A stretch of DNA of 64,000 nucleotides, taken from assembly GCF_055900595.2 (NCBI RefSeq), contig NZ_CM148325.1, one strand, 5' to 3'. How positions within the stretch are numbered: the stretch's first letter is position 1; every line of letters begins with the position of its first letter. The notes beneath the pieces were generated by a model. It did not search any database. It was not told where the DNA came from and was given only the letters and a program-made list of their open reading frames with translations. Positions 1 to 64,000 of the stretch are shown here, one piece after another. The position numbers and the translations under genes are program-made.

Positions 1-95
1 TACAGCAGGCTGTCGCTGAACAATATGAAGCAAAAACAGGTATTAAAGAGACTTTTTACGTTTGTAAACCATCACAAGGAGCAGGACAGTGCTGA
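1..95 (+). CDS. galK: galactokinase, 3' end (partial, runs off window start)
   Basis: In-frame translation ends ...[29 protein letters not shown], matching the remembered GalK C-terminus; sits directly upstream of galM. Confidence 0.8.
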
Positions 96-1129
96 ACGAA
101 ACTCCCGCACTGGCACCCGATGGTCAGCCGTACCGACTGTTAACTTTGCGTAACAACGCAGGGATGGTAGTCACGCTGATGGACTGGGGTGCGACTTTAC
201 TTTCCGCCCGTATTCCGCTTTCCGATGGCAGCGTCCGCGAGGCGCTGCTCGGCTGCGCCAGCCCGGAATGCTATCAGGATCAGGCCGCGTTTCTGGGGGC
301 CTCTATTGGTCGTTATGCAAACCGTATCGCCAATAGTCGTTATACCTTTGACGATGAAACCGTGACGCTTTCGCCAAGTCAGGGCGTTAACCAGCTGCAC
401 GGCGGCCCGGAAGGGTTCGACAAACGTCGCTGGCAGATTGTGAATCAGAACGATCGTCAGGTGCTATTTGCCCTGAGTTCAGAAGATGGCGATCAGGGCT
501 TTCCGGGTAATCTCGGCGCGACAGTGCAATATCGTCTGACCGACGATAACCGTATCTCCATTACTTATCGCGCCACAGTTGATAAACCTTGCCCGGTGAA
601 TATGACTAACCACGTCTATTTCAACCTCGACGGCGAGCAGTCTGACGTACGCAATCACAAGCTGCAGATTCTGGCAGACGAATATCTGCCGGTTGATGAA
701 GCCGGCATTCCGCACGACGGTCTGAAATCTGTCGCCGGAACGTCTTTTGATTTCCGCAGCGCCAAAATCATCGCCAGTGAATTTCTTGCCGACGACGATC
801 AGCGCAAAGTGAAAGGTTACGATCATGCGTTCTTGTTACAGGCTAAAGGCGATGGCAAGAAAGTGGCGGCGCATGTCTGGTCAGCAGATGAAAAATTGCA
901 ACTGAAGGTCTACACCACCGCTCCGGCTCTGCAATTCTACTCCGGCAACTTCCTCGGCGGCACACCGTCGCGGGGAACCGAACCTTATGCCGACTGGCAA
1001 GGGCTGGCGTTGGAAAGCGAGTTTCTGCCGGACAGCCCAAACCACCCTGAATGGCCGCAACCGGACTGCTTCCTGCGTCCTGGCGAAGAGTATTCCAGCC
1101 TGACTGAATATCAGTTTATTGCTGAATAA
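89..1129 (+). CDS. galM: aldose 1-epimerase (galactose mutarotase)
   Basis: 346 aa ORF with a GTG start overlapping the galK stop and AGGAG about 8 nt upstream; sequence matches remembered E. coli GalM. Confidence 0.9.
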
Positions 1130-1133
1130 CTTT

Positions 1134-1160
1134 AAGCCCTCGTCATGAGGGCTTTATCCT
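1134..1160 (+). terminator. putative intrinsic terminator after galM
   Basis: Inverted repeat aagccctc-gtcat-gagggctt followed by a short T-rich stretch. Confidence 0.35.
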
Positions 1161-1285
1161 TATATTGCTCAAATCACCAGCAAACACCGACATATTTGCA
1201 ACTCAATATTCACAACAACCTTACACTGCGACACTATTTTCGCTATGGTTATGCGTAAGCATTGCCGTTGCTTCGTCACGGCAAT

Positions 1286-1307
1286 ATAATGAGAATTATT
1301 ATCATTA
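1286..1307 (+). promoter_or_regulatory. Fur-box-like AT-rich element upstream of gpmA
   Basis: tataatgagaattattatcatt resembles the GATAATGATAATCATTATC Fur consensus; gpmA is, from memory, a Fur-regulated gene. Confidence 0.35.
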
Positions 1308-1331
1308 AAAGATGGTTTGAGGAGTAAGTAT

Positions 1332-2084
1332 ATGGCTGTAACTAAGCTGGTTCTGGTTCGTCATGGCGAAAGTCAGTGGAACAAAGAAAACCGTTTTACC
1401 GGTTGGTACGACGTGGATCTGTCTGAGAAAGGCGTAAGCGAAGCAAAAGCAGCTGGTAAGCTGCTGAAAGAGGAAGGTTACAGCTTTGATTTTGCTTACA
1501 CCTCTGTGCTGAAACGCGCTATCCATACCCTGTGGAATGTGCTGGACGAACTGGATCAGGCATGGCTGCCCGTTGAGAAATCCTGGAAACTGAACGAACG
1601 TCACTACGGTGCGTTGCAGGGTCTGAACAAAGCGGAAACTGCTGAAAAGTATGGCGACGAGCAGGTGAAACAGTGGCGTCGTGGTTTTGCGGTTACTCCG
1701 CCGGAACTGACTAAAGATGATGAGCGTTATCCGGGCCACGATCCACGTTACGCGAAGCTGAGCGAGAAAGAGCTGCCACTGACGGAAAGCCTGGCGCTGA
1801 CCATTGACCGCGTGATCCCTTACTGGAATGAAACTATTCTGCCGCGAATGAAGAGCGGTGAGCGCGTGATCATCGCCGCACACGGTAACTCGTTACGTGC
1901 GCTGGTGAAATATCTCGATAATATGAGCGAAGAAGAGATTCTTGAGCTGAATATCCCGACTGGCGTGCCACTGGTTTATGAATTCGACGAGAATTTCAAA
2001 CCGCTGAAACGCTATTATCTGGGTAATGCTGACGAGATCGCGGCGAAAGCAGCGGCCGTTGCTAACCAGGGTAAAGCGAAGTAA
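1332..2084 (+). CDS. gpmA: 2,3-bisphosphoglycerate-dependent phosphoglycerate mutase
   Basis: ORF 1317..2084; start placed at the internal Met ([17 protein letters not shown]...), giving the remembered 250 aa GpmA; RHG histidine-phosphatase motif present. Confidence 0.9.
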
Positions 2085-2107
2085 ACGTCATTCGCTTAAA
2101 AATGAGA

Positions 2108-2137
2108 AAGCCGACTGCAAGTGAGTCGGCTTTTTTG
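2108..2137 (+). terminator. intrinsic terminator after gpmA
   Basis: gccgactgcaagtgagtcggc hairpin followed by tttttt. Confidence 0.65.
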
Positions 2138-2149
2138 TTGCTAACAATG

Positions 2150-2184
2150 GAGCACATTGCCTGATGCGACGCTGCGCGTCTTGT
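2150..2184. repeat. REP (repetitive extragenic palindrome) element
   Basis: gcctgatgcgacgctgcgcgtcttgtcaggcctac, a typical E. coli REP sequence between the convergent gpmA and aroG. Confidence 0.55.
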
Positions 2185-2241
2185 CAGGCCTACGGTGATT
2201 CATCGGATAACCACTGTGACGGCGCATCCGACAATTAAACT

Positions 2242-3294
2242 TTACCCGCGACGCGCTTTTACTGCATTCGCCAGTTGACGTAACAGGGCATCGGTATCTT
2301 CCCAGCCAATGCAGGCATCGGTGATGCTCTTGCCATAGGCCAGCGGTTCCCCACTCTCGAGGCTCTGATTGCCTTCCACCAGATGGCTTTCCACCATCAC
2401 GCCAATAATGGCCTTTTCGCCACCGGCAATCTGCTGGCAAACGTCAGCACAAACATCCATCTGCTTTTTGAATTGTTTCGACGAGTTAGCATGGCTGAAA
2501 TCGATCATCACCTGTGCTGGCAGGCCTGCTTTGTTCAGCCCTTCTTTCACTTCAGCAACGTGCTTCGCGCTGTAGTTAGGCTCTTTACCGCCGCGCAGAA
2601 TGATATGGCAATCGCCGTTACCGCTGGTGTTCACGATCGCCGAATGCCCCCATTTCGTTACGGACAGGAAGCAGTGCGGCGCACCGGCGGCATTAATAGC
2701 ATCGATAGCCACTTTAATCGTACCGTCGGTGCCATTTTTGAAGCCGACCGGACAAGAAAGCCCAGACGCAAGTTCGCGGTGCACCTGCGATTCCGTTGTA
2801 CGTGCGCCAATTGCTCCCCAGCTCATCAGGTCCGCGAGATATTGCGGGGTGATCATATCCAGGAATTCACCCGCTGCTGGCAGACCGCTGTCGTTAATAT
2901 CGAGCAGTAATTTACGGGCAATACGCAGACCGTCGTTGATCTGGAAGCTGTTATCCATATGCGGATCGTTAATCAGCCCTTTCCAGCCCACTGTGGTACG
3001 CGGCTTTTCAAAGTAGACGCGCATTACGATTTCCAGCTCATCTTTCAGCTCTTCACGCAGCGCCAGCAAGCGAGTGGCATACTCTTTAGCCGCGACGGGA
3101 TCATGAATAGAACACGGACCAATCACCACCAACAGGCGATCATCATTACCTTTCAGGATCTTATGGATCGCTTTTCGGGCATGGGCGACCGTATTCGCGG
3201 CATTTTCAGTAGCAGGGAATTTTTCCAGCAATGCGACAGGAGGAAGTAACTCTTTGATTTCTTTGATGCGTAAATCGTCGTTCTGATAATTCAT
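2242..3294 (-). CDS. aroG: Phe-sensitive DAHP synthase (3-deoxy-7-phosphoheptulonate synthase)
   Basis: 350 aa ORF matching remembered AroG end to end (MNYQNDDLRIKEIKELLPP...). Confidence 0.95.
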   Translation of the reverse strand: MNYQNDDLRIKEIKELLPPVALLEKFPATENAANTVAHARKAIHKILKGNDDRLLVVIGPCSIHDPVAAKEYATRLLALREELKDELEIVMRVYFEKPRTTVGWKGLINDPHMDNSFQINDGLRIARKLLLDINDSGLPAAGEFLDMITPQYLADLMSWGAIGARTTESQVHRELASGLSCPVGFKNGTDGTIKVAIDAINAAGAPHCFLSVTKWGHSAIVNTSGNGDCHIILRGGKEPNYSAKHVAEVKEGLNKAGLPAQVMIDFSHANSSKQFKKQMDVCADVCQQIAGGEKAIIGVMVESHLVEGNQSLESGEPLAYGKSITDACIGWEDTDALLRQLANAVKARRG

Positions 3295-3364
3295 GTCTGT
3301 TCCAGTGTTGCCATACTTATCTTAGTGAATGCAATACTTCCAATCTATATCTTCCGTCAGAATG

Positions 3365-3382
3365 TGTAAACGGGGTTTTACA
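3365..3382 (-). promoter_or_regulatory. TyrR box in the aroG promoter
   Basis: TGTAAA-cggggt-TTTACA fits TGTAAA-N6-TTTACA exactly, about 70-90 bp upstream of the aroG start codon. Confidence 0.6.
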
Positions 3383-3609
3383 CTATGAACGGATTAATCC
3401 TGGAATTAGCAAGAAAAACGCCAGATTGTCGCGAAAAACGAGATCTCTCCTACAATTTCTAACTGTAACTCCTTTGTTTGTTAATTATTTCAAGATTCTC
3501 TGCTGCGTTTTATAACCTGGCTGAAATCTTAAACCATTGCCTTATATTCACCTGCAAATGCACTGTTGGAAGAGGTTATCCGACATAACGACCATAACAG
3601 GAGCATCCT

Positions 3610-3990
3610 ATGAAAATGACAAAACTGGCCACACTATTTCTGACTGCCACTCTAAGCCTTGCCAGCGGTGCCGCACTGGCTGCCGATAGCGGAGCGCAAA
3701 GCAATAACGGCCAGGCAAACGCCGCAGCTGATGCGGGCCAGGTAGCCCCTGATGCCCGTGAAAATGTCGCGCCAAATAACGTCGACAATAACGGGGTAAA
3801 TACCGGTTCTGGCGGCACAATGCTGCATCCGGATGGTTCTTCAATGAACAATGACGGCATGACCAAAGATGAAGAGCACAAAAACACCATGTGCAAAGAT
3901 GGTCGCTGCCCGGATATCAATAAAAAAGTCCAAACCGGTGATGGCATCAACAATGATGTCGATACCAAAACCGACGGTACCACGCAGTAA
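3610..3990 (+). CDS. ybgS: uncharacterised secreted protein YbgS
   Basis: 126 aa ORF with an N-terminal signal-peptide-like segment ([24 protein letters not shown]) and a low-complexity N/D/G-rich body; position as in K-12. Confidence 0.8.
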
Positions 3991-4010
3991 CCCTGCGAAA
4001 TAGCCAATAA

Positions 4011-4045
4011 TGGGAGAGCGGAGTCTCTCCCTTTTAATTTTTCCC
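4011..4045 (+). terminator. intrinsic terminator after ybgS
   Basis: gggagag-cggagt-ctctccc hairpin followed by ttttaattttt. Confidence 0.55.
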
Positions 4046-4103
4046 TTCTAAAAGCAGTATGATGTCATAAAGTTAAGTGAGAATAATTAAGGGATGACTC
4101 GTC

Positions 4104-5045
4104 ATGGCGCACTCACACTCACACACGTCCTCACACCTGCCAGAAGATAATAATGCTCGTCGCTTGTTGTATGCTTTCGGCGTGACTGCCGGGTTTATGC
4201 TCGTAGAAGTCATTGGTGGTTTTCTTTCCGGTTCTCTGGCATTGCTGGCCGATGCGGGTCATATGTTGACCGATACTGCCGCCCTGCTTTTCGCCCTACT
4301 CGCAGTGCAATTTTCCCGTCGTCCTCCCACCATTCGCCACACTTTCGGTTGGCTAAGATTGACCACGCTCGCGGCGTTTGTGAATGCCATCGCCCTGGTG
4401 GTGATTACTATTTTGATTGTCTGGGAGGCGATAGAACGCTTCCGCACGCCGCGTCCGGTCGAGGGCGTCATGATGATGGCAATTGCCGTGGCTGGGCTAC
4501 TGGCAAATATACTTTCTTTCTGGTTACTTCATCACGGCAGCGAAGAGAAAAACCTCAACGTGCGAGCAGCGGCACTGCATGTCCTCGGGGACCTTCTGGG
4601 TTCGGTTGGAGCTATTATTGCCGCGTTGATTATTATCTGGACCGGCTGGACACCTGCTGACCCCATTCTCTCAATACTGGTGTCGCTTCTGGTTCTGCGT
4701 AGCGCGTGGCGACTGTTGAAAGATAGCGTGAATGAATTACTTGAAGGTGCACCGGTATCGCTGGATATCGCCGAACTGAAGCGTCGTATGTGCCGGGAAA
4801 TCCCTGAAGTCCGCAATGTGCACCATGTACATGTATGGATGGTAGGCGAGAAGCCGGTGATGACGCTGCATGTGCAGGTGATCCCGCCACACGATCACGA
4901 TGCCTTGTTAGATCAGATCCAACACTACCTGATGGATCACTATCAGATTGAGCACGCCACTATTCAGATGGAATATCAACCTTGTCATGGGCCAGACTGC
5001 CACCTGAATGAAGGGGTGTCTGGCCATTCACATCATCATCATTAA
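4104..5045 (+). CDS. zitB: zinc/cation diffusion facilitator
   Basis: 313 aa ORF with six TM-like segments and His-rich N and C termini (HSHSH..., SGHSHHHH), typical CDF family and ZitB. Confidence 0.9.
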
Positions 5046-5761
5046 TGGGACAGCGCGCGTGAACCTCTTTCGCGTGCGCTGTTGATCCACATCCGGCTGC
5101 CGTTGAGGGCAATAAAGGTCAGGATGATGTACTCCAGAGACATGGCGTAAACGCCCTGAAGTGCAAAAATAACGACGCTAATCACGTTAATAATCACCCA
5201 CAATAGCCAGTTTTCCACATACTTACGCGTCATCAGAATCATTGCCACGATAGATAACACCATCATGCATGAATCCCAGAACGGGAAAGCGTCCGGCTGT
5301 AGTTCAGGCATCGCAACCTGTAATCCTAATGCTTGCATGATCATGACTGCCACGCGGGTCAAAAATGCAAACACCGGATTGATAAATACCGTCATCAGAC
5401 CAATCGAAACAACGCAAACCGCCAACCAGCTGAGCGCCTTCGGCAATGGCAACCAGCGAATTTTCAACTCCGCCTCGTTCTGACTGGTTTGTCGCGACCA
5501 CGCATACCAACCGTAAATATTCGCGGCAAAGAAAAACACCTGTAATAGCAGGCTGGCATACAGCTGAATCTGAAAGAAAATAATGCCAAACAAGGTGACG
5601 TTGATCAGGCCAAAGAAGTAGTTGCTGATCTTCTCCAGACTGGCAAGGCCAATACACAGCAACCCGGCGATCGTGCCTACCGCTTCGATCCATGAGAGAT
5701 CATAACCGCCTGCTCCTATTGGTATATGTACCAGGATATTCTGCACACTAAAAAAATCCAT
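5042..5761 (-). CDS. pnuC: nicotinamide riboside transporter
   Basis: 239 aa polytopic membrane ORF immediately downstream of nadA on the same strand (nadA-pnuC operon). Confidence 0.9.
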
Positions 5762-5798
5762 CTTTCCCCCAAAGCGTAACGTGACGCCTTATTATTAG

Positions 5799-6842
5799 TT
5801 ATCCACGTAGTGTAGCCGCAAAATCCAGCATACGATTGAGCGGCACCAGCGCCTTCTCTCGCAGCTTTTCCTCAACATGAACCTCGTGATTGCTTCCTTC
5901 CTGTTCTAATGCCTCTGCGATGGCCTGAAGGCCATTCATGGCCATCCACGGACAATGCGCGCAGCTGCGGCAGGTTGCGCCCTCACCCGCGGTTGGTGCT
6001 TCCAGTAACTCTTTATCTGGCACCGCCTGCTGCATTTTGTAGAAAATACCCCGATCGGTTGCCACGATAAGTCGCTGATGTGGCAATGTTTTCGCAGCAG
6101 CGATCAGTTGACTGGTGGAACCGACCGCATCCGCCATATCTACAATAGCTTGCGGTGATTCTGGATGCACCAGTATGGCAGCATCCGGGTATTCTTCTTG
6201 CAAGCGGGTTAACGCCTGAGTCTTAAACTCATCATGCACAATGCAGGCACCCTGCCAGCATAAAATGTCTGCGCCCGTCTGTTTTTGCACGTAACGCCCC
6301 AGATGTTTGTCGGGTGCCCAGATGATTTTTTCACCCAAACTATCCAGATGATCAATAAGTTCGACGGCAATGCTTGAAGTTACCACCCAATCTGCGCGCG
6401 CTTTTACCGCAGCAGAAGTGTTGGCGTAGACGACGACAGTACGATCGGGATGGGCATCGCAAAATGTGTTAAATTCTTCAACAGTGCAGCCGAGATCCAG
6501 TGAACATTCAGCCTGAAGTGTCGGCATCAGAATTGTTTTTTCTGGACTGAGGATTTTGGCGGTTTCTCCCATAAATCTCACCCCAGCGACTAACAATGTA
6601 GAAGCGGGATGCTTTGCACCGAAGCGCGCCATTTCCAGAGAATCAGAAATACATCCACCCGTTTCTTCTGCCAGTTGTTGAATTTCGGGATCGGTATAGT
6701 AGTGGGCAACCATCACCGCATTACGTTCTTTTAGCAAACGTTTTATCTTCTCGCGGTAATACGCTTTTTCATCAATGCTTAACGGCGTCGGCTTCGGGGG
6801 GAAAGGATAAATCGCCGCTTCAGGATCAAACATCACGCTCAT
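5799..6842 (-). CDS. nadA: quinolinate synthase A
   Basis: 347 aa ORF matching remembered NadA ([18 protein letters not shown]...). Confidence 0.9.
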
Positions 6843-6914
6843 CTTACCATCTCGTTTTACATGCTTAACGTTAACACCGACTTAAGCGTGACATTCGCTA
6901 TTATCGGCGCAATT

Positions 6915-6932
6915 TGTTTTATATGCTAAACA
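6915..6932 (-). promoter_or_regulatory. NadR-box-like palindrome upstream of nadA
   Basis: TGTTTTatatgcTAAACA inverted repeat (TGTTTA/TAAACA half-sites) about 75 bp upstream of the nadA start. Confidence 0.35.
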
Positions 6933-7084
6933 AGATAGTCGAATGGTGAGGAAAAGTCACTCGAATTACGTATGAGATGACGAATGCCACACTTTGCGTC
7001 TTATTCCTCCGACGTAGAGTCGTTTACGCAGCAAGCGCGGAGTATGTCATCAGGGTCAGAATTGAAATTGAGAGATGCCTGAAT

Positions 7085-7440
7085 AGCAAAAAAGCGCCTT
7101 TAGGGCGCTTTTTTTACATTGGTGGGTCGTGCAGGATGACTCGCTTCGCTCGCCCTTCGGGCCGTCGCCGCGAGCGGCTCCGTTGTTTCGCTACGCTCAA
7201 CTCGAACCTGCTGCAGGTTCGAATCTTTGAATATCCCAGATAGCAAAAAAGCGCCTTTAGGGCGCTTTTTTACATTGGTGGGTCGTGCAGGATGACTCGC
7301 TTCGCTCGCCCTTCGGGCCGTCGCCGCGAGCGGCTCCGTTGTTTCGCTACGCTCAACTCGAACCTGCTGCAGGTTCGAATCTTTGAATATCCCAGATAGC
7401 AAAAAAGCGCCTTTAGGGCGCTTTTTTTACATTGGTGGGT
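7085..7440. repeat. tandem repeat, about 157 bp unit, a little over two copies, downstream of lysQ
   Basis: The unit starts (agcaaaaaagcgcc...) at 7085, 7242 and 7398. Each unit holds an A-run/GC-hairpin/T-run (agcgcc-ttta-gggcgct) and a 17 nt copy of the tRNA-Lys 3' end (tggtgggtcgtgcagga). Confidence 0.7.
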
Positions 7441-7508
7441 CGTGCAGGATTCGAACCTGCGACCAATTGATTAAAAGTCAACTGCTCTACCAACTGAGCT
7501 AACGACCC
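7433..7508 (-). tRNA. lysQ: tRNA-Lys (UUU)
   Basis: Reverse complement matches the E. coli tRNA-Lys sequence through the CCA end; seventh gene of the operon. Confidence 0.95.
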
Positions 7509-7640
7509 CTTGCGGGATTATGCTGCTTTAATCATTCAGGATGGTGGGTCGTGCAGGATGACTCGACTTCGTCTCGCCCTTCGGGCCGTTGCTGACGCAA
7601 CGTTATCCTTCACGTTCTCTACCAGTAACCACCTTTAAAT

Positions 7641-7716
7641 TGGTGGGTCGTGCAGGATTCGAACCTGCGACCAATTGATTAAAAGTCAACTGCTCTACCA
7701 ACTGAGCTAACGACCC
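7641..7716 (-). tRNA. lysZ: tRNA-Lys (UUU)
   Basis: Identical tRNA-Lys sequence on the minus strand. Confidence 0.95.
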
Positions 7717-7862
7717 ATACGGGTGTTACCTGAATGATTTCTACTCGGAACCAATCTTTAAGATTAGTGGGTCGTGCAGGATGACTCGCTTCGCTCGCCC
7801 TACGGGCCGTTGCTGACGCATCGTTATCCTTCACGCTTAACATCTGAGTTTGATGTTAAAAC

Positions 7863-7938
7863 TGGTGGGTCGTGCAGGATTCGAACCTGCGACCAATTGA
7901 TTAAAAGTCAACTGCTCTACCAACTGAGCTAACGACCC
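7863..7938 (-). tRNA. lysY: tRNA-Lys (UUU)
   Basis: Identical tRNA-Lys sequence on the minus strand. Confidence 0.95.
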
Positions 7939-7941
7939 GAG

Positions 7942-8017
7942 TGGTGGGTGATGACGGGATCGAACCGCCGACCCCCTCCTTGTAAGGGAGGTGCTCTCCC
8001 AGCTGAGCTAATCACCC
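7942..8017 (-). tRNA. valZ: tRNA-Val (UAC)
   Basis: Reverse complement matches E. coli tRNA-Val(UAC) with CCA end. Confidence 0.95.
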
Positions 8018-8068
8018 GATACTGCGCTGGATACTACAAACTACTTCCACCGAACCCACCGTAATTAG

Positions 8069-8144
8069 TGGTGGGTCGTGCAGGATTCGAACCTGCGACC
8101 AATTGATTAAAAGTCAACTGCTCTACCAACTGAGCTAACGACCC
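8069..8144 (-). tRNA. lysW: tRNA-Lys (UUU)
   Basis: Identical tRNA-Lys sequence on the minus strand. Confidence 0.95.
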
Positions 8145-8146
8145 GG

Positions 8147-8222
8147 TGGTGGGTGATGACGGGATCGAACCGCCGACCCCCTCCTTGTAAGGGAGGTGCT
8201 CTCCCAGCTGAGCTAATCACCC
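8147..8222 (-). tRNA. valT: tRNA-Val (UAC)
   Basis: Identical tRNA-Val sequence on the minus strand. Confidence 0.95.
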
Positions 8223-8357
8223 GATACTGCGCTGGATACTACAACTAACTAGGTTAGTGGTGGGTCGTGCAGGATGACTCGACTTCGTCTCGCCCTTCGG
8301 GCCGTTGCTGACGCAACGTTATCCTTCACGTTTTACTACCGCTTCCACCTTAGCGAT

Positions 8358-8433
8358 TGGTGGGTCGTGCAGGATTCGAACCTGCGACCAATTGATTAAA
8401 AGTCAACTGCTCTACCAACTGAGCTAACGACCC
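8358..8433 (-). tRNA. lysT: tRNA-Lys (UUU)
   Basis: Identical tRNA-Lys sequence; first gene of the operon (transcribed from high to low coordinates). Confidence 0.95.
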
Positions 8434-8483
8434 ACTTTTTCGTTGCTTTCGGTTTGTTTGATATCCCGTGGCAACGGCGGCAT

Positions 8484-8511
8484 ATATTACTGATTTCAGA
8501 CTTGAGCGCAA
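8484..8511 (-). promoter_or_regulatory. putative sigma70 promoter of the lysT tRNA operon
   Basis: On the minus strand: -35 TTGCGC (8511..8506), 16 nt spacer, -10 TAATAT (8489..8484), then a GC-rich discriminator, about 45 nt upstream of lysT. Confidence 0.4.
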
Positions 8512-8597
8512 CAAAAATTTCGATGCAGATCACTCAACTGCTTATGATTCGCACGACACGACCAGAAATAATGCGACTTCTGGTCGTGTGTTATGCA

Positions 8598-9389
8598 TTA
8601 CATCGCGTTCAGACGTTTTTGTGCCTGTTTAGCGCCATCAGTACCAGGGTATTTACTGATAACCTGCTGGTATACGGCTTTCGCTTTTGCGGTGTCACCT
8701 TTGTCCTGCATGATGACGCCGACTTTAAACATCGCATCTGCAGCCTTCGGTGACTTCGGATAGTTTTTCACTACCGAAGCAAAATAATACGCCGCATCAT
8801 CTTTTTTACCCTTGTTGTAGTTTAACTGACCCAGCCAATAATTGGCGTTTGGCAGGTAAGTTGAATCAGGGTAATTTTTGATGAAATTCTGAAATGCCAC
8901 CATTGCGTCATCCTGGCGGGATTTATCCTGCACCAGCGCAATAGCTGCATTGTAATCCGTGTTTGCATCACCGCTTTTCACCGGCGCGCCAGCATTCGCA
9001 GTACCAGCATCAGCTGTCGGCGTCGTTGATGCCGCCGCACCGCTATGATCGCCGCTGGTTGATTGCGCCGCTGCACCACCGCTGCTGAGGCTATCGATCT
9101 GCAACAGGATCTGCTTTTGCCGCTCCACGACCTGATTCAGTTGATACTGATTTTCCTGAATCTGACCACGCAGGGAATCAATATCGGATTGATTATCAGA
9201 GAGTTGTTGCTGGAGTTGGGTTAAAAGCTGGCTGTGAGCATTAGAAATACGCTCAAGTTGAGTGACGCGGTCTTCGACCGAGCCTGAGCCGACACTACTG
9301 ATTGGTGCCTGAGCAAAAGCGGCCCAGGGGGCCGCTATACCAACCAGTAACGACAGACTCAATAGTTGATGTCTGAAGTTACTGCTCAT
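8598..9389 (-). CDS. cpoB: cell division coordinator CpoB (YbgF), TPR protein
   Basis: 263 aa ORF with signal peptide, coiled-coil Q-rich segment and TPR-like C-terminus; downstream of pal. Confidence 0.9.
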   Translation of the reverse strand: MSSNFRHQLLSLSLLVGIAAPWAAFAQAPISSVGSGSVEDRVTQLERISNAHSQLLTQLQQQLSDNQSDIDSLRGQIQENQYQLNQVVERQKQILLQIDSLSSGGAAAQSTSGDHSGAAASTTPTADAGTANAGAPVKSGDANTDYNAAIALVQDKSRQDDAMVAFQNFIKNYPDSTYLPNANYWLGQLNYNKGKKDDAAYYFASVVKNYPKSPKAADAMFKVGVIMQDKGDTAKAKAVYQQVISKYPGTDGAKQAQKRLNAM

Positions 9390-9398
9390 GCAATTCTC

Positions 9399-9944
<546 letters not shown>

Positions 9945-9954
9945 TTAATTATTA

Positions 9955-11247
9955 TCACAGATACGGCGACCAGGCAGGGAATTTTACCTGTCCATCAGTT
10001 GCCGGAAGACGCGCTTTGAAACGCCCATCTGTAGAAACCAAATTCAGCACGGATCCCATCCCCTGAGAAGAGCTGTAGATTACCATAGTGCCGTTAGGTG
10101 CCAGACTTGGCGTTTCATCCAGGAACGTGGACGACAGAACTTGTACGCCTCCCGTTGCCAGATCTTGTTTGGCAATGTGCTGCTGCCCACCATTGGAGCT
10201 GACCATTACCATAAATTTACCGTCGCTGCTGACATCCGCATCCTGGTTCTGCGAACCTTCCCAGGTAATACGTTGTGGCGCACCGCCGTTGATATTCACT
10301 TTATAAACCTGCGGACGACCGGCCTGGTCAGAAGTAAATGCCAGGTTCTGGCTGTCCGGGAACCAGGTCGGTTCGGTATTGTTACTGCGACCATCAGTCA
10401 CCTGGCGGATCTGACCAGAAGCCAAATCCATTACGTACAGGTTCAGGCTACCGGTTTTCGACAAGGCGAATGCCAGTTTGCTGCCGTCTGGCGAGAATGC
10501 AGGTGCACCGTTGTGACGCGGGAATGAAGCCACCTGACGTACAGCGCCATTTGCCAGCGTTTGGATGACCAGCGCGGAACGACCGCTTTCGAAGGTCACA
10601 TAAGCCAGTTTAGAACCGTCTGGTGACCACGCCGGAGACATCAGCGGCTGCGGTGAACGGTGAACGACAAATTGGTTGTAACCGTCATAGTCAGATACGC
10701 GCAGTTCATACGGGAACTGACCGCCGTTGGTCTGAACAACGTAGGCAATACGGGTACGGAACGCACCTTTAATGCCGGTCAGTTTTTCAAATACTTCGTC
10801 ACTGGCGGTATGACCAGCATAACGCAGCCACTGCTTGTTCACTTTGTACGAGTTCTGAGCAAGTACAGTACCCGGTGCGCCGCCAGTGTCAACCAGCTGA
10901 TAAGCAACATTGTAAGAGCCGTCCGGATTCGGAGTGACCTGGCCGACAACCACAGCGTCAATGCCCAGCGCAGACCATGCTGCTGGTTGTACTTCCTGTG
11001 CACTACCCGGCTGCTGTGGCAGACGAGCGCGATCTAATGGATTAAATTTACCGCTGTTACGCAAGTCAGCAGCAACGATGCCGCCAATATCTTCAGGTGC
11101 AGCACCAGGACCCGCCCACTGGAAAGGAACTACGCCAATAGGACGACCGGAATCTACACCGCTGTCGATCACAATGCGGACTTCAGCGTGCAGAACTGAT
11201 GCCCACAGTATGAGAAAACCAAATGCTACTCGTAATGCCTGCTTCAT
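9955..11247 (-). CDS. tolB: Tol-Pal system periplasmic beta-propeller protein
   Basis: Matches remembered TolB starting [21 protein letters not shown]; ORF has one extra Met upstream. Confidence 0.9.
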
Positions 11248-11379
11248 CATATCTCCCTTATCTGGACCGATGGCCCACGATAATTTAGCAGAATGTTAAC
11301 AAACTAAAATACACAAAACTACCAGAACCCCGTGTCAACCGGTGCCTGATGTTGACCGTTGGAACAATCAACATCGTGA

Positions 11380-12645
11380 TTACGGTTTGAAGTCCAATGG
11401 CGCATTTTTGAACACTTCATATACTGCCTGGCTTGGTGGTTTCGGGATCTTCGCAAGTTTAGCTGCTGCCAACGCAGCCTGACAAAGTGCGGGATCGCCA
11501 CCTTCAGGTTTGATATCCAGTAACATACCATCGGGTGCCAGTTTTATGCGCAGCGTACAGGTCTTGCCTGCATAGGACGATGCGTCATAGAACTTACTTT
11601 CGATAGCAGATTTAATCTGCCCGGCATAGTTATTGATATCGGCCCCTGATGCGCCATTGTTTTTAGTATTACCACTCCCGGCAGGCGAAGCATTGTTCCC
11701 TTTCGCCCCTCCCCCCGTTTTCGGTGCATTCTTACCAGAGCTTAGCTCACCGAAAATATCATCTGCCTCTGCGGCAGCTTTTGCTGCAGCGGCTTTTTCA
11801 GCTGCAGCTTTTGCCGCTGCCGCTTTTTTGTCTGCGGCGGCTTTTTCTGCCGCTGCTTTCTTATCAGCTGCTGCCTTTTCAGCAGCCGCTTTTTCTGCTG
11901 CTTTTTTGTCGGCTGCAGCTTTCTCTGCCGCTGCTTTCTTATCAGCTGCAGCCTTTTCAGCAGCCGCTTTCTTCTCAGCTTCTGCCTTGGTTTTTTCAGC
12001 AGCTTCAGTTGCCGCTTTTTTTCTTGCTTCAGCTGCAGCTGCTTCTGCCGCTTCCGCTTTCTTCTTCAGCGCCGCAGCGGCTGCTTCGGCTTTTTTCTGC
12101 GCTTCGGCTGCGGCTTTGGCGGCTTCTGCTTCTGCTTTTTTCTTCGCGTCTGCAGCCGCTTTCTTCGCTGCTTCTTCCGCAGCTTTTGCATCCGCTTCAG
12201 CCTTCGCTTTAGCATCTGCCGCCGCTTTCGCTGCCGCCTCTTCCGCTTGCTTCTGCTTTAACTCGGCCTGTTTTGCGGCTTCTTCAGCCTGCTTTTTCTG
12301 CTCCTGAGCCGCTAACCGCTCTTTCTCAAGTTGCTTCAGGCGTTCCTGTTCAGCCGCTTGTTTCTCACGCAGTTCTTCCGCAGCCTGCTGTTCCTTCATC
12401 TTGCGCTGCTCATCAGAACGCTTCGCGCTTGATTCCTGGCTTTGCATGCGTTTGTACTGCTCAACTACCGCACCTGAATCAACCATTACAGCGTCGATGG
12501 ACGAACCACCGCCGCCTCCGGCTGAAGCTTCTATATTCTCATCGAACGAACTCCAGATCAGCGCCGCAAATAAGATGACATGCAGCACTGCTGAAATAAT
12601 TATCGCCCGCTTGAGCTTGTCGTTTTGTTCGGTTGCCTTTGACAC
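11380..12645 (-). CDS. tolA: Tol-Pal system protein TolA
   Basis: 421 aa ORF with N-terminal TM anchor, long Ala/Lys/Glu-rich helical domain II and C-terminal domain III. Confidence 0.9.
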   Translation of the reverse strand: MSKATEQNDKLKRAIIISAVLHVILFAALIWSSFDENIEASAGGGGGSSIDAVMVDSGAVVEQYKRMQSQESSAKRSDEQRKMKEQQAAEELREKQAAEQERLKQLEKERLAAQEQKKQAEEAAKQAELKQKQAEEAAAKAAADAKAKAEADAKAAEEAAKKAAADAKKKAEAEAAKAAAEAQKKAEAAAAALKKKAEAAEAAAAEARKKAATEAAEKTKAEAEKKAAAEKAAADKKAAAEKAAADKKAAEKAAAEKAAADKKAAAEKAAADKKAAAAKAAAEKAAAAKAAAEADDIFGELSSGKNAPKTGGGAKGNNASPAGSGNTKNNGASGADINNYAGQIKSAIESKFYDASSYAGKTCTLRIKLAPDGMLLDIKPEGGDPALCQAALAAAKLAKIPKPPSQAVYEVFKNAPLDFKP

Positions 12646-12709
12646 TCTCGGTTTCCAAAAACTGTTCGCCTGTTACCCGCTCTCTTTCAAGCTAGGGAAA
12701 CGCAGATGT

Positions 12710-13138
12710 TTAGATAGGCTGCGTCATTAAACCAACCGATTTCACACCCGCACTATGTAACAAGTTCAGTGCTTTAATTATTTCATCGTAAGGCACATCT
12801 TTTGCGCCACCGATCAGAAAGACCGTTTTCGGGTTGGCCTTGAAACGGCTGGACACTTCCGCCACCACCTGCTCTGGTGGTAAACGCTCCAGGCGATCTT
12901 TCTCAACCATCACGGTGTACTGACCAATACCAGACACTTCAACAATCACTGGCGGATTATCGTTACTGCTCACCGCCTGTGATTCAGTAGCGTCTGGCAG
13001 ATCGACCTCCACGCTCTGGGTGATGATGGGCGCTGTCGCCATAAAGATCAGCAACAGCACCAGCAGTACGTCCAGCAACGGTACAATGTTGATTTCGGAC
13101 TTGAGATCGCGACGACCTCGTCCACGCGCTCTGGCCAT
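12710..13138 (-). CDS. tolR: Tol-Pal system protein TolR
   Basis: 142 aa ExbD/TolR-family ORF. Confidence 0.9.
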   Translation of the reverse strand: MARARGRGRRDLKSEINIVPLLDVLLVLLLIFMATAPIITQSVEVDLPDATESQAVSSNDNPPVIVEVSGIGQYTVMVEKDRLERLPPEQVVAEVSSRFKANPKTVFLIGGAKDVPYDEIIKALNLLHSAGVKSVGLMTQPI

Positions 13139-13141
13139 GGC

Positions 13142-14235
<1,094 letters not shown>

Positions 14236-14336
14236 TTTACATCCCGGTAATGCAACAAAAGTTAGAGCTTTTAAACGCTGCTACTATACGCGCGCGATTG
14301 AGGTTTGGGAATGAGGGCAAGTTAAGGGAGCGTAAA

Positions 14337-14372
14337 AATTTATGGGCCTGAAGCGGCCCATAAATTTTTAAA
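14337..14372 (-). terminator. intrinsic terminator after ybgE (end of cydABX-ybgE unit), possibly bidirectional
   Basis: atttatgggcc-gcttca-ggcccataaat hairpin flanked by A and T runs. Confidence 0.5.
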
Positions 14373-14384
14373 GAGAATTCTGAT

Positions 14385-14678
14385 TTAAAAGAAGAAGAAA
14401 ATCAGCCCGACAATGAGAACAATATCGGCAAGCAAAGGGCAAAAAATCCCTTGCCAGAGAACCTTCTGCGGACGAAAGCCCACGCCGTGAATAACACCAG
14501 CACAGACGGCCCACATCAGCAATAAACCATGCCAGATTTCCAGTTCACTGGTCTTCGCGGCGAAACGTGACGGGTCCCAAAACATACATCCTGCTAACAG
14601 AAGCGCCATCACGAAGGAAAGCGCCCGCAGGGGGCGCTTGTCCATTACCGCATACAAGGTTGCGATAATCTTACTCAT
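14385..14678 (-). CDS. ybgE: small membrane protein YbgE
   Basis: 97 aa hydrophobic ORF immediately downstream of cydX. Confidence 0.8.
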   Translation of the reverse strand: MSKIIATLYAVMDKRPLRALSFVMALLLAGCMFWDPSRFAAKTSELEIWHGLLLMWAVCAGVIHGVGFRPQKVLWQGIFCPLLADIVLIVGLIFFFF

Positions 14679-14791
14679 CAGATGTCTTCTTGACCGGCTT
14701 TGCCTGATTCGACGTGCTCAAGCGCCAGCGCGGTGATTACCCCAAATGAACAGGCAAGAAGCGTTCCCAGAATCCATGCGAAATACCACAT
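14678..14791 (-). CDS. cydX: cytochrome bd-I accessory subunit CydX (37 aa)
   Basis: Manual translation gives MWYFAWILGTLLACSFGVITALALEHVESGKAGQEDI*; its stop overlaps the ybgE ATG (ATGA). Below the ORF-track length threshold. Confidence 0.85.
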   Translation of the reverse strand: MWYFAWILGTLLACSFGVITALALEHVESGKAGQEDI

Positions 14792-14805
14792 TTTTAGCTC
14801 CTTAC

Positions 14806-15945
14806 TTAGTACAGAGAGTGGGTGTTACGTTCAATATCTTCTTTGGTGATACGACCGAACATTTTCCAGTAGCACCAAGCGGTGTAGAGCAGAATGATCG
14901 GTACCAGAACCACCGCAACCCAGGTCATGACGTTAAGCGTCAGCTGGCTGGAAGTTGCATCCCACATTGTCAGACTTGCGTTCATCATGGTGCTGGACGG
15001 CATCACAAACGGGAACATTGCAATACCGGCAGTCAGGATGATGCAGGCCAGCGTCAGGGAGGAGAACACAAACGCCCACGCCGCTTTATCCATACGTGCA
15101 GTCAGAATGGTCAGCAGAGGCAGAACCACACCCAGTACCGGAATAGCCCACAGAATCGGCGTGTTGTTGAAGTTCACCAACCATGCGCCAGCTTCACGAA
15201 CCACTTCTTTATTCAGTGGGTTAGATGCCGCGTAATGGTCCATTGTTGATTTCACAACATAACCATCGATACCGTACATCACCCATACGCCAGCCAGTGC
15301 GAAGCAGACCAGTGTCACCAGTGCCGCCACCTGAGCCGTTGCACGGGTACGCAGGTGCAGTTCGCCCACGGTACGCATCTGCAGATAGGTTGCGCCCTGA
15401 GTAATGATCATCCCTACGCTCACCACGCCAGCCAGCAGGCCGAACGGGTTAAGCAGCTGGAAGAAGTTACCGGTGTAGTACAGACGCAGGTATTCATCAA
15501 CGTTAAACGGTACGCCCTGCAACAGGTTACCGAACGCCACACCAATCACCAGCGGCGGAACGAAGCTACCAATGAAGATGCCCCAGTCCCACATGTTACG
15601 CCAGCGGGTTTCTTCAATCTTGGAGCGGTAGTCAAAACCGACCGGACGGAAGAACAGAGACGCCAGCACGAGGATCATCGCGACATAGAAGCCGGAGAAC
15701 GCAGCGGCATAGACCATCGGCCAGGCAGCAAACAGAGCGCCACCCGCAGTGATCAGCCATACCTGGTTACCGTCCCAGTGTGGTGCGATGGAGTTAATCA
15801 TAATTCGACGCTCGGTGTCGTTACGACCGAGGAAACGGGTGAGCATGCCCACCCCCATGTCGAAACCGTCAGTGACTGCAAAACCAATCAGCAGAACGCC
15901 AACCAGCAGCCACCAGATAAAACGCAATACTTCATAATCGATCAT
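14806..15945 (-). CDS. cydB: cytochrome bd-I ubiquinol oxidase subunit II
   Basis: 379 aa polytopic ORF matching CydB. Confidence 0.95.
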   Translation of the reverse strand: MIDYEVLRFIWWLLVGVLLIGFAVTDGFDMGVGMLTRFLGRNDTERRIMINSIAPHWDGNQVWLITAGGALFAAWPMVYAAAFSGFYVAMILVLASLFFRPVGFDYRSKIEETRWRNMWDWGIFIGSFVPPLVIGVAFGNLLQGVPFNVDEYLRLYYTGNFFQLLNPFGLLAGVVSVGMIITQGATYLQMRTVGELHLRTRATAQVAALVTLVCFALAGVWVMYGIDGYVVKSTMDHYAASNPLNKEVVREAGAWLVNFNNTPILWAIPVLGVVLPLLTILTARMDKAAWAFVFSSLTLACIILTAGIAMFPFVMPSSTMMNASLTMWDATSSQLTLNVMTWVAVVLVPIILLYTAWCYWKMFGRITKEDIERNTHSLY

Positions 15946-15960
15946 TTGACGACTCCTGTC

Positions 15961-17529
15961 TTAGCGTGCCGGCTGAGTAGTCGTGGAAGACTGCTCAAAG
16001 TGATAGCGACCGGTTTTCAGGCTGCTTGGGCCGAGGCGTGCAAACTTGAACATTAAGAACAATTCTGCCACCAGGAACAGGGTATACAGGCCACAAATCA
16101 GCACCATCGAGAAGATGAGGTCGCCTGCGGTCAGTGACGAGTTCGCTACAGCTGTCGGCAGCACTTCACCGATAGCCCAAGGTTGGCGACCATATTCAGC
16201 CACGAACCAGCCCGCTTCTACAGCAATCCACGGCAGCGGAATACCGTACAGTGCGGCGCGCAGCAGCCATTTTTTCTCGCCAATACGGTTGCGGATGACA
16301 CTCCAGAAAGAGAGCGCGATGATTGCCAGCAGCAGGAAGCCACACGCCACCATGATACGGAACGCGAAGTACAGCGGCGCTACACGTGGAATGGAGTCTT
16401 TGGTTGCCTGTTGAATCTGCGCTTCAGTTGCATCCGCCACGTTTGGCGTATAGCGTTTCAGCAGCAGACCGTAACCGAGGTCTTTCTTCATGCTATTGAA
16501 CTGGTCACGAACCGCCTGGTCAGTAGAACCAGAACGCAGTTGCTCGAGCAGAGAGTACGCCTTCATCCCGTTACGGATGCGTTCTTCATGCTGCACCATC
16601 AGCTCTTTCAGGCCGATAACCGGGGTATCCACGGAACGCGTTGCAATGATGCCCAGCGCGTAAGGGATCTGGATCGCAAATTTGTTCGTCTCCTCTTCCT
16701 GATCAGGAATGCCGAACAGAGTAAAGGCAGCAGGTGCAGGTTGCGTTTCCCACTCGGCTTCAATAGCAGCCAGTTTGGTTTTCTGCACGTCGCCCATTTC
16801 ATAACCAGATTCATCACCCAGAACAATAACAGACAGAACGGCAGCCATACCGAAGCTGGCAGCGATAGCAAAGGAGCGTTTAGCAAAGGCGAAGTCACGA
16901 CCTTTCAACATATACCATGCGCTGATACCGAGGATGAACATCGCGCCAGTCACATAACCAGACGCTACAGTGTGAACGAATTTCACCTGAGCAACCGGGT
17001 TAAGCACCAGCTCGGAGAAGCTCACCATCTCCATACGCATAGTTTCAAAGTTGAAATCGGATGCGATTGGGTTTTGCATCCAGCCGTTCGCAACCAGAAT
17101 CCACAGTGCGGACAGGTTTGAACCAAGCGCCACCAGCCAGGTGACACACATATGCTGAACTTTACCCAGACGATCCCAACCGAAGAAGAACAGACCTACA
17201 AAGGTGGATTCGAGGAAGAAGGCCATCAGACCTTCGATTGCCAGCGGCGCACCGAAGATATCCCCTACATAGTGGGAATAGTAAGACCAGTTAGTCCCGA
17301 ACTGGAACTCCATGGTCAGACCGGTTGCCACACCCAGAGCGAAGTTGATACCAAACAACTTGCCCCAGAACTTGGTCATATCTTTATAAATCTGTTTGCC
17401 GGAAAGGACGTAGACCGTTTCCATAATGGCCAGCAGGAACGCCATACCGAGCGTCAGTGGCACAAAAAGGAAGTGGTACATCGCGGTCAAGGCAAACTGT
17501 AAGCGCGACAGTTCGACTATATCTAACAT
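15961..17529 (-). CDS. cydA: cytochrome bd-I ubiquinol oxidase subunit I
   Basis: Matches remembered CydA ([20 protein letters not shown]...); the ORF extends one codon further to 17532. Confidence 0.95.
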
Positions 17530-17866
17530 CATGACTCCTTGCTCATCGCATGAAGACTCCGAGAGTGAACCCCGTTAGAAAGGGTCACACGCATGCCCCA
17601 ATACAAAATTATTTGCTCGCCTCTATCGCTGTCTTTTCCTCAAAAGTGGAAAAGACAATGATAAAAAAGTTACAAATATGTTAATGAATAAACCAAATTG
17701 ATCCCGTAATTATATTACGCCGCAAAATCCTTACAATAAACAGGTTTTTATTGAGCAAATTTGCATTTTTCGACAGTGATCAATTTATAGCGAAATTGTC
17801 ACGCCCCCACCAATTTGATCTACGACAATTTATCGTGTTTTGCAGATTTTTTTCAAGAATTAAAAA

Positions 17867-17880
17867 TTGATTAATATCAA
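17867..17880 (-). promoter_or_regulatory. FNR-consensus site in the cydAB upstream region
   Basis: TTGAT-taat-ATCAA, an exact match to TTGAT-N4-ATCAA, about 340 bp upstream of the cydA start; cydAB is a known FNR/ArcA-regulated operon. Confidence 0.45.
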
Positions 17881-18332
17881 AATCAATCGAATATGTTAAT
17901 TATGTATAAATCATAGACCATTGGTAATTTTATTGTTAATTTATTGTGAAATATTTACGTAACACAATTATTACAATAAAAAGACATAGATAAAAAACCA
18001 GTGTTTTATTTAACAGAATCGCCTTATCAACTTTTTATAATACCAATTGATTAGAGTAGCCAATTTGTTGCTATTTTACATAACATATTTTTATCAAAGT
18101 TAATTGATTGTTGCCTTTATGAGCATCGCCGTAAGACCGCCATGTTATTGTTTCATTTGTAATAATCACCAATAAGTATCGATGAGAGAGATATCGCTTA
18201 ACAGAGGCGACTGTGTCTGCATGAACACAGGCACTTTCGTCTGATAAACGAAAAATGAGCGATTTTTGCAAGTTAGTTTTTCTATAGCCGGGTACGCTGA
18301 GCGCCTCGCTTGATTACAATGAGGTTGCTGCC

Positions 18333-19277
18333 ATGGGTCTTGATAATATAGGTTATGTTGTCAATCGCTTCTCTGGTTGGCCATCAAATGATCCTCTAAA
18401 AACAGATAACGAATCAATGACATCACCCGTGACTGTGCAGGTAATAAAGTTGATTGCCGCCATCCTTGACCCACATCGGATAGTCGTTGGTATCGATACA
18501 CTTTATACAACGCAGCGCAAAACATTTACCTCAGAGGGTCAACAACTCATTGAATCAGCATTGAAAACACTTAATGTGATGAATTTAAATAACCTGGAAA
18601 CAGATCGCGATGAGGAGGGTAACTATCTGGCTTTTGGATATAACGTTGACACTCCTGACAGAATAACCGTTTCTGCTTATAATGAAAAAAAACCTTTCTG
18701 TTATGGCCAATGTCTTTTAATACAGGATGAAGAACCAGATTTATTTAACCTGGTAAAAATTAAAACCTTTGAAGCCAGGCATAATTATGTTTCTAAATTG
18801 ATGAGCGATCCGGAATTTATGTTTAAATTCAGTTATAGCACCCAACAAAATAGATTAGAACCTCATCTTCTGGTTCCCACTTATTTCCCTCTAAAAACAA
18901 ACCAACCGGTTACGCTAGAGGATGTACTGATACTTTATCGTTTCTTTAAAATGAATGGCGATTTTAATATATTAACATCAGATGAATACATGAGTATCAT
19001 GACACCTCTGATGAAGTGTGAGCGTAGTGTCCACGACCATAACAGGTATGTGACGGGCAAAGATGCTCTTCTTCTGGACAATCCTCCGTCTGGTAACCAG
19101 ATATATTTCCATATTTCCCCTGACGAATCAGCAACACTTGTCCTTTATTTTTCAGACAATAACCTTGAATCCTTCGTCTTTGAAAATGATATTCCGAGCC
19201 AGTATCGACATTTCAAAATGTTTACCAATTTAGCACTAGTTATTGATCAGTTAACCGACGCCAATCAAATACTTTAA
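18333..19277 (+). CDS. hypothetical protein (314 aa), AT-rich, no recognisable domain
   Basis: ATG start with GAGG about 10 nt upstream; codon composition visibly more AT-rich than flanking core genes; I recognise no motif. Confidence 0.5.
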   Translation: MGLDNIGYVVNRFSGWPSNDPLKTDNESMTSPVTVQVIKLIAAILDPHRIVVGIDTLYTTQRKTFTSEGQQLIESALKTLNVMNLNNLETDRDEEGNYLAFGYNVDTPDRITVSAYNEKKPFCYGQCLLIQDEEPDLFNLVKIKTFEARHNYVSKLMSDPEFMFKFSYSTQQNRLEPHLLVPTYFPLKTNQPVTLEDVLILYRFFKMNGDFNILTSDEYMSIMTPLMKCERSVHDHNRYVTGKDALLLDNPPSGNQIYFHISPDESATLVLYFSDNNLESFVFENDIPSQYRHFKMFTNLALVIDQLTDANQIL

Positions 19278-19356
19278 TTTTCTATACAGCCCTGTGTAAA
19301 ATATTGCTAATCAGTGCCCGGGGTTGATTTTTATTCCTCACGGTGATATTTAAATC

Positions 19357-19779
19357 ATGACCCCATCTCAGCTCTCTTTTAATACTCTTCCTGTCAATGC
19401 AACATGCACTTCAGAGATAACAGTAAACACACAAAAATTCTCTGACATCCTCTACTCAGTGGGGTATTCCCTAAAGGATCTGGCTTATCTGAGCAGATGT
19501 CTTGCATCATTACACCCGACACTCGCCAAAAACATTTATGAAACGGAAAATCTCAGCGATCAAAAATTACTTTATATAGATTGCCGTAGTACAAATGAAA
19601 TCAAGATAAATATCTTTTTTGGTCAGCAACGAGAAGGATTAATTGAAATTAGTTCTGACACAGTCATTTTTTCGATACTGTCTTCATTGATTGACTCAGC
19701 TATTTCTGAACATCGACATCAAATCACCATTAACGATTCAAATAATTCTGAACTATTTTATGAGGATTATACTGATTAA
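19357..19779 (+). CDS. hypothetical small acidic protein (140 aa)
   Basis: ORF 80 bp downstream of the previous ORF on the same strand; AT-rich; acidic C-terminus; no recognisable motif. Confidence 0.45.
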   Translation: MTPSQLSFNTLPVNATCTSEITVNTQKFSDILYSVGYSLKDLAYLSRCLASLHPTLAKNIYETENLSDQKLLYIDCRSTNEIKINIFFGQQREGLIEISSDTVIFSILSSLIDSAISEHRHQITINDSNNSELFYEDYTD

Positions 19780-20321
19780 ATCCACTCTGTGCGAACCTGT
19801 CCTGCATTTATGCCAGAAGTATTAGAATCTTTGATTAACGTTACTCGTACTGGTAGCACCTTCATGTGCCTCTCTTTTTTACGAACAATCAAAAGAACTA
19901 ACAAAGGGCATAATTCGTATAAATCATTAACCATTTGTTATATTCAACATTTTTTTACATTAAGCAGAGATGAATTGCAGTGAAATTCAAGTTAAATTTT
20001 ACAAAATGTATTACTCATGGCTAAAAAATCTCCCCAAAATGCAAATTAGAAGTTGATCACAATTATCTCAATACATCAAATAAAGTTAATTTTAAAAATT
20101 TAACATTCATGACATTAGTTGACATAACACGCTGAATTAAAATGAGAATTTAAAAACACACTTTAAACAATCATTTCCCGAAAGACATTTTGAAAATAGA
20201 TCAATTGCAACATTACGGTCAGATAAAGACACTCCTCTGATATTAAACCTGTGCCGTTATGAACGGCCATAAATACGACGTGTGTAACTTAATTTACTCT
20301 CTGTCTTACAAAGGATTACCC

Positions 20322-20771
20322 ATGAAGAAAGCAACACTTGTGATTGGCGTTATTGGCGCGGACTGCCATGCAGTAGGCAATAAAGTTCTGGACCGCGTTT
20401 TTAGCAACCATGACTTCAGAGTCATTAATCTGGGCGTAATGGTCAGCCAGGACGAATATATTGATGCTGCCATTGAAACTGGCGCTGACGCGATTGTCGT
20501 CTCCTCTATCTATGGGCATGGCGATATCGATTGTCTGGGCATGCGCGAACGCTGCATCGAGCGTGGGCTGGGTAACATCCTGCTCTATGTGGGCGGTAAC
20601 CTGGTGGTCGGAAAACATGACTTCGCTGACGTGGAAACCAAGTTCAAAGAGATGGGATTTGATCGCGTCTTTTCCCCAAGTCATGACTTAGAAGATGTTT
20701 GTCAGCTGATGGCCCACGATATCAACCAACGTCATGACGTTGATACTCGCATTCTTGAAGAGGCAATCTGA
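20322..20771 (+). CDS. glmS: glutamate mutase sigma (S) subunit, B12-binding
   Basis: [24 protein letters not shown]... aligns with the clostridial GlmS/MutS B12-binding subunit (DxHxxG-type motif in [10 protein letters not shown]); ORF track begins 21 codons earlier. Confidence 0.85.
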
Positions 20772-22159
20772 TGCAAATCGTCTCTGTCGATATTGGATCG
20801 ACGTGGACCAAAGCAGCCCTCTTCACCCGGGAGGGGGACGCGTTAACGTTGGTTAACCACGTTCTGACCCCAACCACCACCCATCATCTGGCGAAGGGGT
20901 TTTTCTCCAGCCTGGACCAGGTGTTAAACGTAGATGATGCCCTCCCCCTGTTAAACAGTGGTGAGGTTGCATTGAAGTATTCCTCCTCTGCCAAAGGTGG
21001 GCTGGCGGTTGCCGCAATGGGATTAGTGCCTTCTATCACTCTGGAAACCGCGAAAGTAACCGCTCACTCTGCGGGTGCTAAAATTGCGCAATATTACGCC
21101 TACAAGCTGAACCGCCGTGATATCCAGGCACTGGAAGAAACGCAGCCCGATATTCTCTTGTTCACCGGCGGCACCGACGGCGGAGAAGAAAGCTACGGAC
21201 TGAATAACGCCCGTGTGCTGGCAGAATCCAAACTCGACTGCGCCATTATTTATGCCGGAAACCGGGATATTCAGGACAAGGTGCAGGAGATCCTCGGGCA
21301 TAAAGACCTGACCATCGTCGACAACGTTCTGCCCGATCTTGACCATCCGAACCCTTTAGCTGCACGCCAGGCTATCTGCGACATATTCCTTAAACGCATC
21401 GTTAAAGGGAAAGGGCTGGATGTCATTGTTGATAAAACAGGCGAAGAACCAATGCCGACACCATGGACGGTCTTTGAACTGGTTAAGGCAATCAGTAACG
21501 TCGATCACAGCTGGAAAGAGTTCATGCTGATCGACATGGGCGGCGCAACCACCGATGTCTATTCCGCCTGTGCCAACACGCTCTCGCCCGACACTGTTTT
21601 ACATGGCGTACCGGAACCCTTCGTAAAACGGACGGTGGAAGGCGATCTGGGAATGCGCGTCTCGGCAATGGTGGTTGGTGAAAGTGCGAAAGAGTTAGTC
21701 AGTGTGAATTTTGCTCAGCAACCCGCACAGTTGGACGCTTTTTATCATTACCTCCGTCATCTAGTCGCTCATCCCGACTACTTACCCGCGAATGCAGATG
21801 AAAAATATTTCGATACCGTCCTGGCCGGACTGTGTGTGGGTTATGCCACCGAAAGACATGCGGGCACCAAAAAAGAGGTCTGCACCTGCGTCGGCAATGT
21901 CGATTTACAGATGGGACGTGACCTGACAACCGTGCGTAAAGTCGTGGGTTCCGGCGGATGGCTCTCGCGTGCCAGTCAGTTCGATATGCATCGCTGGTTG
22001 AAATACCGCGAGTTAAACGACGACGGTAAACGCATTCTCTTACCGACCGAATTTGAATATTACCGCGATTCCCGGGGGCTATTACCACTGCTGGCAAACG
22101 TCGCCAGAGTCGATCCGCTGGCCGCCGCGCGCACCAGTATTCAATGCTTAACCCTATAA
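20771..22159 (+). CDS. glmL: glutamate mutase-associated protein GlmL/MutL
   Basis: 462 aa ORF between the S and E subunit genes, start overlapping the glmS stop; same position and size as clostridial glmL. Confidence 0.75.
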   Translation: MQIVSVDIGSTWTKAALFTREGDALTLVNHVLTPTTTHHLAKGFFSSLDQVLNVDDALPLLNSGEVALKYSSSAKGGLAVAAMGLVPSITLETAKVTAHSAGAKIAQYYAYKLNRRDIQALEETQPDILLFTGGTDGGEESYGLNNARVLAESKLDCAIIYAGNRDIQDKVQEILGHKDLTIVDNVLPDLDHPNPLAARQAICDIFLKRIVKGKGLDVIVDKTGEEPMPTPWTVFELVKAISNVDHSWKEFMLIDMGGATTDVYSACANTLSPDTVLHGVPEPFVKRTVEGDLGMRVSAMVVGESAKELVSVNFAQQPAQLDAFYHYLRHLVAHPDYLPANADEKYFDTVLAGLCVGYATERHAGTKKEVCTCVGNVDLQMGRDLTTVRKVVGSGGWLSRASQFDMHRWLKYRELNDDGKRILLPTEFEYYRDSRGLLPLLANVARVDPLAAARTSIQCLTL

Positions 22160-22177
22160 CAATTAAGGCTGCAATCA

Positions 22178-23623
22178 ATGGAACTTCGAAATAAGAAATT
22201 AACCCATGACGAATTCATGACCGAGCGGCAACAGGTATTGAAAACCTGGGAAACCGGCAAGGATGTTGAAAACTTTGAAGATGGCGTTAAATACCAACAA
22301 ACCATTCCTGAGCATAAACGCTTCTCTCTTGCCCTGCTGAAAGCAGACAAGGAAGGTAAAACCCTTAGCCAACCGCGCGCAGGCGTGGCGCTGATGGACG
22401 AACACATCGAACTACTGAAAACACTACAAGAAGAGTGCGATCTGCTGCCGAGCACTATCGATGCATATACCCGTCTGAATCGGTACGAAGAAGCGGCTGT
22501 AGGGATTAAAAAATCCATCGAAGCCAGAACCTCTAAACTGAACGGTTTACCGGTAGTTAACCACGGCGTCGCAGCTTGCCGTCGCCTCACCGAAACTCTG
22601 CAAAAACCGCTACAGATCCGCCACGGCACGCCAGATGCGCGTCTGCTGGCTGAAATCTCGATGGCCAGCGGCTTTACCAGTTATGAAGGCGGCGGCATTT
22701 CCTACAATATTCCGTATGCCAAGCGCGTAACGCTGGAAAAATCGATCCGCGACTGGCAGTACTGCGATCGTTTAATGGGGATGTACGAAGAACACGGGAT
22801 CCGCATCAACCCCGAACCGTTTGGCCCACTAACGGGTACGCTGATCCCGCCGTTTATCTCGCACTCTATCGCAATAATCGAAGGCTTGCTGGCACTGGAA
22901 CAGGGTGTGAAGTCTATCACCGTTGGTTATGGTCAGGTCGGTAGCCTGACGCAGGATGTTGCGGCGATCCAGTCTCTGCGGGAACTTGCACACGAATACT
23001 TTCAGAGCTATGGCTATACCGACTACGAATTAAGTACCGTGTTTCACCAGTGGATGGGCGGCTTTCCGGAAGACGAATCGAAAGCGTTCGCCATTATCTC
23101 CTGGGGTGCTGCCGTCGCGGGGATGTCTGGTGCTACCAAAGTCATCACCAAAAGTCCGCACGAAGCCTGGGGCATCCCGACTGCTGCTGCCAACATTCAG
23201 GGGCTAAAAGCCTCCCGCCAGATGCTCAACATGGTCAACGAGCAGAAATTCCCGCCGTGCCCGGCGGTTGAACTAGAAATTGAACTGATTAAGAGCGAGG
23301 TTCGCGCGGTACTGAACAAAGTGTTCGAACTGGGTAATGGTGATATTGCGCGCGGTACGGTGCTGGCATTTGAAGCGGGCGTACTGGATGTGCCGTTTGC
23401 GCCAGCCGCCTGCAACGCAGGCAAAATTCTTCCGGTCCGTGACAACACTGGCGCGATTCGCGTACTGGAGGCCGGAGCCGTTCCATTGCCAAAAGATATT
23501 CTCGACCTCCACCACGATTACGTTGCTGAACGCGCGCGCTTTGAAGGACGCCAACCGACATTCCAGATGGTTGTAGATGACATCAATGCTGTATCCCACA
23601 GTAAATTAATAGGAAGACCATAA
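22178..23623 (+). CDS. glmE: glutamate mutase epsilon (E) subunit
   Basis: 481 aa ORF, size and position matching clostridial GlmE; flanked by glmS/glmL and methylaspartase. Confidence 0.85.
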   Translation: MELRNKKLTHDEFMTERQQVLKTWETGKDVENFEDGVKYQQTIPEHKRFSLALLKADKEGKTLSQPRAGVALMDEHIELLKTLQEECDLLPSTIDAYTRLNRYEEAAVGIKKSIEARTSKLNGLPVVNHGVAACRRLTETLQKPLQIRHGTPDARLLAEISMASGFTSYEGGGISYNIPYAKRVTLEKSIRDWQYCDRLMGMYEEHGIRINPEPFGPLTGTLIPPFISHSIAIIEGLLALEQGVKSITVGYGQVGSLTQDVAAIQSLRELAHEYFQSYGYTDYELSTVFHQWMGGFPEDESKAFAIISWGAAVAGMSGATKVITKSPHEAWGIPTAAANIQGLKASRQMLNMVNEQKFPPCPAVELEIELIKSEVRAVLNKVFELGNGDIARGTVLAFEAGVLDVPFAPAACNAGKILPVRDNTGAIRVLEAGAVPLPKDILDLHHDYVAERARFEGRQPTFQMVVDDINAVSHSKLIGRP

Positions 23624-24864
23624 TGAAAATAAAACAGGCCCTTTTTACCGCTGGCTACTCCTCATTCTATTTCGATGATCAGCAGGCGATAAAAAACGGA
23701 GCGGGTCACGACGGTTTTTTTTATACCGGGGAGCCAGTAACACAGGGGTTTAACGCCGTACGTCAGGCCGGGGAGTGCGTTTCGGTTCAGTTGATTCTGG
23801 AAAACGGTGCGGTCGCCGTAGGCGACTGTGCTGCCGTACAGTATTCCGGGGCAGGTGGTCGCGATCCACTGTTCCTCGCAGAGCACTTTATTCCGTTCCT
23901 CAACGACCATATCAAGCCATTACTGGTAGGCCGCGATGTGGATGCTTTCCTGCCGAATGCCCGTTTCTTCGACAAATTGCGTATTGACGGCAACTTGCTA
24001 CATACCGCCGTGCGCTACGGATTATCACAGGCGCTGCTTGATGCTACCGCGCTGGCAACCGGCCGTCTGAAAACTGAAGTGGTCTGTGATGAATGGCAGT
24101 TGCCACGCGTGGCGGAATCCATTCCATTATTTGGTCAGAGCGGCGACGATCGATATATCGCTGTCGATAAGATGATCCTTAAGGGCATCGACGTGCTGCC
24201 CCATGCGCTGATTAATAACGTCGAAGAGAAACTGGGCTTTAAAGGTGAAAAACTGCGCGAATATGTCCGCTGGCTGTCGGATCGCATTCTGAGCAAGCGC
24301 ACCAGCGCACGCTACCACCCTACCCTGCACATCGATGTATACGGCACTATTGGTCTGATCTTCGATATGGATCCGCTTCGCTGTGCGCAATACATCGCCA
24401 GTCTGGAAAAAGAGGCGCAAGGCCTGCCGCTCTACATTGAGGGGCCGGTCGATGCCGGTAACAAGCCCGATCAAATCCGCCTGCTGACCGCGATTACCAA
24501 AGAGCTGACGCGCCTCGGTTCCGGCGTGAAAATCGTGGCCGATGAATGGTGTAACACCTACCAGGATATTGTTGATTTCACTGATGCCGCCAGTTGCCAC
24601 ATGGTGCAAATCAAAACCCCGGATCTGGGCAGTATTCACAACATCGTCGATGCAGTTCTTTATTGCAACAGCCACAGCATGGAAGCGTACCAGGGCGGCA
24701 CCTGCAATGAAACTGATGTCAGTGCCCGCACCTGTGTCCACGTCGCCCTTGCTGCTCGCCCCATGCGTATGCTGGTAAAACCAGGGATGGGCTTTGACGA
24801 AGGCCTCGATATCGTCTTCAACGAAATGAATCGTACTATCGCGCTGTTGCAGGCTAAGGATTAA
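23623..24864 (+). CDS. mal: 3-methylaspartate ammonia-lyase (methylaspartase)
   Basis: 413 aa enolase-superfamily-like ORF; start overlaps the glmE stop (TAATG). Confidence 0.85.
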   Translation: MKIKQALFTAGYSSFYFDDQQAIKNGAGHDGFFYTGEPVTQGFNAVRQAGECVSVQLILENGAVAVGDCAAVQYSGAGGRDPLFLAEHFIPFLNDHIKPLLVGRDVDAFLPNARFFDKLRIDGNLLHTAVRYGLSQALLDATALATGRLKTEVVCDEWQLPRVAESIPLFGQSGDDRYIAVDKMILKGIDVLPHALINNVEEKLGFKGEKLREYVRWLSDRILSKRTSARYHPTLHIDVYGTIGLIFDMDPLRCAQYIASLEKEAQGLPLYIEGPVDAGNKPDQIRLLTAITKELTRLGSGVKIVADEWCNTYQDIVDFTDAASCHMVQIKTPDLGSIHNIVDAVLYCNSHSMEAYQGGTCNETDVSARTCVHVALAARPMRMLVKPGMGFDEGLDIVFNEMNRTIALLQAKD

Positions 24865-24867
24865 CAA

Positions 24868-26238
24868 ATGGCTCGTTCTTTTAAAGTCTTATCGCCAACG
24901 GCAATCCTCGGGTATGGATTCCCGGAAGAGAGCTTCCGCAAAGCGATGGCAGAATCGCCCGATCTGATCGCCGTTGATGCAGGCTCTTCCGATCCTGGCC
25001 CCCACTACCTCGGGGCGGGCAAACCGTTTACCGATCGCGCAGGGGTCAAGCGCGATCTACGCTATATGATCACCGCAGGCGTGCAAAATAATATACCGGT
25101 AGTGATCGGAACGGCCGGCGGTTCTGGTGCCGCTCCACACCTGGAGTGGTGCCGAGAAATAATTCATGAGATTGCCCGGGAAGAGCACCTCGCGTTCTCG
25201 ATGGCGCTGATCCCGGCAGACGTTGACAAAGCCATCGTCCACCAGGCGCTGGATAACGGCAAAATCACGGCGCTGGATTTTGTCCCGCCGTTAACCCACG
25301 ACGCGATTGACGAAAGTACGTATATCGTCGCGCAAATGGGCATCGAACCCTTCCAGCAGGCGCTGAAAGAAGGCGCGCAAGTGGTGCTGGGCGGGCGCGC
25401 TTACGACCCGGCCTGCTTTGCTGCGCTACCGATCATGCAAGGCTTTGATGAAGGTCTGGCGCTGCATTGTGGGAAAATCCTTGAATGCGCGGCAATCGCC
25501 GCAACGCCCGGCTCAGGCTCTGACTGTGCGATGGGCATCATTGATGACAACGGCTTTACGCTGAAGACATTTAATCCGAAGCGTAAATTTACCGAAACGT
25601 CAGCGGCTGCACACACACTGTATGAGAAATCCGATCCCTACTTTCTGCCAGGACCTGGCGGCGTGCTAAACCTGAAAGGTTGCACATTTAAAGCGATCAA
25701 TGATGGCGAAGTTTACGTCAGCGGTTCTAAGCATGAAGAAACGCCCTATGCCCTGAAACTGGAAGGTGCGCGGCGGGTGGGTTTCCGCTGTTTGACCATC
25801 GCCGGAACGCGCGACCCGATCATGATCGCCGGGATCGATAACATCATCGATGAAGTCAAAACCAGCGTTTCGCGTAATCTGTCCTTAGACGATGACAGCA
25901 TTCGCATCAATTTCCACCTGTACGGCAAAAACGGGGTGATGGGCGACCATGAACCGATGCAAACTGCCGGGCATGAGCTGGGGATTGTCCTTGATGTAGT
26001 TGCACCGACCCAGGATATTGCCAATAGCGTTTGCTCGCTGGTGCGCTCTACCATGCTGCACTACGGCTATGAAAACCGCATCGCTACCGCAGGCAACCTG
26101 GCGTTCCCGTTCTCCCCTTCTGATATCCAGGGCGGGCCGGTATACGAATTTTCCATATATCACCTGATTGAAGCCAACGACGCTCTGCGTTTTGATTTCC
26201 ATATTGAACAGGTGACGCCAGAAGGAGTTCAGGCATGA
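24868..26238 (+). CDS. uncharacterised protein, possibly DUF1446 (AtuA-like) family
   Basis: 456 aa ORF 3 nt after mal; the family assignment is from memory of the DUF1446/DUF4387 gene pairing and is unverified. Confidence 0.55.
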   Translation: MARSFKVLSPTAILGYGFPEESFRKAMAESPDLIAVDAGSSDPGPHYLGAGKPFTDRAGVKRDLRYMITAGVQNNIPVVIGTAGGSGAAPHLEWCREIIHEIAREEHLAFSMALIPADVDKAIVHQALDNGKITALDFVPPLTHDAIDESTYIVAQMGIEPFQQALKEGAQVVLGGRAYDPACFAALPIMQGFDEGLALHCGKILECAAIAATPGSGSDCAMGIIDDNGFTLKTFNPKRKFTETSAAAHTLYEKSDPYFLPGPGGVLNLKGCTFKAINDGEVYVSGSKHEETPYALKLEGARRVGFRCLTIAGTRDPIMIAGIDNIIDEVKTSVSRNLSLDDDSIRINFHLYGKNGVMGDHEPMQTAGHELGIVLDVVAPTQDIANSVCSLVRSTMLHYGYENRIATAGNLAFPFSPSDIQGGPVYEFSIYHLIEANDALRFDFHIEQVTPEGVQA

Positions 26239-26552
26239 AACAGTCAATTGTCTCACTGGCGCAAGTCATTCGTTCGAAAAATGCCGGACCTTACGAACTG
26301 GTTTTAGATATTTTATTTAAAACCAAAGAAAACTATGAGCGAGTAAAATCATCAGGGCAATTAACCCCAGAACTGATTGCGCGCTTATATCATGTTGAAC
26401 CTGACTTTATTCATCGTATTGTCTGGTTTGATCCTTCTAACGCAGTAAAAATTGTCATGCCACGAGATATTATCTCCGGGAATGTAGGTGACAATGATGT
26501 CTATGGCGCACAGCAACATGCACCTTTATTAAATATGAGTTTCGATTTGTAA
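26235..26552 (+). CDS. uncharacterised small protein, possibly DUF4387 family
   Basis: 105 aa ORF whose ATG overlaps the upstream stop (ATGA); contains an RSKNAGP-like segment I associate with DUF4387. Confidence 0.5.
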   Translation: MKQSIVSLAQVIRSKNAGPYELVLDILFKTKENYERVKSSGQLTPELIARLYHVEPDFIHRIVWFDPSNAVKIVMPRDIISGNVGDNDVYGAQQHAPLLNMSFDL

Positions 26553-26712
26553 AAATCCGAACACTTTTAGCCAACTGACATCCCGTCACTTATTGCAGCT
26601 CAACACTTCAGCTATTTGTAAGGTTGTTATAGCAGGTAGATGCCTGAATCTCTATTCAGGCATCCACTTCTCCTGATTCTGATTTATCGCCGTGCACCTG
26701 ATGGAGGAAAAA

Positions 26713-27993
26713 ATGAAGAAAATAAGTTTAACCACGATGATTCTTTTGGCGCTGGTACTTGGAATGATTATCGGCGTAGTGCTCAATAACACTGCTTCAC
26801 CGGAAACAGCAAAACTCTATGCGCAAGAAATATCGATATTCACGACGATTTTCTTACGACTGATAAAAATGATTATCGCTCCGTTAGTGGTCTCTACCCT
26901 GGTGGTAGGTATTGCTAAAATGGGCGATGCCAAAGCCCTTGGTCGTATTTTTTCTAAAACACTCTTTTTATTTATTTGCGCCTCATTGCTGTCAATTGCC
27001 TTAGGCTTGATAACGGTAAATTTCTTCATGCCAGGCACAGGAATTAATTTTGTTGCACACGGTGCCGAAACCACCGGAGTGGTCGCGTCAGAACCCTTTA
27101 CACTAAAAGTATTTATTTCGCATGCTTTCCCCACCAGCATTGTCGATGCCATGGCGCACAATGAAATTTTGCAAATCGTGGTGTTCTCAATTTTCCTCGG
27201 CTGTAGCCTGACGGCGATTGGTGAGAAAGGCAGCGCCATCGTTCACGCCTTAGATTCGCTGGCACATGCCATGTTAAAGCTCACTGGCTACGTCATGCTC
27301 TTCGCTCCCCTGACCGTATTCGCCGCTATTTCAGCATTGATTGCTGAACGAGGACTGGCAGTTATGGTGAGCGCCGGGATCTTTATGGGTGAATTTTATT
27401 TCACCATGTTATTACTTTGGGTGCTGCTTATCGGTCTGGCCATCGTTTATGTCGGCCCCTGCATCAGACGCCTGACCCGCGCCCTTTCTGAACCCGCCCT
27501 GCTGGCATTTACCACATCCAGTTCTGAAGCTGCTTTTCCGGGAACGCTTGAAAAACTGGAGCAATTTGGCGTTTCCCCCAAAATTGCCAGCTTTGTCTTA
27601 CCCATTGGCTACTCATTTAATCTCGTTGGATCAATGGCCTACTGCTCCTTCGCCACAGTTTTCATCGCCCAGGCCTGCAATATCCATTTATCCATCGGTG
27701 AGCAAATCACCATGCTGTTGATCCTGATGTTGACCTCGAAAGGAATGGCTGGCGTACCACGCGCCTCAATGGTGGTTATCGCCGCCACGCTCAACCAGTT
27801 CAATATTCCGGAAGCGGGGCTGATCTTGCTGATGGGCGTTGATCCGTTCCTTGATATGGGGCGTTCCGCGACAAACGTCATGAGCAACGCAATGGGCGCT
27901 GCGATGGTGAGTCGGTGGGAAGGCGAACATTTCGGCGAGGGTTGTCGGGGTAAAGCATTAAAACCCAATGAATCGAACGTTGCTCTGCCCTGA
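26713..27993 (+). CDS. dicarboxylate/amino acid:cation symporter (GltP-like)
   Basis: Start placed at MKKISLT with GGAGG 5 nt upstream; polytopic; conserved DAACS segments (IKMIIAPLVVSTLVVGIA, SSSEAAFP, PIGYSFNLVGS) resemble GltP. Confidence 0.8.
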   Translation: MKKISLTTMILLALVLGMIIGVVLNNTASPETAKLYAQEISIFTTIFLRLIKMIIAPLVVSTLVVGIAKMGDAKALGRIFSKTLFLFICASLLSIALGLITVNFFMPGTGINFVAHGAETTGVVASEPFTLKVFISHAFPTSIVDAMAHNEILQIVVFSIFLGCSLTAIGEKGSAIVHALDSLAHAMLKLTGYVMLFAPLTVFAAISALIAERGLAVMVSAGIFMGEFYFTMLLLWVLLIGLAIVYVGPCIRRLTRALSEPALLAFTTSSSEAAFPGTLEKLEQFGVSPKIASFVLPIGYSFNLVGSMAYCSFATVFIAQACNIHLSIGEQITMLLILMLTSKGMAGVPRASMVVIAATLNQFNIPEAGLILLMGVDPFLDMGRSATNVMSNAMGAAMVSRWEGEHFGEGCRGKALKPNESNVALP

Positions 27994-28100
27994 GGGGGAT
28001 CTTAAGAAATCAGAAGCCAATGACTACGCATTTTTATAAGCCGGATCATGAAGTTAGACGGCAATTAAGTAACACTAACGTTTAAGGTGAAAAGTGAAAT

Positions 28101-29753
28101 ATGTCCAAACCATTTATCTGGCAAGAACCGTTTCTACAAAATAAAGACGGTACAGAATATACATTAATTAGCGATCAACATATTACAGTAACGGAATTAG
28201 ACGGCGAAGAAGTAATAAAAATCGCTCCTGAAGCATTAACGCTGCTTGCCCGGCAGGCATTTTATGAAGCCTCTTTTTTCTTACGTTCCGCTCATTTGCA
28301 ACAGGTCGCCAGCATTCTTAACGATCCGCAGGCCAGCAGTAATGATAAATACGTTGCGTTGCAGTTATTACGTAATGCTGAAGTCTCAGCAAAAGGGGTA
28401 TTACCCAACTGTCAGGATACCGGCACCGCAACTATTGTTGCCAGTAAAGGGCAACAGATATGGACGGGAGGTAACGACGCTGAAGCCTTAAGCAAAGGCA
28501 TTTACAGTACTTTCCAGGAAAATAATCTGCGCTTTTCACAAAATGCGCCGCTGGATATGTATACCGAAGTCAATACGCAAACCAATCTTCCGGCGCAGAT
28601 TGATATCAGCGCTGTCGCTGGTAATGAGTACCATTTTCTCTGTGTTAATAAAGGGGGCGGCTCCGCCAATAAAGCTGCACTTTATCAGGAAACCAAATCC
28701 TTATTGCAACCAGAAAAACTGACCGCATTTTTAATCGACAAAATGAAATCGTTGGGCACGGCCGCCTGCCCGCCCTACCACATCGCCTTTGTCGTCGGAG
28801 GGCTTTCAGCCGATCAAACCTTAAAAGTTGCCAAGCTGGCCTCTACGAAATATTACGACAATTTGCCCACCAGCGGAAACGAGCAGGGACAAGCATTCCG
28901 TGATATTGAGCTGGAAAAAGCGTTGCTCGAAGCCAGTCAGCAATTTGGTATTGGTGCGCAATTTGGGGGTAAATATTTCGCTCATGATATTCGCGTCATT
29001 CGTCTGCCGCGTCACGGTGGCTCCTGCCCGATAGCTATGGCGCTCTCCTGTTCTGCCGATCGCAATATCAAAGCCAAAATTAACAAGCACGGTATCTGGC
29101 TGGAAAAACTCGAACACAATCCGGGGCAATATATTCCAGCCTCATTGCGGGAAGAAAATCACTCGCTACATGTACACCTGGATCTAAACCGTCCGTTGCG
29201 TGACGTGATGCAGGATCTCGCCAGATTACCGGTAGGTACCCGCGTGTCGTTAAGTGGTCCCATCGTAGTGGCGCGCGATATCGCCCACGCAAAAATAAAA
29301 GCGCGGCTGGATAGCGGCGAATCGATGCCGGATTACCTGAAGCATCATATTGTCTATTACGCTGGCCCGGCGAAAACACCGGAGAACATGGCCTGCGGTT
29401 CACTGGGTCCAACCACGGGCGGTCGAATGGACGGTTATGTCGAAACCTTCCAGGCGGCTGGCGGCAGTCTGGTAATGTTATCGAAAGGTAACCGCAGCCA
29501 GCAGGTCACCGATGCCTGTCACAAACATGGCGGCTTCAATCTGGGAAGTATTGGCGGTGCAGCTGCGTTACTGGCGCAAGAATATGTCAAAAGTCTGCGT
29601 TGCCTGGAATACCCGGAGCTGGGTATGGAGGCGGTGTGGATGATGGAAGTGGAAAATCTGCCCGCATTCATCCTGGTTGATGATAAAGGCAATAATTTCT
29701 TTAGCCAGTTTGAGCAGCAACACCGCTGCGCCAGTTGCCCTGCGGGACATTAA
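28101..29753 (+). CDS. fumD: class I fumarate hydratase paralog, probable mesaconase
   Basis: 550 aa ORF alignable along its length to remembered E. coli FumA ([34 protein letters not shown]); the fumD name follows a published O157:H7 mesaconase description, recalled from memory. Confidence 0.8.
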
Positions 29754-29762
29754 GGAAAATGA

Positions 29763-30365
29763 ATGGAAGCGCGAATTTCAACTGAACGGCATGTGCAGCG
29801 CCAGCAGAAATTGAAGGAACAGGTCGATACGCGCGTCGCGGCGGCGATAGAGAAAAAAGGGATCTTGATTGTTTTCACCGGCAACGGCAAAGGGAAATCC
29901 ACTGCCGCGTTTGGTACTGTAACGCGCGCGGTGGGCCATGGCAAAACGGTGGGGGTTGCGCAGTACATCAAGGGGCAATGGGACAACGGCGAATACAATC
30001 TTCTCCAGCCGCTGGGAGTGGAGTTTCATATTATGGGAACCGGTTTTACCTGGGAGACACAGAACCGGCAAGCGGATATCGATGCGGCGAAAGAGGTCTG
30101 GTCGGAAAGCAAACGGATGCTGGCTGACAAGCGTTACGACTTAGTGGTGCTTGATGAGCTCACCTATATGCTGGCTTACCATTATCTGGATACAGAAGAA
30201 GTGATCACTTCTCTGCAAAACCGTCCGGCACAACAAAGTGTCATTGTCACCGGACGCGGTTGCCACAGTCAGATATTAAAAATGGCGGATACGGTAAGTG
30301 AAATCCGCCCCGTCAAACATGCTTTTGATAACGGCATTCAGGCCCAGCCGGGGATCGACTGGTAA
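29763..30365 (+). CDS. cob(I)yrinic acid a,c-diamide / cobalamin adenosyltransferase (BtuR/CobA-like)
   Basis: 200 aa ORF with GILIVFTGNGKGKSTAAFG P-loop and overall similarity to remembered E. coli BtuR; a paralog located in the B12-dependent operon. Confidence 0.85.
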   Translation: MEARISTERHVQRQQKLKEQVDTRVAAAIEKKGILIVFTGNGKGKSTAAFGTVTRAVGHGKTVGVAQYIKGQWDNGEYNLLQPLGVEFHIMGTGFTWETQNRQADIDAAKEVWSESKRMLADKRYDLVVLDELTYMLAYHYLDTEEVITSLQNRPAQQSVIVTGRGCHSQILKMADTVSEIRPVKHAFDNGIQAQPGIDW

Positions 30366-30368
30366 TAA

Positions 30369-30396
30369 CTGCGCCTGGCATCCCGCCAGGCGCAGG
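30369..30396. terminator. bidirectional hairpin between the BtuR-like gene and the convergent LysR gene
   Basis: ctgcgcctggc-atccc-gccaggcgcag perfect inverted repeat followed by gtttt; occupies the 33 bp gap between the two stop codons. Confidence 0.55.
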
Positions 30397-30398
30397 TT

Positions 30399-31304
30399 TT
30401 ACATCTCCTGCGGTACGACCGATTTCGCCAGCAACCATTCACGAAATTGCTGCAAGTGCGGAGAGTCAGACTTCTCTTCCTGCCACGTCATAATAAAACG
30501 ATTACCGGTACGAATAGGCACATCACAGGGAATCACCATATCGCCACTATCCAAATCATGTTGAATAGCGAACCGTGGTAACAGCGCCACGCCGAGATTA
30601 GAGCGCACGGCGGCAATCAGCATTGAAAGCAAATCGAAACGTGGTCCGTTATTGACCAGCGGACTGCTAACGCCAGATAAAGCAAACCACTCTTCCCAGC
30701 CAGTAATACGGGTGCTTTGATGCAGAAGTGGTAACTCAGTAAGCAGTTCTGCCACTGACAGTTTTTGATCGGACATTGCAAGCAAACTGCCGCTGCATAC
30801 CGGCAAAATCTCCTCTTCAAAGAGATATTCTACTTCCGCCCAGGGCGCGCAAAAATTTTCGCGCATAATGACAGCATCGTACTCCCGATTAAGAAAATCG
30901 CCGTTATTAGCTAAAGAATGAATATTAACAATAATATCGGGATGTAACTTTGTGAATTCATGTAAATTTGGGATTAACCAGTGGGTACTAAAAGTAGGAT
31001 TAACGGCAAGTTCAATAACCTGAACCGTAGGCTGCCATGTCATAATCGTATTGGTATCGCGCTCCAGCTTATTTAATGTTTCTTTTACTATCCCCAGGTA
31101 ATACTTCCCTGCATCATTAAGAAAAATGCGTTTTTTAGAGTGTGAAAATAACGGAGTATGTAAAAATTCCTCCAGCGCACTTACTTGTCTGAATACAGCA
31201 CTTTGGGTTAACGCTAACTCCTCTGCCGCTCTGGTATAACTTTCATGTCGTGCGACGACCTCAAAAGTCACCAGCAGCTCCGTTTTAGGTATTTTTCCTC
31301 GCAT
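30399..31304 (-). CDS. LysR-family transcriptional regulator
   Basis: N-terminal HTH (FEVVARHESYTRAAEELALTQSAVFRQVSALEE) and LysR substrate-binding body; start placed at MRGKIPK (ORF track starts 10 codons earlier). Confidence 0.8.
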   Translation of the reverse strand: MRGKIPKTELLVTFEVVARHESYTRAAEELALTQSAVFRQVSALEEFLHTPLFSHSKKRIFLNDAGKYYLGIVKETLNKLERDTNTIMTWQPTVQVIELAVNPTFSTHWLIPNLHEFTKLHPDIIVNIHSLANNGDFLNREYDAVIMRENFCAPWAEVEYLFEEEILPVCSGSLLAMSDQKLSVAELLTELPLLHQSTRITGWEEWFALSGVSSPLVNNGPRFDLLSMLIAAVRSNLGVALLPRFAIQHDLDSGDMVIPCDVPIRTGNRFIMTWQEEKSDSPHLQQFREWLLAKSVVPQEM

Positions 31305-31893
31305 AATGCCGTCCGTGAAAAAATAACAATTCAAAAATTATTTTATAAAAAACAGTAGCACTAATGAATATCATAATTCAAATAAACAAACCAGTCAGCT
31401 ATATGTCTAACCAGGAAAATAAAGTGACAATAATCCTAAAACAGGAATTTCACCTCAGTTATCCGCATGCAATACTTTAAAGCTATTATTGCAAGAATAT
31501 TATTCATATACATGAATATACTCTAAATAAGTCAAGTTGCAGGAAGGGAACAAATAATGAATATCCAGAAGCTTACATAAGTAAGTGACCTGGGTGAGCG
31601 AACATCGATGCAGCACATGCAACTTGAATTATGACAAGTATACAATGATAAATTTATATACCCTATGTTATATATTATCTATGTCCGGTTAAATTGAATG
31701 AGTCATAGCCTTAAAAGACTTCACAAAAGATAATTCCTCTTTAACAATAAGCCAGATTTACCACTTGTAAAACTTGCTATCGCTGCATACACTACGCGCG
31801 TTTTCTTTCCCTTTTGCTGGCTGCTGACCGGAAAGACAAAATTACCCTCGCAATACAGGGGGTTGATTAACGTCTATATTTCAGGACAGCGTT

Positions 31894-33291
31894 ATGCATC
31901 ATCTTTCAAGGCTTGATAAAGCCTTTCTGCGCAAAGGGATCCAACTTTCCCGCGCCAACAATATTGTTTCATTATGTCGTCCATCAGGAGCCAGTGCCCG
32001 CGTACTGCTGCCGGACGAACTGCCGCTGGAAGAAAAAGCAGTGACACAACTGCTTGATTTTGCAGATGTGAAGCTACCAGACCACCCAGGTTATGTGCGC
32101 CAGACGTGCGCGACGCCAGATTTTCATCCCGGCAATGGCGTCCCCGTTGGCGCGGTGGTGGCCTCAACGCCGGATTTAGTCATTCCCGCCGCCATCGGCA
32201 CCGATATTTCTTGTGGCATGCGGCTGCTGACGACCGGATTAACACTTGAGCAAGCCGAAGCGCATAAAGACGTCATCGCTCAGCGGTTAACGCAAGTGCT
32301 ACTGCAAAATGAGCGCGATGTTCCGTTATCCGCACAGGCGTTCACCGCGCTTTTTGATGGCGGACCGGCAGATTGCATGTCGGCCTTGCCATCAGCAGGT
32401 CTCTGGACACGTACAAATATCCCCCGGATGACGCAAGAGATTGACCGCTGCATTGGGCTTAAAGAGCATAACAGTCATTCGCGTTATGCCCCACCCGCCC
32501 TGCTGGCAACGGACCGCGCATTACTCCGCGATCCTTGTCTTGGTACGCCGGGTTCAGGTAATCATTTTATTGAACTTCAGGTCGTTGATAACGTGGTTGA
32601 TCGCCATGTGGCCTGGCAACAAGGGCTGAAAACAGGCGATATTGTGGTGATGATCCACAGTGGATCACGAGATGTTGGCTTTTACGTCGGAAGACGCTGG
32701 ATGGATCGCGCCCGTGCTGAATGGCCCACCGGACATAAACATCCACAAAGCGGGTTATATGGTCTGGCAGGCGGACTGGCGGAGGAATATCTACAAGCGA
32801 TAGGAATGGCGGCGCGTTACGCGTGGTTAAATCGCGTGACAATTGCCGAAATGGTGCGCGTATGTCTTGCCAATCTCTTTCATCAGGACAATTCGCATCT
32901 GGTGGTGGATGTGCCACATAACATCATCCTTCGCGAGCATGAAATGAATATTCATCGCAAAGGCGCAACACCGGCACGAGTGGGCAATCTGGCGTTAATC
33001 CCCGGTTCAATGGGCGATTATTCGTGGCTTGCGGTTGGTTGCGGCAACCCGGAGTGGCTGTGGTCATGCAGTCACGGAGCAGGACGCAGCCAGCGTCGGC
33101 AGGCCATGCGCTCACGCGCGACTGAAGAGTCAACGCTGCCGTGGCAATGCGTCACATTGCGCGAAGAACGACGTCTTGAAGAAGCGCCAGCGGCTTATAA
33201 AGATATTGGTCCGGTTATCGAAGCTCAACAAGAAGCCGGATTAATTCAGCCAGCGGTCAGATTTCGACCGTGGTTAACGTTTAAAGCATAA
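31894..33291 (+). CDS. RtcB-family RNA ligase paralog
   Basis: 465 aa ORF with RtcB hallmarks (GTDISCGMRLL, GSGNHFIELQ, HSGSRDVG, CSHGAGRS); N-terminus longer than remembered E. coli RtcB, so the start is uncertain. Confidence 0.75.
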   Translation: MHHLSRLDKAFLRKGIQLSRANNIVSLCRPSGASARVLLPDELPLEEKAVTQLLDFADVKLPDHPGYVRQTCATPDFHPGNGVPVGAVVASTPDLVIPAAIGTDISCGMRLLTTGLTLEQAEAHKDVIAQRLTQVLLQNERDVPLSAQAFTALFDGGPADCMSALPSAGLWTRTNIPRMTQEIDRCIGLKEHNSHSRYAPPALLATDRALLRDPCLGTPGSGNHFIELQVVDNVVDRHVAWQQGLKTGDIVVMIHSGSRDVGFYVGRRWMDRARAEWPTGHKHPQSGLYGLAGGLAEEYLQAIGMAARYAWLNRVTIAEMVRVCLANLFHQDNSHLVVDVPHNIILREHEMNIHRKGATPARVGNLALIPGSMGDYSWLAVGCGNPEWLWSCSHGAGRSQRRQAMRSRATEESTLPWQCVTLREERRLEEAPAAYKDIGPVIEAQQEAGLIQPAVRFRPWLTFKA

Positions 33292-33388
33292 AAAAGGCCA
33301 TCATACGATGGCCAACCATGTCGAAACCGACAGCCCTTCGCCATTCCTGTAGAGGGAAGCGGCGAGGGCTATTTCTTATTACAGATAT
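33292..33388 (-). ncRNA. sdhX: candidate SdhX sRNA (sucD 3'UTR plus terminator)
   Basis: About 75 nt 3'UTR after the sucD stop ending in a ggccatcgtatgatggcc hairpin plus U-tract on the minus strand; SdhX is known to derive from the sucD 3'UTR, but I cannot verify the sequence from memory. Confidence 0.4.
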
Positions 33389-34258
33389 TTATTTCAGAAC
33401 AGTTTTCAGTGCTTCACCGATATCCGCCAGGCTGCGAACGGTTTTCACGCCTGCGGCTTCCAGAGCAGCGAATTTCTCATCCGCAGTCCCTTTCCCACCG
33501 GCAATGATGGCACCCGCGTGGCCCATACGTTTGCCTTTCGGCGCAGTTACACCAGCGATGTAACCTACAACTGGCTTGGTAACGTGCTCTTTGATGTACG
33601 CAGCCGCTTCTTCTTCAGCGCTACCGCCGATCTCACCGATCATCACGATCGCTTCGGTCTGCGGATCTTTTTCGAACATTTCGAGGATGTCGATAAAGTT
33701 AGAGCCAGGGATCGGGTCGCCGCCGATACCAACACAGGTCGACTGACCGAAACCGTAATCCGTGGTCTGTTTAACCGCTTCATAGGTCAGTGTACCGGAA
33801 CGGGAAACGATACCCACTTTACCCGGTTTGTGAATGTGACCAGGCTGGATGCCGATTTTACATTCACCCGGAGTGATAACGCCCGGGCAGTTCGGGCCGA
33901 TCATACGAACGCCTGCTTCATCCAGTTTCACTTTCACGGTCAGCATATCCAGCGTCGGGATGCCTTCAGTGATGGTGATAATCAGTTTGATGCCTGCGTC
34001 GATGGCTTCCAGAATGGAGTCTTTGCAGAACGGTGCTGGTACGTAGATAACAGAAGCGGTAGCGCCGGTGGCAGCAACGGCTTCACGCACGGTGTTGAAC
34101 ACCGGCAGACCGAGGTGGGTAGTACCGCCTTTACCAGGGGTTACGCCGCCAACCATTTTAGTGCCGTATGCAATGGCCTGTTCAGAGTGGAAAGTCCCCT
34201 GGCTACCAGTAAAGCCCTGGCAGATAACCTTGGTGTTTTTATCAATTAAAATGGACAT
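33389..34258 (-). CDS. sucD: succinyl-CoA synthetase alpha subunit
   Basis: 289 aa ORF matching remembered SucD ([33 protein letters not shown]...). Confidence 0.95.
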
Positions 34259-35424
34259 TATTTCCCCTCCACTGCGGCAACAACCTGCTGAGCTGCATCC
34301 GTCAGACCTTTTGCTGCAATAATATTCAGGCCGCTGTCAGCCAGTTTCTTCGCGCCGAGTTCGGCGTTGTTACCTTCCAGACGTACCACGACCGGTACGT
34401 TAACACCCACTTCCGCTACCGCGCCGATAATACCGTCAGCGATCAGGTCGCAACGAACGATACCACCGAAGATGTTAACCAGAACGGCTTTCACTTTGTC
34501 GTCAGAGAGGATGATTTTGAACGCTTCGGTTACACGTTCTTTGGTTGCGCCACCGCCAACGTCCAGGAAGTTAGCTGGTTCGCCGCCGTGCAGTTTAACG
34601 ATGTCCATCGTACCCATCGCCAGACCTGCGCCGTTAACCATACAACCGATGTTACCATCCAGCGCAACGTAGTTCAGTTCCCACTGTGCAGCCTGTGCTT
34701 CACGTGGATCTTCCTGCGACTGGTCACGCATTTCGCGCAGATCAGGCTGGCGGAACAGTGCGTTGCCATCAGCGCCCAGTTTACCGTCGAGGCAGATCAG
34801 ATCGCCCTGTTTGGTAATAACCAACGGGTTAATTTCGATAAGAGCAAGGTCGCGCTCAAGGAAAATGGTCGCCAGACCCATGAAAATTTTGGTGAACTGT
34901 TGAACCAGTTTACCTTCCAGACCCAGTTTGAACGCCAGCTCACGACCCTGATACGGCATCGGGCCAGTCAGCGGATCAAGCGCAACTTTGTGGATCAGGT
35001 GCGGAGTTTCTTCCGCCACTTTTTCGATTTCCACGCCGCCTTCAGTGGAGGCCATAAAGACCACGCGACGGGAACTACGGTCTACAACGGCACCAAGATA
35101 CAGCTCTTTAGCGATATCGGTCGCTGCTTCAACCAGAATCTGGTTAACCGGTTGGCCATTAGCATCTGTTTGATACGTTACCAGACGCTTGCCCAGCCAG
35201 TTTTCTGCAAAAGCACGGATGTCTTCTTTGCTGTTTACAACTTTCACACCGCCCGCTTTACCGCGGCCACCAGCGTGAACCTGACATTTCACTACCCACG
35301 GACCGGCACCGATTTTTGAAGCGGCTTCTTCTGCTTCGCGCGGAGTAGTACAGGCATAACCCACCGGTGCTGGTAAGCCATAGCGGGCAAACAGTTGTTT
35401 TGCCTGATATTCATGTAAGTTCAT
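34258..35424 (-). CDS. sucC: succinyl-CoA synthetase beta subunit
   Basis: 388 aa ORF matching remembered SucC ([20 protein letters not shown]...). Confidence 0.95.
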
Positions 35425-35507
35425 GTGTTCTGTCCATCCTTCAGTAATCGTTATCTTTTAAACCGTAGACCGAATATTTCGTATCGCTTCCGGGTATTGT
35501 CGGTCAC

Positions 35508-35676
35508 CCGTAGGCCTGATAAGACGCGCAAGCGTCGCATCAGGCATCGCTTGTCGGATGCGGCGCGAGCGCCTTATCCGACCTACATTGATGGTCCCCG
35601 TAGGCCTGATAAGACGCGTCAGCGTCGCATCAGGCTTCAATTGCCGGAGAAAGCGATAATGCCTCATCCGGTCTAC
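35508..35676. repeat. REP/BIME cluster in the sucB-sucC intergenic region
   Basis: Four imperfect palindromes of the gcctgataagacgcg...cgcatcaggc / gccggatgcggcg type. Confidence 0.6.
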
Positions 35677-35698
35677 AGTGCAGGTGAAACTTAAACTA

Positions 35699-36916
35699 CT
35701 ACACGTCCAGCAGCAGACGCGTCGGATCTTCCAGCAACTCTTTGATCGTTACCAGGAAGCCCACGGACTCGCGACCATCGATCAGACGGTGATCGTAGGA
35801 CAGCGCCAGGTACATCATCGGCAGGATCTCAACCTGACCATTCACTGCCATCGGACGATCTTTGATAGCGTGCATACCCAGAATTGCGCTCTGCGGCGGG
35901 TTGATGATAGGCGTAGACATCAGGGAACCGAACACACCACCGTTGGTGATGGTAAAGTTACCACCGGTCAGATCTTCAACCGTCAGCTTGCCGTCACGGC
36001 CTTTAACTGCCAGCTCTTTAATTTTCTTCTCGATGTCTGCCATGCCGAGGGTATCGACATCACGCAGAACCGGCGTCACCAGGCCGCGCGGCGTAGATAC
36101 CGCCATGCTGACGTCGAAATAGTTGTGGTAAACCACATCATCGCCGTCGATAGAAGCATTCACTTCCGGGTAACGTTTCAGGGCTTCAACCACCGCTTTC
36201 ACGTAGAAGGACATAAAGCCCAGACGGATGCCGTGACGTTTTTCAAACGCTTCACCATACTGCTTACGCAGATCCATAATCGGCTTCATGTTGACTTCGT
36301 TGAACGTGGTCAGCATGGCGGTGGAGTTTTTCGCTTCCAGCAGACGCTCTGCCACACGCTTACGCAGGCGAGTCATCGGAACACGTTTTTCGCTACGTGC
36401 AGCCAGAGCCGGTTGCGCCGCCGTAGTAGCTGCTGCCGGTGCAGACTCTTTCGCCGGGGCTTTCGCCAGATGTTTTTCCACATCTTCACGGGTCAGACGA
36501 CCACCTACACCGGTGCCTTTAATGGCGCTGGCATCAAGATTGTGTTCAGCCAAAAGGCGACGGATCGCCGGGCTTAAGGCATCGTTGTTTTGCTCTTCCA
36601 GAGACGCCTGTTGGCGTTGTGCCGGAGTTGACGCTTTCTCTTCAGCTTTAGCGCTGGTTTCTTTACCGGCGCTGTTGCCTTCACGCAGGCGACCAAGGAT
36701 CTGACGAGACGTTACGGTTGTACCTTCATCTTCCAGAACCGCATCCAGAATGCCGTCTGCTGATGCCGGTACTTCCAGTACCACTTTGTCAGTTTCGATT
36801 TCTACCAGCACTTCATCACGTACGACTGCGTCGCCGGGTTTTTTATGCCAGGTTGCGACGGTGGCATCGGCTACGGATTCAGGCAGGTCAGGGACCAGAA
36901 TATCTACGCTACTCAT
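35699..36916 (-). CDS. sucB: 2-oxoglutarate dehydrogenase E2 (dihydrolipoyl succinyltransferase)
   Basis: 405 aa ORF with lipoyl domain, Ala/Pro linker and catalytic domain (DHRLIDG). Confidence 0.95.
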
Positions 36917-36930
36917 TGTGTATCCTTTAT

Positions 36931-39732
36931 TTATTCGACGTTCAGCGCGTCATTAACCAGATCTTGTTGCTGTTTCTGGTGAACGGACATATACCCTACC
37001 GCCGGAGAGGCGGAGGCCGGGCGGCCTGCATAACGCAGAGAAGCCCCAAACGGAATCACTTCACGGAAATGATGCTGGCTGCAGTACCATGCGCCCTGGT
37101 TGAGCGGCTCTTCCTGGCACCAGACAAAATCCTTGACGTGAGCAAACTGCTGCAACACTTCCTGCATCGCTTTATGCGGGAACGGGTAGAGTTGCTCGAT
37201 ACGCACAATGGCGACATCGTGTTGATTGTTCTTACGGCGTTGTTCCAGCAGGTCGTAATAAACCTTACCAGAACACATCACTACGCGCTTCACACCCTTA
37301 GGATCAAGCTCGTCGATTTCACCAATGGCAGGCAGGAAGGTGCCGTTCGCCAGTTCTTCGAGGCTGGAAACCGCCAGCGGATGACGCAGCAGGGATTTCG
37401 GCGACATCACCACCAGCGGACGACGCATCCCGCGCAGCGCCTGACGACGCAGCATGTGGTAAACCTGTGCCGGGGTAGACGGTACGCACACCTGCATGTT
37501 TTGTTCAGCACAAAGTTGCAGATAACGTTCCAGACGCGCGGAGGAGTGCTCCGGCCCCTGCCCTTCGTAACCGTGCGGCAGCAACATCACCAGGCCACAC
37601 ATCCGACCCCATTTCTGTTCGCCAGAGGAGATGAACTGGTCGATAACCACCTGCGCACCGTTAGCGAAGTCACCAAACTGCGCTTCCCAGATAGTCAGCG
37701 TGCGCGGCTCTGCGGTGGCATAACCGTATTCAAACGCCAGCACTGCTTCTTCAGACAGTACGGAGTCCCAGACGCGGAACGCGCCCTGACCATTATGGAT
37801 ATGTTGCAGCGGCGTGTAAGTAGAACCGTTGGACTGGTTGTGGATCACCGCATGACGATGGAAGAAGGTACCGCGACCGGAGTCTTCACCCGACAGGCGG
37901 ACCGGAATGCCTTCATCAACCAACGTGGCGTAAGCGAGGTTTTCCGCGCCGCCCCAGTCGAACAGTTTCTCACCGGCAGCCATTGCCTGGCGATCGCCAT
38001 AAATCTTGGCAACGCGAGACTGCATTTCAACCGCTTCCGGCACCGTACTGATACGTTTAGCCAGTTCCTGCAGGCGCTTCATCTCAACTTTGTTCGGGTA
38101 CTCTTCGTCCCATTCGTGGTTGAGGTACGGCGACCAGGTGAAAGAGTGCATGTTCATCGGACGCCACTCTGCTACCACGCAATCGCCAGCATCCAGCGCA
38201 TCGCGATACAGGTTAACCATCTCAGTGGCATCTTCCAGCGTCGCGACCTTTTCCTGCTCCAGCTTGTCAGCGTAGATTTTGCGCGGCGTCGGATGTTTTT
38301 TGATTTTCTGATACATCAGCGGCTGAGTTGCACTCGGCTCGTCGGCTTCGTTGTGGCCGTGACGGCGGTAGCACACCAGGTCGATGAAGACATCACGTTT
38401 AAAGGTGTTACGGAAATCGAGCGCCAGACGGGTCACAAAGGCAACGGCTTCCGGATCATCCGCATTAACGTGGAAAATCGGTGCCTGTACCATCTTGCCG
38501 ATATCAGTACAGTACGGCGTAGAACGGGCATCCAGCGGGTTAGAGGTGGTGAAGCCAACCTGGTTGTTGATAACGATACGTACCGTACCGCCAACTTCAT
38601 AACCACGCGCTTTCGACATGTTCAGAGTTTCCTGAACCACGCCCTGCCCGGTCACTGCGGCATCACCGTGGATGGTGATTGGCAGCACTTTGTTGCTGCT
38701 CGGCTCATCGAGTCTGTCCAGACGGGCGCGAACAGAACCGATAACTACCGGGCTTACAATCTCAAGGTGAGACGGGTTAAACGCCAGCGCCAGGTGAACC
38801 AGGCCGCCATCGGTCTGGAAGTCAGACGAGAAGCCCATGTGGTATTTCACGTCGCCCGTGCCGAGGTGTTCTTTATGTTTACCGGCAAATTCGTCGAACA
38901 AGTCTTGCGGTTTTTTACCCAGCACGTTAACCAGCACGTTCAGACGACCACGGTGCGCCATCCCGAGAACCACTTCACGGGTGCCGCTATTGCCAGCATG
39001 GCGGATCATCTCTTTAAGCATCGGGATTAACGCGTCACCGCCTTCCAGCGAGAAGCGTTTTGCGCCAGGGAATTTTGCGCCGAGGTAACGTTCGAGGCCT
39101 TCAGCGGCGGTCAGTTCGCTTAAGAAGCGTTTTTTCTCTTCGCTATTGAAAGTCGCGCGACCAGACTCGATACGCTGTTGGATCCAGCGTTTTTCTTCGG
39201 TGCTGGTAATGTGCATGTACTCGGCACCAATCGGGCCGCAGTAGGTTTGCTTGAGGGCTTCCAGCAGCTCGCCGAGTTTCATGGTTTCTTTGCCGCTGGC
39301 AAATGAACCGACGTTGAAGGTCTCCTGGAAGTCTGCTTCGGTCAGATCGTGGAAAGACGGATCCAGATCGGCCACTTTATCTTGCTGCCACAGTCCCAGC
39401 GGATCGAGATTCGCATGCTGGTGACCGCGGAAGCGGTATGCGTTAATGAGCTGCAGGACTTTAACCTGCTTCACATTGGTGTCAGGGTCGGAGATCGTTG
39501 AAGAGTAACGTGAAGCGTCTTTCGCCAGGCGGCGGAAATATTCACGCGTTTGAGAGTGGAATTGATCCGGTTTGACTCCCGTACCAGGTAACTGCTGGAA
39601 CGTCGAACGCCAGTTAGCGTCAACCGAGTCAGGATCGGTTAAGAAGTCTTCATAGAGCTGTTCTATCCAGCTCTGGTTTGCGCCAGAGAGGTAAGAAGAG
39701 TCCAACCAGGCTTTCAAAGCGCTGTTCTGCAT
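36931..39732 (-). CDS. sucA: 2-oxoglutarate dehydrogenase E1 component
   Basis: 933 aa ORF matching remembered SucA ([31 protein letters not shown]...). Confidence 0.95.
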
Positions 39733-39893
39733 CGTGATCCCTTAAGCATCTTTTTTATGCTTACTTCGCCGTGGATACTACCACGCACAGTGATGTGCGT
39801 GCCGGGGTTCACTTGCGAGCTCTTGTCTACGTAGTGGCTCGCGAAGGAACCTTTAAAAACTGTCTTAGTGTCAGGGGCAGTTTTTAAAGATTT

Positions 39894-40078
39894 CCTGCAT
39901 TTCTTTTGTAGGCCGGATAACGCATTCACGCCGCATCCGGCGCTGTTTGCCTGATGCGACGCTTGCGCGTCTTATCAGGCCTACGATTCCTGCATTTCTT
40001 TTGTAGGCCGGATAACGCATTCACGCCGCATCCGGCACTGTTTGCCTGATGCGACGCTTGCGCGTCTTATCAGGCCTG
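39894..40078. repeat. two tandem copies of a ~95 bp REP-containing unit (sucA-sdhB intergenic)
   Basis: tcctgcatttcttttgtaggccggataacgcattcacgccgcatccggc...gcctgatgcgacgcttgcgcgtcttatcaggcct occurs twice head-to-tail with single-base differences. Confidence 0.6.
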
Positions 40079-40081
40079 GGT

Positions 40082-40798
40082 TTACGCATTACGCTGCAAC
40101 AACATCGACTTGATATGGCCGATGGCGCGCGTCGGGTTCAGCCCCTTCGGACATACACTGACGCAGTTCATGATGCTGTGACAGCGGAATACGCTGAATG
40201 CATCGCTCAAACCGTCGAGGCGGCTGTCAGTCTCGGTATCACGGCTATCGATCAGGAAACGATATGCCGCTAACAAGCCTGCCGGGCCGATAAACTTATC
40301 GGGATTCCACCAGAAAGACGGACAAGAGGTTGAACAACATGCGCAGAGAATACATTCATACAGCCCGTCGAGTTTTTCGCGCTGCTCTGGCATCTGTAAA
40401 TGCTCGCGAGCTGGCGGATTTTGTCCATTATTCAACAGGTAAGGCTTAATTTTCTCATATTGCGCATAGAATTGTCCCATGTCTACCACCAAATCGCGGA
40501 TCACCGGTAAACCTGGCAGCGGGCGAATCACAATCTTCTTGCCCGGCTGGTTGAGTGCCGAAATCGGGGTAATACAGGCCAGACCATTCTTACCGTTCAT
40601 GTTCAGACCGTCGGAACCGCACACACCTTCACGGCAGGAACGACGGAACGACAGGCTGGGATCTTTCTCTTTCAACTGGATAAGCGCATCCAGCAGCATC
40701 ATGTCGCGACCTTCTTCCGCTTCCAGGGTGTAATCCTGCATACGCGGAGCATCATCAACATCCGGGTTATAGCGATAAATTGAAAACTCGAGTCTCAT
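40082..40798 (-). CDS. sdhB: succinate dehydrogenase iron-sulfur subunit
   Basis: 238 aa ORF with Cys clusters typical of SdhB. Confidence 0.95.
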   Translation of the reverse strand: MRLEFSIYRYNPDVDDAPRMQDYTLEAEEGRDMMLLDALIQLKEKDPSLSFRRSCREGVCGSDGLNMNGKNGLACITPISALNQPGKKIVIRPLPGLPVIRDLVVDMGQFYAQYEKIKPYLLNNGQNPPAREHLQMPEQREKLDGLYECILCACCSTSCPSFWWNPDKFIGPAGLLAAYRFLIDSRDTETDSRLDGLSDAFSVFRCHSIMNCVSVCPKGLNPTRAIGHIKSMLLQRNA

Positions 40799-40813
40799 TT
40801 TCCTGTCTCCGCA

Positions 40814-42580
40814 TTAGTAAGTACGAATCTTCGGCGGGAATGCCGGGCGCAGTTTCGGTTCCATGTTGACGCTTCGGCGCGTCATGGATTCCGACTCTGG
40901 CAGATACAGGGAGTGGCACAGCCAGTTTTCATCATCACGATCCGGGAAGTCGAAGCGGCTATGCGCGCCACGGCTTTCGGTACGGAAGTTGGCAGAAACA
41001 GCCGTTGCATACGCCGTTTCCATCAGGTTATCCAGTTCCAGGCATTCAACGCGCTGGGTGTTGAACTCGCTGGAAGTGTCATCCAGACGGGCATTTTTCA
41101 AACGCTCACGGATCACTTTCAACTGCTCAAGCCCTTTTGCCATCGCATCACCTTCACGGAAGACCGAGAAGTTATGCTGCATACATTCTTGCAGTGCTTT
41201 ACGAATCGCCACCGGATCTTCACCATTACGGTTGTTGTTCCAGCGATTCAGGCGATCCAGAGACGCTTCAACATCAGACTCGCTGGCATCGCGCAGTGCG
41301 CCCTGCTCGGCAATAGACTCTTGCAGATGCAGGCCCGCTGCGCGACCAAAGACCACCAGGTCCAGCAGCGAGTTACCGCCAAGACGGTTAGCGCCGTGTA
41401 CCGAAACACAAGCGATTTCACCTACCGCGAACAGCCCCGGAACAACCACATCTTCGCCTTTCTCGTTCACCGTCAGCGCCTGACCGGTCACTTTGGTCGG
41501 AATACCGCCCATCATGTAGTGACAGGTTGGGATAACCGGAATCGGCTCTTTCACCGGATCGACGTGTGCGAAGGTACGGGAGAGTTCAAGGATACCCGGC
41601 AGACGGGATTCGAGAACTTCTTTACCCAGGTGGTCGAGTTTCAGTTTTGCATGTGGCCCCCACGGACCATCACAGCCGCGACCTTCACGGATTTCGATCA
41701 TGATGGAACGCGCCACCACGTCACGGCCCGCCAGGTCTTTGGCGTTCGGCGCATAACGCTCCATAAAGCGTTCGCCATGTTTGTTCAGCAGGTAACCGCC
41801 TTCACCACGGCAACCTTCGGTGACCAGTACGCCCGCACCTGCTATACCGGTCGGGTGGAACTGCCACATTTCCATATCCTGCACAGGTACACCTGCACGG
41901 ATAGCCATACCGACGCCGTCGCCGGTGTTAATGTGCGCGTTGGTGGTGGACTGATAAATACGCCCTGCCCCGCCGGTTGCCAGCACAGTCGCACGGGCTT
42001 TGAAGTAAACCACTTCACCGGTTTCGATGCACAGTGCGGTACAACCAACTACCGCGCCATCCTGGTTCTTCACCAGATCCAGCGCATACCACTCGGAGAA
42101 AATGGTGGTGTGGTTTTTCAGGTTCTGCTGATAAAGCGTGTGCAACAGTGCGTGACCGGTACGGTCAGCTGCCGCCGCAGTACGTGCCGCTTGCTCGCCA
42201 CCGAAGTTTTTCGACTGGCCGCCAAACGGACGTTGATAGATACGACCATCATCAAGACGCGAGAACGGTAGCCCCATGTGTTCCAGTTCCAGAATCGCTT
42301 CCGGCCCGGTTTTACACATATATTCAATCGCGTCCTGGTCACCGATATAGTCCGACCCTTTTACGGTGTCGTACATATGCCATTCCCAGTTATCTTCATG
42401 GGTATTACCCAGCGCAACGGTAATGCCGCCTTGCGCAGAAACGGTATGGGAACGGGTCGGGAAGACTTTGGAGAGCAGCGCACAGGTTTGGCCGCTCTGG
42501 GAAATTTGCAGCGCCGCGCGCATACCTGCGCCACCGGCACCAATCACAACTGCATCAAATTCTCTGACTGGCAATTTCAT
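40814..42580 (-). CDS. sdhA: succinate dehydrogenase flavoprotein subunit
   Basis: Start placed at [24 protein letters not shown] (FAD-binding GxGxxG); the ORF extends 4 codons upstream. Confidence 0.95.
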
Positions 42581-42927
42581 CACACACCCCACACCACAAC
42601 GAATCCATAAATCACGTAAACCACCAGTGCAACGACAATCACCAGTTGCAGCATCAGGCGCAAGGCCAGCGGTTTAACGTAGTCGGTCAACACCTGCCAC
42701 ATGCCGATCCAGGCATGGATCAAGATAGAAAACAGCGCCAGCAGGGTGAACACTTTGGTGAACGCAGAGGCGAAGAAACCAATCCAGACTTCATATGTCA
42801 GCTCGCCACTGGTAGCGAAAAAACCGACCATATAAATGATGTAAAGCGTCAGGACGATAGCGGTAGCGCGAACGAGGATGAAATCATGTACGCCATTGCG
42901 TCCTAATGCGGAGGCGTTGCTTACCAT
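42580..42927 (-). CDS. sdhD: succinate dehydrogenase membrane anchor subunit
   Basis: 115 aa hydrophobic ORF between sdhC and sdhA. Confidence 0.9.
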
Positions 42928-43310
42928 ACGAGGACTCCTGCGAGAAGTGAAAGCACGACAGTAATAACAAAGGAGATTTTGGCGGAGCGTTTACCCGCTT
43001 CGAATGTTTCTTCCAGATAGCCAAAATCCATCATCATGTGGCGAATACCTACGACGACGTGATACGCCAGAGCGGTAAGGATGCCCCACATGATAAATTT
43101 GACGAAGAAGCTGCCCATAATCGCGGAAGCTTGCTCGAAACCTTCAGGGGAAGAGAGGCTGGTACCCAGAAGCCACAGCAGGATGCCCACTGCAACAAAG
43201 GTGATCACACCGGAAACGCGATGGAGAATGGACGCTATCGCCGTGACGGGGAACCGGATGGTCTGTAGGTCCAGATTAACAGGTCTTTGTTTTTTCACAT
43301 TTCTTATCAT
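42921..43310 (-). CDS. sdhC: succinate dehydrogenase cytochrome b556 subunit
   Basis: Start placed at [15 protein letters not shown] to give the remembered 129 aa SdhC. Confidence 0.9.
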
Positions 43311-44018
43311 GAATAACGCCCACATGCTGTTCTTATTATTCCCTGGGGACTACGGGCACAGAGGTTAACTTTCTGTTACCTGGAGACGTCGGGATTTCCT
43401 TCCTCCGGTCTGCTTGCGGGTCAGACAGCGTCCTTTCTATAACTGCGCGTCATGCAAAACACTGCTTCCAGATGCGAAAACGACACGTTACAACGCTGGG
43501 TGGCTCGGGATTGCAGGGTGTTCCGGAGACCTGGCGGCAGTATAGGCCGTTCACAAAATCATTACAATTAACCTACATATAGTTTGTCGGGTTTTATCCC
43601 GAACAGTGATCTGGGTCACGATAACAACATTTATTTAATTTTTAATCATCTAATTTGACAATCATTCAACAAAGTTGTTACAAACATCACTAGGAAAAGC
43701 ATATAATGCGTAAAAGTTATGAAGTCAGTATTTCACCTAAGATTAACTTATGTAACAGTGTGGAAGTATTGACCAATTCATTCGGGACAGTTATTAGTGG
43801 TAGACAAGTTTAATAATTCGGATTGCTAAGTACTTGATTCGCCATTTATTCGTCATCAATGGATCCTTTACCTGCAAGCGCCCAGAGCTCTGTACCCAGG
43901 TTTTCCCCTCTTTCACAGAGCGGCGAGCCAAATAACAAACGGGTAAAGCCAGGTTGATGTGCGAAGGCAAATTTAAGTTCCGGCAGTCTTACGCAATAAG
44001 GCGCTAAGGAGACCTTAA

Positions 44019-45302
44019 ATGGCTGATACAAAAGCAAAACTCACCCTCAACGGGGATACAGCTGTTGAACTGGATGTGCTGAAAGGCACGCTGGGTCAAG
44101 ACGTTATTGATATCCGTACTCTCGGTTCAAAAGGTGTGTTCACCTTTGACCCAGGCTTCACTTCAACCGCATCCTGCGAATCTAAAATTACTTTTATTGA
44201 TGGTGATGAAGGTATTTTGCTGCACCGCGGTTTCCCGATCGATCAGCTGGCGACCGATTCTAACTACCTGGAAGTTTGTTACATCCTGCTGAATGGTGAA
44301 AAACCAACTCAGGAACAGTATGACGAATTTAAAACGACGGTGACCCGTCATACCATGATCCACGAGCAGATTACCCGTCTGTTCCATGCTTTCCGTCGCG
44401 ACTCGCATCCAATGGCAGTCATGTGTGGTATTACCGGCGCGCTGGCGGCGTTCTATCACGACTCGCTGGATGTTAACAATCCTCGTCATCGTGAAATTGC
44501 CGCGTTCCGCCTGCTGTCAAAAATGCCGACCATGGCCGCGATGTGTTACAAGTATTCCATTGGTCAGCCATTCGTTTACCCGCGCAACGATCTCTCCTAT
44601 GCCGGTAACTTCCTGAATATGATGTTCTCCACGCCGTGCGAACCGTATGAAGTTAATCCGATTCTGGAACGTGCTATGGACCGTATTCTGATCCTGCACG
44701 CTGACCATGAACAGAACGCCTCTACCTCCACCGTGCGTACCGCTGGCTCTTCGGGGGCGAACCCGTTTGCCTGTATCGCAGCAGGTATTGCTTCACTGTG
44801 GGGACCTGCGCACGGTGGTGCTAACGAAGCAGCGCTGAAAATGCTGGAAGAAATCAGCTCCGTTAAACACATTCCGGAATTTGTTCGTCGTGCGAAAGAC
44901 AAGAATGACTCTTTCCGCCTGATGGGCTTCGGTCACCGCGTGTACAAAAACTACGACCCGCGCGCCACCGTCATGCGTGAAACCTGCCACGAAGTCCTGA
45001 AAGAGCTGGGCACGAAGGATGACCTGCTGGAAGTAGCTATGGAGCTGGAAAATATCGCGCTGAACGACCCGTACTTTATTGAGAAAAAACTGTACCCTAA
45101 CGTCGATTTCTACTCTGGTATCATCCTGAAAGCGATGGGTATTCCGTCTTCCATGTTCACCGTCATATTCGCTATGGCACGTACAGTTGGCTGGATCGCC
45201 CACTGGAGCGAAATGCACAGTGATGGCATGAAGATTGCCCGTCCACGTCAGCTGTATACCGGCTATGAAAAACGCGATTTTAAAAGCGACATCAAACGTT
45301 AA
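44019..45302 (+). CDS. gltA: citrate synthase
   Basis: 427 aa ORF matching remembered GltA ([33 protein letters not shown]...); divergent from sdhC across a ~700 bp regulatory region. Confidence 0.95.
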
Positions 45303-45331
45303 CTGCTGATTCCTAAGCTGTAAATTCTGTT

Positions 45332-45362
45332 AACCCGCCTTTAAAAGGCGGGTTAATTTTTA
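45332..45362 (+). terminator. intrinsic terminator after gltA
   Basis: aacccgcc-tttaaaa-ggcgggtt hairpin followed by aattttta. Confidence 0.55.
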
Positions 45363-45694
45363 TCTACCTGAACACAAAAAAATGTAAAAATAAAATTAAT
45401 TAACCGGCTGACATTAATATTGCAAAATAATAGAATTGTTCATTTTATCGGCAAAATAATAAATTTTAATTAAGGTATCTGCTTTTAGTTACATTTATAA
45501 CCTCATGAAAATGAGGTATATCTCTCTCATTCCCCCCGATAACATTCATTAAATTATTAATTCATCACATCAATTAGTTAACCTTGCATTTAATATAATT
45601 AATAATATTTTTAAGTAAAACTAAAAACATTCGACAATCAAATAAGATATTCTGATATCGCTATACTTTTTCTATTTCTGTAAAGGACTCAGTT

Positions 45695-46261
45695 ATGTTT
45701 AAAGGACAAAAAACATTGGCCGCATTGGCCGTATCTCTGTTATTCACTGCACCGGTTTATGCAGCTGATGAAGGTTCTGGTGAAATTCACTTTAAAGGTG
45801 AGGTTATAGAAGCACCATGTGAAATACATCATGATGATATTGATAAAGAAATTGAGCTAGGTCAGGTGACCACCAGCCACATTAATCAGTCTCATCACAG
45901 CGATGCGGTTGCTGTCGACCTGCGTTTAATCAACTGCGACCTGGAAAACTCTAATAACGGTTCCGGTGGCAAGATTTCCAAAGTTGCGGTCACCTTCGAT
46001 AGCTCAGCGAAAACCACTGGCGCAGATCCGATACTCAACAATACCAGCACTGGCGAAGCCACCGGTGTCGGCGTGCGTTTAATGAATAAGGATCAAAGCA
46101 ATATCATTTTAGGCACTGCTTCTCCGGATATCGACCTCGCACCAACGTCCAGTGAACAAACACTGAACTTCTTTGCCTGGATGGAACAAATTGATCAAGC
46201 GACACCAGTAACGGCAGGGGCTGTTACAGCGAATGCAACCTACGTACTGGATTATAAATAA
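45695..46261 (+). CDS. ybgD: fimbrial major subunit (chaperone-usher type)
   Basis: 188 aa ORF with signal peptide and fimbrial subunit architecture; AT-rich upstream region. Confidence 0.85.
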   Translation: MFKGQKTLAALAVSLLFTAPVYAADEGSGEIHFKGEVIEAPCEIHHDDIDKEIELGQVTTSHINQSHHSDAVAVDLRLINCDLENSNNGSGGKISKVAVTFDSSAKTTGADPILNNTSTGEATGVGVRLMNKDQSNIILGTASPDIDLAPTSSEQTLNFFAWMEQIDQATPVTAGAVTANATYVLDYK

Positions 46262-46310
46262 GCGTTATTGGGCGGCATCACTGCCGCCTTTCTTAAAATA
46301 TTTATCTGGT

Positions 46311-48770
46311 ATGGACACCGTGAATATTTATCGACTCTCTTTTGTATCCTGCCTGGTCATGGCGATGCCTTCCGCCATGGCGGTTGAATTCAACCTGAAT
46401 GTCCTCGACAAATCGATGCGTGAGCGCATTGATATTTCATTATTAAAGGAAAAAGGTGTCATTGCTCCCGGTGAATATTTTGTCAGCATTGCGGTAAATA
46501 ATAACCAAATCAGTAATGGGCAAAAAATTAACTGGCAAAAAAAGGGTGACAATACCATTCCGTGCATCAATGATTTATTGGTCGATAAATTTGGCTTAAA
46601 ACCTGAAGTCCGTCAGTCGTTACCCCTGATTAATCAGTGCGTCAATTTTAGCACCCGACCAGAAATGCTCTTCAATTTTGATCAGGCCAGTCAGCAACTG
46701 AATATCACCATCCCACAGGCCTGGCTGGCGTGGCACTCAGATAACTGGACTCCACCCTCCACATGGAAAGAAGGTGTCCCCGGTGTCCTGATGGATTACA
46801 ACTTGTTTGCCAGCAGCTACCGCCCACAGGATGGCAGCAGCAGCACTAATCTTAACGCCTACGGAACAGCCGGAATTAACGCGGGGGCATGGCGCTTACG
46901 CAGTGACTATCAGTTGAATCAAAATGATGGCGATGATAACCATGAGCAGTCAGGCGAAATATCACGTACCTATCTTTTTCGCCCGCTACCGCAATTAGGT
47001 TCAAAATTAACCCTCGGCGAAACGGATTTTAGTTCCAATATTTTCGACGGTTTTTCTTATACCGGCGCGGCACTGGCGAGTGACGACCGGATGTTACCGT
47101 GGGAACTGCGCGGCTACGCTCCACAAATTAGCGGTATTGCACAAACCAATGCCACGGTGACGATCAGTCAATCAGGCCGCGTCATCTACCAGAAAAAAGT
47201 CCCGCCAGGCCCGTTTATCATTGATGATCTGAATCAGTCCGTCCAGGGGACGCTGGATGTCAAAGTGACGGAAGAAGATGGTCGGGTGAACAATTTCCAG
47301 GTTTCGGCAGCATCGACGCCTTTCCTTACGCGCCAGGGGCAGGTTCGTTATAAACTGGCCGCGGGTCAGCCACGGCCCTCCATGTCTCATCAAACTGAAA
47401 ATGAAACCTTTTTTAGCAATGAAGTTTCCTGGGGGATGCTGTCAAATACCTCGCTGTACGGCGGCCTGCTGATTTCGGGTGATGACTACCATTCTGCCGC
47501 AATGGGTATCGGGCAAAATATGCTGTGGCTTGGCGCGCTATCGTTTGATGTCACCTGGGCCAGTAGCCATTTTGATACCGAGCAGGACGAGCGGGGATTA
47601 AGCTACCGCTTTAATTACAGCAAACAAGTGGATGCCACTAACAGCACGATTTCGCTCGCCGCTTATCGCTTCTCAGATCGTCATTTTCACAGCTACGCCA
47701 ACTATCTGGATCACAAATACAACGACAACGATGCGCAGGACGAAAAACAGACGATCAGCTTATCCGTGGGGCAACCGATTACCCCACTGAACCTCAATCT
47801 GTACGCCAACCTGCTGCATCAAACCTGGTGGAATGCAGACGCCTCCACGACCGCCAACATTACGGCGGGTTTTAATGTTGATATTGGTAACTGGAGAGAT
47901 ATCTCGATCTCGACGTCATTCAATACAACCCATTACGAAGATAAAGATCGCGACAACCAGATTTACCTGTCGATTTCGCTTCCCTTCGGTAACGGTGGTC
48001 GGGTCGGTTATGACATGCAAAACAGTAGCCACAGCACCACACACCGCATGTCGTGGAACGATACGCTGGATGAACGAAATAGCTGGGGGATGTCTGCTGG
48101 ACTACAATCCGACCGTCCGGACAATGGAGTCCAGGTGAGCGGTAACTATCAGCACCTGAGTTCAGCGGGTGAGTGGGATCTTTCTGGTACTTATGCTGCC
48201 AATGACTACAGTTCTGTTAGCAGCAGCTGGAGTGGTTCTTTCACGGCGACGCAATATGGTGCAGCCGTCCATCGCCGCAGCTCCACCAATGAACCACGCC
48301 TGATGGTCAGCACCGATGGCGTGGCAGATATTCCGGTTCAGGGCAATCTCGACTACACCAACCATTTTGGCATTGCAGTGGTACCGCTGGTTTCCAGTTA
48401 TCAACCTTCCACCGTGGCCGTGAACATGAACGACTTACCCGACGGCGTGACGGTGACAGAAAACGTCATCAAAGAAACGTGGATTGAAGGCGCAATAGGT
48501 TACAAATCACTGGCATCCCGTTCCGGTAAAGACATTAACGTCATCATTCGCAACGCCAGCGGTCAGTTCCCTCCCCTCGGTGCAGATATCCGTCAGGATG
48601 GCAGCAGCATTAGCGTGGGGATGGTTGGCGAGGAAGGACACGCCTGGTTAAGCGGAGTCGCTGAGAATCAAAAGTTTACCGTGGTCTGGGGTGATAGTCA
48701 GCGTTGCTCGCTCCATCTTCCTGAACATATGGAAGACACCGCAAATCGCCTGATTTTACCTTGTCATTAA
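46311..48770 (+). CDS. ybgQ: fimbrial outer-membrane usher
   Basis: About 820 aa usher-family ORF; start placed at MDTVNIYRLSFVSCLVMAMPSAMA; the ORF track starts at 46233. Confidence 0.85.
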   Translation: MDTVNIYRLSFVSCLVMAMPSAMAVEFNLNVLDKSMRERIDISLLKEKGVIAPGEYFVSIAVNNNQISNGQKINWQKKGDNTIPCINDLLVDKFGLKPEVRQSLPLINQCVNFSTRPEMLFNFDQASQQLNITIPQAWLAWHSDNWTPPSTWKEGVPGVLMDYNLFASSYRPQDGSSSTNLNAYGTAGINAGAWRLRSDYQLNQNDGDDNHEQSGEISRTYLFRPLPQLGSKLTLGETDFSSNIFDGFSYTGAALASDDRMLPWELRGYAPQISGIAQTNATVTISQSGRVIYQKKVPPGPFIIDDLNQSVQGTLDVKVTEEDGRVNNFQVSAASTPFLTRQGQVRYKLAAGQPRPSMSHQTENETFFSNEVSWGMLSNTSLYGGLLISGDDYHSAAMGIGQNMLWLGALSFDVTWASSHFDTEQDERGLSYRFNYSKQVDATNSTISLAAYRFSDRHFHSYANYLDHKYNDNDAQDEKQTISLSVGQPITPLNLNLYANLLHQTWWNADASTTANITAGFNVDIGNWRDISISTSFNTTHYEDKDRDNQIYLSISLPFGNGGRVGYDMQNSSHSTTHRMSWNDTLDERNSWGMSAGLQSDRPDNGVQVSGNYQHLSSAGEWDLSGTYAANDYSSVSSSWSGSFTATQYGAAVHRRSSTNEPRLMVSTDGVADIPVQGNLDYTNHFGIAVVPLVSSYQPSTVAVNMNDLPDGVTVTENVIKETWIEGAIGYKSLASRSGKDINVIIRNASGQFPPLGADIRQDGSSISVGMVGEEGHAWLSGVAENQKFTVVWGDSQRCSLHLPEHMEDTANRLILPCH

Positions 48771-48778
48771 TTAAGGAA

Positions 48779-49516
48779 ATGAAAATGACATTTATGAAAG
48801 GACTTCCCCTTTTGTTGTTGGTTACCAGTCTGTGTAGCCACGCTGCACTACAACCCGACCGCACTCGCATTGTGTTTAACGCTAATGATAAAGCTACCAG
48901 TCTGCGAGTAGATAATCGTAGCGATAAACTCCCCTACCTCGCTTATTCCTGGCTCGAAAATGAAAAAGGGGAGAAAAGCGACGATCTTCTGGTCGCCCTG
49001 CCACCGATACAACGTCTGGAACCGAAAGCAACAACGCAGGTGCGGATAGTCAAGCAAGCCTCGACCGCGAAATTACCGGGCGATCGCGAAACGCTATTTT
49101 TCTACAATATGCGTGAAATTCCTCCCGCCCCGGAAAAAAACAGCGACCATGCCGTTCTGCAAGTCGCCATCCAGAGCCGTATCAAGGTGTTCTGGCGACC
49201 GTCTGCATTACGCAAGAAAGCAGGAGAAAAGGTCGAACTGCAGTTACAGGTCAGCCAGCAGGGCAATCAGCTTAGCTTAAAAAACCCTACTGGCTATTAT
49301 CTGACCATCGCGTATCTTGGGCGAAATGAGCAAAGCGTTCTCCCGGGCTTCAAAACTGTGATGATTGCGCCTTTTAGTACAGTAAGCACAACCACTGGAA
49401 ATTATAGTGGCAGCCAGTTTTATCTCGGTTATATGGATGATTATGGCGCATTACGCATGACAACGCTCAACTGTAACGGGCAATGCCGTTTACAGGCGGT
49501 GGAGGCGAAGAAATGA
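48779..49516 (+). CDS. ybgP: fimbrial periplasmic chaperone
   Basis: PapD-like chaperone ORF; start placed at [14 protein letters not shown] with AAGGA upstream; the ORF track starts at 48761. Confidence 0.85.
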
Positions 49517-50574
49517 GTGCTGGCAAGGGATTGTTGCTCATCATCTATTTGTTATTTCTACCGTTAAAATCTGCGCTTGCCCTGAACTGTTACTTTGGTT
49601 CATCCGGTGGTTCGGTAGAAAAATCGGAATCTATTCAACCATTTGCTGTACCAGGGAATGCCAAACCCGGCGATAAGATCTGGGAGTCTGACGATATTAA
49701 AATTCCCGTCTATTGTGACAACAATACCAACGGCAACTTTGAGAGCGAGCATGTCTACGCCTGGGTAAACCCGTACCCGGGAATTCAGGATCGCTATTAT
49801 CAACTCGGCGTAACTTACAATGGTGTTGATTATGATGCTAACCAGGGAAAAAGCCGCATCGACACTAACCAGTGCATCGACAGCAAAAACATTAATATTT
49901 ATACCCCTGAGCAGATCATCGCGATGGGATGGCAGAACAAAATTTGCTCTGGTGATCCCAATAATATTCATATGTCGCGTACGTTTCTCGCTCGCATGCG
50001 GTTATACGTCAAGATACGAGAGATACCGCCGCATGATTATCAAAGCACGCTCAGCGATTACATTGTGGTGCAATTTGATGGCGAAGGAAGCGTTAATGAG
50101 GACCCTACCGCCCAAAACCTGAAATATCATATTACCGGTCTGGAAAACATTCGGGTATTGGATTGCAGCGTCAATTTTTCTATTACCCCAGCCAACCAGG
50201 TCATTGATTTTGGTAAATTTAATGTACTGGATATCCGGCGACACAACATGACAAAAACATTCGGTATTAAAACGACAAAATCACAAAACGATCAATGTAC
50301 CGACGGATTCAAAGTCAGCTCTTCGTTTTATACCGAAGAAACATTGATTGAAGAGGATAAAGCACTGCTGATTGGCAATGGTCTGAAGCTACGTTTACTG
50401 GATGAAAACGCCTCGCCCTATACCTTCAACAAATACAGCGAATATGCCGACTTCACCAGTGACATGCTGATCTACGAAAAAACCTATACGGCTGAACTTT
50501 CGTCTATTCCCGGCACTCCCATTGAGGCTGGCTCCTTCGATACCGTGGTGCTTTTTAAGATTAACTATAACTAA
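49513..50574 (+). CDS. ybgO: fimbrial adhesin-like protein
   Basis: Start placed at [23 protein letters not shown] to give about 353 aa; last gene of the ybgDQPO operon. Confidence 0.8.
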
Positions 50575-50582
50575 TTTCCCAT

Positions 50583-50615
50583 GATGCCCTTTGCAACCGA
50601 AAGGGCATCTCTTTC
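50583..50615 (+). terminator. putative terminator after ybgO
   Basis: gatgcccttt-gcaaccg-aaagggcatc perfect inverted repeat followed by tctttc. Confidence 0.45.
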
Positions 50616-50724
50616 AGAAAATTGCTGATTTTCCCCTTTTCCTTGATTGCTGTTATTTTTTCCTGGCCCGGCTTTCTTTATGCTGTATCGATACACCAAA
50701 GAGAAAATAATGAGGAAGCGAAGG

Positions 50725-51771
50725 ATGCCAGTTTTGCAGTGGGGAATGTTATGTGTGCTCTCACTTCTCCTTTCTATTGGCTTCCTCGGATTACATCTCC
50801 CGGCGGCGCTATTACTTGGGCCGATGCTCGCCGGGATCATCTTCAGTATGCGCGGGGTTACCCTGCAACTCCCCCGCTCCGCTTTTCTCGCCGCGCAGGC
50901 CATTCTTGGCTGCATGATTGCGCAAAACCTGACCGGTTCGATCCTGACCACGCTAGCGGTGAACTGGCCGATTGTGTTAGCTATTTTACTGGTGACGTTA
51001 CTTTCCAGCGCCATCGTGGGTTGGTTATTGGTGCGCTATAGCTCACTGCCTGGAAATACCGGTGCCTGGGGTTCTTCGCCAGGCGGCGCGGCTGCGATGG
51101 TTGCTATGGCACAGGATTACGGCGCAGATATTCGTCTGGTGGCGTTTATGCAATACCTACGAGTGCTGTTCGTCGCGGGGGCGGCGGTACTGGTTACGCG
51201 GATGATGTTGGGTGATAACGCTGAAGCGGTTAACCAGCAGATCGTCTGGTTCCCGCCAGTGAGCATTAATCTCCTGCTTACGATTTTGCTCGCGGTCGTT
51301 GCCGGTACGGCGGGATGCTTGCTACGTCTTCCTTCCGGCACGATGCTCATCCCGATGCTGGCGGGCGCAGTGCTCCAGTCTGGTCAGCTCATCACCATCG
51401 AACTACCAGAATGGCTGCTGGCGATGGCGTATATGGCAATTGGCTGGCGGATTGGTCTTGGTTTCGATAAGCAAATCTTACTGCGGGCATTGCGCCCGCT
51501 GCCACAAATCTTGCTGTCGATTTTTACTCTGCTGGCTATTTGTGCAGGTATGGCGTGGGGACTGACCCGGTTTATGCATATTGATTTTATGACTGCCTAC
51601 CTCGCCACCAGTCCCGGCGGGCTTGATACCGTGGCGGTCATCGCCGCAGGGAGCAATGCCGATATGGCGCTTATTATGGCGATGCAAACCCTACGCCTGT
51701 TCAGTATTTTGCTGACGGGGCCAGCCATTGCGCGGTTTATTTCAACCTATGCGCCGAAGCGGTCGGCCTAG
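50725..51771 (+). CDS. abrB: AbrB-family membrane protein (putative transporter, AidB regulator locus)
   Basis: Polytopic membrane ORF; start placed at [16 protein letters not shown]; position between ybgO and nei as in K-12. Confidence 0.8.
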
Positions 51772-52559
51772 TGCTGGCAGCCTGGACACCAGTAAAACGG
51801 GCGCGAGGACAACGTGGTTTTCTCAATGATGCTGCCACAACGTTCGCACGGTTCGCCATCACGATGAAAAACCTTAAAGCGAAACAGCGCCCCATGATGT
51901 TTATTCTCATCCACCTGCCCCCGCGTAGCGTAAGAAAGTCGAGGAATCTCCAGTAACGCGTGTGCGAGTGCATCCAGTTGCGCCGCATTGAGATCTTTCG
52001 CTTTATGATTGCCGGTTAACCCCACCTGCCAGAGGATCTCCACCCGCAAATAATTGCCAAGCCCAGCCAGAAACGCCTGATCGAGTAGTAATCCAGCAAA
52101 CTGACGGTTACGAAAGCGCGGCGACAATAACCGTTCTTTCGCCACCTCCGGCGTCAGATTCGGGTCGAGTACATCGGGGCCAACGCGTTGTAAAAACGGA
52201 TGCGTGGTCAGTTGTTTCGGGGTCAACATCTCAATATCCGAGGCGCTATAAAGCAGAATGGTTTTGTCAGCCGTTTGCAGTTTTACCCGCAATACTCGCG
52301 TGGTCTGCGGCTCTTCGCCGGTATCAACCACGCGCCAGACGCCGTAAAGCTGATTATGGCTGTAGAGCGTTAACCCGTTGGAAAAATGAGTTAACAACGC
52401 CTTACCTCGCGTTTCCACATGGGTAACGTGTTGACCGATAAGTTGTGATTGATAAGGTTTTAACTGCGGGAAGGCAAACCAGACATCAGTTAGAGGTTTA
52501 CCTTTGATCGCCGCCTCCAGGTTATCCGCTGCACGGCGGATCTCCGGGCCTTCAGGCAT
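51768..52559 (-). CDS. nei: endonuclease VIII
   Basis: 263 aa ORF with N-terminal MPEGPEIRR (Fpg/Nei catalytic Pro) and C-terminal zinc finger (CERCG...CPGCQ). Confidence 0.9.
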
Positions 52560-52594
52560 GGTGATATCCTTTTTTCATTCTTTATTAAGCGGGG

Positions 52595-53329
52595 CTATGC
52601 TGCGACAACAATCCCCTTTTCGGCAAATGTAGAGCGTAGTCGGCGGGCGAACGCCAGTGCGTGTTCTCCATCGCCATGCAGGCAGACCGTTTGCGCCGTG
52701 ACCGTTGCCCATTCGCCGTTGATACTTTTGACTCTGCCGTGTTGCACCATCTCCAGCGTCTGCGCCAGCGCCTGTTCTTCGTCTTCAATCAGCGCGCCTG
52801 GCTGGCTTCGCGGCACCAGCGAGCCGTCAGCCTTGTAACCGCGATCGGCAAACACTTCCTCGCGCGTTGTCAGGCCATATTGCTTGCCTGCACGAATCAG
52901 CTCGCTTCCCGCCAGCCCGACGAGAATCAATGCCGGATCGCAAGCGTATACCGCTCTGGCGATGGCGTCTGCCAGTTGTGCCTCTTTCGCCGCCTGGTTA
53001 TACAACATGCCGTGCGGTTTGACATGACGCATTACGCCGCCTTGAGCACGGGCAATCGTTGCCAGCGCGCCAATTTGATACAGCGTCTGGGCGTAAACGG
53101 TTTCTGGCGGCAGCTGCATGGCGCTGCGACCAAAATTTTCCCTGTCGGGAAAACTCGGGTGAGCGCCAATCGCAACACCATTTTTTATTGCTTCACGCAC
53201 GCAAGCCTGCATGGTTTGCGCATCGCCAGCATGAAATCCACAGGCAATATTGGCAGAGGAAACCAGCGTTAATAGCTCTGCGTCGCTGACACAGCCTTCG
53301 CCCAGATCGGCGTTCAGGTCAATTTTCAT
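52595..53329 (-). CDS. pxpA: 5-oxoprolinase subunit A (LamB/YcsF family)
   Basis: 244 aa ORF matching remembered YbgL. Confidence 0.85.
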
Positions 53330-54251
53330 TGTGCAGCCGCCACGCTAATTGTTCGAAATAACGTTGCTGATCTTGCCGTGCTTTCAGTGCCTCTTCCAGT
53401 GAACACTGGACAAAATGAATCGGCTGACCGAGCGGAATTTGCGCCAGATGGTACATATCAGCCTCAATGATACAGGCAATACGCGGATAACCACCGGTGG
53501 TCTGTGCGTCGTTCATCAATACAATCGGCTGGCCGTTATGCGGCACCTGCACCACGCCCGGCAACAAACCATGAGATAACAGTTCGCGATCGGTGGTGCG
53601 TTTTAAAATTTGCCCCTGTAAGCGATAACCCATACGGTTACTTTGCGGGCTAAGTTGCCACGGCGAACGCCAGAATGCATCCTGCGAGGCACGATCGAAC
53701 TCATGATATTCTGGCCCTGGCAAGGCGCGAATGCGGTTGCCCCACAGCAGCTGTTTAACGCCCTGCGCTTCCATAAAATCACGCTTCGCTTTGCCCATCG
53801 GGAGACGGTCACCATCCTTCAGTAAACGGCCTTCTAACCCGCCAATCCCCACTTTAAGATCGGTACTGCATGACCCCATAACCGACGGAACATCAAATCC
53901 GCCCGCAACCGCCAGATAACTGCGCATCCCATGCTGCGGGCGTTTAAGGGTTAAACGCTGGCCTGCTTTCATCGGCAAGCGCCAGCCGGTCCAGACAGCA
54001 TTATCATCCAGCCGCGCTTCGCAACCTGCACCGGTCAGGGCAAACCAACCATCAGTTTCGAACTCTACCGTTAACTGACCGAGCGTTATCTCCAGCGCGG
54101 GGGCATTGGCGTCATTACCCACCAGCAGGTTAGCAATGCGTAACGCAGGCATATCCAGTGCGCCGCAGTGGCTGATACCCGACTGGCGAAAACCGTGACG
54201 ACCGCCATCCTGCACAGTGGTATACATGCCCGCACGAATAATCTTCAGCAT
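53319..54251 (-). CDS. pxpC: 5-oxoprolinase subunit C
   Basis: 310 aa ORF matching remembered YbgK; overlaps pxpA start. Confidence 0.85.
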
Positions 54252-54901
54252 ACTCCCTCCTTCTGCGGTACAAAGCGCACGCTGTCTCCCGGACGTAATA
54301 AGATGGGTTCGTCACGCGCCGGATCAAACAGGCTGAGTGAGGTATGACCAATCAACTGCCAGCCGCCCGGCGTTGCCAGCGGATAAACACCGGTCTGCGG
54401 CCCGCCGATCCCGACAGAACCTGCCGGAACGAGCAAGCGCGGCTCAGCGCGCCGTGGCGTGTGTAGTTGTTCCGGCAAACTCCCGAGATACGGGAAGCCC
54501 GGTTGAAAACCTAAAAACCAGACCACGTATTCCACAGAGGAGTGCAATTCAACAACCTGTTTTTCGCTCAATCCACAATGCGCCGCGACCACCGCCAAAT
54601 CCGGTCCGCCTGCACCACCGTAAACCACCGGAATTTCAATAAAACGAGACTCCGGCTCCAGCGCCTCACTCTCCTCCCACCAGCGTTGCAAACGCTCTAT
54701 GGCATCCAGCGCCAGCGACTCAGGATTACGTAAAATCACCGTGATATTGTTCATGCCGGGAATGGCTTCAACCACATTCGGCATATCCACCAGACGCTGC
54801 GCCAGTCGCCAGATCCGTTTCTGGCTAGCCAGCGTCACCGGCGGTTCCAGCTCCAGCACTACCGCCGTTTCACCTATCAGATAACAACGCGCTCGTTGCA
54901 C
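54245..54901 (-). CDS. pxpB: 5-oxoprolinase subunit B
   Basis: 218 aa ORF matching remembered YbgJ. Confidence 0.85.
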
Positions 54902-54923
54902 TTTCGATCCCTCTGATTATTCG

Positions 54924-55667
54924 TTATGCAGGATTAGGAATATCAATAAAGGTCACATCAAGATCGGTATTTTCATTCAGCCACTCACTCAATGCGCGAA
55001 TACCACCGCGTTCGGTGGCATGGTGACCCGCAGCATAAAAATGCAATCCCTGCTCGCGGGCTGAATGAATGGTCTGTTCAGAAACTTCGCCAGTAATAAA
55101 AGCATCCACGCCAAAACGCGCGGCGCTATCGATAAAACTTTGCCCGCCGCCCGTGCACCAGGCAACGCGCTGAATCACCTCAGGTCCGGTATCGCCACAC
55201 CATAACGGCTTACGTCCCAGACGCGCTTCAATCCAGGAAGCCAATTCCAGTCCCGGCACAGGCATAGTCAGTTCGCCCCACGGCACTAACGGCTCAATTT
55301 CACCCAAGACCGTAATCCCAAGTAACGCCGCCAGCTGTGCGTTATTGCCCAGCTCCGGATGCGCGTCCAACGGCAGATGCCAGCCATACAGGTTGATATC
55401 ATTCGCCAACAATGTTTTTAAGCGGTTACGCTTCATACCGCGAATTACTGGCGATTCCCCTTTCCAGAAATAACCATGATGCACAATGACCGCATCCGCG
55501 CCCAGACGCACCGCTTCATCGAGCAAAGCCTGGCTGGCGGTGACACCGGTAACAATTTTTTGCACCGTCTCTTTGCCTTCCACCTGCAAACCATTCGGCG
55601 CGTAATCACTAATCGCCGCGCTGTTCAGTTTTTCGTTAATCAGTTGTTCCAGTTCGGTGTTTTTCAT
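54924..55667 (-). CDS. ybgI: Nif3-family metal-binding protein (GTP cyclohydrolase 1 type 2 homolog)
   Basis: 247 aa ORF at the head of the ybgIJKL-nei unit. Confidence 0.85.
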   Translation of the reverse strand: MKNTELEQLINEKLNSAAISDYAPNGLQVEGKETVQKIVTGVTASQALLDEAVRLGADAVIVHHGYFWKGESPVIRGMKRNRLKTLLANDINLYGWHLPLDAHPELGNNAQLAALLGITVLGEIEPLVPWGELTMPVPGLELASWIEARLGRKPLWCGDTGPEVIQRVAWCTGGGQSFIDSAARFGVDAFITGEVSEQTIHSAREQGLHFYAAGHHATERGGIRALSEWLNENTDLDVTFIDIPNPA

Positions 55668-55754
55668 CTTCGCGCCTTCCGTATTCTGATAGCTACACCG
55701 TTAACATAGCGTTACCTCGCCTGTTCGTCGATAGCCAATCTTTTGACATATTAA

Positions 55755-57419
<1,665 letters not shown>

Positions 57420-57434
57420 CAGGCCAGCACCGAT

Positions 57435-57548
57435 GCCTGATAAGACGCTTAATGCGTCTTATCAGGCCTGGATGTCCCTGCAATATATTGAATTTGCACT
57501 ATTTGCCAGGCCGGAGAAGGCGTTCACGCAGTATCCGGCATCCGGGCA
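57435..57548. repeat. REP elements downstream of dtpD
   Basis: gcctgataagacgcttaatgcgtcttatcaggc and gccggagaaggcg...ccggcatccgggc palindromes. Confidence 0.5.
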
Positions 57549-57567
57549 AGATTGCCTGACGCGTCTG

Positions 57568-58986
57568 TTATTTCCCCTTCCTCGCCGCCTCATACGCTGC
57601 CAACGTTCGTACTCTCGCTTCTTTGTGATCGACTATCGGTTGCGGATAATCCAGCGTCACACCTGATTTATCTGCCCACTTCCACGGTTCATGCACCGCT
57701 TTCCCTGGTACATCGCGCAACTCTGGTAGCCACCGGCGGATAAACTCACCTTCGTGGTCAAATTTCTCGCCCTGAGTTGTCGGATTGAAAATACGGAAAT
57801 ACGGTGCAGCATCGGTTCCAGTAGAAGCCGCCCATTGCCAGCCACCGTTATTGGCTGCCAAATCACCATCAATCAGTTGCGACATGAAATATCGCTCGCC
57901 TTCCCGCCAGTCGATCAGCAAATCTTTCACCAGAAAACTGGCAGTAATCATCCGCAGGCGATTATGCATCCAGCCAGTGCTGTTAAGCTGACGCATGGCC
58001 GCATCAACAATCGGGTATCCCGTTTTGCCTTCCTGCCAGGCCTTTAAATGCGCGGGATTACTTTGCCACTGTACGCGATCGGTCCAGGCAATAAAGGGGC
58101 GATGCTTACACAGTGACGGGTGATACGTCATCAAATGACGGTAGAACTCGCGCCAGATCAGCTCATTAAGCCAGACGCTACCAGCCCCGCCATCCAGCGC
58201 TTGCGGCTGTTCCGCCAACAGGCGATGCAGACACTGGCGAGGCGATAACCTACCCGTTGCAAGGCTTGCAGACAAACGGCTGGTGCCTTCCACTGCCGGA
58301 AAATCACGCTGCTGATCGTACTGACTCGCACCGTTCTGGCAAAACTGGCGTAATTGCGCAATCGCCGCTTTTTCTTCCACCGGGAAATGCGCGGTATCGA
58401 AAGACTGACGAGGGTAATTCAGCGTAATAGATGGCGCGGGATCTAATGATCCGCTACTCCGAACTTTTGGCGCAGCGACGCACTCCGGCATCCCTTCCCG
58501 CAGCCGTTTCAGCCAGGCATTCTTAAAAGGCGTAAAGACTTTGTACATCTCATGATTGCCAGTCATCACCGCCCCCGGCGGCAGGATCACGCTGTCATCG
58601 AACCCTTCACACACCACGTTACTCAGCGCTCTTTCAACTTCCACATCCCGCGCCCGCTCATTCACCTCATACTGATAGTTATAAAACAGATGGGTAACAC
58701 GATTTTCCGCGCACACCTGTTTAACTATTTCGACGCTGGCGGCAAAGTCATCCACTTCATGAAACAGCAAAGGAATACCTTTTTCCGCCAGCGCGTTTTG
58801 CAGCGCATTAAGTTGTGTATTGATAAGTTCAGCCTGACGCGGCGACACATTATGCGCCGCCCACTGGCGTGGTGTAGCGATATACAACGCCAGCACGCGT
58901 GCAGACGAATTGCGGCAGGCGGCAGCAAGCGCGAGATTGTCGTGCAGACGTAAATCCTGGCGAAACCAGACCAGATGGGTAGTCAT
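57568..58986 (-). CDS. phr: deoxyribodipyrimidine photolyase
   Basis: 472 aa ORF matching remembered Phr/PhrB (MTTHLVWFRQDLRLHDNLAL...). Confidence 0.9.
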   Translation of the reverse strand: MTTHLVWFRQDLRLHDNLALAAACRNSSARVLALYIATPRQWAAHNVSPRQAELINTQLNALQNALAEKGIPLLFHEVDDFAASVEIVKQVCAENRVTHLFYNYQYEVNERARDVEVERALSNVVCEGFDDSVILPPGAVMTGNHEMYKVFTPFKNAWLKRLREGMPECVAAPKVRSSGSLDPAPSITLNYPRQSFDTAHFPVEEKAAIAQLRQFCQNGASQYDQQRDFPAVEGTSRLSASLATGRLSPRQCLHRLLAEQPQALDGGAGSVWLNELIWREFYRHLMTYHPSLCKHRPFIAWTDRVQWQSNPAHLKAWQEGKTGYPIVDAAMRQLNSTGWMHNRLRMITASFLVKDLLIDWREGERYFMSQLIDGDLAANNGGWQWAASTGTDAAPYFRIFNPTTQGEKFDHEGEFIRRWLPELRDVPGKAVHEPWKWADKSGVTLDYPQPIVDHKEARVRTLAAYEAARKGK

Positions 58987-59492
58987 AAAACTCCTGCATG
59001 GCGCAAGTTAATCACCCGCGGCCAAAGTTCGAAATAACGCTGCCCTGAAAGCCAGGCGTCAGGATAAAGCGCCATATAGTGTTTGATACGCATCAGCGGC
59101 GCAAGAAGCGGTTGCTCGCCACGGCGATAACTGTCGATAAGCGACGCCAGCTGCTGGCGTTCTGTGGAATCAATATGTGGGCGAAAATATCCCTGAACGT
59201 GCATCAAAACGTTAGTATGATCACGCCGGTTGGCAGGGTGAGAAAGCAAAACAATTACGCGTTGACGGTACTGGTTGTAATAGTCATCCAGATTTTGCCA
59301 CTGGTGAATATCAGCCACAAACGGGCCAAGTTTGCGGTATTCCGGCTGGGAATGAGCCAGAAAGACGAGTTTATAGCGGCTGTGATAATCGTTGAGCGCC
59401 CCGCGCGTTAGCCCATGTTCTTTCAGTCGATGTAACTCATGAAGGGCGAAGATACGGATTAGGGTGCTTTCATCAAATCGTTGCTGATTCAT
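58983..59492 (-). CDS. ybgA: DUF1722-family protein YbgA
   Basis: 169 aa ORF overlapping the phr start (ybgA-phr operon). Confidence 0.85.
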   Translation of the reverse strand: MNQQRFDESTLIRIFALHELHRLKEHGLTRGALNDYHSRYKLVFLAHSQPEYRKLGPFVADIHQWQNLDDYYNQYRQRVIVLLSHPANRRDHTNVLMHVQGYFRPHIDSTERQQLASLIDSYRRGEQPLLAPLMRIKHYMALYPDAWLSGQRYFELWPRVINLRHAGVL

Positions 59493-59576
59493 TACTGCTC
59501 CTGAACGGTTTACAGGAGTAAGTGTAGACGGCAGTATTGAAAAAACGAAACGAATAAATGAATTCGGTAAAGAAAT

Positions 59577-59984
59577 TCAATTATTCATAATAAAGTTCAT
59601 AGTAGCGATAAATAGTTTCTTTTCTTCATCACTCATGGCAGCAACGTTTAACATGTTGTCATCAAAATTATTGATGTTATTTTTTAATTTCAGTAACTGC
59701 AAAGGAGAAAAATAGTCACTCCCGATGAGATTACTCAATACCAGCAATAGCTCCCCATCATATAAATAGCCCACCATAAGATTAATCTCTATCATCTCAA
59801 TTGCTTTTTGTACAGCAAGCGCCGGTAAGATATTCTGACGAAGCATTTTGGCAATATCATTTTCATCCAGTTCATCGGGTGTTTTATCTAATAAAGAATT
59901 ATACCAGTTTATTAAACCACTTTTGAAAGCGAACGAATCATATTGCAGGTGATAAATCTGTTTTAGGGTTTCTTTATTTTTCAA
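59577..59984 (-). CDS. hypothetical small protein (135 aa from a TTG start), AT-rich
   Basis: ORF with a TTG start (first ATG would give about 89 aa); markedly AT-rich; acidic, Asn/Leu-rich; no known motif. Confidence 0.35.
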   Translation of the reverse strand: MKNKETLKQIYHLQYDSFAFKSGLINWYNSLLDKTPDELDENDIAKMLRQNILPALAVQKAIEMIEINLMVGYLYDGELLLVLSNLIGSDYFSPLQLLKLKNNINNFDDNMLNVAAMSDEEKKLFIATMNFIMNN

Positions 59985-60026
59985 TTTATAGTGCCTTTAT
60001 TTGCTATAATTTTTTCTGAAATAACA

Positions 60027-60494
60027 TCAGCGAGTTTGCTCAGGTGCAGGGATGACCGAAATTGTCATGTATTTTTTCAGTCTGGCTTCTCGTTTCACAC
60101 CTTTCGGATCTGAACCAAAAGGAAGCGTCAAGCATGGTGAGTCAACGGTTTGGATTGTCCAGAGAGAATCACCAATGAATCTGAAATTGATGCTATCCGC
60201 TGTAACGGATAATCCCTCAAAACTTCCCGTCGCATACTCATTACCCAAACGTACGGTCTCTTTAACTCCATCGTTAACATCGATAAGGACAATTGTCAGT
60301 GATTCCTCAAAAATAACGTCATCCGTCAGAAAAAGGATATAACGCTGGTCATTAACCTGAATTGCCGCTTCCAGTATTTGCCCTGGTACAATAATACCTG
60401 TGTTATTGCCATTGAGCACAACGTCAGACTGAGCCTGAGATAAATCAGTCGCTTTGTGAACCTTGACCAACGATATCGAATTAACCTGTTGCAT
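60027..60494 (-). CDS. hypothetical protein (about 155 aa), AT-rich, immunity-protein-like context
   Basis: ATG at 60494 lies 2 nt after the stop of the upstream glycine-zipper reading frame; the ORF track extends it to a GTG at 60587 in a way that would overlap that frame. Confidence 0.4.
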   Translation of the reverse strand: MQQVNSISLVKVHKATDLSQAQSDVVLNGNNTGIIVPGQILEAAIQVNDQRYILFLTDDVIFEESLTIVLIDVNDGVKETVRLGNEYATGSFEGLSVTADSINFRFIGDSLWTIQTVDSPCLTLPFGSDPKGVKREARLKKYMTISVIPAPEQTR

Positions 60495-60496
60495 AA

Positions 60497-60637
60497 TCAA
60501 TTCCACAAGCGCCCCATTTCCCATGCGGCAAGTGCACCGCCGACAAAGCCGCCAATAAGTACGCAAACAGGTGCTCCTGGACCACACATCAATCCGGTCA
60601 ACGCACCGCCTGCGACAGCACCGGCAATAATATTCAT
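60497..60637 (-). CDS. 46-codon glycine-zipper reading frame (possible toxin C-terminal remnant or small membrane peptide)
   Basis: Manual translation MNIIAGAVAGGALTGLMCGPGAPVCVLIGGFVGGALAAWEMGRLWN*; no good Shine-Dalgarno; in-frame sequence upstream runs 35 codons to a stop with no other ATG. Confidence 0.25.
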   Translation of the reverse strand: MNIIAGAVAGGALTGLMCGPGAPVCVLIGGFVGGALAAWEMGRLWN

Positions 60638-60820
60638 CCGGGTACGACTGCCAGTGGTTTTAACAGATTTACGCTCACCGTTACGTATCCTGCCACCACT
60701 CAGGTTGCAGACGCGGCAGTCACAGCCTTGACGGTGTTGAAACTAAAGTTCAGGTGATAGTCTGATGTTCATAGTTTGAGCATTATCCCCTGACAGAATA
60801 AAATCAAGCAGTGTCAATGA

Positions 60821-61078
60821 TCACGTGTATATATCATTTAAAGCATTATCAAGCCAATCTTCCATGTTTTTAATTTTAGCCCGCGCATATAAATCATTCA
60901 TAACATCCTCATAACTCTGCCCATCATTGACCATACAATTAGCTGTATGAGGCAGAACATGTATAAAATCAGACAATATAAAACAAGCCTTTGAATTTCC
61001 AGAGTTAGCTGCAATTCTGATATCAATCAATCCTCTGGCAATCAATTTAAGAATAACATCTTGCATTTTAATTTCCAT
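60821..61078 (-). CDS. hypothetical small protein (85 aa), AT-rich
   Basis: ATG-initiated ORF in the AT-rich array; no recognisable motif. Confidence 0.35.
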   Translation of the reverse strand: MEIKMQDVILKLIARGLIDIRIAANSGNSKACFILSDFIHVLPHTANCMVNDGQSYEDVMNDLYARAKIKNMEDWLDNALNDIYT

Positions 61079-61160
61079 ATCATCCAGTTAAATTTCAGTA
61101 GTAAATCGTCTATCAAAAAAAGATGAAATTAACATTCATAAATTTATTACAATATGAAAA

Positions 61161-61514
61161 TCAAAAATATACATCATCAGCTTCTTCCGAAAACTCCATG
61201 GCTCCTAAGGCACCTAAATCAATACTAAATATAGTATCACTTTCCTTAGCACTCCCAACATAGATAAAATAGCCTAAATCTCCGTCTTGACCTATCAAAA
61301 AATAGTCAGGTTCCACTTGTTGAATATCATATGTTTCATTTCTTTCAATAAGATCAGAATAGTTATATAAATATAATGTTTCGTGCTTCTTATTAGTTAT
61401 TTCATAGGTCTCACTATCTTTAATTTCTTCTATCAAAAAATGTTTATACACTGGAGGAAACTTGATTGACATGTCAAATTCAATTTTATTTATATATTCT
61501 ATAATTTTATTCAT
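61161..61514 (-). CDS. hypothetical small acidic protein (117 aa), AT-rich
   Basis: ATG-initiated ORF; acidic, Tyr/Glu/Asp-rich, reminiscent of immunity-type proteins; no recognisable motif. Confidence 0.4.
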   Translation of the reverse strand: MNKIIEYINKIEFDMSIKFPPVYKHFLIEEIKDSETYEITNKKHETLYLYNYSDLIERNETYDIQQVEPDYFLIGQDGDLGYFIYVGSAKESDTIFSIDLGALGAMEFSEEADDVYF

Positions 61515-61798
61515 GTTAAGAATACATGAAAGATTATTTATTGATTATCTTGATGAATATATCTTCACTTTTTATTTTCATTTACTCATCGCGGAAATAC
61601 ACATTGCCTTGTAGACAAGCGCTAATAATACGTTATGAACCTGACTTCCGCCAGACAATCAATCTATGAATTCATTACGCCGTAGTGTTTTAGAAAGACA
61701 CTTTCTGACCAGATGGTGAACCATATACTACATCGCGCATTATAAAAAAACCGCCAGCGTTTCCACTAGCGGTTTTCAATGTTTTCAAAACTCAGCAA

Positions 61799-62005
61799 TC
61801 AGTAAAAATCACCGGTTGCCTTTTCGGCCTGATCCATCCACACCGGTTTATCGCTGGTTTTCGACCAGACGCGATGCAGATAGCTGTAAAAGCGGGCGCG
61901 GTCTTTCCAGAAAAGCATGAAAGGCAGCGCCAGAACGCCCGCTGCAACCGCATAAGTACGGCGTAAAAAGATAAGCCATGCAGGATATTCTCTGTAGAGT
62001 TCCAT
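61799..62005 (-). CDS. ybfA: DUF2517-family small protein YbfA
   Basis: 68 aa ORF with a strong AAGGGGGAG ribosome-binding site; position beside kdpF as in K-12. Confidence 0.75.
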
Positions 62006-62215
62006 ACTTTTCTCCCCCTTTTGTATCTACCCGGTGAATGGCACCGGAAAAATGAATTTGTTTATCTGATGAAAATAGTACCGCCTTTTGTGTAATTTTA
62101 CTACTCATCCGACCACTTATTTTTGCTTATTGATGGTTTATTTACATTCACACTGTAATTAAGTTACACAAAAGTTAAATTAATACTAACCATCAGTTAA
62201 ATCATGGCTTTTGCC

Positions 62216-62236
62216 ATTTTTATACTTTTTTTACAT
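62216..62236 (+). promoter_or_regulatory. KdpE binding site in the kdpFABC promoter
   Basis: TTTTTATACTTTTTTTACAT, the T-rich direct-repeat KdpE operator, about 85 bp upstream of the kdpF start. Confidence 0.5.
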
Positions 62237-62317
62237 CCCGCCCGAAGATTTTTGCGAAATCTTTGCAGCCAGAATTCTACCCTTCCGGTATCACTTTTAG
62301 GCCACTGGAGGTGCACT

Positions 62318-62407
62318 GTGAGTGCAGGCGTGATAGCCGGCGTGTTGCTGGTGTTTTTATTACTGGGTTATCTGGTTTATGCCCTGATCAATGCGGAGGC
62401 GTTCTGA
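62318..62407 (+). CDS. kdpF: K+-transporting ATPase subunit F (29 aa)
   Basis: GTG-initiated (M)[28 protein letters not shown]; stop overlaps the kdpA ATG. Confidence 0.85.
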
Positions 62408-64000
62408 TGGCTGCGCAAGGGTTCTTACTGATTGCCACGTTTTTACTGGTGTTAATGGTGCTGGCGCGCCCTTTGGGCAGTGGGCTGGCGCGGCTGATTA
62501 ATGACATACCTCTTCCCGGTACAGCGGGCGTTGAACGTATACTCTTTCGTTTACCTGGCGTCTCTGACAGTGAGATGAACTGGAAGCAGTATCTCTGTGC
62601 CATTCTCGGCCTGAACATGCTGGGGCTGGCGGTGCTGTTTTTTATGTTGCTCGGTCAGCACTATCTGCCGCTTAATCCACAGCAGTTGCCAGGGCTGTCG
62701 TGGGATCTGGCGCTGAATACCGCCGTCAGCTTTGTCACGAATACCAACTGGCAATCTTACAGCGGTGAAACCACGTTGAGCTATTTCAGCCAGATGGCGG
62801 GCTTAACGGTGCAAAACTTTCTTTCTGCCGCCAGCGGGATTGCGGTGATTTTTGCCCTCATTCGTGCATTTACCCGCCAGAGCATGAGCACACTCGGGAA
62901 TGCCTGGATCGATCTGCTACGCATCACGTTATGGGTGCTAGTCCCTGTGGCGTTGTTGATCGCACTGTTTTTTATTCAACAAGGTGCGCTGCAAAACTTT
63001 CTGCCCTATCAGGCGGTGAATACCGTTGAAGGAGCGCAACAGCTGTTACCCATGGGGCCTGTAGCTTCTCAGGAAGCGATCAAGATGCTCGGTACTAACG
63101 GCGGTGGCTTCTTTAATGCCAACTCGTCGCATCCGTTTGAAAACCCAACCGCACTGACCAACTTCGTGCAGATGCTGGCGATCTTCTTGATCCCAACAGC
63201 GCTGTGCTTTGCCTTTGGTGAAGTGGCAGGCGATCGCCGCCAGGGGCGCATGTTGCTGTGGGCGATGTCAGTGATTTTTGTCATCTGCGTAGGCGTGGTG
63301 ATGTGGGCAGAAGTTCAGGGTAATCCTCATCTGCTGGCGCTGGGTGCGGACAGCAGCATCAATATGGAAGGTAAAGAGAGTCGTTTCGGCGTGCTGGTCA
63401 GTAGCCTGTTTGCGGTCGTGACTACGGCGGCTTCCTGTGGCGCGGTGATTGCGATGCATGATTCGTTTACCGCTCTCGGTGGCATGGTGCCGATGTGGCT
63501 GATGCAAATTGGTGAAGTGGTATTCGGCGGTGTCGGTTCTGGTCTTTACGGCATGATGCTGTTTGTTCTGCTGGCGGTGTTTATTGCCGGGCTGATGATT
63601 GGTCGTACACCGGAATATCTGGGTAAAAAAATCGACGTACGTGAGATGAAACTGACTGCACTGGCGATTCTGGTCACCCCGACGCTGGTGCTGATGGGCG
63701 CGGCGCTGGCAATGATGACCGATGCCGGACGTAGCGCCATGCTCAACCCTGGCCCGCATGGTTTTAGCGAAGTGCTGTACGCCGTGTCATCCGCCGCTAA
63801 CAACAACGGCAGCGCCTTTGCCGGATTAAGCGCCAACTCCCCGTTCTGGAACTGTTTACTTGCGTTCTGCATGTTTGTCGGTCGCTTCGGGGTGATTATC
63901 CCGGTGATGGCAATTGCCGGTTCGCTGGTGAGTAAAAAGAGCCAACCCGCCAGCTCCGGCACGCTGCCAACGCACGGCCCGCTGTTTGTTGGCCTGTTAA
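62407..64000 (+). CDS. kdpA: K+-transporting ATPase subunit A (partial, runs off window end)
   Basis: [31 protein letters not shown]... open to the end of the window; absent from the ORF track only because there is no stop codon in the window. Confidence 0.9.

Follow-up and report, generated by a model that had tools for sequence, protein, structure and literature searches.

The question raised by this locus is why an Escherichia coli island should carry its own class I fumarase gene and its own corrinoid adenosyltransferase gene when E. coli backbone genomes already encode FumA, FumB and BtuR. A preliminary description of the window (the whole 64,000-nucleotide stretch of contig NZ_CM148325.1, assembly GCF_055900595.2, that was analysed) had proposed that the fumarase is specialised for mesaconate rather than fumarate, and that the adenosyltransferase couples the supply of adenosylcobalamin (AdoCbl) to glutamate mutase. 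ORF calling showed that positions 28101–30365 hold exactly two open reading frames, both on the (+) strand and encoding 550 and 200 amino acids, whose starts and stops agree with the RefSeq annotation of E. coli E400634. This strain was isolated in Kenya from human stool, and its chromosome matches the 2265-bp region at 100%. We confirmed the first as fumD, encoding a class I fumarate hydratase, and the second as cobO, encoding a CobA/BtuR-type corrinoid adenosyltransferase; both are already correctly annotated in RefSeq. The fumD product matches the N- and C-terminal fumarase domains (PF05681 at 1.7e-74 and PF05683 at 9.2e-78), scoring above the NF011921/PRK15392 equivalog cutoff and below the cutoffs of the FumA model (923.7, cutoff 1105) and the FumB-type model (919.3, cutoff 1094). 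The cobO product matches the CobA_CobO_BtuR family and also exceeds the cutoff of NF004637 (295 bits, cutoff 185).

FumD is 68% identical to K-12 FumA in a one-gap alignment of 545 residues (67% to FumB), and CobO aligns with K-12 BtuR over 196 residues at 67% identity. Together with the domain matches, these alignments bear out the preliminary description in that the island has FumA-like and BtuR-like paralogs of its own, the former alignable to FumA along its full length. The description was equally right about the backbone: among 5426 complete E. coli genomes, 5422 carry btuR and 5425 carry fumA, and the median genome has fumA at two places, which correspond to fumA and fumB. The fumD-cobO pair was found in 1121 of the same genomes (~21%, about one fifth), with at least 80% query coverage in every carrier. 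Because btuR and fumA are near-universal and the pair is confined to these 1121 genomes, fumD and cobO are additional copies, not replacements. The near-universal presence of btuR across the 5426 genomes also argues against cobO being the sole adenosyltransferase of the strain.

The pair closes a run of nine genes that lie on one strand in the order glmS-glmL-glmE-mal-atuA-DUF4387-gltP-fumD-cobO and face a convergent LysR-family gene (Table 1). The AtuA-family gene is kept with glm-mal in every enterobacterial locus examined and in one Bacteroidales MAG, the LysR gene accompanies fumD in nearly all loci examined, and the symporter scores below both the GltP and the DctA equivalog cutoffs. A ribosome-binding site (AAGGTGA) lies 10 nt upstream of fumD; cobO starts 9 nt past the fumD stop codon, with which its own AAGGA overlaps. 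The spacing of the genes suggests that transcription may run continuously from glmS to cobO, and the sole strong terminator-like hairpin, which lies 3′ of cobO, is likely a bidirectional terminator marking the end of this putative operon. Internal promoters could be present in the 160-nt gap before gltP and the 107-nt gap before fumD; a sigma-70 promoter scan gave fewer matches than in shuffled controls and does not bear on them. An Rfam scan of the whole window at gathering thresholds found no cobalamin riboswitch and detected no RNA elements of other families within the island. The cluster is positioned between cydA and sucD, and K-12 has sdhX-mngR-mngA-mngB at the same site (of the 5426 complete E. 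coli genomes, 3884 have mngA). This suggests that the site carries alternative, strain-variable cargo.

Table 1. Features of the fumD-cobO cluster, with positions counted from the first letter of the window
Feature	Position	Strand	Evidence
glmS, methylaspartate (glutamate) mutase B12-binding subunit S	20322..20771	+	NF002612 251 bits (cutoff 110); PF02310; start per RefSeq annotation of identical strain
glmL, mutase accessory/reactivating protein	20771..22159	+	NF040745 507 bits (cutoff 475); PF13941
glmE, methylaspartate mutase subunit E	22178..23623	+	TIGR01503 859 bits (cutoff 390)
mal, methylaspartate ammonia-lyase	23623..24864	+	TIGR01502 544 bits (cutoff 286)
AtuA-family (DUF1446) protein	24868..26238	+	PF07287 7e-20
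DUF4387 protein	26235..26552	+	PF14330 2.6e-39; synteny; 4-nt overlap with atuA stop
GltP/DctA-like dicarboxylate/amino acid:cation symporter	26713..27993	+	PF00375 2e-102; start per RefSeq annotation
fumD, class I [4Fe-4S] mesaconase/fumarase	28101..29753	+	NF011921 1271.7 bits (cutoff 1060); PF05681, PF05683
cobO, CobA/BtuR-type adenosyltransferase	29763..30365	+	PF02572 5.3e-64; TIGR00708 246 bits (cutoff 168)
GC-rich hairpin, 11-bp stem, 9 G-C	30369..30395	.	Top terminator-like match; between convergent cobO and LysR genes
LysR-family regulator, convergent with operon	30399..31304	-	PF00126, PF03466; RefSeq-annotated coordinates

With all genes intact and dN/dS low, pseudogene formation or decay is ruled out. 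In a comparison set that leaves out fumD versus L010 as an alignment artefact (dN 1.995) and in which several intergeneric dS values are saturated, dN/dS across the cluster was 0.00–0.15 between E. coli lineages and 0.02–0.08 between genera, with values of 0.13 (versus O157:H7) and 0.03 (versus Citrobacter sedlakii) for fumD, of 0.02 (versus O157:H7), 0.06 (versus another Escherichia species) and 0.08 (versus C. sedlakii) for cobO, and of 0.00–0.15 for all other cluster genes. These low ratios argue that the cluster genes are maintained by selection despite their reported silence in the laboratory.

We consider it highly probable that this strain-variable cluster of nine genes, with its convergent LysR gene, supplies the enzymes for the three initial steps by which glutamate is broken down through the methylaspartate route, and that within it FumD acts as the mesaconase and CobO as a probable supplier of AdoCbl. 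Glutamate, presumably imported by the GltP-like symporter, would be converted to 3-methylaspartate by the AdoCbl-dependent glutamate mutase GlmSE, with GlmL as its reactivase, and Mal would then deaminate 3-methylaspartate to mesaconate. FumD, an oxygen-sensitive [4Fe-4S] class I hydratase whose step has been demonstrated with the 98%-identical O157:H7 orthologue, would hydrate mesaconate to (S)-citramalate. In the role that we infer for it, CobO would adenosylate cob(I)alamin with ATP; since cobO is closely coupled to fumD, cells that produce the mutase probably produce CobO too, which would raise AdoCbl from salvaged corrinoids above the level provided by the housekeeping BtuR.

CobO itself is predicted to be a catalytically intact adenosyltransferase. 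It is identical to O157:H7 ECs_0756 at 199 of 200 residues (99%) and can be aligned with Salmonella CobA (PDB 1G5R) over its full length. Across 46 sequences there is no variation in the Phe/Trp pair F95/W97 or, its Ser/Thr position apart, in the P-loop GNGKGK(S/T)T, which reads GNGKGKST in CobO. F95/W97 corresponds to F91/W93 in Salmonella CobA, the pair that displaces the lower ligand. CobO does not behave as an orthologue of BtuR, as it lies at a different locus (btuR adjoins yciK) and the two share 67% identity. The propanediol operon and the ethanolamine operon each encode a pathway-dedicated adenosyltransferase, PduO and EutT respectively, and by analogy with these a dedicated supply of AdoCbl to glutamate mutase is plausible for CobO; such a role would fit its conserved adjacency to fumD, its intact motifs and its low dN/dS. 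Three adenosyltransferase types are cited in PMC7617358; a search of CobO for a PduO/EutT domain matched only PF02572 and PF12557. A literature search on ECs0756 and on follow-up of the cluster turned up no experimental report, only the 2015 paper considered below and reviews citing it.

To follow the pair beyond E. coli, we compared the island proteins by tblastn with the 79 loci that a scan of GTDB species genomes returned. In 40 of these loci glmE lies close to the fumarase gene, and all but one of the 40 have enough downstream sequence to assess. In 34 of the 39 assessable loci cobO lay directly 3′ of the fumarase gene, and glmE-linked fumD-cobO was found in Escherichia, Citrobacter, Klebsiella, Enterobacter, Lelliottia, Buttiauxella, Salmonella, Yokenella and Yersinia. 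The arrangement of FumD with glmS, glmL, glmE and mal upstream on the same strand was seen in more than 30 species. In the same tblastn locus matrix, no locus assigned to the FumA/FumB side had an adjacent cobO, FumD-related groups excepted. The remaining five assessable loci have no cobO (Escherichia whittamii, Escherichia sp. E1V33, Pseudescherichia vulneris, UBA7338 and one Bacteroidales MAG), and in the four enterobacterial ones fumD is followed directly by the LysR gene. That four enterobacterial glm-fumD clusters do without cobO indicates that the gene is not indispensable.

These absences bear on the main rival explanation for CobO, namely that cobO is a historical passenger from a cob-operon neighbourhood that was carried in with fumD and brings the mutase no specific benefit beyond that of BtuR. 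The fumarase-cobO pair occurs with no glm or mal gene within 10 kb at seven loci (five in Morganella, one in Budvicia aquatica and one in Enterobacteriaceae bacterium B14), and at the Budvicia locus and one Morganella locus (L041 and L045) the LysR/fumD-like/cobO block directly abuts cbiQ-cbiO-cbiP-cobU-cobS-cobC-cobT, where the cobalamin biosynthesis operon ends. In Yersinia, the block is separated from glmS of a divergent glm cluster by genes for a tetrapyrrole methylase and a GHMP kinase, the latter read as PduX-like. Both arrangements favour a passenger origin, as do the four enterobacterial clusters, which count as independent absences of cobO, and the presence of btuR in nearly every E. 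coli genome. However, every one of the 1121 E. coli carriers retains an intact cobO at no less than 80% coverage, and a useless gene should decay, whereas cobO shows strong purifying selection (dN/dS of 0.02–0.08) and invariant catalytic motifs. Adjacency to a cob operon is, moreover, itself B12-related, and an origin as a passenger need not conflict with a present function. On this balance we judge it unlikely that CobO is a passenger with nothing to offer the mutase, and we retain local supply of AdoCbl as its plausible role.

The fumarase of the pair has been characterised biochemically. Kronen and Berg (PLoS One 2015, PMC4682846) described the cluster, named FumD (ECs0757) and purified the O157:H7 protein; the gene pair, the cluster, its distribution in pathogenic enterobacteria and the kinetics of FumD have been known since then. 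They reported the cluster in 26.5% of E. coli strains and 90.6% of O157:H7 strains and named Morganella morganii as a carrier; their Figure 5 shows GltP, FumD, CobA and the LysR regulator, the adenosyltransferase (CobA) being mentioned in the figure legend only (PMC4682846). FumD of the window is identical to ECs_0757 at 538 of 550 residues (98%) and has the same neighbours, and none of the 12 differences falls at a catalytic or lineage-specific position.

We mapped the active site of FumD from an alignment with Leishmania major FH (5L2R), in which Cys133, Cys252 and Cys346 are the cluster ligands, Asp135/His334 the acid pair and Thr467/Arg421/Arg471 the base triad, with Gln134, Arg173, Lys213–Ser217, Thr468 and Lys491 as further mapped residues. 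FumD conserves the cluster cysteines C104, C223 and C317 as well as Q105, D106, R144, H305, R392, T438, T439, R442 and K462, and all 15 mapped cluster-binding or catalytic positions are invariant among 80 class I sequences from related loci plus FumA and FumB. Twelve other positions distinguish the island FumD clade (37 sequences) from sequences on the FumA/FumB side (30), and four of these twelve lie at most two residues in sequence from a catalytic residue: A183N adjoins the lysine of KGGGS, A307G comes after His305, V315L before Cys317, and A440G between Thr439 and Arg442. From their placement, we propose these four substitutions as candidates that may set the preference for mesaconate. FumA and FumB are 90% identical to one another and each ~68% identical to FumD, which suggests that FumD split off before the duplication that gave rise to FumA and FumB.

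The published kinetics allow the proposed specialisation to be judged. FumD of O157:H7 has a kcat/Km of 2×10^6 M-1 s-1 with mesaconate and 7.5×10^5 M-1 s-1 with fumarate (Km for fumarate 0.9 mM), compared with 2.5×10^5 and 6.6×10^6 M-1 s-1 for FumA (0.094 mM) and 5.8×10^5 and 3.12×10^6 M-1 s-1 for FumB (0.21 mM) (PMC4682846). Mesaconate is thus hydrated by FumA and FumB with 4% and 19%, respectively, of their own efficiency with fumarate, and the Vmax of FumD with fumarate, 671 U/mg, is as high as that of FumA or FumB (PMC4682846). The comparison with FumA that the preliminary description had called for therefore already exists for the O157:H7 orthologue, and it upholds the claim of substrate specialisation in direction more than in degree: kcat/Km favours mesaconate 2- to 3-fold (about 2.7-fold), a real but modest preference, but the O157:H7 allele is a very active fumarase too and is better described as a promiscuous mesaconase/fumarase than as an enzyme for mesaconate rather than fumarate. 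The scenario in which the chromosomal enzymes make the paralogs redundant is also partly true, as FumB already hydrates mesaconate with ~30% of the efficiency of FumD (about 3.4-fold lower, from the published kcat/Km values).

FumD could also be read as a redundant extra class I fumarase, the third, that interconverts fumarate and malate (in the anaerobic reductive branch, for instance); its proximity to the glm genes would then be incidental. Its Vmax with fumarate (PMC4682846) and the sdh-suc TCA genes that adjoin the cluster are what such a reading can draw on, but its Km for fumarate (0.9 mM, against 0.09 mM for FumA and 0.21 mM for FumB) and its kcat/Km both point to mesaconate (PMC4682846). 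Furthermore, FumD stays linked to glm-mal in many genera and at many chromosomal sites, whereas it is only in Escherichia that the sdh-suc genes are its neighbours, and the lineage-specific substitutions cluster beside catalytic residues. We regard a third fumarase as a quite improbable account with little support, and mesaconate hydration as the preferred role of FumD.

In O157:H7, neither expression, methylaspartate ammonia-lyase activity nor glutamate-dependent growth was seen under any condition tried, growth having been tested with or without three forms of cobalamin, and no citramalate-cleaving activity was found (PMC4682846). A further reading takes the whole cluster, fumD and cobO included, to be without function in E. 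coli, a silent, horizontally acquired remnant that has no citramalate-cleaving step. It has just as little support and is the least probable of the readings, since all nine genes are intact, dN/dS stays at 0.00–0.15 between E. coli lineages and 0.02–0.08 between genera, and the cluster is present in about a fifth of the complete genomes.

Several observations nevertheless count against the mechanism set out above: the inactivity of the cluster in O157:H7 (PMC4682846), the activity of FumB with mesaconate, the four clusters that do without cobO, the near-universal btuR and the lack of a riboswitch in the window.

The cross-species comparison also speaks to the history of the pair. A glutaminase gene lies between gltP and fumD in Klebsiella, Citrobacter and others, and E. 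coli is without it, in agreement with Figure 5 of PMC4682846. In a neighbour-joining tree without bootstrap support, the Yersinia, Morganella and Budvicia fumarases group with FumD. They have N183, G307, L/I315, mostly G440, and M515 in common with it, at an overall identity of 70–72% to both FumD and FumA that does not separate the two. We also consider a more speculative, and to our minds doubtful, extension of the preferred reading, in which fumD-cobO, together with the LysR gene, would be an old, self-contained Enterobacterales module that predates the island and was later joined to glm-mal, in which N183, G307, L315 and G440 would set the mesaconate preference, and in which CobO would be a non-redundant partner of glutamate mutase, for instance through direct hand-off of AdoCbl as in PduO/MMAB-type enzymes.

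As a discovery the gene pair matters little, because it was published in 2015 and is annotated in RefSeq. What is added here is that cobO is dispensable in some lineages, that the fumD-cobO module has a wider history, and that a four-residue signature lies beside the active site of FumD. This signature provides a short list for engineering the mesaconate/fumarate preference of class I hydratases, which is relevant to C5-dicarboxylate production. The interest of cobO lies in whether an island-borne adenosyltransferase benefits glutamate mutase where corrinoids are obtained by salvage alone.

Set against known systems, FumD is like K-12 FumA and FumB in its two-domain fold family, in a length within 2 residues of theirs and in identical Fe-S ligands and catalytic residues, and unlike them in its reversed substrate preference (by the published kinetics) and in A183N, A307G, V315L and A440G. 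Clostridial MesAB is likewise a class I fumarase homologue that is encoded with glmSE and mal and catalyses the same step, but it consists of split alpha/beta subunits, has citramalate lyase genes alongside and, by the phylogeny in that paper, is of independent origin; unlike the island, the MesAB clusters described there are without an adenosyltransferase (PMC4682846). The locus as a whole is closest to that of O157:H7 ECs0757, with an orthologue of equal length, the same gene order and the same chromosomal site, and differs from it in having one more gene, of the RtcB family, between sucD and the LysR gene. CobO shares with BtuR of E. coli and CobA of Salmonella (PDB 1G5R, 4HUT) the PF02572 and TIGR00708 matches, the P-loop and the equivalents of F91/W93, and differs from BtuR in four extra N-terminal residues and in a P-loop Ser where BtuR has Thr. 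In concept it resembles PduO and EutT, each an extra adenosyltransferase inside the operon of an AdoCbl-dependent enzyme in a host that also has CobA/BtuR; CobO, however, belongs to another protein family, the CobA type, and the likeness is functional only.

In loci from a scan of GTDB species genomes, we found that a block comprising a LysR gene, a fumD-like gene and cobO lies directly against the terminal part of the cob operon, cbiQ-cbiO-cbiP-cobU-cobS-cobC-cobT, in both Budvicia aquatica (L041, 1-9525) and Morganella morganii (L045, 13283-21306), with no glm or mal gene within 10 kb of the block at either locus. The corresponding genes in Yersinia aldovae (L042) are separated from a divergent glm cluster by two genes at 6683-8365, one for a GHMP kinase, which we read as PduX-like, and one for a tetrapyrrole methylase of the uroporphyrinogen-III type.

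The tblastn matrix of island proteins against the scanned loci revealed reduced clusters at L008, L009, L037 and L038. The clusters of Escherichia whittamii and Escherichia sp. E1V33 are missing both gltP and cobO, and those of Pseudescherichia vulneris and UBA7338 are missing cobO alone. A 7.3-kb contig from a 'Collinsella sp.' MAG (L007, JAIJJM010000101.1) carries mal-atuA-DUF4387-gltP-fumD-cobO, with proteins 98-100% identical to those of the E. coli window, and is almost certainly E. coli contamination in an actinobacterial bin. Our search of E. coli genomes returned 1122 fumD-cobO matches, including a single one from a plasmid-classed record; two copies occurred in one genome.

The AtuA-family and DUF4387 genes, which overlap one another, are kept together with glm-mal in all enterobacterial loci examined, in Yersinia and in Yokenella, and also in L078, from a Bacteroidales MAG. 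The dN/dS of the pair is 0.00–0.08. This pair is a candidate for the step missing after mesaconate or citramalate.

Where the island borders cydA, searches of Pfam and NCBIfam with the two hypothetical proteins encoded there gave no match; both genes are also present in O157:H7. On the sucD side, the segment bearing the RtcB-family RNA ligase gene is carried by 144 of the 5426 complete E. coli genomes, and O157:H7 loci are without this gene. It is the sole gene between the island LysR gene and sucD/sdhX. The minus-strand hairpin and T-run just past it look like the sucD/SdhX terminator.

Features of the window, in order of position
Feature	Position	Strand	Remarks
tRNA array (Lys/Val)	7120-8433		RtT elements interspersed
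CpoB/ybgF thermometer	9360-9498
Two hypothetical genes (314 and 140 aa)	18333-19779		GC-poor (36%)
AtuA-family and DUF4387 genes	24868-26552		4-nt overlap
RtcB-family RNA ligase gene (465 aa)	ORF 31894-33291, in segment 31335-33388	+	PF01139
Hairpin, then T-run	33313-33296	-
naRNA4 (REP-like)	35513-35583		Rfam match; sucC-sucB intergenic region
naRNA4 (REP-like)	39911-40076		Rfam match; sucA-sdhB intergenic region

The tRNA array and the CpoB/ybgF thermometer are ordinary backbone, upstream of tol-pal. The sucC-sucB gap, in which one of the naRNA4 elements lies, spans about 275 bp in both the window and K-12, compared with 94 bp in O157:H7.

Follow-up and report, generated by a model that had tools for sequence, protein, structure and literature searches.

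A gene for a long RtcB-family RNA ligase and a gene for a LysR-type regulator (LTTR) are transcribed divergently in this E. coli chromosome, and they are probably two unrelated modules side by side. One would be the LTTR of the methylaspartate cluster. The other would be the RtcB gene with its own promoter and an mRNA leader that closes the translation start. The original prediction had read the pair as the classic layout of a LysR regulator and its target. This was not borne out, as the regulator follows the glm (methylaspartate) cluster in 33 of 34 full-length loci outside E. coli, and control of RtcB by LysR in this lineage is unsupported.

Organization of the locus

According to the annotation, the window (the whole 64-kb stretch of DNA that was analysed) spans galK to kdpA. 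The RtcB-family gene adjoins sucD in a variable chromosomal region bounded by sucD and cydA. The glm cluster is located on the left side of the LysR gene, and its fumD-cobO end is convergent with that gene. Both ORFs are present in divergent orientation at the coordinates first given for them. The AT-rich intergenic region, put at about 590 bp, measures 589 bp (31305-31893, 31–36% G+C) with the ATG start of LysR. At full extent the LysR ORF covers 30399-31334 on the minus strand (311 aa from a TTG). The ATG at 31302-31304 (MRGKIPKT...) is more likely the true start; it is kept in all orthologs, across genera, and is also the RefSeq start. The main features of the locus are listed below.

30399..31304, minus strand: LysR-type (GcvA-like) regulator, 301 aa (ATG start and synteny)
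31305..31322, no strand: LysR-proximal part of the spacer common to the E. coli arrangements, 18 bp (blastn against EDL933, MRSN346647 and CUVET16-465)
31323..31778, no strand: AT-rich 456-bp segment of arrangements A and B, filling the position of the hut operon of arrangement C
31765..31793, plus strand: predicted sigma-70 promoter of the RtcB gene (conservation of -35 and -10)
31800..31893, plus strand: 5′ leader of the RtcB mRNA, ∼95 nt, candidate cis-regulatory RNA (conservation and covariance model)
31894..33291, plus strand: RtcB-family RNA ligase, 465 aa (Pfam PF01139)
33296..33313, minus strand: sucD terminator-like hairpin, in the interval separating the RtcB stop codon from sucD (terminator scan)

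The RtcB-family protein

The protein matched Pfam PF01139 with E = 6.8e-95 (residues 63-464 of the query, model positions 7-425 of 426). Alignment to PhRtcB showed that all six catalytic residues are kept, which disposes of the concern that the protein might be a pseudoenzyme. D104, C107, H224, H255, H342 and H394 correspond to D95, C98, H203, H234, H329 and H404 of PhRtcB, and all six are invariant among 33 sequences including K-12 RtcB. The codons, as placed by structure alignment, are these.

32203-32205, plus strand: D104
32212-32214, plus strand: C107
32563-32565, plus strand: H224
32656-32658, plus strand: H255
32917-32919, plus strand: H342
33073-33075, plus strand: H394 (GMP acceptor)

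The protein is thus predicted to be a catalytically competent Mn/GTP-type 3′-phosphate RNA ligase. Judging from the substitution pattern, the gene is under purifying selection: the length is constant at 465 aa and dN/dS is 0.07–0.19 overall, and 0.13–0.19 between E. coli alleles with dS of 0.06–0.21.

The best matches of solved structure were the archaeal and Thermus long-form RtcB proteins (PH1602, TTHA1785; PDB 1uc2, 4dwq, 2epg; E of 9e-43 to 6e-41). These are similar in length and align end to end (residues 48-468 versus 30-476), and the protein encoded here diverges from them at about residues 120-215. The protein was described as longer than usual, and it is indeed 465 aa against 408 aa for K-12 RtcB, to which it is 30% identical by BLASTP. 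Homologs of 60–67% identity occur in Beta- and Gammaproteobacteria, and the homolog search returned the long form from proteobacterial records only. The gene belongs to a distinct long-form proteobacterial clade that has spread horizontally.

No recurrent partner gene lies next to RtcB in this clade. When neighbouring ORFs were clustered, no family occurred in more than 9 of the 87 loci, a figure that disregards the shadow ORFs of high-GC DNA by which the clustering was contaminated. The original prediction noted that the usual Rtc partners are lacking, and the annotation of the 64-kb window indeed contains no rtcA or rtcR; such a lack of partners is not unusual for the clade. At one clade locus, a gene for a KptA/Tpt1 RNA 2′-phosphotransferase is located directly 3′ of RtcB. 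PADLOC gave no match for either the RtcB or the LysR protein.

The gene is probably the second RtcB of its E. coli hosts, because canonical rtcBA-rtcR occurs in ∼90% of E. coli genomes (rtcB was found in 4857 of 5426). The NCBIfam model PRK09588 was tried as a model of canonical E. coli RtcB and rejected. K-12-type RtcB itself scored 173 bits against a cut-off of 407 bits, so a PRK09588 score is uninformative on whether an RtcB is canonical.

The E. coli Rtc system (rtcB-rtcA and RtcR) shares the PF01139 enzyme family and the six catalytic residues with the gene described here, and therefore presumably the same ligation of 3′-P or 2′,3′>P ends to 5′-OH ends. The Rtc system has rtcA, a divergent rtcR encoding a sigma-54 enhancer-binding protein, and a sigma-54 promoter, whereas the locus described here has none of the three. 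In place of the sigma-54 control, the gene has a structured leader behind a predicted sigma-70 promoter. No sigma-54 promoter (TGGCAC-N5-TTGCW, up to 2 mismatches) was found in 31305-31893, and the 38 matches in the whole window are at the level of chance. A second RtcB paralog is also found in some E. coli strains as part of the RtcB2-PrfH ribosome rescue and repair module (PMC9304027, PMC9223846). The gene described here resembles it in being such a second paralog, but scored 169.4 bits with TIGR03073 (release_rtcB), below the cut-off of 271.8, and prfH is not adjacent. Neither prfH nor archease is annotated in the 64-kb window.

Promoter and structured leader of the RtcB gene

The predicted promoter consists of a -35 element TTGTAA (31765-31770), a 17-nt spacer and a -10 element TACACT (31788-31793). 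Neither CTTGT nor the -10 hexamer varies among the E. coli arrangements (A, B and C), a cryptic Escherichia (L045) and another genus (L057). A TAnnnT hexamer is located 13–26 nt 5′ of GCTGCTG in 65 of 68 leaders. Since in E. coli the promoter matches the consensus weakly (8/12), below the threshold of the promoter scan, we infer the use of a sigma-70 promoter from this conservation. The leader that follows contains the elements below.

31802-31810, plus strand: pyrimidine tract UUUCUUUCC
31820-31826, plus strand: invariant GCUGCUG
31830-31837, plus strand: purine tract GGAAAGAC
31844-31863, plus strand: hairpin S3
31871-31882, plus strand: 3′ strand of S2, CGUCU..UUUC
31883-31886, plus strand: SD, AGGA
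31887-31890, plus strand: CAGC, partner of GCUGCUG beside the start codon

The leader is 93–100% conserved while the coding sequence has a dS of ∼1.1. The same layout recurs 5′ of clade RtcB genes in Pseudomonas, Burkholderia, Ralstonia, Variovorax and Chitinivorax, and of 76 metagenome loci 72 contain GCTGCTG. When 38 leaders were aligned with MAFFT alone, RNAalifold returned no structure, owing to stems that were not in register. That alignment was replaced by one grown from a six-sequence seed through two rounds of covariance modelling. The resulting model, R2, gave 88 matches at E ≤ 1 in 594 kb, ∼80 of them exactly on RtcB leaders. Among control loci (577 kb) its matches were limited to the two E. 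coli RtcB leaders and three weak sites, and it had no match at the K-12 rtcBA-rtcR locus. The E. coli leader scored 14–19 bits (E of 0.02–0.5) with this model, which was built from betaproteobacterial leaders. A search of Rfam 15 (4227 families, E ≤ 1) gave no match in 18000-36000, nor at the leader in 10 diverse loci, and a literature search on RtcB with RNA motifs found nothing relevant. The leader thus appears to be a widely conserved and previously uncatalogued structured RNA, located 5′ of nearly every RtcB gene of the clade.

Covariation was counted on the model-fitted alignment of related sequences, where 89.6% of the cells were paired against 74.2% in shuffles and 137 cells showed double changes against 40. 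In both S2 and S3 the sequence differs between lineages and complementarity is kept, with double changes in 6/6 and 3/3 pairs, respectively. The partner of GCUGCUG is always beside the start codon, although the distance ranges from 60 to 130 nt. Of 69 distinct leaders folded singly, 65 have an MFE structure in which GCUGCUG is paired to the 16 nt preceding the AUG, and the mean z-score of the leaders was −3.4 relative to shuffles. For the E. coli leader the MFE was −28.1 kcal/mol (z = −2.2), with the SD, the spacer and the AUG all paired. The stem S1 is near-invariant, so that its support comes from conservation and energy, without covariation. When the 5′ part of the leader was folded alone, the hairpin P1 formed in 63 of 69 cases. 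Matched and mismatched arms of P1 and S2 were separated only weakly (6.9 versus 6.2 bp and 7.2 versus 6.4 bp), because every lineage has polypyrimidine and polypurine arms in these helices. For this reason P1 is kept as hypothetical.

According to the reading that we favour, transcription would start at the sigma-70-type promoter and give a structured leader of ∼95 nt, a control region brought by the RtcB clade itself. In S1, GCUGCUG would pair with CAGC(AGC) between the SD and the AUG and enclose S2 and S3, the two covarying helices; the extended S1 of E. coli would cover the SD and AUG too. P1 would be an alternative 5′ hairpin of the pyrimidine and purine tracts with GCUGCUG in the loop, and the purine tract would also be needed by S2. 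The leader would hold the translation start shut until some signal alters the fold, the on and off states being a proposal from the predicted structures. Gating of translation by the leader is the most likely outcome under this model; transcription attenuation is possible too, in the lineages with a U-rich tract after S2. SD-sequestering leaders include translational riboswitches, RNA thermometers and autoregulatory operators such as that of thrS. As predicted here, an upstream segment of such leaders pairs with the ribosome-binding region and a 5′ hairpin competes as a second state; the RtcB leader differs in matching none of the Rfam families.

What signal the leader may respond to can be proposed only tentatively. 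It is a possible, though doubtful, extension of this model that the leader is a cis-acting RNA sensor of a new class, which ties expression of a stand-alone RNA ligase directly to RNA damage, as a counterpart of RtcR made only of RNA. By one route, an endoribonuclease would cut between the GCUGCUG anti-start strand and the start region and so free the ribosome-binding site. Toxins of the MqsR type are reported to cleave at GCU sites, and GCUGCUG includes two of them. By another route, broken RNA ends, tRNA halves or RtcB itself would bind the leader and shift the balance between P1 and S1/S2. If the sensor reading is true, RtcB and its leader would be a widespread self-contained repair cassette, since in Beta- and Gammaproteobacteria alike the gene is accompanied by this leader.

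The conserved element may instead work as DNA, with the inverted repeat (pyrimidine tract, ∼14 bp, purine tract) and GCTGCTG forming the operator of a widely conserved transcription factor past the -10. The arms of P1 do make an inverted repeat right after the predicted -10, P1 has little statistical covariation, and the invariance of GCTGCTG suggests sequence-specific recognition over plain pairing. However, an operator does not account for the double changes that keep complementarity in 6/6 pairs of S2 and 3/3 of S3, for a GCUGCUG partner fixed beside the start codon across distances of 60–130 nt, or for fold energies far below those of shuffles (mean z = −3.4), and no regulator gene co-occurs with the clade. 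We regard the operator as unlikely and prefer the start-closing RNA leader.

To our knowledge, the timing of RNA-repair ligase synthesis in bacteria is understood solely for the RtcR-controlled operon. A conserved leader that occludes the start would offer an easily mutated handle, GCUGCUG and its partner, for tracing the inducing signal and, through it, the ligase's natural substrates.

The LysR gene and the methylaspartate cluster

The order of the methylaspartate cluster is glmS-glmL-glmE-mal-atuA-like-DUF4387-dctA-like-fumD-cobO. This pathway converts glutamate to mesaconate and then to citramalate. LysR orthologs of 80–93% identity adjoin fumD, likewise in convergent orientation, in 33 of the 34 full-length loci outside E. 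coli, and cobO as well in 31. The synteny with fumD and cobO holds in all 31 loci outside Escherichia; two loci of the E. whittamii group have LysR beside fumD without cobO. The exception is Trabulsiella, whose regulator is 68% identical. Among 5426 E. coli genomes, LysR was found in 1119–1127, mal in 1122 and intact RtcB in 289. The NCBIfam GcvA subfamily model gave the LysR protein 221 bits, below its cut-off of 288 bits.

An LTTR is listed with GltP, FumD and CobA in the cluster in the legend of Figure 5 of Kronen & Berg 2015 (PMC4682846). The LTTR of that enterobacterial glutamate-fermentation cluster is the same gene as the LysR gene described here, and a text search of the main text of that paper gave no match for RtcB. 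Synteny thus points to the LysR gene as the resident LTTR of the B12-dependent methylaspartate cluster, so that the gene is now assigned to this cluster of pathogenic enterobacteria. The convergent orientation had been taken to make LysR a less likely regulator of glm; the conserved convergent synteny and PMC4682846 contradict this. A literature search for an LTTR binding or regulating promoters of the methylaspartate cluster found no paper.

The spacer between LysR and RtcB

LysR control of RtcB would require a small-molecule-responsive regulator that binds the shared spacer and activates or represses the divergently transcribed RtcB gene, giving metabolite-controlled RNA ligation. The two genes are divergent, and they are close in E. 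coli arrangements A and B and in the cryptic Escherichia locus L045. An LTTR may also have several targets. Their linkage, with or without hut between them, recurs in Escherichia, a cryptic clade and one other genus (L057; across hut, as in arrangement C), so some functional link stays conceivable.

The spacer itself argues against a shared control region. Among the 289 E. coli genomes with intact RtcB, 144 have the 456-bp spacer and 145 have hutU, an 8.7-kb hut operon being placed between LysR and RtcB in the latter (arrangement C). The two genes are accordingly 589 bp apart in this window, 1073 bp in L045 and as much as 8.8 kb in arrangement C. The only parts common to the arrangements are 18 bp at the LysR side and 115 bp at the RtcB side, so that no short conserved control region shared by the two genes was found. 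The 115 bp hold the predicted promoter and the leader that belong to the clade itself, and these are present in bacteria without such a LysR. The LTTR box T-N11-A is too common in AT-rich DNA to be informative in this spacer, and a comparison with the glm promoters for a shared box would tell little unless orthologous glmS upstream regions were included. Of 5426 E. coli genomes, 150 carry the 456-bp segment, as a single-copy sequence without annotated feature. Against the fetched loci it aligned at E < 1e-10 only to E. coli loci of the A and B types, the other alignments being three short weak matches in L024 and L037. Promoter-like matches in 31200-33450, which includes the segment, were not in excess (6 against 3.9 ± 2.0 in shuffles).

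Nor are the two genes inherited together. LysR is found without RtcB in ∼830 genomes of E. coli, and the same is true of 33 other species-level loci. Among the loci outside E. coli, RtcB is near LysR only in L045, the left half of a split locus, and in Citrobacter a SumT-like gene is the divergent neighbour in place of RtcB. Conversely, RtcB occurs without LysR in 82 of the 87 clade loci; an ORF of the LysR family is near RtcB in the other 5 and never immediately adjacent. The LysR counts for the 87 clade loci come from an iterated HMM search, as single-query phmmer had overlooked known LysR neighbours. A literature search on RtcB with LysR found nothing relevant. Control of RtcB by LysR is thus improbable, and two adjacent modules, each with its own control, are the better reading. 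Divergent orientation beside a LysR gene is no proof of control where the pair sits in a rearranging region.

RtcB is missing from ∼74% of the island-bearing E. coli genomes, where scars of 57 bp and 44 bp remain. In O157:H7, LysR and the cluster are kept while hutH and RtcB are both reduced to scars. AT-rich DNA of the kind that flanks RtcB is usually silenced by H-NS. With these losses, such flanks and rtcBA already in most strains, E. coli RtcB could be a decaying, silent horizontal acquisition without function, next to LysR as a by-product of rearrangement, but we consider this very unlikely given an intact gene of constant 465 aa with intact catalytic residues, a dN/dS of 0.13–0.19 between E. 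coli alleles (dS 0.06–0.21) and a leader conserved at 93–100%. The sequence of the sucD terminator-like hairpin is still present in strains without RtcB.

Organization of the LysR-RtcB locus

The window spans galK to kdpA of the E. coli chromosome and shares 99.9-100% identity with strains Z0117EC0005 and AST85. Both ORFs of the original prediction were located at their expected positions, separated by the AT-rich divergent spacer, expected at ~590 bp.

30399-31334, - strand: LysR ORF, when TTG is taken as start
31894-33291, + strand: RtcB ORF, 465 aa
Between LysR and RtcB: 589-bp spacer, 31-36% G+C
Left flank: glmS-glmL-glmE-mal-atuA-like-DUF4387-dctA-like-fumD-cobO, convergent with the LysR gene
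Right flank: sucDCBA

The LysR start in RefSeq and in every ortholog is the ATG at 31304 (MRGKIPKT). As had been stated, RtcB lacks its Rtc partners: no rtcA, rtcR or prfH was annotated in the window, and no sigma-54 promoter was found in the spacer.

RtcB retains the catalytic residues of the family

The Pfam RtcB profile was matched end to end (6.8e-95), and the protein could be aligned over its whole length to PH1602 and TTHA1785, long-form enzymes of known structure. Counting positions in the structure-protein alignment, residues D95, C98, H203, H234, H329 and H404 of PhRtcB correspond to D104, C107, H224, H255, H342 and H394. These six residues are the same in K-12 RtcB and in 32 members of the long-form proteobacterial clade to which this RtcB belongs, so that an inactive pseudoenzyme is not supported. 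Overall identity to the canonical K-12 RtcB (a comparison sequence exactly matching an E. coli RtcB entry) was only 30%, and the protein scored below the cut-off of all four NCBIfam RtcB sub-family models, including the PrfH-linked one. Relatives of 462-470 aa with 60-67% identity were plentiful in Variovorax, Burkholderia, Ralstonia, Chitinimonas, Undibacterium and Pseudomonas. The dN/dS ratio was 0.13-0.19 among Escherichia alleles and 0.07-0.08 against an 86%-identical relative, with length constant at 465 aa. Sequence comparison predicts an active, stand-alone enzyme. Since 4857 of the 5426 complete E. coli genomes carry canonical rtcB, the gene is, judged from these species-wide counts, most probably a second RtcB.

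RtcB had been described as normally found with RtcA and RtcR or in other RNA-repair contexts. Clade RtcB lies downstream of nuoN and a methyltransferase gene in P. aeruginosa-like genomes, is preceded by an NmrA-like gene in Burkholderia and by a FIST-domain gene in Variovorax, has a reverse-transcriptase gene nearby in Ralstonia, and is followed by a KptA/Tpt1 RNA 2'-phosphotransferase gene in Chitinivorax. No neighbour family recurred in more than 9 of 87 loci; therefore standing alone is the general state in the clade and does not set this locus apart. LysR-family ORFs occurred in the flanks of only five of the 87, in none directly adjacent.

The LysR gene travels with the methylaspartate cluster

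Scanning a single genome from each species for LysR orthologs gave 38 loci. Orthologs 80-88% identical, followed by convergent cobO-fumD-(gap)-dctA-like-DUF4387-atuA-like genes, were found in Citrobacter, Salmonella enterica subsp. arizonae and diarizonae, Klebsiella oxytoca, K. grimontii, K. michiganensis, Enterobacter, Lelliottia, Pluralibacter, Buttiauxella and a Raoultella MAG. Among the 31 full-length loci outside Escherichia, the Trabulsiella copy (68% identity) was the sole exception to this synteny; E. whittamii and Escherichia sp. E1V33 kept fumD and lacked cobO and dctA. Convergence had been taken to make the LysR protein less likely as regulator of the glm genes, yet the convergent LysR-cobO-fumD order is kept across genera. 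By this synteny the LysR gene is the predicted regulator of the methylaspartate island, and this LTTR has already been drawn as a member of the cluster (Kronen & Berg, PMC4682846, Fig 5).

RtcB stood beside the ortholog in just one of the scanned loci outside E. coli, from a cryptic-clade Escherichia; in Citrobacter the divergent neighbour was a SumT-like methyltransferase gene. Among the 5426 E. coli genomes LysR was complete in 1119 and mal present in 1122, whereas RtcB was intact in only 289. The observation in the original prediction was confirmed and its interpretation partly supported: RtcB stands alone and keeps its catalytic residues, but LysR control of that gene was unsupported. Small-molecule control through LysR would at most be a secondary, lineage-specific layer.

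Two features of the island were recorded in addition. Between the genes for DUF4387 and the dctA-like symporter lies a spacer (26553-26712; same position in L013-L044) that forms a dicarboxylate/amino-acid symporter 5' UTR strongly conserved in Citrobacter, Salmonella, Klebsiella, Enterobacter, Buttiauxella and Lelliottia, with the E. coli copy most divergent. RNAalifold gave three helices with 28 pairs, 15 showing compensatory changes, and no Rfam match was found there in the window; this segment could be another uncatalogued leader, or else an element for processing or termination. At the island's left edge, between cydA and glmS, two hypothetical genes of 315 and 141 aa (18332-19778; L001:3934-5380), also present in O157:H7, are separated from glmS by a ~540-bp spacer.

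DNA between LysR and RtcB has been replaced repeatedly

At least four arrangements of the region were found in E. coli.

Arrangements of the LysR-RtcB region in E. coli
A (window): LysR, RtcB < sucD
B: as A, plus mngB-mngA-mngR inserted between RtcB and sucD
C: LysR < hutH-hutG-hutI-hutD-permease-hutU, RtcB; 8.7-kb insert; 145 genomes
D (many strains, among them O157:H7): LysR, LysR-hutH spacer, two hutH fragments, 57 bp + 44 bp of RtcB, sucD

Arrangements A and B, together 144-150 genomes, have in common a 456-bp AT-rich segment (31323-31778), which aligned strongly to no fetched locus outside them. Arrangement C was also found in a contig of another enterobacterial genus (LysR 89%, RtcB 86% identity, coding dS ~1.1), and the cryptic-clade locus L045 has the two hut-flanking spacers joined, hut itself being absent. 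The hut and RtcB remnants indicate that D derives from C. All forms have in common just 18 bp beside LysR and 115 bp beside RtcB. The shared linkage with differing inserts indicates that LysR and RtcB have long been near neighbours while the intervening DNA was replaced repeatedly.

The hut operon (L048:5476-13217 in E. coli CUVET16-465; L057:1531-9250 in the other genus) carries hutH, hutG, hutI, hutD, a cytosine-permease-like transporter gene and hutU, and a hutC repressor gene is annotated neither inside it nor next to it; in this arrangement RtcB and hutU form the divergent pair. In O157:H7 EDL933 (L009:14907-15572) and MRSN346647 (L008) the LysR-sucD spacer is a mosaic scar relative to 31305-33388, its RtcB remnants corresponding to 33018-33074 (57 bp) and 33248-33291 (the last 44 bp); the 44-bp tail alone is retained in about 400 genomes. 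The genes mngR-mngA-mngB, mannosylglycerate genes which follow sucD in K-12, are missing at 33292-33388 by comparison with L007:10423-16129 (arrangement B). The stretch from sucD to cydA is variable and built of several modules.

A conserved RNA leader precedes RtcB

The 115 bp next to RtcB are 93-100% identical, even against the relative with saturated synonymous sites, and their layout is repeated ahead of clade RtcB in Pseudomonas, Burkholderia, Ralstonia, Variovorax and Chitinivorax. Eighty more loci were chosen by protein similarity alone and therefore not selected for GCTGCTG. An exact GCTGCTG lay within 170 nt of the start codon in 72 of the 76 with usable upstream sequence; the other four comprised two one-base variants, one truncated locus and one without the motif. 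A TAnnnT hexamer stood 13-26 nt 5' of GCTGCTG in 65 of 68 leaders, 30 of these 65 having a TTGACA match of at least 4 of 6 at 16-18 nt spacing. From the alignment we infer an E. coli promoter, a weak match, at TTGTAA (31765-70) and TACACT (31788-93).

The leader (31800-31893, ~95 nt) ends at the RtcB ATG at 31894, a start backed by other strains and all homologs. In single-sequence folding GCUGCUG paired with the 16 nt preceding AUG in 65 of 69 distinct leaders (mean z-score -3.4 against dinucleotide shuffles). This closing helix, S1, encloses a purine-tract helix, S2, and a GC-rich hairpin, S3. In the E. coli leader (MFE -28.1 kcal/mol, z = -2.2) pairing covers the AUG itself as well as the SD GG and the spacer CAGC. 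Z0117EC0005 has one base different in the leader, adjoining the S2 3' strand (ATG at L001:17472-17474, ACG at 31870-31872), and because of this ATG its RefSeq RtcB CDS begins 24 nt early (473 aa).

Covariance model R1 was made from a six-sequence seed, and R2 from 28 R1 matches at E <= 0.2. Searching 594 kb, R2 gave 88 matches at E <= 1, with ~80 exactly on RtcB leaders on the gene strand and four antisense images of leader sites; every match at E < 0.01 was a leader. In 577 kb of control loci, K-12 rtcBA-rtcR included, it matched only two E. coli RtcB leaders, plus three weak matches. The gapped pattern TTCC, GCTGCTG, GGAARG occurred once per locus in 23 loci, each time at the leader. On a 59-sequence alignment, which is model-fitted, of related sequences and almost invariant in S1, 89.6% of cells were paired (shuffles 74.2%, slid partners 37-47%) and 137 were double-change cells (shuffles 40 +/- 7); compensatory changes occurred in 6/6 pairs of S2 and 3/3 of the inner S3 helix.

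The 5' part alone formed an alternative hairpin, P1, in 63 of 69 leaders, pairing the pyrimidine tract with the purine tract and leaving GCUGCUG in the loop. No statistical covariation support for P1 was found; the use of the purine tract by both P1 and S2 suggests a switch-like design. No Rfam 15 family matched the leader, and a literature search found no paper connecting rtcB to an RNA motif. The main interest of the locus is this conserved, apparently uncatalogued leader.

The RtcB start site is most probably occluded by the leader, and a signal that changes the fold would open it. Attractive, if speculative, triggers would be cleavage of the leader by an endoribonuclease toxin, binding of broken RNA, or binding by RtcB itself. 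On this reading RtcB entered Escherichia together with its own promoter and leader, a self-contained cassette that settled at the edge of the methylaspartate island.

Other features of the window

Two to three REP-type repeats lie in the sucC-sucB gap (35513-35673) and match Rfam naRNA4 (RF02564; 78.8 and 50 bits); this spacer exceeds that of several other strains by ~180 bp. Near ybfA (~58600-61400; L055:2486-5017) there is a small cluster made up of hypothetical genes, a fragment of an IS630 transposase and an orphan immunity gene for contact-dependent inhibition; pxpC is annotated as frameshifted in the near-identical strain.

What the first reader, a model, noticed from the sequence alone, without database searches (positions are those of the whole stretch)
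33287..33400. Island right junction abuts the sucD terminator and candidate SdhX region
The RtcB-like stop codon (33289..33291) sits directly against the A-tract and hairpin that, on the minus strand, terminate sucD and would form the 3' end of the SdhX sRNA. The insertion therefore appears to have preserved the sucD 3'UTR exactly, with convergent transcription from the RtcB-like gene running into the sRNA terminator. Read-through from the island could interfere with SdhX.
Basis: partly seen in the sequence, partly recalled or inferred. Interest (0 to 1): 0.3.

Follow-up and report, generated by a model that had tools for sequence, protein, structure and literature searches.

The report
SdhX small RNA beside RtcB gene
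This stretch is the well-known E. coli small RNA SdhX at the end of the sucD gene, unchanged from the K-12 laboratory strain, with an accessory RtcB gene ending right against its terminator; this is an ordinary arrangement, because K-12 has another gene (mngR) ending at almost the same spot.

Summary
On the minus strand, 33388..33288 is sdhX, the Hfq-dependent sRNA made from the sucD 3'UTR. It matches K-12 b4764 at 100 of 101 nt, with seed, both hairpins and U6 tract intact. The one difference (33289) lies 1 nt beyond the K-12 3' end mapped by Term-seq, and it is the T of the RtcB stop codon TAA (33289..33291).

The interpretation needs correcting in two ways.

1. This is probably not the insertion edge of the island. 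134 E. coli genomes carry the same methylaspartate island and RtcB, followed by a 144-nt spacer and mngB-mngA-mngR before sdhX. The window sequence equals that arrangement minus 5.6 kb, joined at 33284..33287. O157:H7 carries the same joint with RtcB decayed. A direct microhomology insertion is not excluded.

2. A convergent gene ending at the SdhX terminator is the E. coli norm. In K-12 the mngR stop lies 5 nt from the SdhX 3' end, and about 72% of genomes share this.

RtcB has no terminator of its own. Hairpin 1 has no U tract on the plus strand. The 5' hairpin of SdhX followed by AUUUCUUAUU is the only candidate terminator. Interference with SdhX is possible but untested, and it is not specific to the island. 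Known element; low interest.

The parts
33389..34258 (-). sucD coding sequence (succinyl-CoA synthetase alpha); stop codon TAA at 33391..33389
   Evidence: 289-aa ORF. Annotated as sucD in the identical genome NZ_CP098223 and in K-12.
33288..33388 (-). sdhX (SdhX/RybD), the 3'UTR-derived Hfq-dependent sRNA. 101 nt by the RefSeq K-12 annotation; the Term-seq 3' end corresponds to 33290 (99 nt).
   Evidence: 100/101 identity to K-12 b4764. 3' end at K-12 765148 in the PMC7815308 supplement.
33296..33313 (-). Stem-loop of the Rho-independent terminator of sdhCDAB-sucABCD/SdhX (7-bp stem, 4-nt loop)
   Evidence: Terminator scan hit; fold -12.7 kcal/mol. Polymorphisms among E. coli haplotypes fall in the loop (33306 C/T/A).
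33290..33295 (-). U6 tract of the terminator, the Hfq-binding 3' tail of SdhX. On the + strand it is the A-tract that contains the last two bases of the RtcB stop codon.
   Evidence: Sequence; mapped 3' end at the sixth U in K-12.
33315..33325 (-). [quoted passage not shown]
   Evidence: Sequence identical to K-12; seed defined in PMC6393394.
33332..33370 (.). Long interrupted hairpin forming the E. coli-specific 5' part of SdhX. Its apical loop CCCUCU is the likely katG-pairing region. In the + strand reading it is followed by AUUUCUUAUU.
   Evidence: Folds on both strands (+ strand -24.2 kcal/mol, z = -3.9). katG pairing with the variable 5' region is reported in PMC6393394; placing it in this loop is my inference.
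33371..33381 (+). T-rich tail (ATTTCTTATTA) after the 33332..33370 hairpin. Candidate intrinsic terminator for + strand (RtcB) transcripts; inferred, not shown.
   Evidence: Sequence and fold. The scan tool cannot report it because it only handles simple stems with 3-8 nt loops.
31894..33291 (+). RtcB-family RNA ligase gene, 465 aa (PGAP calls an alternative start at 31870, 473 aa). It converges on sucD/sdhX.
   Evidence: Pfam PF01139 E = 5.7e-95, covering model positions 7-425 of 426. Aligns to solved RtcBs up to their second-to-last residue, with the GTDISCG, GSGNHF and CSHGAGR motifs present. Annotated 'RtcB family protein' in RefSeq.
33289..33291 (+). RtcB stop codon TAA. It overlaps SdhX nt 98-100. 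T33289 is the only difference from K-12 (C there); with C the ORF would read on through the antisense of sdhX into the antisense of sucD.
   Evidence: The read-through consequence comes from reading the sequence.
33284..33287 (.). Recombination joint. Homology to the RtcB 3' end of mngBAR-containing genomes stops here, and homology to the mngR-sdhX backbone starts here.
   Evidence: BLAST end points 33284/33284 and base-by-base comparison.

Best explanation
The segment is the sdhX gene. The roughly 10-kb sdhCDAB-sucABCD transcript (minus strand) ends at the intrinsic terminator (hairpin 33313..33296, U6 33295..33290). RNase E processing releases SdhX, which binds Hfq through the terminator/U-tail and uses the seed at 33325..33315 to repress ackA and other mRNAs. 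This is the established K-12/Salmonella mechanism, applied here by sequence identity.

The RtcB-family gene ends on top of the terminator tail because of a secondary 5.6-kb deletion. That deletion removed RtcB's own 3' flank together with mngB, mngA and mngR from an ancestral arrangement (island-LysR-RtcB-spacer-mngB-mngA-mngR-sdhX). As a result, the last RtcB codon (GCA) and the stop codon (TAA) are built from the short backbone sequence that normally lies between the mngR stop codon and the SdhX terminator.

RtcB now lacks its own terminator. Its transcripts must enter sdhX in antisense. They most likely end at the 33332..33370 hairpin plus U-rich tail, or through head-on collision with the heavily transcribed suc operon. 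This is the same situation mngR has in K-12.

Shown: identity of sdhX, the layout, and the population variants. Inferred: the direction of the rearrangement, the site of + strand termination, and any regulatory cross-talk.
For: sdhX identity:
- 100/101 nt match to K-12 b4764, directly after the sucD stop codon.
- Seed as published.
- Terminator detected and stable.
- K-12 Term-seq 3' end at the sixth U.

Deletion joint:
- Type-2 genomes (134; examples L015, L016, L017 and the cryptic-clade contig L008) end RtcB with TTTAAGGGGTAA followed by CTGAAATG..., a 144-nt spacer and mngB. They end mngR with GATAAGCA[T/C]AAAAAAGGCC.
- The window, the hut-type, the Citrobacter-labelled MAG and O157:H7 all read TTTAA[G/A]GCATAAAAAAGGCC. 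This equals the left parent up to TTTAAGG plus the right parent from CATAAAA.
- The same GCAYAA, or GAATAA in the TPR type, precedes the A-tract in genomes that have no RtcB at all. It is therefore backbone sequence.
- O157:H7 keeps the joint plus RtcB fragments and hutH debris. The RtcB-sdhX adjacency therefore preceded RtcB loss in that lineage.

RtcB is intact:
- Same 1,398-nt length as in type 2, a full-length Pfam match and the catalytic motifs.

No + strand terminator at hairpin 1:
- The stem is followed by AACCAUGU.
- Hairpin 2 is followed by AUUUCUUAUU.

K-12 has the same convergent geometry with mngR. Convergent gene pairs are reported to rely on stem-loops and RNA polymerase collisions for termination (10.1101/2022.10.23.513370).
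Against: Against the deletion direction:
- Distant homologues of this RtcB subfamily (Acidovorax, Massilia, Saezia, Undibacterium) end in FKA* with GCA/GCT codons, as the window does. The type-2 alleles end in FKG*. The window's end could therefore be the native one.
- A simple deletion by TAAG microhomology would predict TTTAAGCATAA, one base shorter than observed.
- No type-2 genome with GCATAA+spacer was found. This neither helps nor hurts the deletion model, but it removes the clean 6-nt microhomology version of it.
- RtcB alleles are recombinant mosaics, so no gene tree was available to root the events.

Against the proposed + strand termination site:
- Termination at hairpin 2 is only a sequence prediction.
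- The K-12 Term-seq tables searched list no minus-strand 3' end for mngR.
Confidence: 0.72

Rival explanations
1. Primary insertion junction. The methylaspartate island, with RtcB as its last gene and a native ...AAG GCA TAA end, was joined directly to the sucD/SdhX terminator. The join used microhomology with the backbone sequence AAGCATAAAAAA and replaced mngRAB in a single event. The mngBAR-containing arrangement would then be a separate integration or a later recombinant.
For: Distant RtcB homologues end FKA* with GCA/GCT + TGA/TAA, so the window's C-terminus looks native. The backbone carries GCATAA at the same place, giving 6-8 nt of microhomology. The island has no integrase or att-like repeats among its annotated genes, which is compatible with illegitimate recombination.
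Against: It requires two independent placements of the same island (98% identical, including the LysR-RtcB spacer) in the same cydA-sucD interval. Type-2 genomes supply both parental flanks exactly. It also requires the type-2 RtcB end (GGGTAA + 144-nt spacer with its own hairpins) to be the derived one.
Confidence: 0.2
2. Functional antisense coupling. RtcB transcription or its 3'UTR, which is perfectly complementary to SdhX, measurably lowers SdhX levels or activity. The route would be RNA polymerase collision, RNase III cleavage of the duplex, or sponging. Island-bearing strains would then regulate ackA/acetate metabolism differently from K-12.
For: There is no + strand terminator between the RtcB stop codon and sdhX. 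Any RtcB transcript must cover at least the terminator and seed complement (33296..33325). The deletion removed the hairpin-containing spacer that follows RtcB in type-2 genomes.
Against: mngR has the same geometry in K-12, where SdhX is abundant: its Term-seq 3' end is one of the strongest in the region, with 19,842 and 34,704 reads. No convincing promoter was found for RtcB (5 sigma-70-like sites against 3.2 +/- 1.8 expected; no sigma-54 site). The sdh-suc operon is a highly expressed core operon (general knowledge), so it should dominate any collisions. RtcB has been lost in about 400 genomes with no change to sdhX.
Confidence: 0.08

Closest known systems
SdhX (RybD) sRNA of E. coli K-12 (b4764), 3'UTR of sucD; De Mets et al. 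2019 and Miyakoshi et al. 2019 (PMC6393394)
   Same: Same position directly after the sucD stop codon and same strand. 100/101 nt are identical, including the seed UUCGACAUGGU, both hairpins and the U6 tail. The transcribed 99 nt are predicted to be identical.
   Different: One base just past the mapped 3' end (G to A). The convergent neighbour is an RtcB-family gene instead of mngR, and its stop codon overlaps the last two U residues of the sRNA gene rather than lying 5 nt away.
Glutamate-fermentation (methylaspartate/mesaconate) gene cluster of E. coli O157:H7 (glmS-glmL-glmE-mal-DUF1446-gltP-fumD-cobA-LTTR; Kronen & Berg 2015, PMC4682846)
   Same: The window carries the same cluster in the same cydA-sucD interval and the same joint sequence with the SdhX terminator.
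   Different: O157:H7 retains only two RtcB fragments (57 nt and 44 nt) and hutH debris between the LysR-type regulator and sdhX. The window has an intact RtcB gene and no hut remnants.
Convergent gene pairs with shared or overlapping terminators (SEnd-seq; Ju et al. 2019; Wang et al., 10.1101/2022.10.23.513370)
   Same: Two converging transcription units meet at a stem-loop between the genes. A hairpin plus head-on polymerase collision is a plausible way to stop the weaker unit.
   Different: Hairpin 1 is not a symmetric A-tract/U-tract bidirectional terminator. The two candidate terminators face each other and are offset by about 40-75 nt, so the 3' ends would overlap. No transcript data exist for this strain.

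Membership tests
SdhX (RybD) 3'UTR-derived sRNA | Lies immediately downstream of the sucD stop codon on the same strand, as the 3' end of the sdhCDAB-sucABCD operon | tested here: met
   sucD is 33389..34258 (-) and the homologous 101 nt are 33388..33288. sdhCDAB-sucABC lie upstream in the identical genome.
SdhX (RybD) 3'UTR-derived sRNA | Conserved seed (core CGACAU within UUCGACAUGGU) directly 5' of the terminator stem | tested here: met
   33325..33315 reads UUCGACAUGGU. Seed definition from PMC6393394.
SdhX (RybD) 3'UTR-derived sRNA | Rho-independent terminator hairpin plus terminal U stretch (Hfq-binding module) | tested here: met
   GGCCAUC-GUAU-GAUGGCC + U6.
SdhX (RybD) 3'UTR-derived sRNA | Release by RNase E processing, Hfq association, and repression of ackA by base pairing | not testable with these tools
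   Requires RNA and genetic experiments. Inferred from sequence identity to K-12 SdhX. ackA is not in the window and its pairing site was not examined.
RtcB RNA ligase family (PF01139) | Full-length RtcB domain with metal-binding and nucleophile motifs (D..C, GSGNHF, HGAGR) | tested here: met
   Pfam E = 5.7e-95, model positions 7-425 of 426. The alignment to T. thermophilus and P. horikoshii RtcB structures shows GTDISCG, GSGNHF and CSHGAGR.
RtcB RNA ligase family (PF01139) | Membership of a named functional subgroup (canonical RtcB PRK09588, or PrfH-associated release_rtcB TIGR03073) | tested here: not met
   Scores of 206.8 and 169.3 bits fall below the curated cut-offs of 407 and 271.8. 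There is no rtcA, rtcR or prfH neighbour. The gene belongs to a separate stand-alone subfamily with a ~65-aa N-terminal extension.
Bidirectional intrinsic terminator | One hairpin flanked by an A-tract upstream and a U-tract downstream, so that both reading directions see stem + U-tract | tested here: not met
   In the + strand reading, hairpin 1 is followed by AACCAUGUCG. Only the minus-strand site is detected.
Genomic-island insertion junction | The boundary between island DNA and backbone coincides with the primary integration site (empty-site comparison, flanking repeats, or integrase/att) | tested here: inconclusive
   Comparison with type-2 genomes shows island DNA (RtcB plus spacer) continuing into mngBAR, so the joint here fits a later deletion. 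The native-looking FKA* end keeps a direct insertion possible. No integrase is annotated in the island; flanking repeats were not searched for.

The most novel reading that the evidence does not exclude
The E. coli-specific 5' half of SdhX (hairpin 33332..33370 with its U-rich + strand tail) may double as the terminator of whichever gene converges on sucD: mngR in most strains, RtcB here. The convergent mRNA would then always carry a ~90-nt 3'UTR perfectly complementary to SdhX. In strains where the deletion stripped RtcB of its own terminator, RtcB expression would titrate or trigger cleavage of SdhX, coupling an RNA-repair ligase to acetate/TCA regulation.
Probability: 0.08. Interest if true: 0.45.

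Novelty: already known. Interest (0 to 1): 0.15.

Why it matters
The practical value is mainly in annotation. The sRNA SdhX is present and unchanged in this strain, although Rfam does not flag it. The 'island edge' here is better read as a deletion scar shared with O157:H7.

The locus also shows that the 3' tail of SdhX is the fixed boundary of a highly variable interval. At least five configurations exist among 5,426 E. coli genomes. An accessory gene can borrow its last codon and stop codon from the sequence next to a terminator.

If convergent transcription did affect SdhX, this would bear on strain-to-strain differences in acetate metabolism. Nothing here indicates that it does.

Tried and rejected
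- **Rfam.** The gathering scan of the whole window and the E <= 10 scan of 33100..33600 gave no SdhX family hit, only a weak isrD-like terminator match at E = 0.75. This is not evidence against SdhX, because the K-12 annotation matches.
- **Promoters.** A sigma-54 promoter search (TGGCAC-N5-TTGCA, up to 2 mismatches) found nothing upstream of RtcB, and the window-wide count was below chance. Sigma-70-like sites in 31250..32000 were not above shuffles. RtcB expression therefore remains unknown.
- **Literature.** No paper in the library mentions SdhX together with mngR. The TERMITe supplements contain nothing on mngR, sdhX or sucD. The Adams et al. tables list the SdhX 3' end and a Rho-dependent site antisense to mngR, but no 3' end for mngR itself.
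- **Missing intermediate.** I searched for a genome with RtcB ending GCATAA followed by the type-2 spacer. No E. coli genome matched without the two mismatches.
- **Two independent deletions (AAAGCA versus AAGGCA joints).** Rejected as less parsimonious than one event plus a synonymous G-to-A change, because O157 carries AAGGCA on a window-like flank. It is not strictly excluded.
- **Rooting with an RtcB tree.** Abandoned because the alleles are mosaics.
- **Genome-contig scan with the RtcB protein.** It gave only two close relatives, one type 3 and one type 2, and six distant stand-alone homologues with unrelated neighbours. No informative outgroup emerged.
Full report
**What is at the coordinates**

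The window is E. coli chromosome. On the minus strand, sucD occupies 33389..34258. The 101 nt after its stop codon (33388..33288) align without gaps to the K-12 ncRNA gene sdhX (b4764, 765050..765150), with 100 of 101 identities.

The features published for SdhX are all present:
- The seed UUCGACAUGGU sits directly in front of the terminator, at 33325..33315 (definition in PMC6393394).
- The terminator has a 7-bp stem and 4-nt loop (33313..33296) followed by U6 (33295..33290).
- The E. coli-specific 5' hairpin is present (33370..33332).

The single difference is nt 100 (K-12 G, window A). K-12 Term-seq puts the SdhX 3' end at 765148, the sixth U, with 19,842 and 34,704 reads (PMC7815308 supplement). 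This corresponds to window 33290, so the difference lies one base beyond the RNA and the transcribed sRNA should be identical to that of K-12. Rfam produced no SdhX hit, so the identification rests on homology to the annotated and experimentally studied K-12 gene.

**The convergent gene**

ORF 31894..33291 (+) is a genuine, full-length RtcB-family protein:
- Pfam PF01139, E = 5.7e-95, model positions 7-425 of 426.
- It aligns with solved RtcB structures up to their second-to-last residue, with the GTDISCG, GSGNHF and CSHGAGR motifs.
- It falls below the NCBIfam cut-offs for canonical RtcB and for the PrfH-associated type.
- It has a ~65-aa N-terminal extension and no rtcA, rtcR or prfH partner.

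Its stop codon TAA is 33289..33291. The two A's are the first two bases of the A6 tract, and the T is the one base that differs from K-12. With the K-12 base (C) the frame would stay open through the antisense of sdhX and into the antisense of sucD (read from the sequence).

**The locus in the E. coli population**

Searches of 5,426 complete E. coli genomes show that the cydA-sucD interval has at least five configurations. All of them share sdhX up to its tail.

| Type | Arrangement | Genomes |
|---|---|---|
| 1 | mngB-mngA-mngR, with mngR converging on sdhX (K-12) | junction in 3,883 (includes the type-2 genomes) |
| 2 | methylaspartate island-LysR-(±hut)-RtcB, 144-nt spacer, then mngB-mngA-mngR-sdhX | 134 |
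| 3 | island-LysR-(±hut operon)-RtcB directly against sdhX | 156 |
| 4 | O157:H7 type: island-LysR, debris, then sdhX | about 400 |
| 5 | a TPR-protein gene | at least 547 |

Within type 3, the window's hut-less form accounts for only about 8-10 genomes. A rare IS1 insertion inside sdhX also exists. The island is the glutamate-fermentation cluster described for O157:H7 by Kronen & Berg (PMC4682846).

**What the junction is**

In every type-2 genome examined, and in a cryptic-clade Escherichia contig (L008):
- RtcB ends ...GTTAACGTTTAAGGGGTAA and continues CTGAAATG...
- mngR ends ...GCGATAAGCA[T/C]AAAAAAGGCCATC...

The window reads ...GTTAACGTTTAAAGCATAAAAAAGGCCATC. The hut-type, a Citrobacter-labelled MAG and O157:H7 read ...TTTAAGGCATAAAAAAGGCC. 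That sequence is the left parent up to TTTAAGG joined to the right parent from CATAAAA, with 5,610 bp missing (L015 9063..14672). The window differs by one further synonymous G-to-A change at 33285.

BLAST end points agree. RtcB homology to type 2 ends at 33284, and backbone homology to K-12 starts at 33284.

The hexamer GCAYAA (GAATAA in the TPR type) precedes the A-tract in genomes with no RtcB at all, so it is backbone sequence. I therefore read the junction as a secondary deletion joint. The last RtcB codon (GGG to GCA, Gly to Ala) and the stop codon were supplied by the spacer between the mngR stop codon and the SdhX terminator. This was possible only on the backbone allele that has T at 33289.

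O157:H7 carries the same joint. It also carries two RtcB fragments (matching window 33018..33074 and 33248..33291) and debris of the hut ammonia-lyase gene. It therefore descends from an RtcB-next-to-sdhX form.

**Caveat on direction**

The distant members of this RtcB subfamily (57-62% identity, in Betaproteobacteria) end FKA* with GCA/GCT codons, as the window does. Type 2 ends FKG*. A native RtcB end joined directly to the backbone through GCATAA microhomology is therefore not excluded, and I give it about 0.2.

No type-2 genome with GCATAA plus spacer exists in the collection. RtcB alleles are recombinant mosaics, so the events could not be rooted with a gene tree.

**How it probably works**

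SdhX production follows the established route: operon transcription, intrinsic termination at hairpin 1 plus U6, RNase E processing and Hfq binding. Nothing in the sequence suggests any change.

For RtcB, no terminator lies before the hairpin: only 4 nt separate the stop codon from the stem, and no + strand terminator-like site was found. Read on the + strand, hairpin 1 is followed by AACCAUGU, so it is not a bidirectional terminator. The 144-nt spacer with two hairpins that follows RtcB in type 2 was lost with the deletion.

The only canonical-looking stop signal for + strand transcripts is the 33332..33370 hairpin (-24.2 kcal/mol, z = -3.9), which is followed by AUUUCUUAUU just before the sucD stop codon. 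If it is used, RtcB mRNA would carry a ~90-nt 3'UTR fully complementary to SdhX. Alternatively, head-on collision with suc-operon polymerases at the stem-loops may stop it (10.1101/2022.10.23.513370). These steps are inferred.

K-12 mngR has the same geometry: its stop codon lies 2 nt from the annotated sdhX end and 5 nt from the mapped end. SdhX is nevertheless abundant there. In the opposite direction, a Rho-dependent 3' end at 765604, antisense to mngR, shows that some suc transcription leaks past the terminator.

**Verdict**

The element is a known sRNA in a known variable locus. The only modestly new points are that the edge is a deletion scar shared with O157:H7, and that the RtcB stop codon is built from the tail of the SdhX terminator. 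Interest is low.

Noticed in passing
window 31540-31650: The LysR-RtcB intergenic region contains a sequence (…CAGAAGCTTACATAAGTAAGTGACCTGGGTGAGCG…GCACATGCAACTTGAATTATGACAAGTATAC) that resembles an ERIC/IRU intergenic repeat. This is judged from my memory of the ERIC consensus and primers and was not tested.
   Followed up: no
window 31779 (left limit of the RtcB module); L006 614-8355; L016 1-6919: In many E. coli genomes a complete hut (histidine utilisation) operon lies between the LysR gene and RtcB. Homology with the window resumes about 115 nt upstream of the RtcB start. All four combinations of hut presence/absence with mngBAR presence/absence occur, which implies recombination within the interval.
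   Followed up: partly
L003 11477-11960 (E. coli O157:H7 SS52, LysR-sucD spacer): The O157:H7 'intergenic' spacer is made of debris. It has about 390 nt matching the LysR-hutH region of hut-type strains, a 61-nt fragment from within the ammonia-lyase gene, and two RtcB fragments. The 3' RtcB fragment carries a 1-nt insertion.
   Followed up: yes
window 31894-33291: The RtcB paralogue belongs to a stand-alone subfamily with a ~65-aa N-terminal extension. It scores below the curated cut-offs of the named RtcB NCBIfam models. Its nearest non-Escherichia relatives are 57-62% identical, in Betaproteobacteria, Gilliamella and Snodgrassella, with unrelated neighbouring genes. Its substrate is unknown.
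   Followed up: partly
L004 6001-6100 (TPR-type E. coli), equivalent to window 33306, 33343, 33353: The SdhX haplotype of TPR-type strains differs from K-12 at three positions. One is in the apical loop CCCUCU of the 5' hairpin (U36 to C), where I infer the katG-pairing site lies. This could alter katG regulation in those strains.
   Followed up: no
L005 5248-5945 (E. coli FDAARGOS_944): An IS1 element is inserted between mngR and sucD, and homology to the window stops at 33316. The SdhX terminator hairpin is therefore separated from the seed in that strain.
   Followed up: no
window 7120-8433, 9360-9498, 35513-35583, 39911-40076: Rfam hits elsewhere in the window: a tRNA/RtT array (minus strand), the CpoB/ybgF thermometer, and three REP-derived naRNA4 matches. 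One naRNA4 match lies in the sucB-sucC spacer.
   Followed up: no

Follow-up and report, generated by a model that had tools for sequence, protein, structure and literature searches.

A two-unit BIME-2 in the sdhB–sucA spacer, very probably one allele of an array of variable unit number within the sdhCDAB–sucABCD operon

The spacer between sdhB and sucA is a study site for RNase III processing and for the control of sucA by the sRNA GlnZ, almost always in K-12. The window analyzed here, a stretch of 64,000 nucleotides of contig NZ_CM148325.1 (RefSeq assembly GCF_055900595.2; one strand, 5′ to 3′), carries in this spacer a repeat which an initial annotation, made from the letters alone, described as a head-to-tail duplication of a ∼95 bp REP-containing unit with a possible effect on sdh-suc transcript processing. 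The question raised by the locus is whether this repeat is a duplication specific to the strain or an ordinary BIME, and whether the number of its units could matter to the operon.

The existence and the place of the repeat were evaluated first. Tandem Repeats Finder reported a period-95 array of 2.0 copies at 39892–40077 (98% matches, no indels, score 365), and a repeat search returned two 91-nt copies, 39892–39982 and 39987–40077, at a spacing of 95 nt and with one mismatch (90/91 identical). The recovery of two near-identical 95-bp units by the repeat searches rules out a chance match. The units are oriented head-to-tail as had been claimed; the coordinates first given for them, 39894–40078, were right to within 2 nt, and the base differences pointed out between the copies, i.e., GGCGCTG against GGCACTG and CTACGAT against CTGGGTT at the unit ends, are both present. 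The spacer extends over 349 bp (39733–40081) between two genes on the minus strand. The ORF list places a 933-aa ORF, sucA, at 36931–39732 (start at 39730–39732) and a 238-aa ORF, sdhB, at 40082–40798, and these identities agree with the RefSeq annotation of loci 98–100% identical to the window, confirming the location between sucA and sdhB. The array is wholly extragenic, with the sdhB stop (40082) on one side and the sucA start (39732) on the other. Two small ORFs across it, 39714–39929 (minus strand) and 40049–40273 (plus strand), were taken as spurious since they run through the REP palindromes. The features of the spacer are as follows, with the evidence for each in parentheses.

39733–39891, minus strand: sucA-proximal spacer, given as context (alignments, promoter scan, literature)
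39848–39892, minus strand: conserved AU-rich hairpin with 15-nt arms, not duplicated (inverted repeat, folds, alignments)
39892–39986, no strand assigned: BIME-2 unit 1, sucA-proximal, 95 bp (Tandem Repeats Finder, repeat search, unit extraction)
39908–39941, plus strand: Y-type REP of unit 1, GTAGGCCGGATAACGCATTCACGCCGCATCCGGC (pattern search, sequence; alone folds at −17.5 kcal/mol)
39949–39984, plus strand: Z2-type REP of unit 1, GCCTGATGCGACGCTTGCGCGTCTTATCAGGCCTAC (pattern search; alone folds at −21.9 kcal/mol)
39985–40002, no strand assigned: 18-nt inter-unit linker GATTCCTGCATTTCTTTT, the window-type junction (sequence, junction queries, unit extraction)
39987–40081, no strand assigned: BIME-2 unit 2, sdhB-proximal, 95 bp (Tandem Repeats Finder, repeat search, unit extraction)
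40003–40036, plus strand: Y-type REP of unit 2 (sequence, pattern search, fold)
40044–40079, plus strand: Z2-type REP of unit 2 (sequence, pattern search, fold)
40082–40084, minus strand: sdhB stop codon, TAA (ORF list, annotation of homologous loci)

Unit 1 is made up of a 16-nt part of the linker, the inverted Y REP, a 7-nt linker, the Z2 REP, and the first bases of the next linker. Unit 2 shows a single-base change at 40040, an A where unit 1 has G, and its last bases are CTGGGT in place of CTACGA. On the mRNA strand, the Y REP of unit 1 reads ...GCCGGATGCGGCG...CCGGCCTAC. The REP content noted at the outset was borne out by pattern searches, which located the Y core GCCGGAT...ATCCGGC at 39912–39941 and 40007–40036 and the Z2 arms GCCTGATGCGACGCT..GCGTCTTATCAGGCCT at 39949–39982 and 40044–40077. 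Over the whole window, the Y pattern had five matches and the Z2 pattern four, with ∼0 expected, and all of these lay in the array or at a handful of further REP sites. We take the palindromes to be of the Y and Z2 types on the basis of the consensus sequences of these types and of the match to the Rfam Y-l-Z2 model. An isolated Y-like REP palindrome, GCCGGAGAAGGCGTTCACGCAGTATCCGGC, with one mismatch to the pattern is present at 57510–57539. Elsewhere in the window, a cluster at 7120–8433, in which five RtT repeat matches are interspersed among seven tRNA genes, and a match to the CpoB/ybgF thermometer (9360–9498, 142 bits) look like ordinary features of the chromosomal region.

BIME-2 elements are defined as multiple tandem copies of Z2 and Y REPs, the two facing in inverse directions across a short linker S, with the number of units at a given locus differing between strains (Ton-Hoang et al., 2012, PMC3333891). 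The plus-strand order at sdhB–sucA is GTAG...(Y)...7 nt...(Z2)...CTAC, such that REP and inverted REP alternate across a short linker; the 7 nt are too short to hold a long IHF-binding L motif as in BIME-1. Together with the presence of both Y and Z2 REPs, the array has the extragenic location and the variable tandem number of this class, and in a relative it is targeted by IS1397. The feature is thus very probably a two-unit BIME-2 and one of the alleles of an array whose unit number varies, located in the sdhB–sucA spacer of the sdhCDAB–sucABCD operon. Both the kind of element and the polymorphism in unit number from strain to strain are already known.

The comparison of copy number with K-12 and other strains, the check which the initial annotation had proposed, was run on 5,426 complete E. 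coli genomes with junction-specific queries; K-12 carries Z1-Y-Z2 and other strains 0, 2, 3, or 4 units. The window-type junction was found in 301 of these genomes, from varied hosts. Strains of the UTI89/APEC type have GGTTTCTGCATTTCTTTT where the linker of the window has GATTCCTGCATTTCTTTT, and their exact junction was found in 1,084 genomes; either type of unit–unit junction occurs in 1,378 of the 5,426 (∼25%). An assembly artefact was considered and rejected, as the window-type junction recurs in independent complete genomes. The junction query matched a median of two places per genome and a maximum of six, counts which hint at arrays of up to six units; in the one case checked, the number of places agreed with the number of units (4 places for 3.9 copies).

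The alleles were surveyed with a flank-only query, from which 60 even ranks were sampled across 5,425 genomes. The REP-free form accounted for 19 of the 60 sampled rows (∼32%) and the K-12-type for 24; two units were present in 12 rows (4 window-type and 8 UTI89/APEC-type) and three units in 3. One further row was a locus disrupted by an IS1397 insertion (SK0832), and one, a hit in NZ_CM142663.1, was intermediate. The latter spans 763 bp from flank to flank, outside all the main classes, and may join the 173-bp segment of the UTI89/APEC type to a Z1-Y-Z2 cluster resembling that of K-12. IS1397 is a BIME-specific insertion sequence of the IS3 family, known to target the palindromes of these elements. 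In SK0832, the loop of the Z2 REP nearest to sdhB contains an annotated IS1397-family transposase, bordered on each side by TTG (extracted locus 2036–3485), and the insertion parts sdhCDAB from sucABCD by ∼1.4 kb.

The forms themselves were defined by aligning representative spacers and extracting their units. The REP-free form is a 200-bp spacer (strain 360D-1), in which a 38-bp segment with the GC-rich hairpin GCCGGGGGATTTCCCCGGC replaces the array (extracted locus 434–633, corresponding to window 39895–40081). In the K-12 form, a 300-bp spacer, a single Y-Z2 pair is accompanied by a short REP of the Z1 type and a linker of 12 nt. The 349-bp two-unit spacer of the window is identical to that of strain Z0117EC0005. 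The APEC E18006/UTI89-like form (360 bp) also has two units, joined by GGTTTCTGC, and a divergent sucA-proximal segment of 173 bp. On this UTI89/APEC-type backbone, longer arrays were read directly, with three units in GmF067 (455 bp) and with four in CFSAN067215 and SSGNw2 (550 bp). The spacer therefore exists in E. coli in at least five structural forms, namely, REP-free, Z1-Y-Z2, and two, three, and four BIME-2 units. As regards the choice between an ordinary BIME and a strain-specific duplication, both descriptions hold in part: the duplication is not present in all E. coli, at least two units being found in about a quarter of the genomes, yet it is a BIME-2.

The close likeness of the two copies could also be read as a recent duplication, private to the lineage of this strain and newly arisen from a single-unit ancestor. 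The copies differ at only 1 of 91 aligned bases, and two variants, GGATAAC and CTGTTTGCC, are common to both units of the window and absent from the units extracted from other strains. These observations would be expected of a young duplication, but the spread of the window-type junction over the 301 genomes from varied hosts is at odds with a private event. The internal difference, G in unit 1 and A in unit 2, is position-specific and common to UTI89/APEC-type arrays as well, and a Y-Z2 allele with a single unit was not seen among the genomes sampled (60-row survey and near-identical loci). Moreover, Escherichia albertii NBRC 107761 carries 3.9 copies of the 95-bp unit at the same locus, with 95% matches between copies (extracted locus 1550–1919). 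A private, recent origin is hence very improbable, and the window is better described as carrying one allele of an older variable array.

Since E. albertii has about four units at the locus, the array either predates E. coli or moved between species. An exact 22-nt hairpin-pattern scan of species-representative genomes identified E. albertii only, a result in which exact matching probably missed other species. The E. albertii array is accompanied by the UTI89/APEC-type sucA-proximal segment, which is suggestive of an ancestral state with several units together with this segment. The allele of the window, from the sequence comparison, looks like a mosaic of the K-12-type 162 bp beside sucA and a pure Y-Z2 array resembling those of UTI89/APEC-type strains. 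The pattern of shared variants is one of concerted evolution, the outcome to be expected if tandem units repeatedly undergo unequal exchange, conversion, or re-amplification. Unequal recombination or slippage at replication, acting between direct repeats of 95 bp, would account for the gain and loss of units. Alternatively, amplification catalysed by TnpAREP could add or remove them, in line with the models published for BIMEs (Ton-Hoang et al., 2012, PMC3333891). The same process of gain and loss would keep the copies alike.

Whether the second unit has consequences depends on what surrounds it. According to the literature, sdhCDAB and sucABCD are co-transcribed from Psdh, the spacer holds an internal promoter and a site of internal termination, and processing by RNase III/RNase E takes place within it, which supports the internal promoter and the RNA-processing sites proposed for this region at the outset. 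The window, K-12, and the REP-free allele show no difference over the 162 bp adjoining sucA (39733–39894), as seen by unit extraction and alignment. Judged by position, the reported sucA promoter, the 5′ leader, and the GlnZ target should all lie within 39733–39891, a putative assignment. A consensus scan of 39650–40150 gave no sigma-70 promoter-like site or terminator on either strand. Owing to the identity of the 162 bp with K-12, the duplication leaves the stretch adjoining sucA untouched, and any effect would have to arise through how many REP hairpins the read-through transcript contains. The change relative to K-12 is limited to the middle of the cluster, where a further pair of Z2 and Y takes the place of the Z1 REP.

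Directly downstream of the array on the transcript, and within this stretch of 162 bp, is the AU-rich hairpin, with arms at 39848–39862 and 39878–39892. All alleles that were compared, and E. albertii as well, have it unchanged, and it may be the “long stem-loop” cut by RNase III that later work cites from Cunningham and Guest (1998). At the other end of the array, the stem of the sdhB-proximal Z2 REP starts 5 nt past the sdhB stop on the mRNA. REPs within 15 nt of a stop codon were reported to stall terminating ribosomes (Liang, 2015, as related by a citing paper). The REP is almost as close to the stop in K-12, and it is not the one contributed by the duplication.

Folding of the mRNA-sense spacer of the window gave −147 kcal/mol (z = −7.65 against shuffles), the corresponding values being −120 kcal/mol for K-12 and −71 kcal/mol for the REP-free allele. 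Each unit of the window can fold either into a long Z2:Y duplex of ∼30 bp (−43 to −47 kcal/mol) or into two separate REP hairpins (−39 to −41 kcal/mol). In these models, little energy separates the two forms, and during transcription the single hairpins would be the first to fold. In the read-through transcript, each unit would accordingly be present as two REP hairpins or as one long Z2:Y duplex. By analogy with REP elements described elsewhere, such hairpins could block 3′ exonucleases and stabilize the upstream sdhCDAB message after cleavage, could add to the attenuation of read-through, and, as hairpins or duplexes, may offer double-stranded RNA to RNase III. At the DNA level, the array may bind gyrase like other BIME-2 elements. 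Gyrase cleavage has been found enriched in BIME-2, including the sucB–sucC BIME-2 of the same operon; the K-12 element at sdhB–sucA is absent from the BIME-2 list of the gyrase study. The second unit probably shifts these RNA and DNA effects only in degree, if at all.

A stronger proposal would be that the number of BIME-2 units sets the extent of sdhCDAB read-through into sucABCD and the cutting of this transcript; for example, each additional unit would add a Z2:Y duplex for RNase III and give rise to lineage-specific sdh:suc ratios. Several observations are consistent with it. RNase III is reported to cut the 5′ region of sucA at three sites in the spacer, and SucA to fall in an rnc mutant. 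In K-12 RNA-seq, the rnc/WT coverage ratio peaks at NC_000913.3:758515, labeled “P67/sucA” (Gordon et al., 2017), a position which was mapped to the loop of the K-12 Z1 REP (position 166 of the extracted K-12 locus; gene coordinates verified), i.e., within the REP cluster. Further, each unit of the window is able to form the ∼30 bp duplex, and the alleles range from 0 to 4 or more units. Against this, the two hairpins of a unit have nearly the stability of its long duplex and would precede it, REP-free alleles are common, and the 162 bp near the sucA promoter are unchanged. Unit number also varies within otherwise identical flanks, as neutral repeat instability predicts. Such control by copy number is therefore unlikely, and it is equally doubtful that unit number acts as a heritable and reversible tuning knob on this TCA-cycle operon through RNase III/exonuclease processing or read-through. 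If it did, strains with 0, “one and a half” (K-12), 2, 3, and 4 or more units would differ in the ratio of succinate dehydrogenase to 2-oxoglutarate dehydrogenase, the multi-unit alleles being typical of UTI89/APEC-like strains and E. albertii. As about a third of E. coli are without any REP at this site, the contribution of the array is dispensable and may be close to neutral.

A different function for the units was suggested by the Rfam model naRNA4 (RF02564), which matched both of them on the plus strand with 72.0 and 73.2 bits, above the gathering score of 59.5. naRNA4 is a 77-nt Y-l-Z2 unit from the six-unit BIME-2 array REP325 (Qian et al., 2015, PMC4550694). The two units could on this ground be thought to encode naRNA4-like nucleoid-associated small RNAs acting in trans with HU, the more so as naRNA4 itself comes from a BIME-2 array. 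However, the model was built from a Y-l-Z2 unit and describes any Y-linker-Z2 unit, so that it is matched by every BIME-2, and its match here merely recognises the BIME-2 unit. The strong matches are also antisense to the operon, the operon-sense strand reaching only 39.7 and 41.5 bits, and the scan described above found no promoter-like site on either strand from which such an RNA would start. It is thus extremely unlikely that the units are genes of this kind, and their identification as a BIME-2 array is retained.

REP and BIME clusters and the variation of their unit number between strains have been described since the 1990s, and the sdhB–sucA allele of the window is present in hundreds of sequenced genomes; it carries little weight as a discovery. 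Its relevance lies in the use of the spacer as a model. With at least five spacer forms in E. coli, and with the Z1 REP that holds the RNase III peak absent from the window, the K-12 results on processing sites and GlnZ need not transfer to other lineages.

Among the known systems, the nearest by locus is the well-known REP cluster of K-12 at sdhB–sucA (“P67/sucA”; Gordon et al., 2017), which shares with the window its place, the sdhB-proximal Y-Z2 pair, and the sucA-side 162 bp. What in the window is a second complete Y-Z2 unit corresponds in K-12 to a short Z1 REP with a 12-nt linker; the K-12 cluster is thus an “atypical” BIME of the order Z1-Y-Z2, that of the window a pure BIME-2 of two units. 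A second element of the same transcription unit is the BIME-2 in the sucB–sucC spacer (window 35505–35680), with Z2 REPs at 35512–35545 and 35602–35635 on the minus strand, degenerate Y partners, and one naRNA4 match (78.8 bits); the K-12 version of the spacer is a hot spot at which gyrase cleaves multiple sites. Similar to the sdhB–sucA array, it consists of Z2/Y REP pairs, but its Z2 REPs are opposite relative to the transcript, its Y REPs are more degenerate, and its linkers are different. REP325, the six-unit BIME-2 of yjdM–yjdN which gives naRNA1–6 (Qian et al., 2015, PMC4550694; RF02564), resembles the window in its tandem Y-linker-Z2 units and differs in locus, linkers, and unit number, six against two, as well as in that the strong match of the window is antisense to its operon. 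The array agrees best with the BIME-2 family as a whole (Gilson/Bachellier classification, per Ton-Hoang et al., 2012, PMC3333891), with which it shares alternating Y and Z2 REPs, a short linker, an extragenic position, a tandem number that varies between strains, and targeting by IS1397, and no difference of substance was seen among the features compared.

Follow-up and report, generated by a model that had tools for sequence, protein, structure and literature searches.

In Escherichia coli K-12 the interval between ybgA and ybfA holds the RhsC element. The locus described here raises the question of what occupies this site when that element is absent, and what the genes found there might do. 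It was studied in a window of 64,000 nucleotides (contig NZ_CM148325.1 of RefSeq assembly GCF_055900595.2), whose numbering is used throughout. The explanation we consider best, and hold with good confidence, is a heterogeneous orphan-immunity ('polyimmunity') island, in which four genes would each be tied to a different interbacterial toxin family. This type of locus is already known, and the island is a good example of it, not a novel kind. We infer that the array may be expressed and that its products would bind toxins and protect the cell.

The K-12 interval (positions 12051-21614 of the K-12 record used) is 9.6 kb long and has the order ybfA-rhsC-ybfB-orphan Rhs fragment-ybfC-ISAs1 remnants-ybgA, which agrees with the rhsC, orphan cassettes and H-repeat genes named for K-12 in an earlier, sequence-only reading of the window. 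The neighbouring genes were also placed correctly in that reading, ybgA at 58983-59492 on one side and ybfA at 61799-62005 on the other, followed by phrB and dtpD beyond ybgA and by kdpFAB beyond ybfA in the annotation of the identical RefSeq record. Similarity to K-12 breaks off at 61742 and picks up again at 59530, and the island therefore lies in the same site as the K-12 RhsC element. The variable island, 59531-61741 (2,211 bp), stands in for that element from ybgA to the ybfA terminator. The edge on the ybfA side is marked by a terminator-like hairpin with a T-run on the minus strand (61745..61790), standing between the island and ybfA; this 46-nt stretch is kept in about 3,800 E. coli genomes irrespective of what follows. 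A simple terminator scan did not call the hairpin.

The GC content of the island is 36.2%, compared with 52.6% for positions 50000-59530, so the AT-richness described earlier is marked; it is 26-36% across most of the interval, with a richer patch of 46-52% around 60300-60750. The ORF coordinates confirm four ORFs of 117 (ORF5), 85 (ORF4), 155 (ORF2) and 135 (ORF1) amino acids and a 46-codon glycine-zipper frame, all on the minus strand, separated by gaps of 82 nt (ORF5-ORF4), 183 nt (ORF4 to the 46-codon frame, a gap made up of IS remnant), 2 nt and 42 nt (ORF2-ORF1). The four ORFs are all acidic (pI 4.18-4.85), as had been noticed, and neither a signal peptide nor a membrane helix is evident in them by inspection. 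They are under purifying selection, with dN/dS values of 0.07-0.41 that rest on few substitutions, compared with 0.05 for ybgA. NCBIfam profiles gave no matches in any of the five frames, and a PDB sequence search with an 81-aa frame gave chance-level matches only. A promoter scan of the island returned 10 sites where 9.5 were expected from shuffled sequence, which is not above chance. In the literature on rhsC, ybfA and ybgA nothing about this island was found.

No Rhs core was recovered, in agreement with the earlier reading: tblastn with two full-length Rhs proteins, from Ewingella and from E. coli A17, stayed without a match at E ≤ 1e-3 over all 64 kb of the window, and the matches within the island were at chance level. 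There is no full-length rhs core gene and no orphan fragment with core homology and a PxxxxDPxGL boundary, and no remnants of an Rhs core or a toxin tip were found upstream of ORF5, ORF4 or ORF1. The earlier reading had held that none of the ORFs could be assigned from sequence, which proved wrong for two of them. The family and structure searches it had proposed matched ORF1 to CdiI_3 (2e-17) and ORF5 to SMI1_KNR4, that is SUKH-1 (2e-4); they left ORF2 and ORF4 without a match. That reading had also named a match to the K-12 ybfB/ybfC set as a result that would speak against it; none of the four ORFs matches these genes, and that objection therefore falls away.

ORF5 (61161..61514, minus strand; 117 aa, pI 4.2) is of the SUKH-1 (SMI1/KNR4) immunity type according to Pfam, PDB and genomic context. 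The Pfam match to SMI1_KNR4 (2e-4) is modest, and those to SUKH_6 (0.015) and SUKH_5 (0.018) are weaker, but the PDB sequence match to 3d5p of the Smi1/Knr4 family (2.1e-5) agrees with it, and with these two sources in accord ORF5 is assigned to SUKH. Relatives with 53-57% identity lie directly 3' of full-length Rhs genes (1468-1536 aa) at four loci, including those of Ewingella and Xenorhabdus, and other relatives lie directly 3' of Rhs C-terminal fragments ending in '...VQSHHPIQD...NPFFDI'. The C-terminal domain of the Rhs proteins next to these relatives is Pfam Tox-SHH (2.3e-38), and the predicted partner of ORF5 is accordingly an Rhs C-terminal nuclease of the Tox-SHH (HNH/EndoVII) type. 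The dN/dS of ORF5 against the shorter, three-gene variant of the array is 0.07.

ORF4 (60821..61078, minus strand; 85 aa, pI 4.9) belongs to an unnamed family and has no match in Pfam, even at E ≤ 10, or in NCBIfam, and only chance-level matches in PDB. It is 57% identical (E 4e-32) to an 85-aa gene of E. coli A17 which begins 2 nt past the gene for an Rhs core protein of 1,497 aa and lies in a cluster of the Hcp-VgrG-Rhs type. This one inspected context supports a putative Rhs-immunity type for ORF4, assigned by position and not by named family, and an unnamed Rhs C-terminal toxin of the A17 type is its predicted partner. The ORF4 protein ends in '...DIYT' in the window and in '...DIELNQKNHSK' in the three-gene variant, its final codons and stop codon here being supplied by the IS remnant; dN/dS is 0.26-0.41.

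ORF1 (59577..59984, minus strand; 135 aa from a TTG start, pI 4.7) is a member of the CdiI_3 family of contact-dependent inhibition (CDI) immunity proteins. Residues 10-85 match Pfam CdiI_3 (PF18616, 2e-17), residues 22-113 match chain C of PDB 5j5v (5.6e-6), whose deposited name is 'Immunity protein CdiI', and the RefSeq name is CDI system immunity protein. For the toxin of E. coli NC101, structures that include its immunity protein and EF-Tu have been described (PMC5737660). The only CdiA-adjacent relative found, which is 35% identical, overlaps the end of an orphan Ntox28 CdiA-CT located 3' of cdiBAI on the EC93 plasmid pCP127, and another relative is found in a seven-gene array of small ORFs behind a MuF/Colicin_E5 toxin. 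In the contexts read, close relatives (at least 72% identity) are all in the same type of array as in the window, with no toxin. The dN/dS of ORF1 is 0.25-0.35, and its predicted partners are CdiA C-terminal nuclease toxins of the NC101/Ntox28 kind.

The 46-codon ORF (60497-60637, minus strand) is of a different nature. By homology to an intact 240-aa gene, positions 60497..60629 (minus strand) are the 3' stump of a toxin gene, covering codons ~197-240 and the stop codon, and the ATG of the ORF comes from IS-derived DNA; the frame is the end of a truncated putative toxin gene and not an immunity gene. The adjoining DNA (60630..60831, minus strand) is a decayed remnant of an IS630-family element, recognised by blastn and tblastn against an element annotated as such on a Pantoea dispersa plasmid. 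It consists of the left end of the element and of transposase codons 1-27 joined to codons 179-204 (of 339), fused straight onto the toxin stump, and in RefSeq the stretch 60584-60703 bears the annotation of an incomplete IS630 family transposase. An intact transposase gene with terminal inverted repeats is not present, and it is a remnant, not an element. It is also the sole trace of a mobile element at the island, and no recombinase adjoins the island among ybgA, phrB and dtpD on one flank and ybfA and kdpFAB on the other.

The full toxin is a free-standing 240-aa helical glycine-zipper protein whose gene is intact at this locus in Escherichia albertii, where it is followed by an ORF2 identical to that of the window. 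The structure model of the toxin has nine helices, of which the three C-terminal ones are hydrophobic. Homologues, spread over Proteobacteria, form 551 representative clusters; they lack a Pfam or NCBIfam model and a relative of solved structure, and a PDB sequence search with the rebuilt toxin gave chance-level matches only. Most members are stand-alone proteins of ~240 aa, and T6SS core genes were absent from the inspected contexts; one cluster carries a T6SS PAAR domain at the N-terminus (NF033420 at 143 bits, above the cutoff of 124; Pfam PAAR_motif, 1.7e-17). The N-terminus of the intact toxin and a 147-aa gene of E. albertii had no match in complete E. coli genomes. In Enterobacter, degraded toxin genes are found beside intact ORF2 genes. 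Two other identities were considered for the frame or its parent toxin and rejected. Descent of the frame from a class II microcin or bacteriocin, suggested by an 'NLSGG' double-glycine leader, does not agree with the IS630 origin of the upstream stretch, with homologues that are 240-aa helical proteins or with the insignificant match to Pfam Bacteriocin_IIc (E 7.8); a colicin-like pore-forming domain (PF01024) gave neither a profile nor a fold match for the toxin.

ORF2 (60027..60494, minus strand) codes for 155 aa from an ATG, or 186 aa from an upstream GTG, with a pI of 4.7, and belongs to an unnamed family. It had no match in Pfam, even at E ≤ 10, or in NCBIfam, and only chance-level sequence matches in PDB. 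Its structure model (pLDDT 84, pTM 0.82) shows a soluble, all-beta domain that lacks hydrophobic helices. Nearly all of its relatives in AFDB are without a name, and where there is one (DUF1579, stringent starvation protein B) it is uninformative. ORF2 starts 2 nt past the toxin stop codon in the window, in E. albertii, in Enterobacter and in Kosakonia, and 10-13 nt past it in distant members, among them the one fused to PAAR. The genes 3' of distant toxins belong to the ORF2 family (hhalign probabilities of 99.9% and 98.9%), and the pairing is also kept in metagenomic contigs. Because ORF2 follows the toxin across genera, PAAR-fused versions included, it is probably the immunity protein for the glycine-zipper toxin. 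The dN/dS of ORF2 against Enterobacter is 0.13-0.15 at dS >1. The predicted solubility and the lack of an evident signal peptide are unusual for immunity to a membrane toxin; Sip4 and Sip6 of Serratia are membrane proteins.

The pair of toxin and ORF2 appears to be uncharacterised so far. We suggest tentatively, and at somewhat less than even chance, that the 240-aa protein and ORF2 form an undescribed, widespread effector-immunity family which is delivered by the T6SS at least sometimes, as the PAAR fusions indicate, and in which lineages of E. coli and Enterobacter would repeatedly have lost the toxin and kept ORF2 as protection. If this is true, the soluble, apparently cytoplasmic, beta-rich ORF2 protein implies neutralisation from the cytoplasmic side or via the soluble helical domain of the toxin.

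Separate evidence of an immunity type is thus available for each of the four ORFs, and to this extent the earlier idea of an orphan immunity array stands; it does not extend to the 46-codon frame. Rhs C-terminal remnants are absent. Since the predicted toxins are spread over two or more delivery systems (T6SS Rhs/PAAR and CDI), the island cannot be read as no more than what trailed an rhsC since lost. High specificity is usual among immunity proteins. With an identity of just 35-57% between the ORFs of the window and their closest relatives linked to a toxin, the partners named above are predicted and not matched toxins. The cell has none of these toxins at this locus; in the proposed mechanism, when a neighbour injected a toxin, the matching immunity protein would bind and neutralise it.

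The array is found in about 170 of 5,426 complete E. coli genomes (~3%), most of the others having rhsC or something else at the site. The comparison across E. coli genomes called for earlier succeeded in typing the locus, as a four-gene form in 13 genomes and a three-gene form in 157; beside the E. coli genes of ORF5 type it did not reveal a Tox-SHH Rhs toxin. The 13 genomes keep all four ORFs intact, and the three ORFs are intact in the three-gene copies read, which have 91-94% nucleotide identity and lack the interruption by the toxin stump. The right part of the island (toxin stump-ORF2-ORF1) is 97.8% identical to E. albertii, in which the left half differs and the toxin gene is intact, and the left part (ORF5-ORF4) resembles the commoner three-gene array of E. 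coli. The island may accordingly be described as a mosaic, in which an ORF5-ORF4 half and a half made of the toxin stump, ORF2 and ORF1 would have had different histories; the decayed IS630-family element would have joined them, an event that cost the toxin gene its first ~196 codons and gave ORF4 a new end.

Polyimmunity loci, in which toxin cassettes never interrupt the immunity genes and an adjacent recombinase (XerC/D-type) is frequent but not obligatory, have been proposed to provide pre-emptive defence against the toxins of non-kin (Zhang, Aravind and colleagues 2012, PMC3482391). The island resembles them in its tandem, closely spaced genes on one strand, in its structurally unrelated immunity types, including SUKH, and in a content that varies between strains of one species; the strain-varying content, the single orientation and the gaps of 82, 183, 2 and 42 nt fit the published loci (PMC3482391). 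The unrelated types are SUKH (ORF5) and CdiI_3 (ORF1), with ORF4 and ORF2 assigned by context. Unlike the published loci, the island is small, with four genes, has a 44-codon toxin stump and an IS remnant between ORF4 and ORF2, lacks an adjacent XerC/D-type recombinase and is placed at a known insertion point of Rhs elements. Orphan rhs-CT/rhsI and cdiA-CT/cdiI modules (Poole et al. 2011, PMC3150448; Koskiniemi et al. 2014, PMC3967940) share with it the K-12 rhsC site and the kinds of immunity gene found after Rhs and CdiA tips; in contrast to them, the island lacks an upstream rhs or cdiA of full length as well as an Rhs core and Rhs C-terminal fragments, and its immunity genes lack toxin tips and are unrelated to K-12 ybfB and ybfC. 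The K-12 series rhsC-ybfB-orphan-ybfC is itself an example of an orphan rhs-CT/rhsI locus.

Clusters of orphan immunity genes in gut Bacteroidales are termed 'acquired interbacterial defence'. Those directed against T6SS effectors (PMC12247911, PMC10470768) likewise hold immunity genes with no cognate toxin, by which a cell is guarded when neighbours attack, but they belong to another phylum and to other families, and the island differs from them in having no mobile-element recombinase and in that its protective effect is a prediction. The Serratia marcescens pairs Ssp6/Sip6 and Ssp4/Sip4 (PMC6889166, PMC12669606) resemble the toxin and ORF2 in having small to mid-sized helical effectors with predicted membrane helices and no enzymatic domain, genes often far from T6SS clusters, and the immunity gene directly 3'. 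Sip6 has two and Sip4 four membrane helices (PMC6889166, PMC12669606), whereas ORF2 is soluble and all-beta, and the description of Ssp4 gives 13 helices plus a beta-sheet, compared with the nine helices of the toxin model. The Ssp4 and Ssp6 families were set aside as candidates, Sip4 and Sip6 being unlike ORF2.

The island might instead be a non-functional relic of toxin cassettes and IS activity, silent, unprotective and carried in a minority lineage. Such decay would leave a toxin stump, an IS630 scar and an altered end of ORF4, and promoter sites not above chance, presence in just ~3% of complete E. coli genomes and the failure to find a cognate toxin at high identity are in line with it. 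It sits badly, however, with four ORFs intact in 13 genomes and three in the three-gene copies read, at a nucleotide identity of 91-94%, with dN/dS values of 0.07-0.41, with ORF2 kept intact beside degraded Enterobacter toxin genes (0.13-0.15 at dS >1) and with the persistence of the same type of array in E. albertii. We consider a relic unlikely and prefer the orphan-immunity island.

Two further alternatives concern the toxin and ORF2. Eag chaperones are beta-rich proteins of a size similar to ORF2, and ORF2 could be a chaperone or adaptor of this (Eag/DUF1795-like) kind which keeps the toxin soluble for T6SS loading and is here a useless remnant. In favour of that role are the features of ORF2, which is soluble, all-beta, ~150 aa long and shows neither a signal peptide nor a membrane helix, and the hydrophobic helices of the toxin; moreover, Sip4 and Sip6, the characterised immunity proteins against T6SS pore-formers, are membrane-bound. 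We judge it improbable. The 46-codon ORF, for its part, could encode a small membrane peptide that works as a toxin or modulator and has ORF2 as its antidote, in a self-contained two-gene module. The in-frame ATG does give a hydrophobic 46-aa product (GRAVY 1.13) ending 2 nt before ORF2, in 2 of the 13 genomes it is listed as a protein by RefSeq, and an identical product is on record in E. fergusonii. Yet that ATG lies in IS-derived DNA outside the toxin-homologous region, no Shine-Dalgarno-like sequence was seen in the 25 nt upstream, of the model's three hydrophobic helices at the C-terminal end just the last is retained, and the other 11 genomes annotate the stretch as an IS630 pseudogene, which makes a functional peptide very improbable.

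With the orphan-immunity island as the preferred explanation, the general picture of interbacterial conflict is unchanged. The classical Rhs 'rearrangement hot spot' can, in other lineages, carry a toxin-free, presumably defensive array instead of a weapon, and the array would pool immunity genes against toxins that arrive by two or more delivery systems (T6SS Rhs/PAAR and CDI). The locus would record one route to such arrays, the deletion of most of a toxin gene by an IS630 element with the immunity gene spared, and its history also points to recombination uniting halves of separate origin. For three genes now annotated 'hypothetical protein' it offers testable assignments, and it draws attention to a toxin/immunity family, as yet without a name, which is common both within Enterobacterales and outside them.

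Between ybgA (58983-59492) and ybfA (61799-62005) five open reading frames were found, all on the minus strand: ORF1 (59577-59984, 135 aa, TTG start), ORF2 (60027-60494, 155 aa counted from ATG), a hydrophobic, glycine-rich glycine-zipper frame of 46 aa (60497-60637), ORF4 (60821-61078, 85 aa) and ORF5 (61161-61514, 117 aa). GC content is mostly 26-36% across the interval and higher at approximately 60300-60750, and the four larger products (ORF1, ORF2, ORF4 and ORF5) are acidic, with pI values of 4.2-4.9, so that the AT-rich array of small acidic ORFs described in the sequence-only reading was confirmed. An identical RefSeq record also confirmed the flanks (dtpD, phrB and ybgA on one side, ybfA and kdpFAB on the other) and names the 135-aa ORF1 product "contact-dependent growth inhibition system immunity protein". 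Similarity to the K-12 genome ends at 61742 and restarts at 59530, and thus a 2,211-bp island with 36% GC replaces a 9.6 kb Rhs element at the same junctions. The K-12 order is ybfA-rhsC-ybfB-orphan Rhs fragment-ybfC-ISAs1 remnants-ybgA, so rhsC does lie at this site in K-12, as stated in the sequence-only reading. The absence of an Rhs core also held: no Rhs remnants were found in the whole 64-kb window with two full-length Rhs proteins as queries. Sequence comparison showed no resemblance of any ORF of the island to the K-12 element, so that matches to ordinary K-12 genes such as ybfB/ybfC, which would have refuted the sequence-only reading, were not obtained.

ORF5 matched SMI1_KNR4/SUKH-1 in Pfam (2e-4), with weaker matches to SUKH_5 and SUKH_6, and the Smi1/Knr4 structure 3d5p in the PDB (2e-5). 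Scanning a single genome from each species gave 23 relatives, the closest 15 of which (53-57% identity) were all in Enterobacterales genera. In Ewingella and three Xenorhabdus species the relative lies directly 3' of a full-length Rhs protein (1,468-1,536 aa), and in several further genomes it comes after C-terminal fragments of Rhs that are shorter. The tip is common to all of these Rhs sequences, closes with "...VQSHHPIQD...NPFFDI" and corresponds to the HNH/EndoVII nuclease toxin Tox-SHH of Pfam (2.3e-38). For ORF4, Pfam, NCBIfam and the PDB gave no match. At the DNA level it is 71% identical to a stretch of E. coli A17, where an Hcp-VgrG-Rhs cluster encodes a 1,497-aa "RHS element core protein" and an 85-aa gene begins 2 nt past its stop; the two 85-aa proteins share 57% identity (E 4e-32), this Rhs context being the one inspected from approximately 100 records in the same identity band.

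ORF1 matched the Pfam family CdiI_3 (2e-17) and, at 5.6e-6, chain C of PDB entry 5j5v, whose deposited name is "Immunity protein CdiI". PMC5737660 reports structures in which the CDI toxin of E. coli NC101 is accompanied by EF-Tu and the immunity protein to this toxin. Close relatives (72-96% identity) occur in E. coli, E. albertii and metagenomic contigs, and every context read was the same ybfA-ybgA array. On the EC93 plasmid pCP127, where an orphan "polymorphic toxin type 28" module lies 3' of cdiB-cdiA, the end of that module is overlapped by a more distant relative (35%). There (L044, 11381-20401), orphan toxin/immunity modules of the types Ntox28, Ntox25, DUF6862 and DUF769/DUF596 follow cdiB-cdiA amid IS3 and IS66 elements, a textbook orphan array that serves as a comparison case. 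Another CdiI_3 relative (54%) is one of seven small genes in a row on one strand. In the two metagenome contigs concerned (L034 5072-8836 and L035), this row is preceded by a Phage_Mu_F-domain (MuF) gene and a Colicin_E5-domain gene, an arrangement suggestive of a polymorphic toxin of MuF type followed by a polyimmunity array.

The proteins matched by the glycine-zipper frame are small (74-141 aa) and come from Enterobacter, Cronobacter, Pantoea and Kosakonia; giant toxins gave no match. In the long contigs inspected an ORF2-type gene (138-159 aa) starts 2 nt after the homologue of the frame, the gap being 13 nt in one more distant contig. In E. albertii the order between ybfA and ybgA is a 147-aa ORF, an intact 240-aa gene, ORF2 and a CdiI_3 gene. 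The final 44 residues of the 240-aa protein differ from the window frame at two positions, and ORF2, identical to that of the window, begins 2 nt 3' of this gene. The window is 97.8% identical to E. albertii from 60629 down to 59300, with no match upstream of 60629; therefore only codons ~197-240 of the putative toxin survive (60497-60629), and the ATG of the 46-aa frame (60637) falls outside the homologous part. Judged from these alignments, the frame is the stump of a predicted toxin. Next to it, 60630-60831 matches an IS630-family element, the left end with transposase codons 1-27 being joined to codons 179-204. This remnant supplies the last two codons and stop of ORF4, which in the commoner three-gene variant (E. 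coli Ecol_316, L002) ends "...ELNQKNHSK"; where that variant has 8 bp, the window carries a block of 810 bp (60020-60829). The RefSeq record annotates 60584-60703 as an incomplete IS630 transposase. RefSeq annotation of 60497-60703 is inconsistent: in 11 of 13 genomes a part of it is annotated as an incomplete IS630 transposase, a pseudogene extending into the toxin stump, and in the other two the 46-aa ORF is annotated as a hypothetical protein instead. The N-terminal part of the toxin was not found in the complete E. coli genomes of the collection. The acidic E. albertii 147-aa ORF (L037 6195-6638), in the place of E. coli ORF5 and ORF4, had no Pfam or NCBIfam match and is a candidate for a further orphan immunity gene; none of the complete E. 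coli genomes searched has it.

The toxin had no Pfam match and no PDB sequence match. A search of 1.84 billion representatives placed its family in 551 clusters, most members having 230-420 aa and carrying the domain C-terminally, or standing alone at ~240 aa. One member carries an N-terminal T6SS PAAR domain (NF033420, 143 bits, cutoff 124; Pfam PAAR_motif 1.7e-17) and one or two others an N-terminal PG_binding_1 domain. Some 10 nt after the PAAR-fused gene, and likewise after another long member, comes a 150-151-aa gene; profile comparison assigned both of these downstream genes to the ORF2 family (99.9% and 98.9% probability). The hydrophobic glycine-zipper helices suggest that the toxin may depolarise membranes. 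The published Serratia pore-former families are judged to be different: their immunity proteins, Sip6 and Sip4, are membrane proteins (PMC6889166, PMC12669606), unlike ORF2, predicted to be soluble.

ORF2 was modelled confidently as an all-beta domain (pLDDT 84, pTM 0.82) with only generic similarity to solved structures, and its AFDB relatives, found across Proteobacteria, are almost all unnamed. A soluble, beta-rich protein encoded beside a hydrophobic toxin could be its chaperone, the main alternative to immunity. The position of ORF2 just 3' of the toxin, kept between widely diverged sequences, is as expected for an immunity gene. In Enterobacter, truncations or frameshifts have damaged the toxin frame and ORF2 is intact, with dN/dS of 0.13-0.15 at dS >1; such retention despite destruction of the toxin, seen also in the window, likewise fits an immunity role, and the chaperone role is considered unlikely. 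In the Enterobacter records (L007, L008 and L009; L007 ~7381-8707) the damaged frame has 78-83 aa, with an unrelated ORF (hydrophobic, 202-207 aa) directly 5' of it. McrBC genes occur within a few kb of the pair in L007 and L008, as do AAA_15/AAA_21 ATPase genes in L008.

The array is present in approximately 170 of 5,426 complete E. coli genomes, 13 with the four-gene form of the window; ORF5-type DNA, in 170 genomes, was only at the ybfA-ybgA locus. Against the three-gene variant, dN/dS was 0.07 for ORF5, 0.25 for ORF1 and 0.41 for ORF4, with 0.26 for ORF4 against the A17 gene, 0.35 for ORF1 against E. albertii and 0.05 for the control ybgA, all values resting on small counts. Promoter-like sites were not commoner than in shuffled sequence, which bears on expression neither way. 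The stem of the ybfA terminator hairpin (61745-61790), perfect in the three-gene variant ("CCGCCAGCGGAAACGCTGGCGG"), is interrupted by mismatches in the window ("CCGCTAGTGGAAACGCTGGCGG"); should this weaken the hairpin, more transcription might run on from ybfA into the island in the four-gene form. The variant has ~240 bp extra between this terminator and the ORF5-type gene (L002 4549-4787), absent from the window at ~61744, which by eye resembles an ERIC/IRU repeat ("...GTGAGCGAACGCAGTCGCAGCACATGCAACTTGAAGTATGACGAGTATA", reverse complement). Elsewhere in the window, a second AT-rich block (~17000-21000, 36-44% GC) adjoins cydA and encodes two hypothetical proteins next to the methylaspartate mutase genes glmS and glmL. 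Since 1,134 of the 5,426 E. coli genomes carry 80% or more of it, the block is another variable island. The 1-kb bins at 31001-32000 and 45001-46000 have ~38% GC each.

Pre-emptive defence has been proposed as the function of heterogeneous polyimmunity loci (PMC3482391). Like these, the island has unrelated immunity families in a single orientation, with short gaps and strain-to-strain variation; it lacks the adjacent recombinase that is frequent, though not obligatory, in them, and it departs from their definition in one respect because the toxin stump interrupts it. It occupies the same site as an Rhs element and includes two genes of the Rhs-immunity type, but it is not such an element because core and tip fragments are absent. 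The earlier interpretation as an orphan immunity array, with predicted immunity functions, is supported with corrections: four ORFs are supported as immunity-type genes, and the glycine-zipper frame is instead the predicted toxin stump. The unnamed family of the glycine-zipper toxin and ORF2 is the most novel element of the locus.
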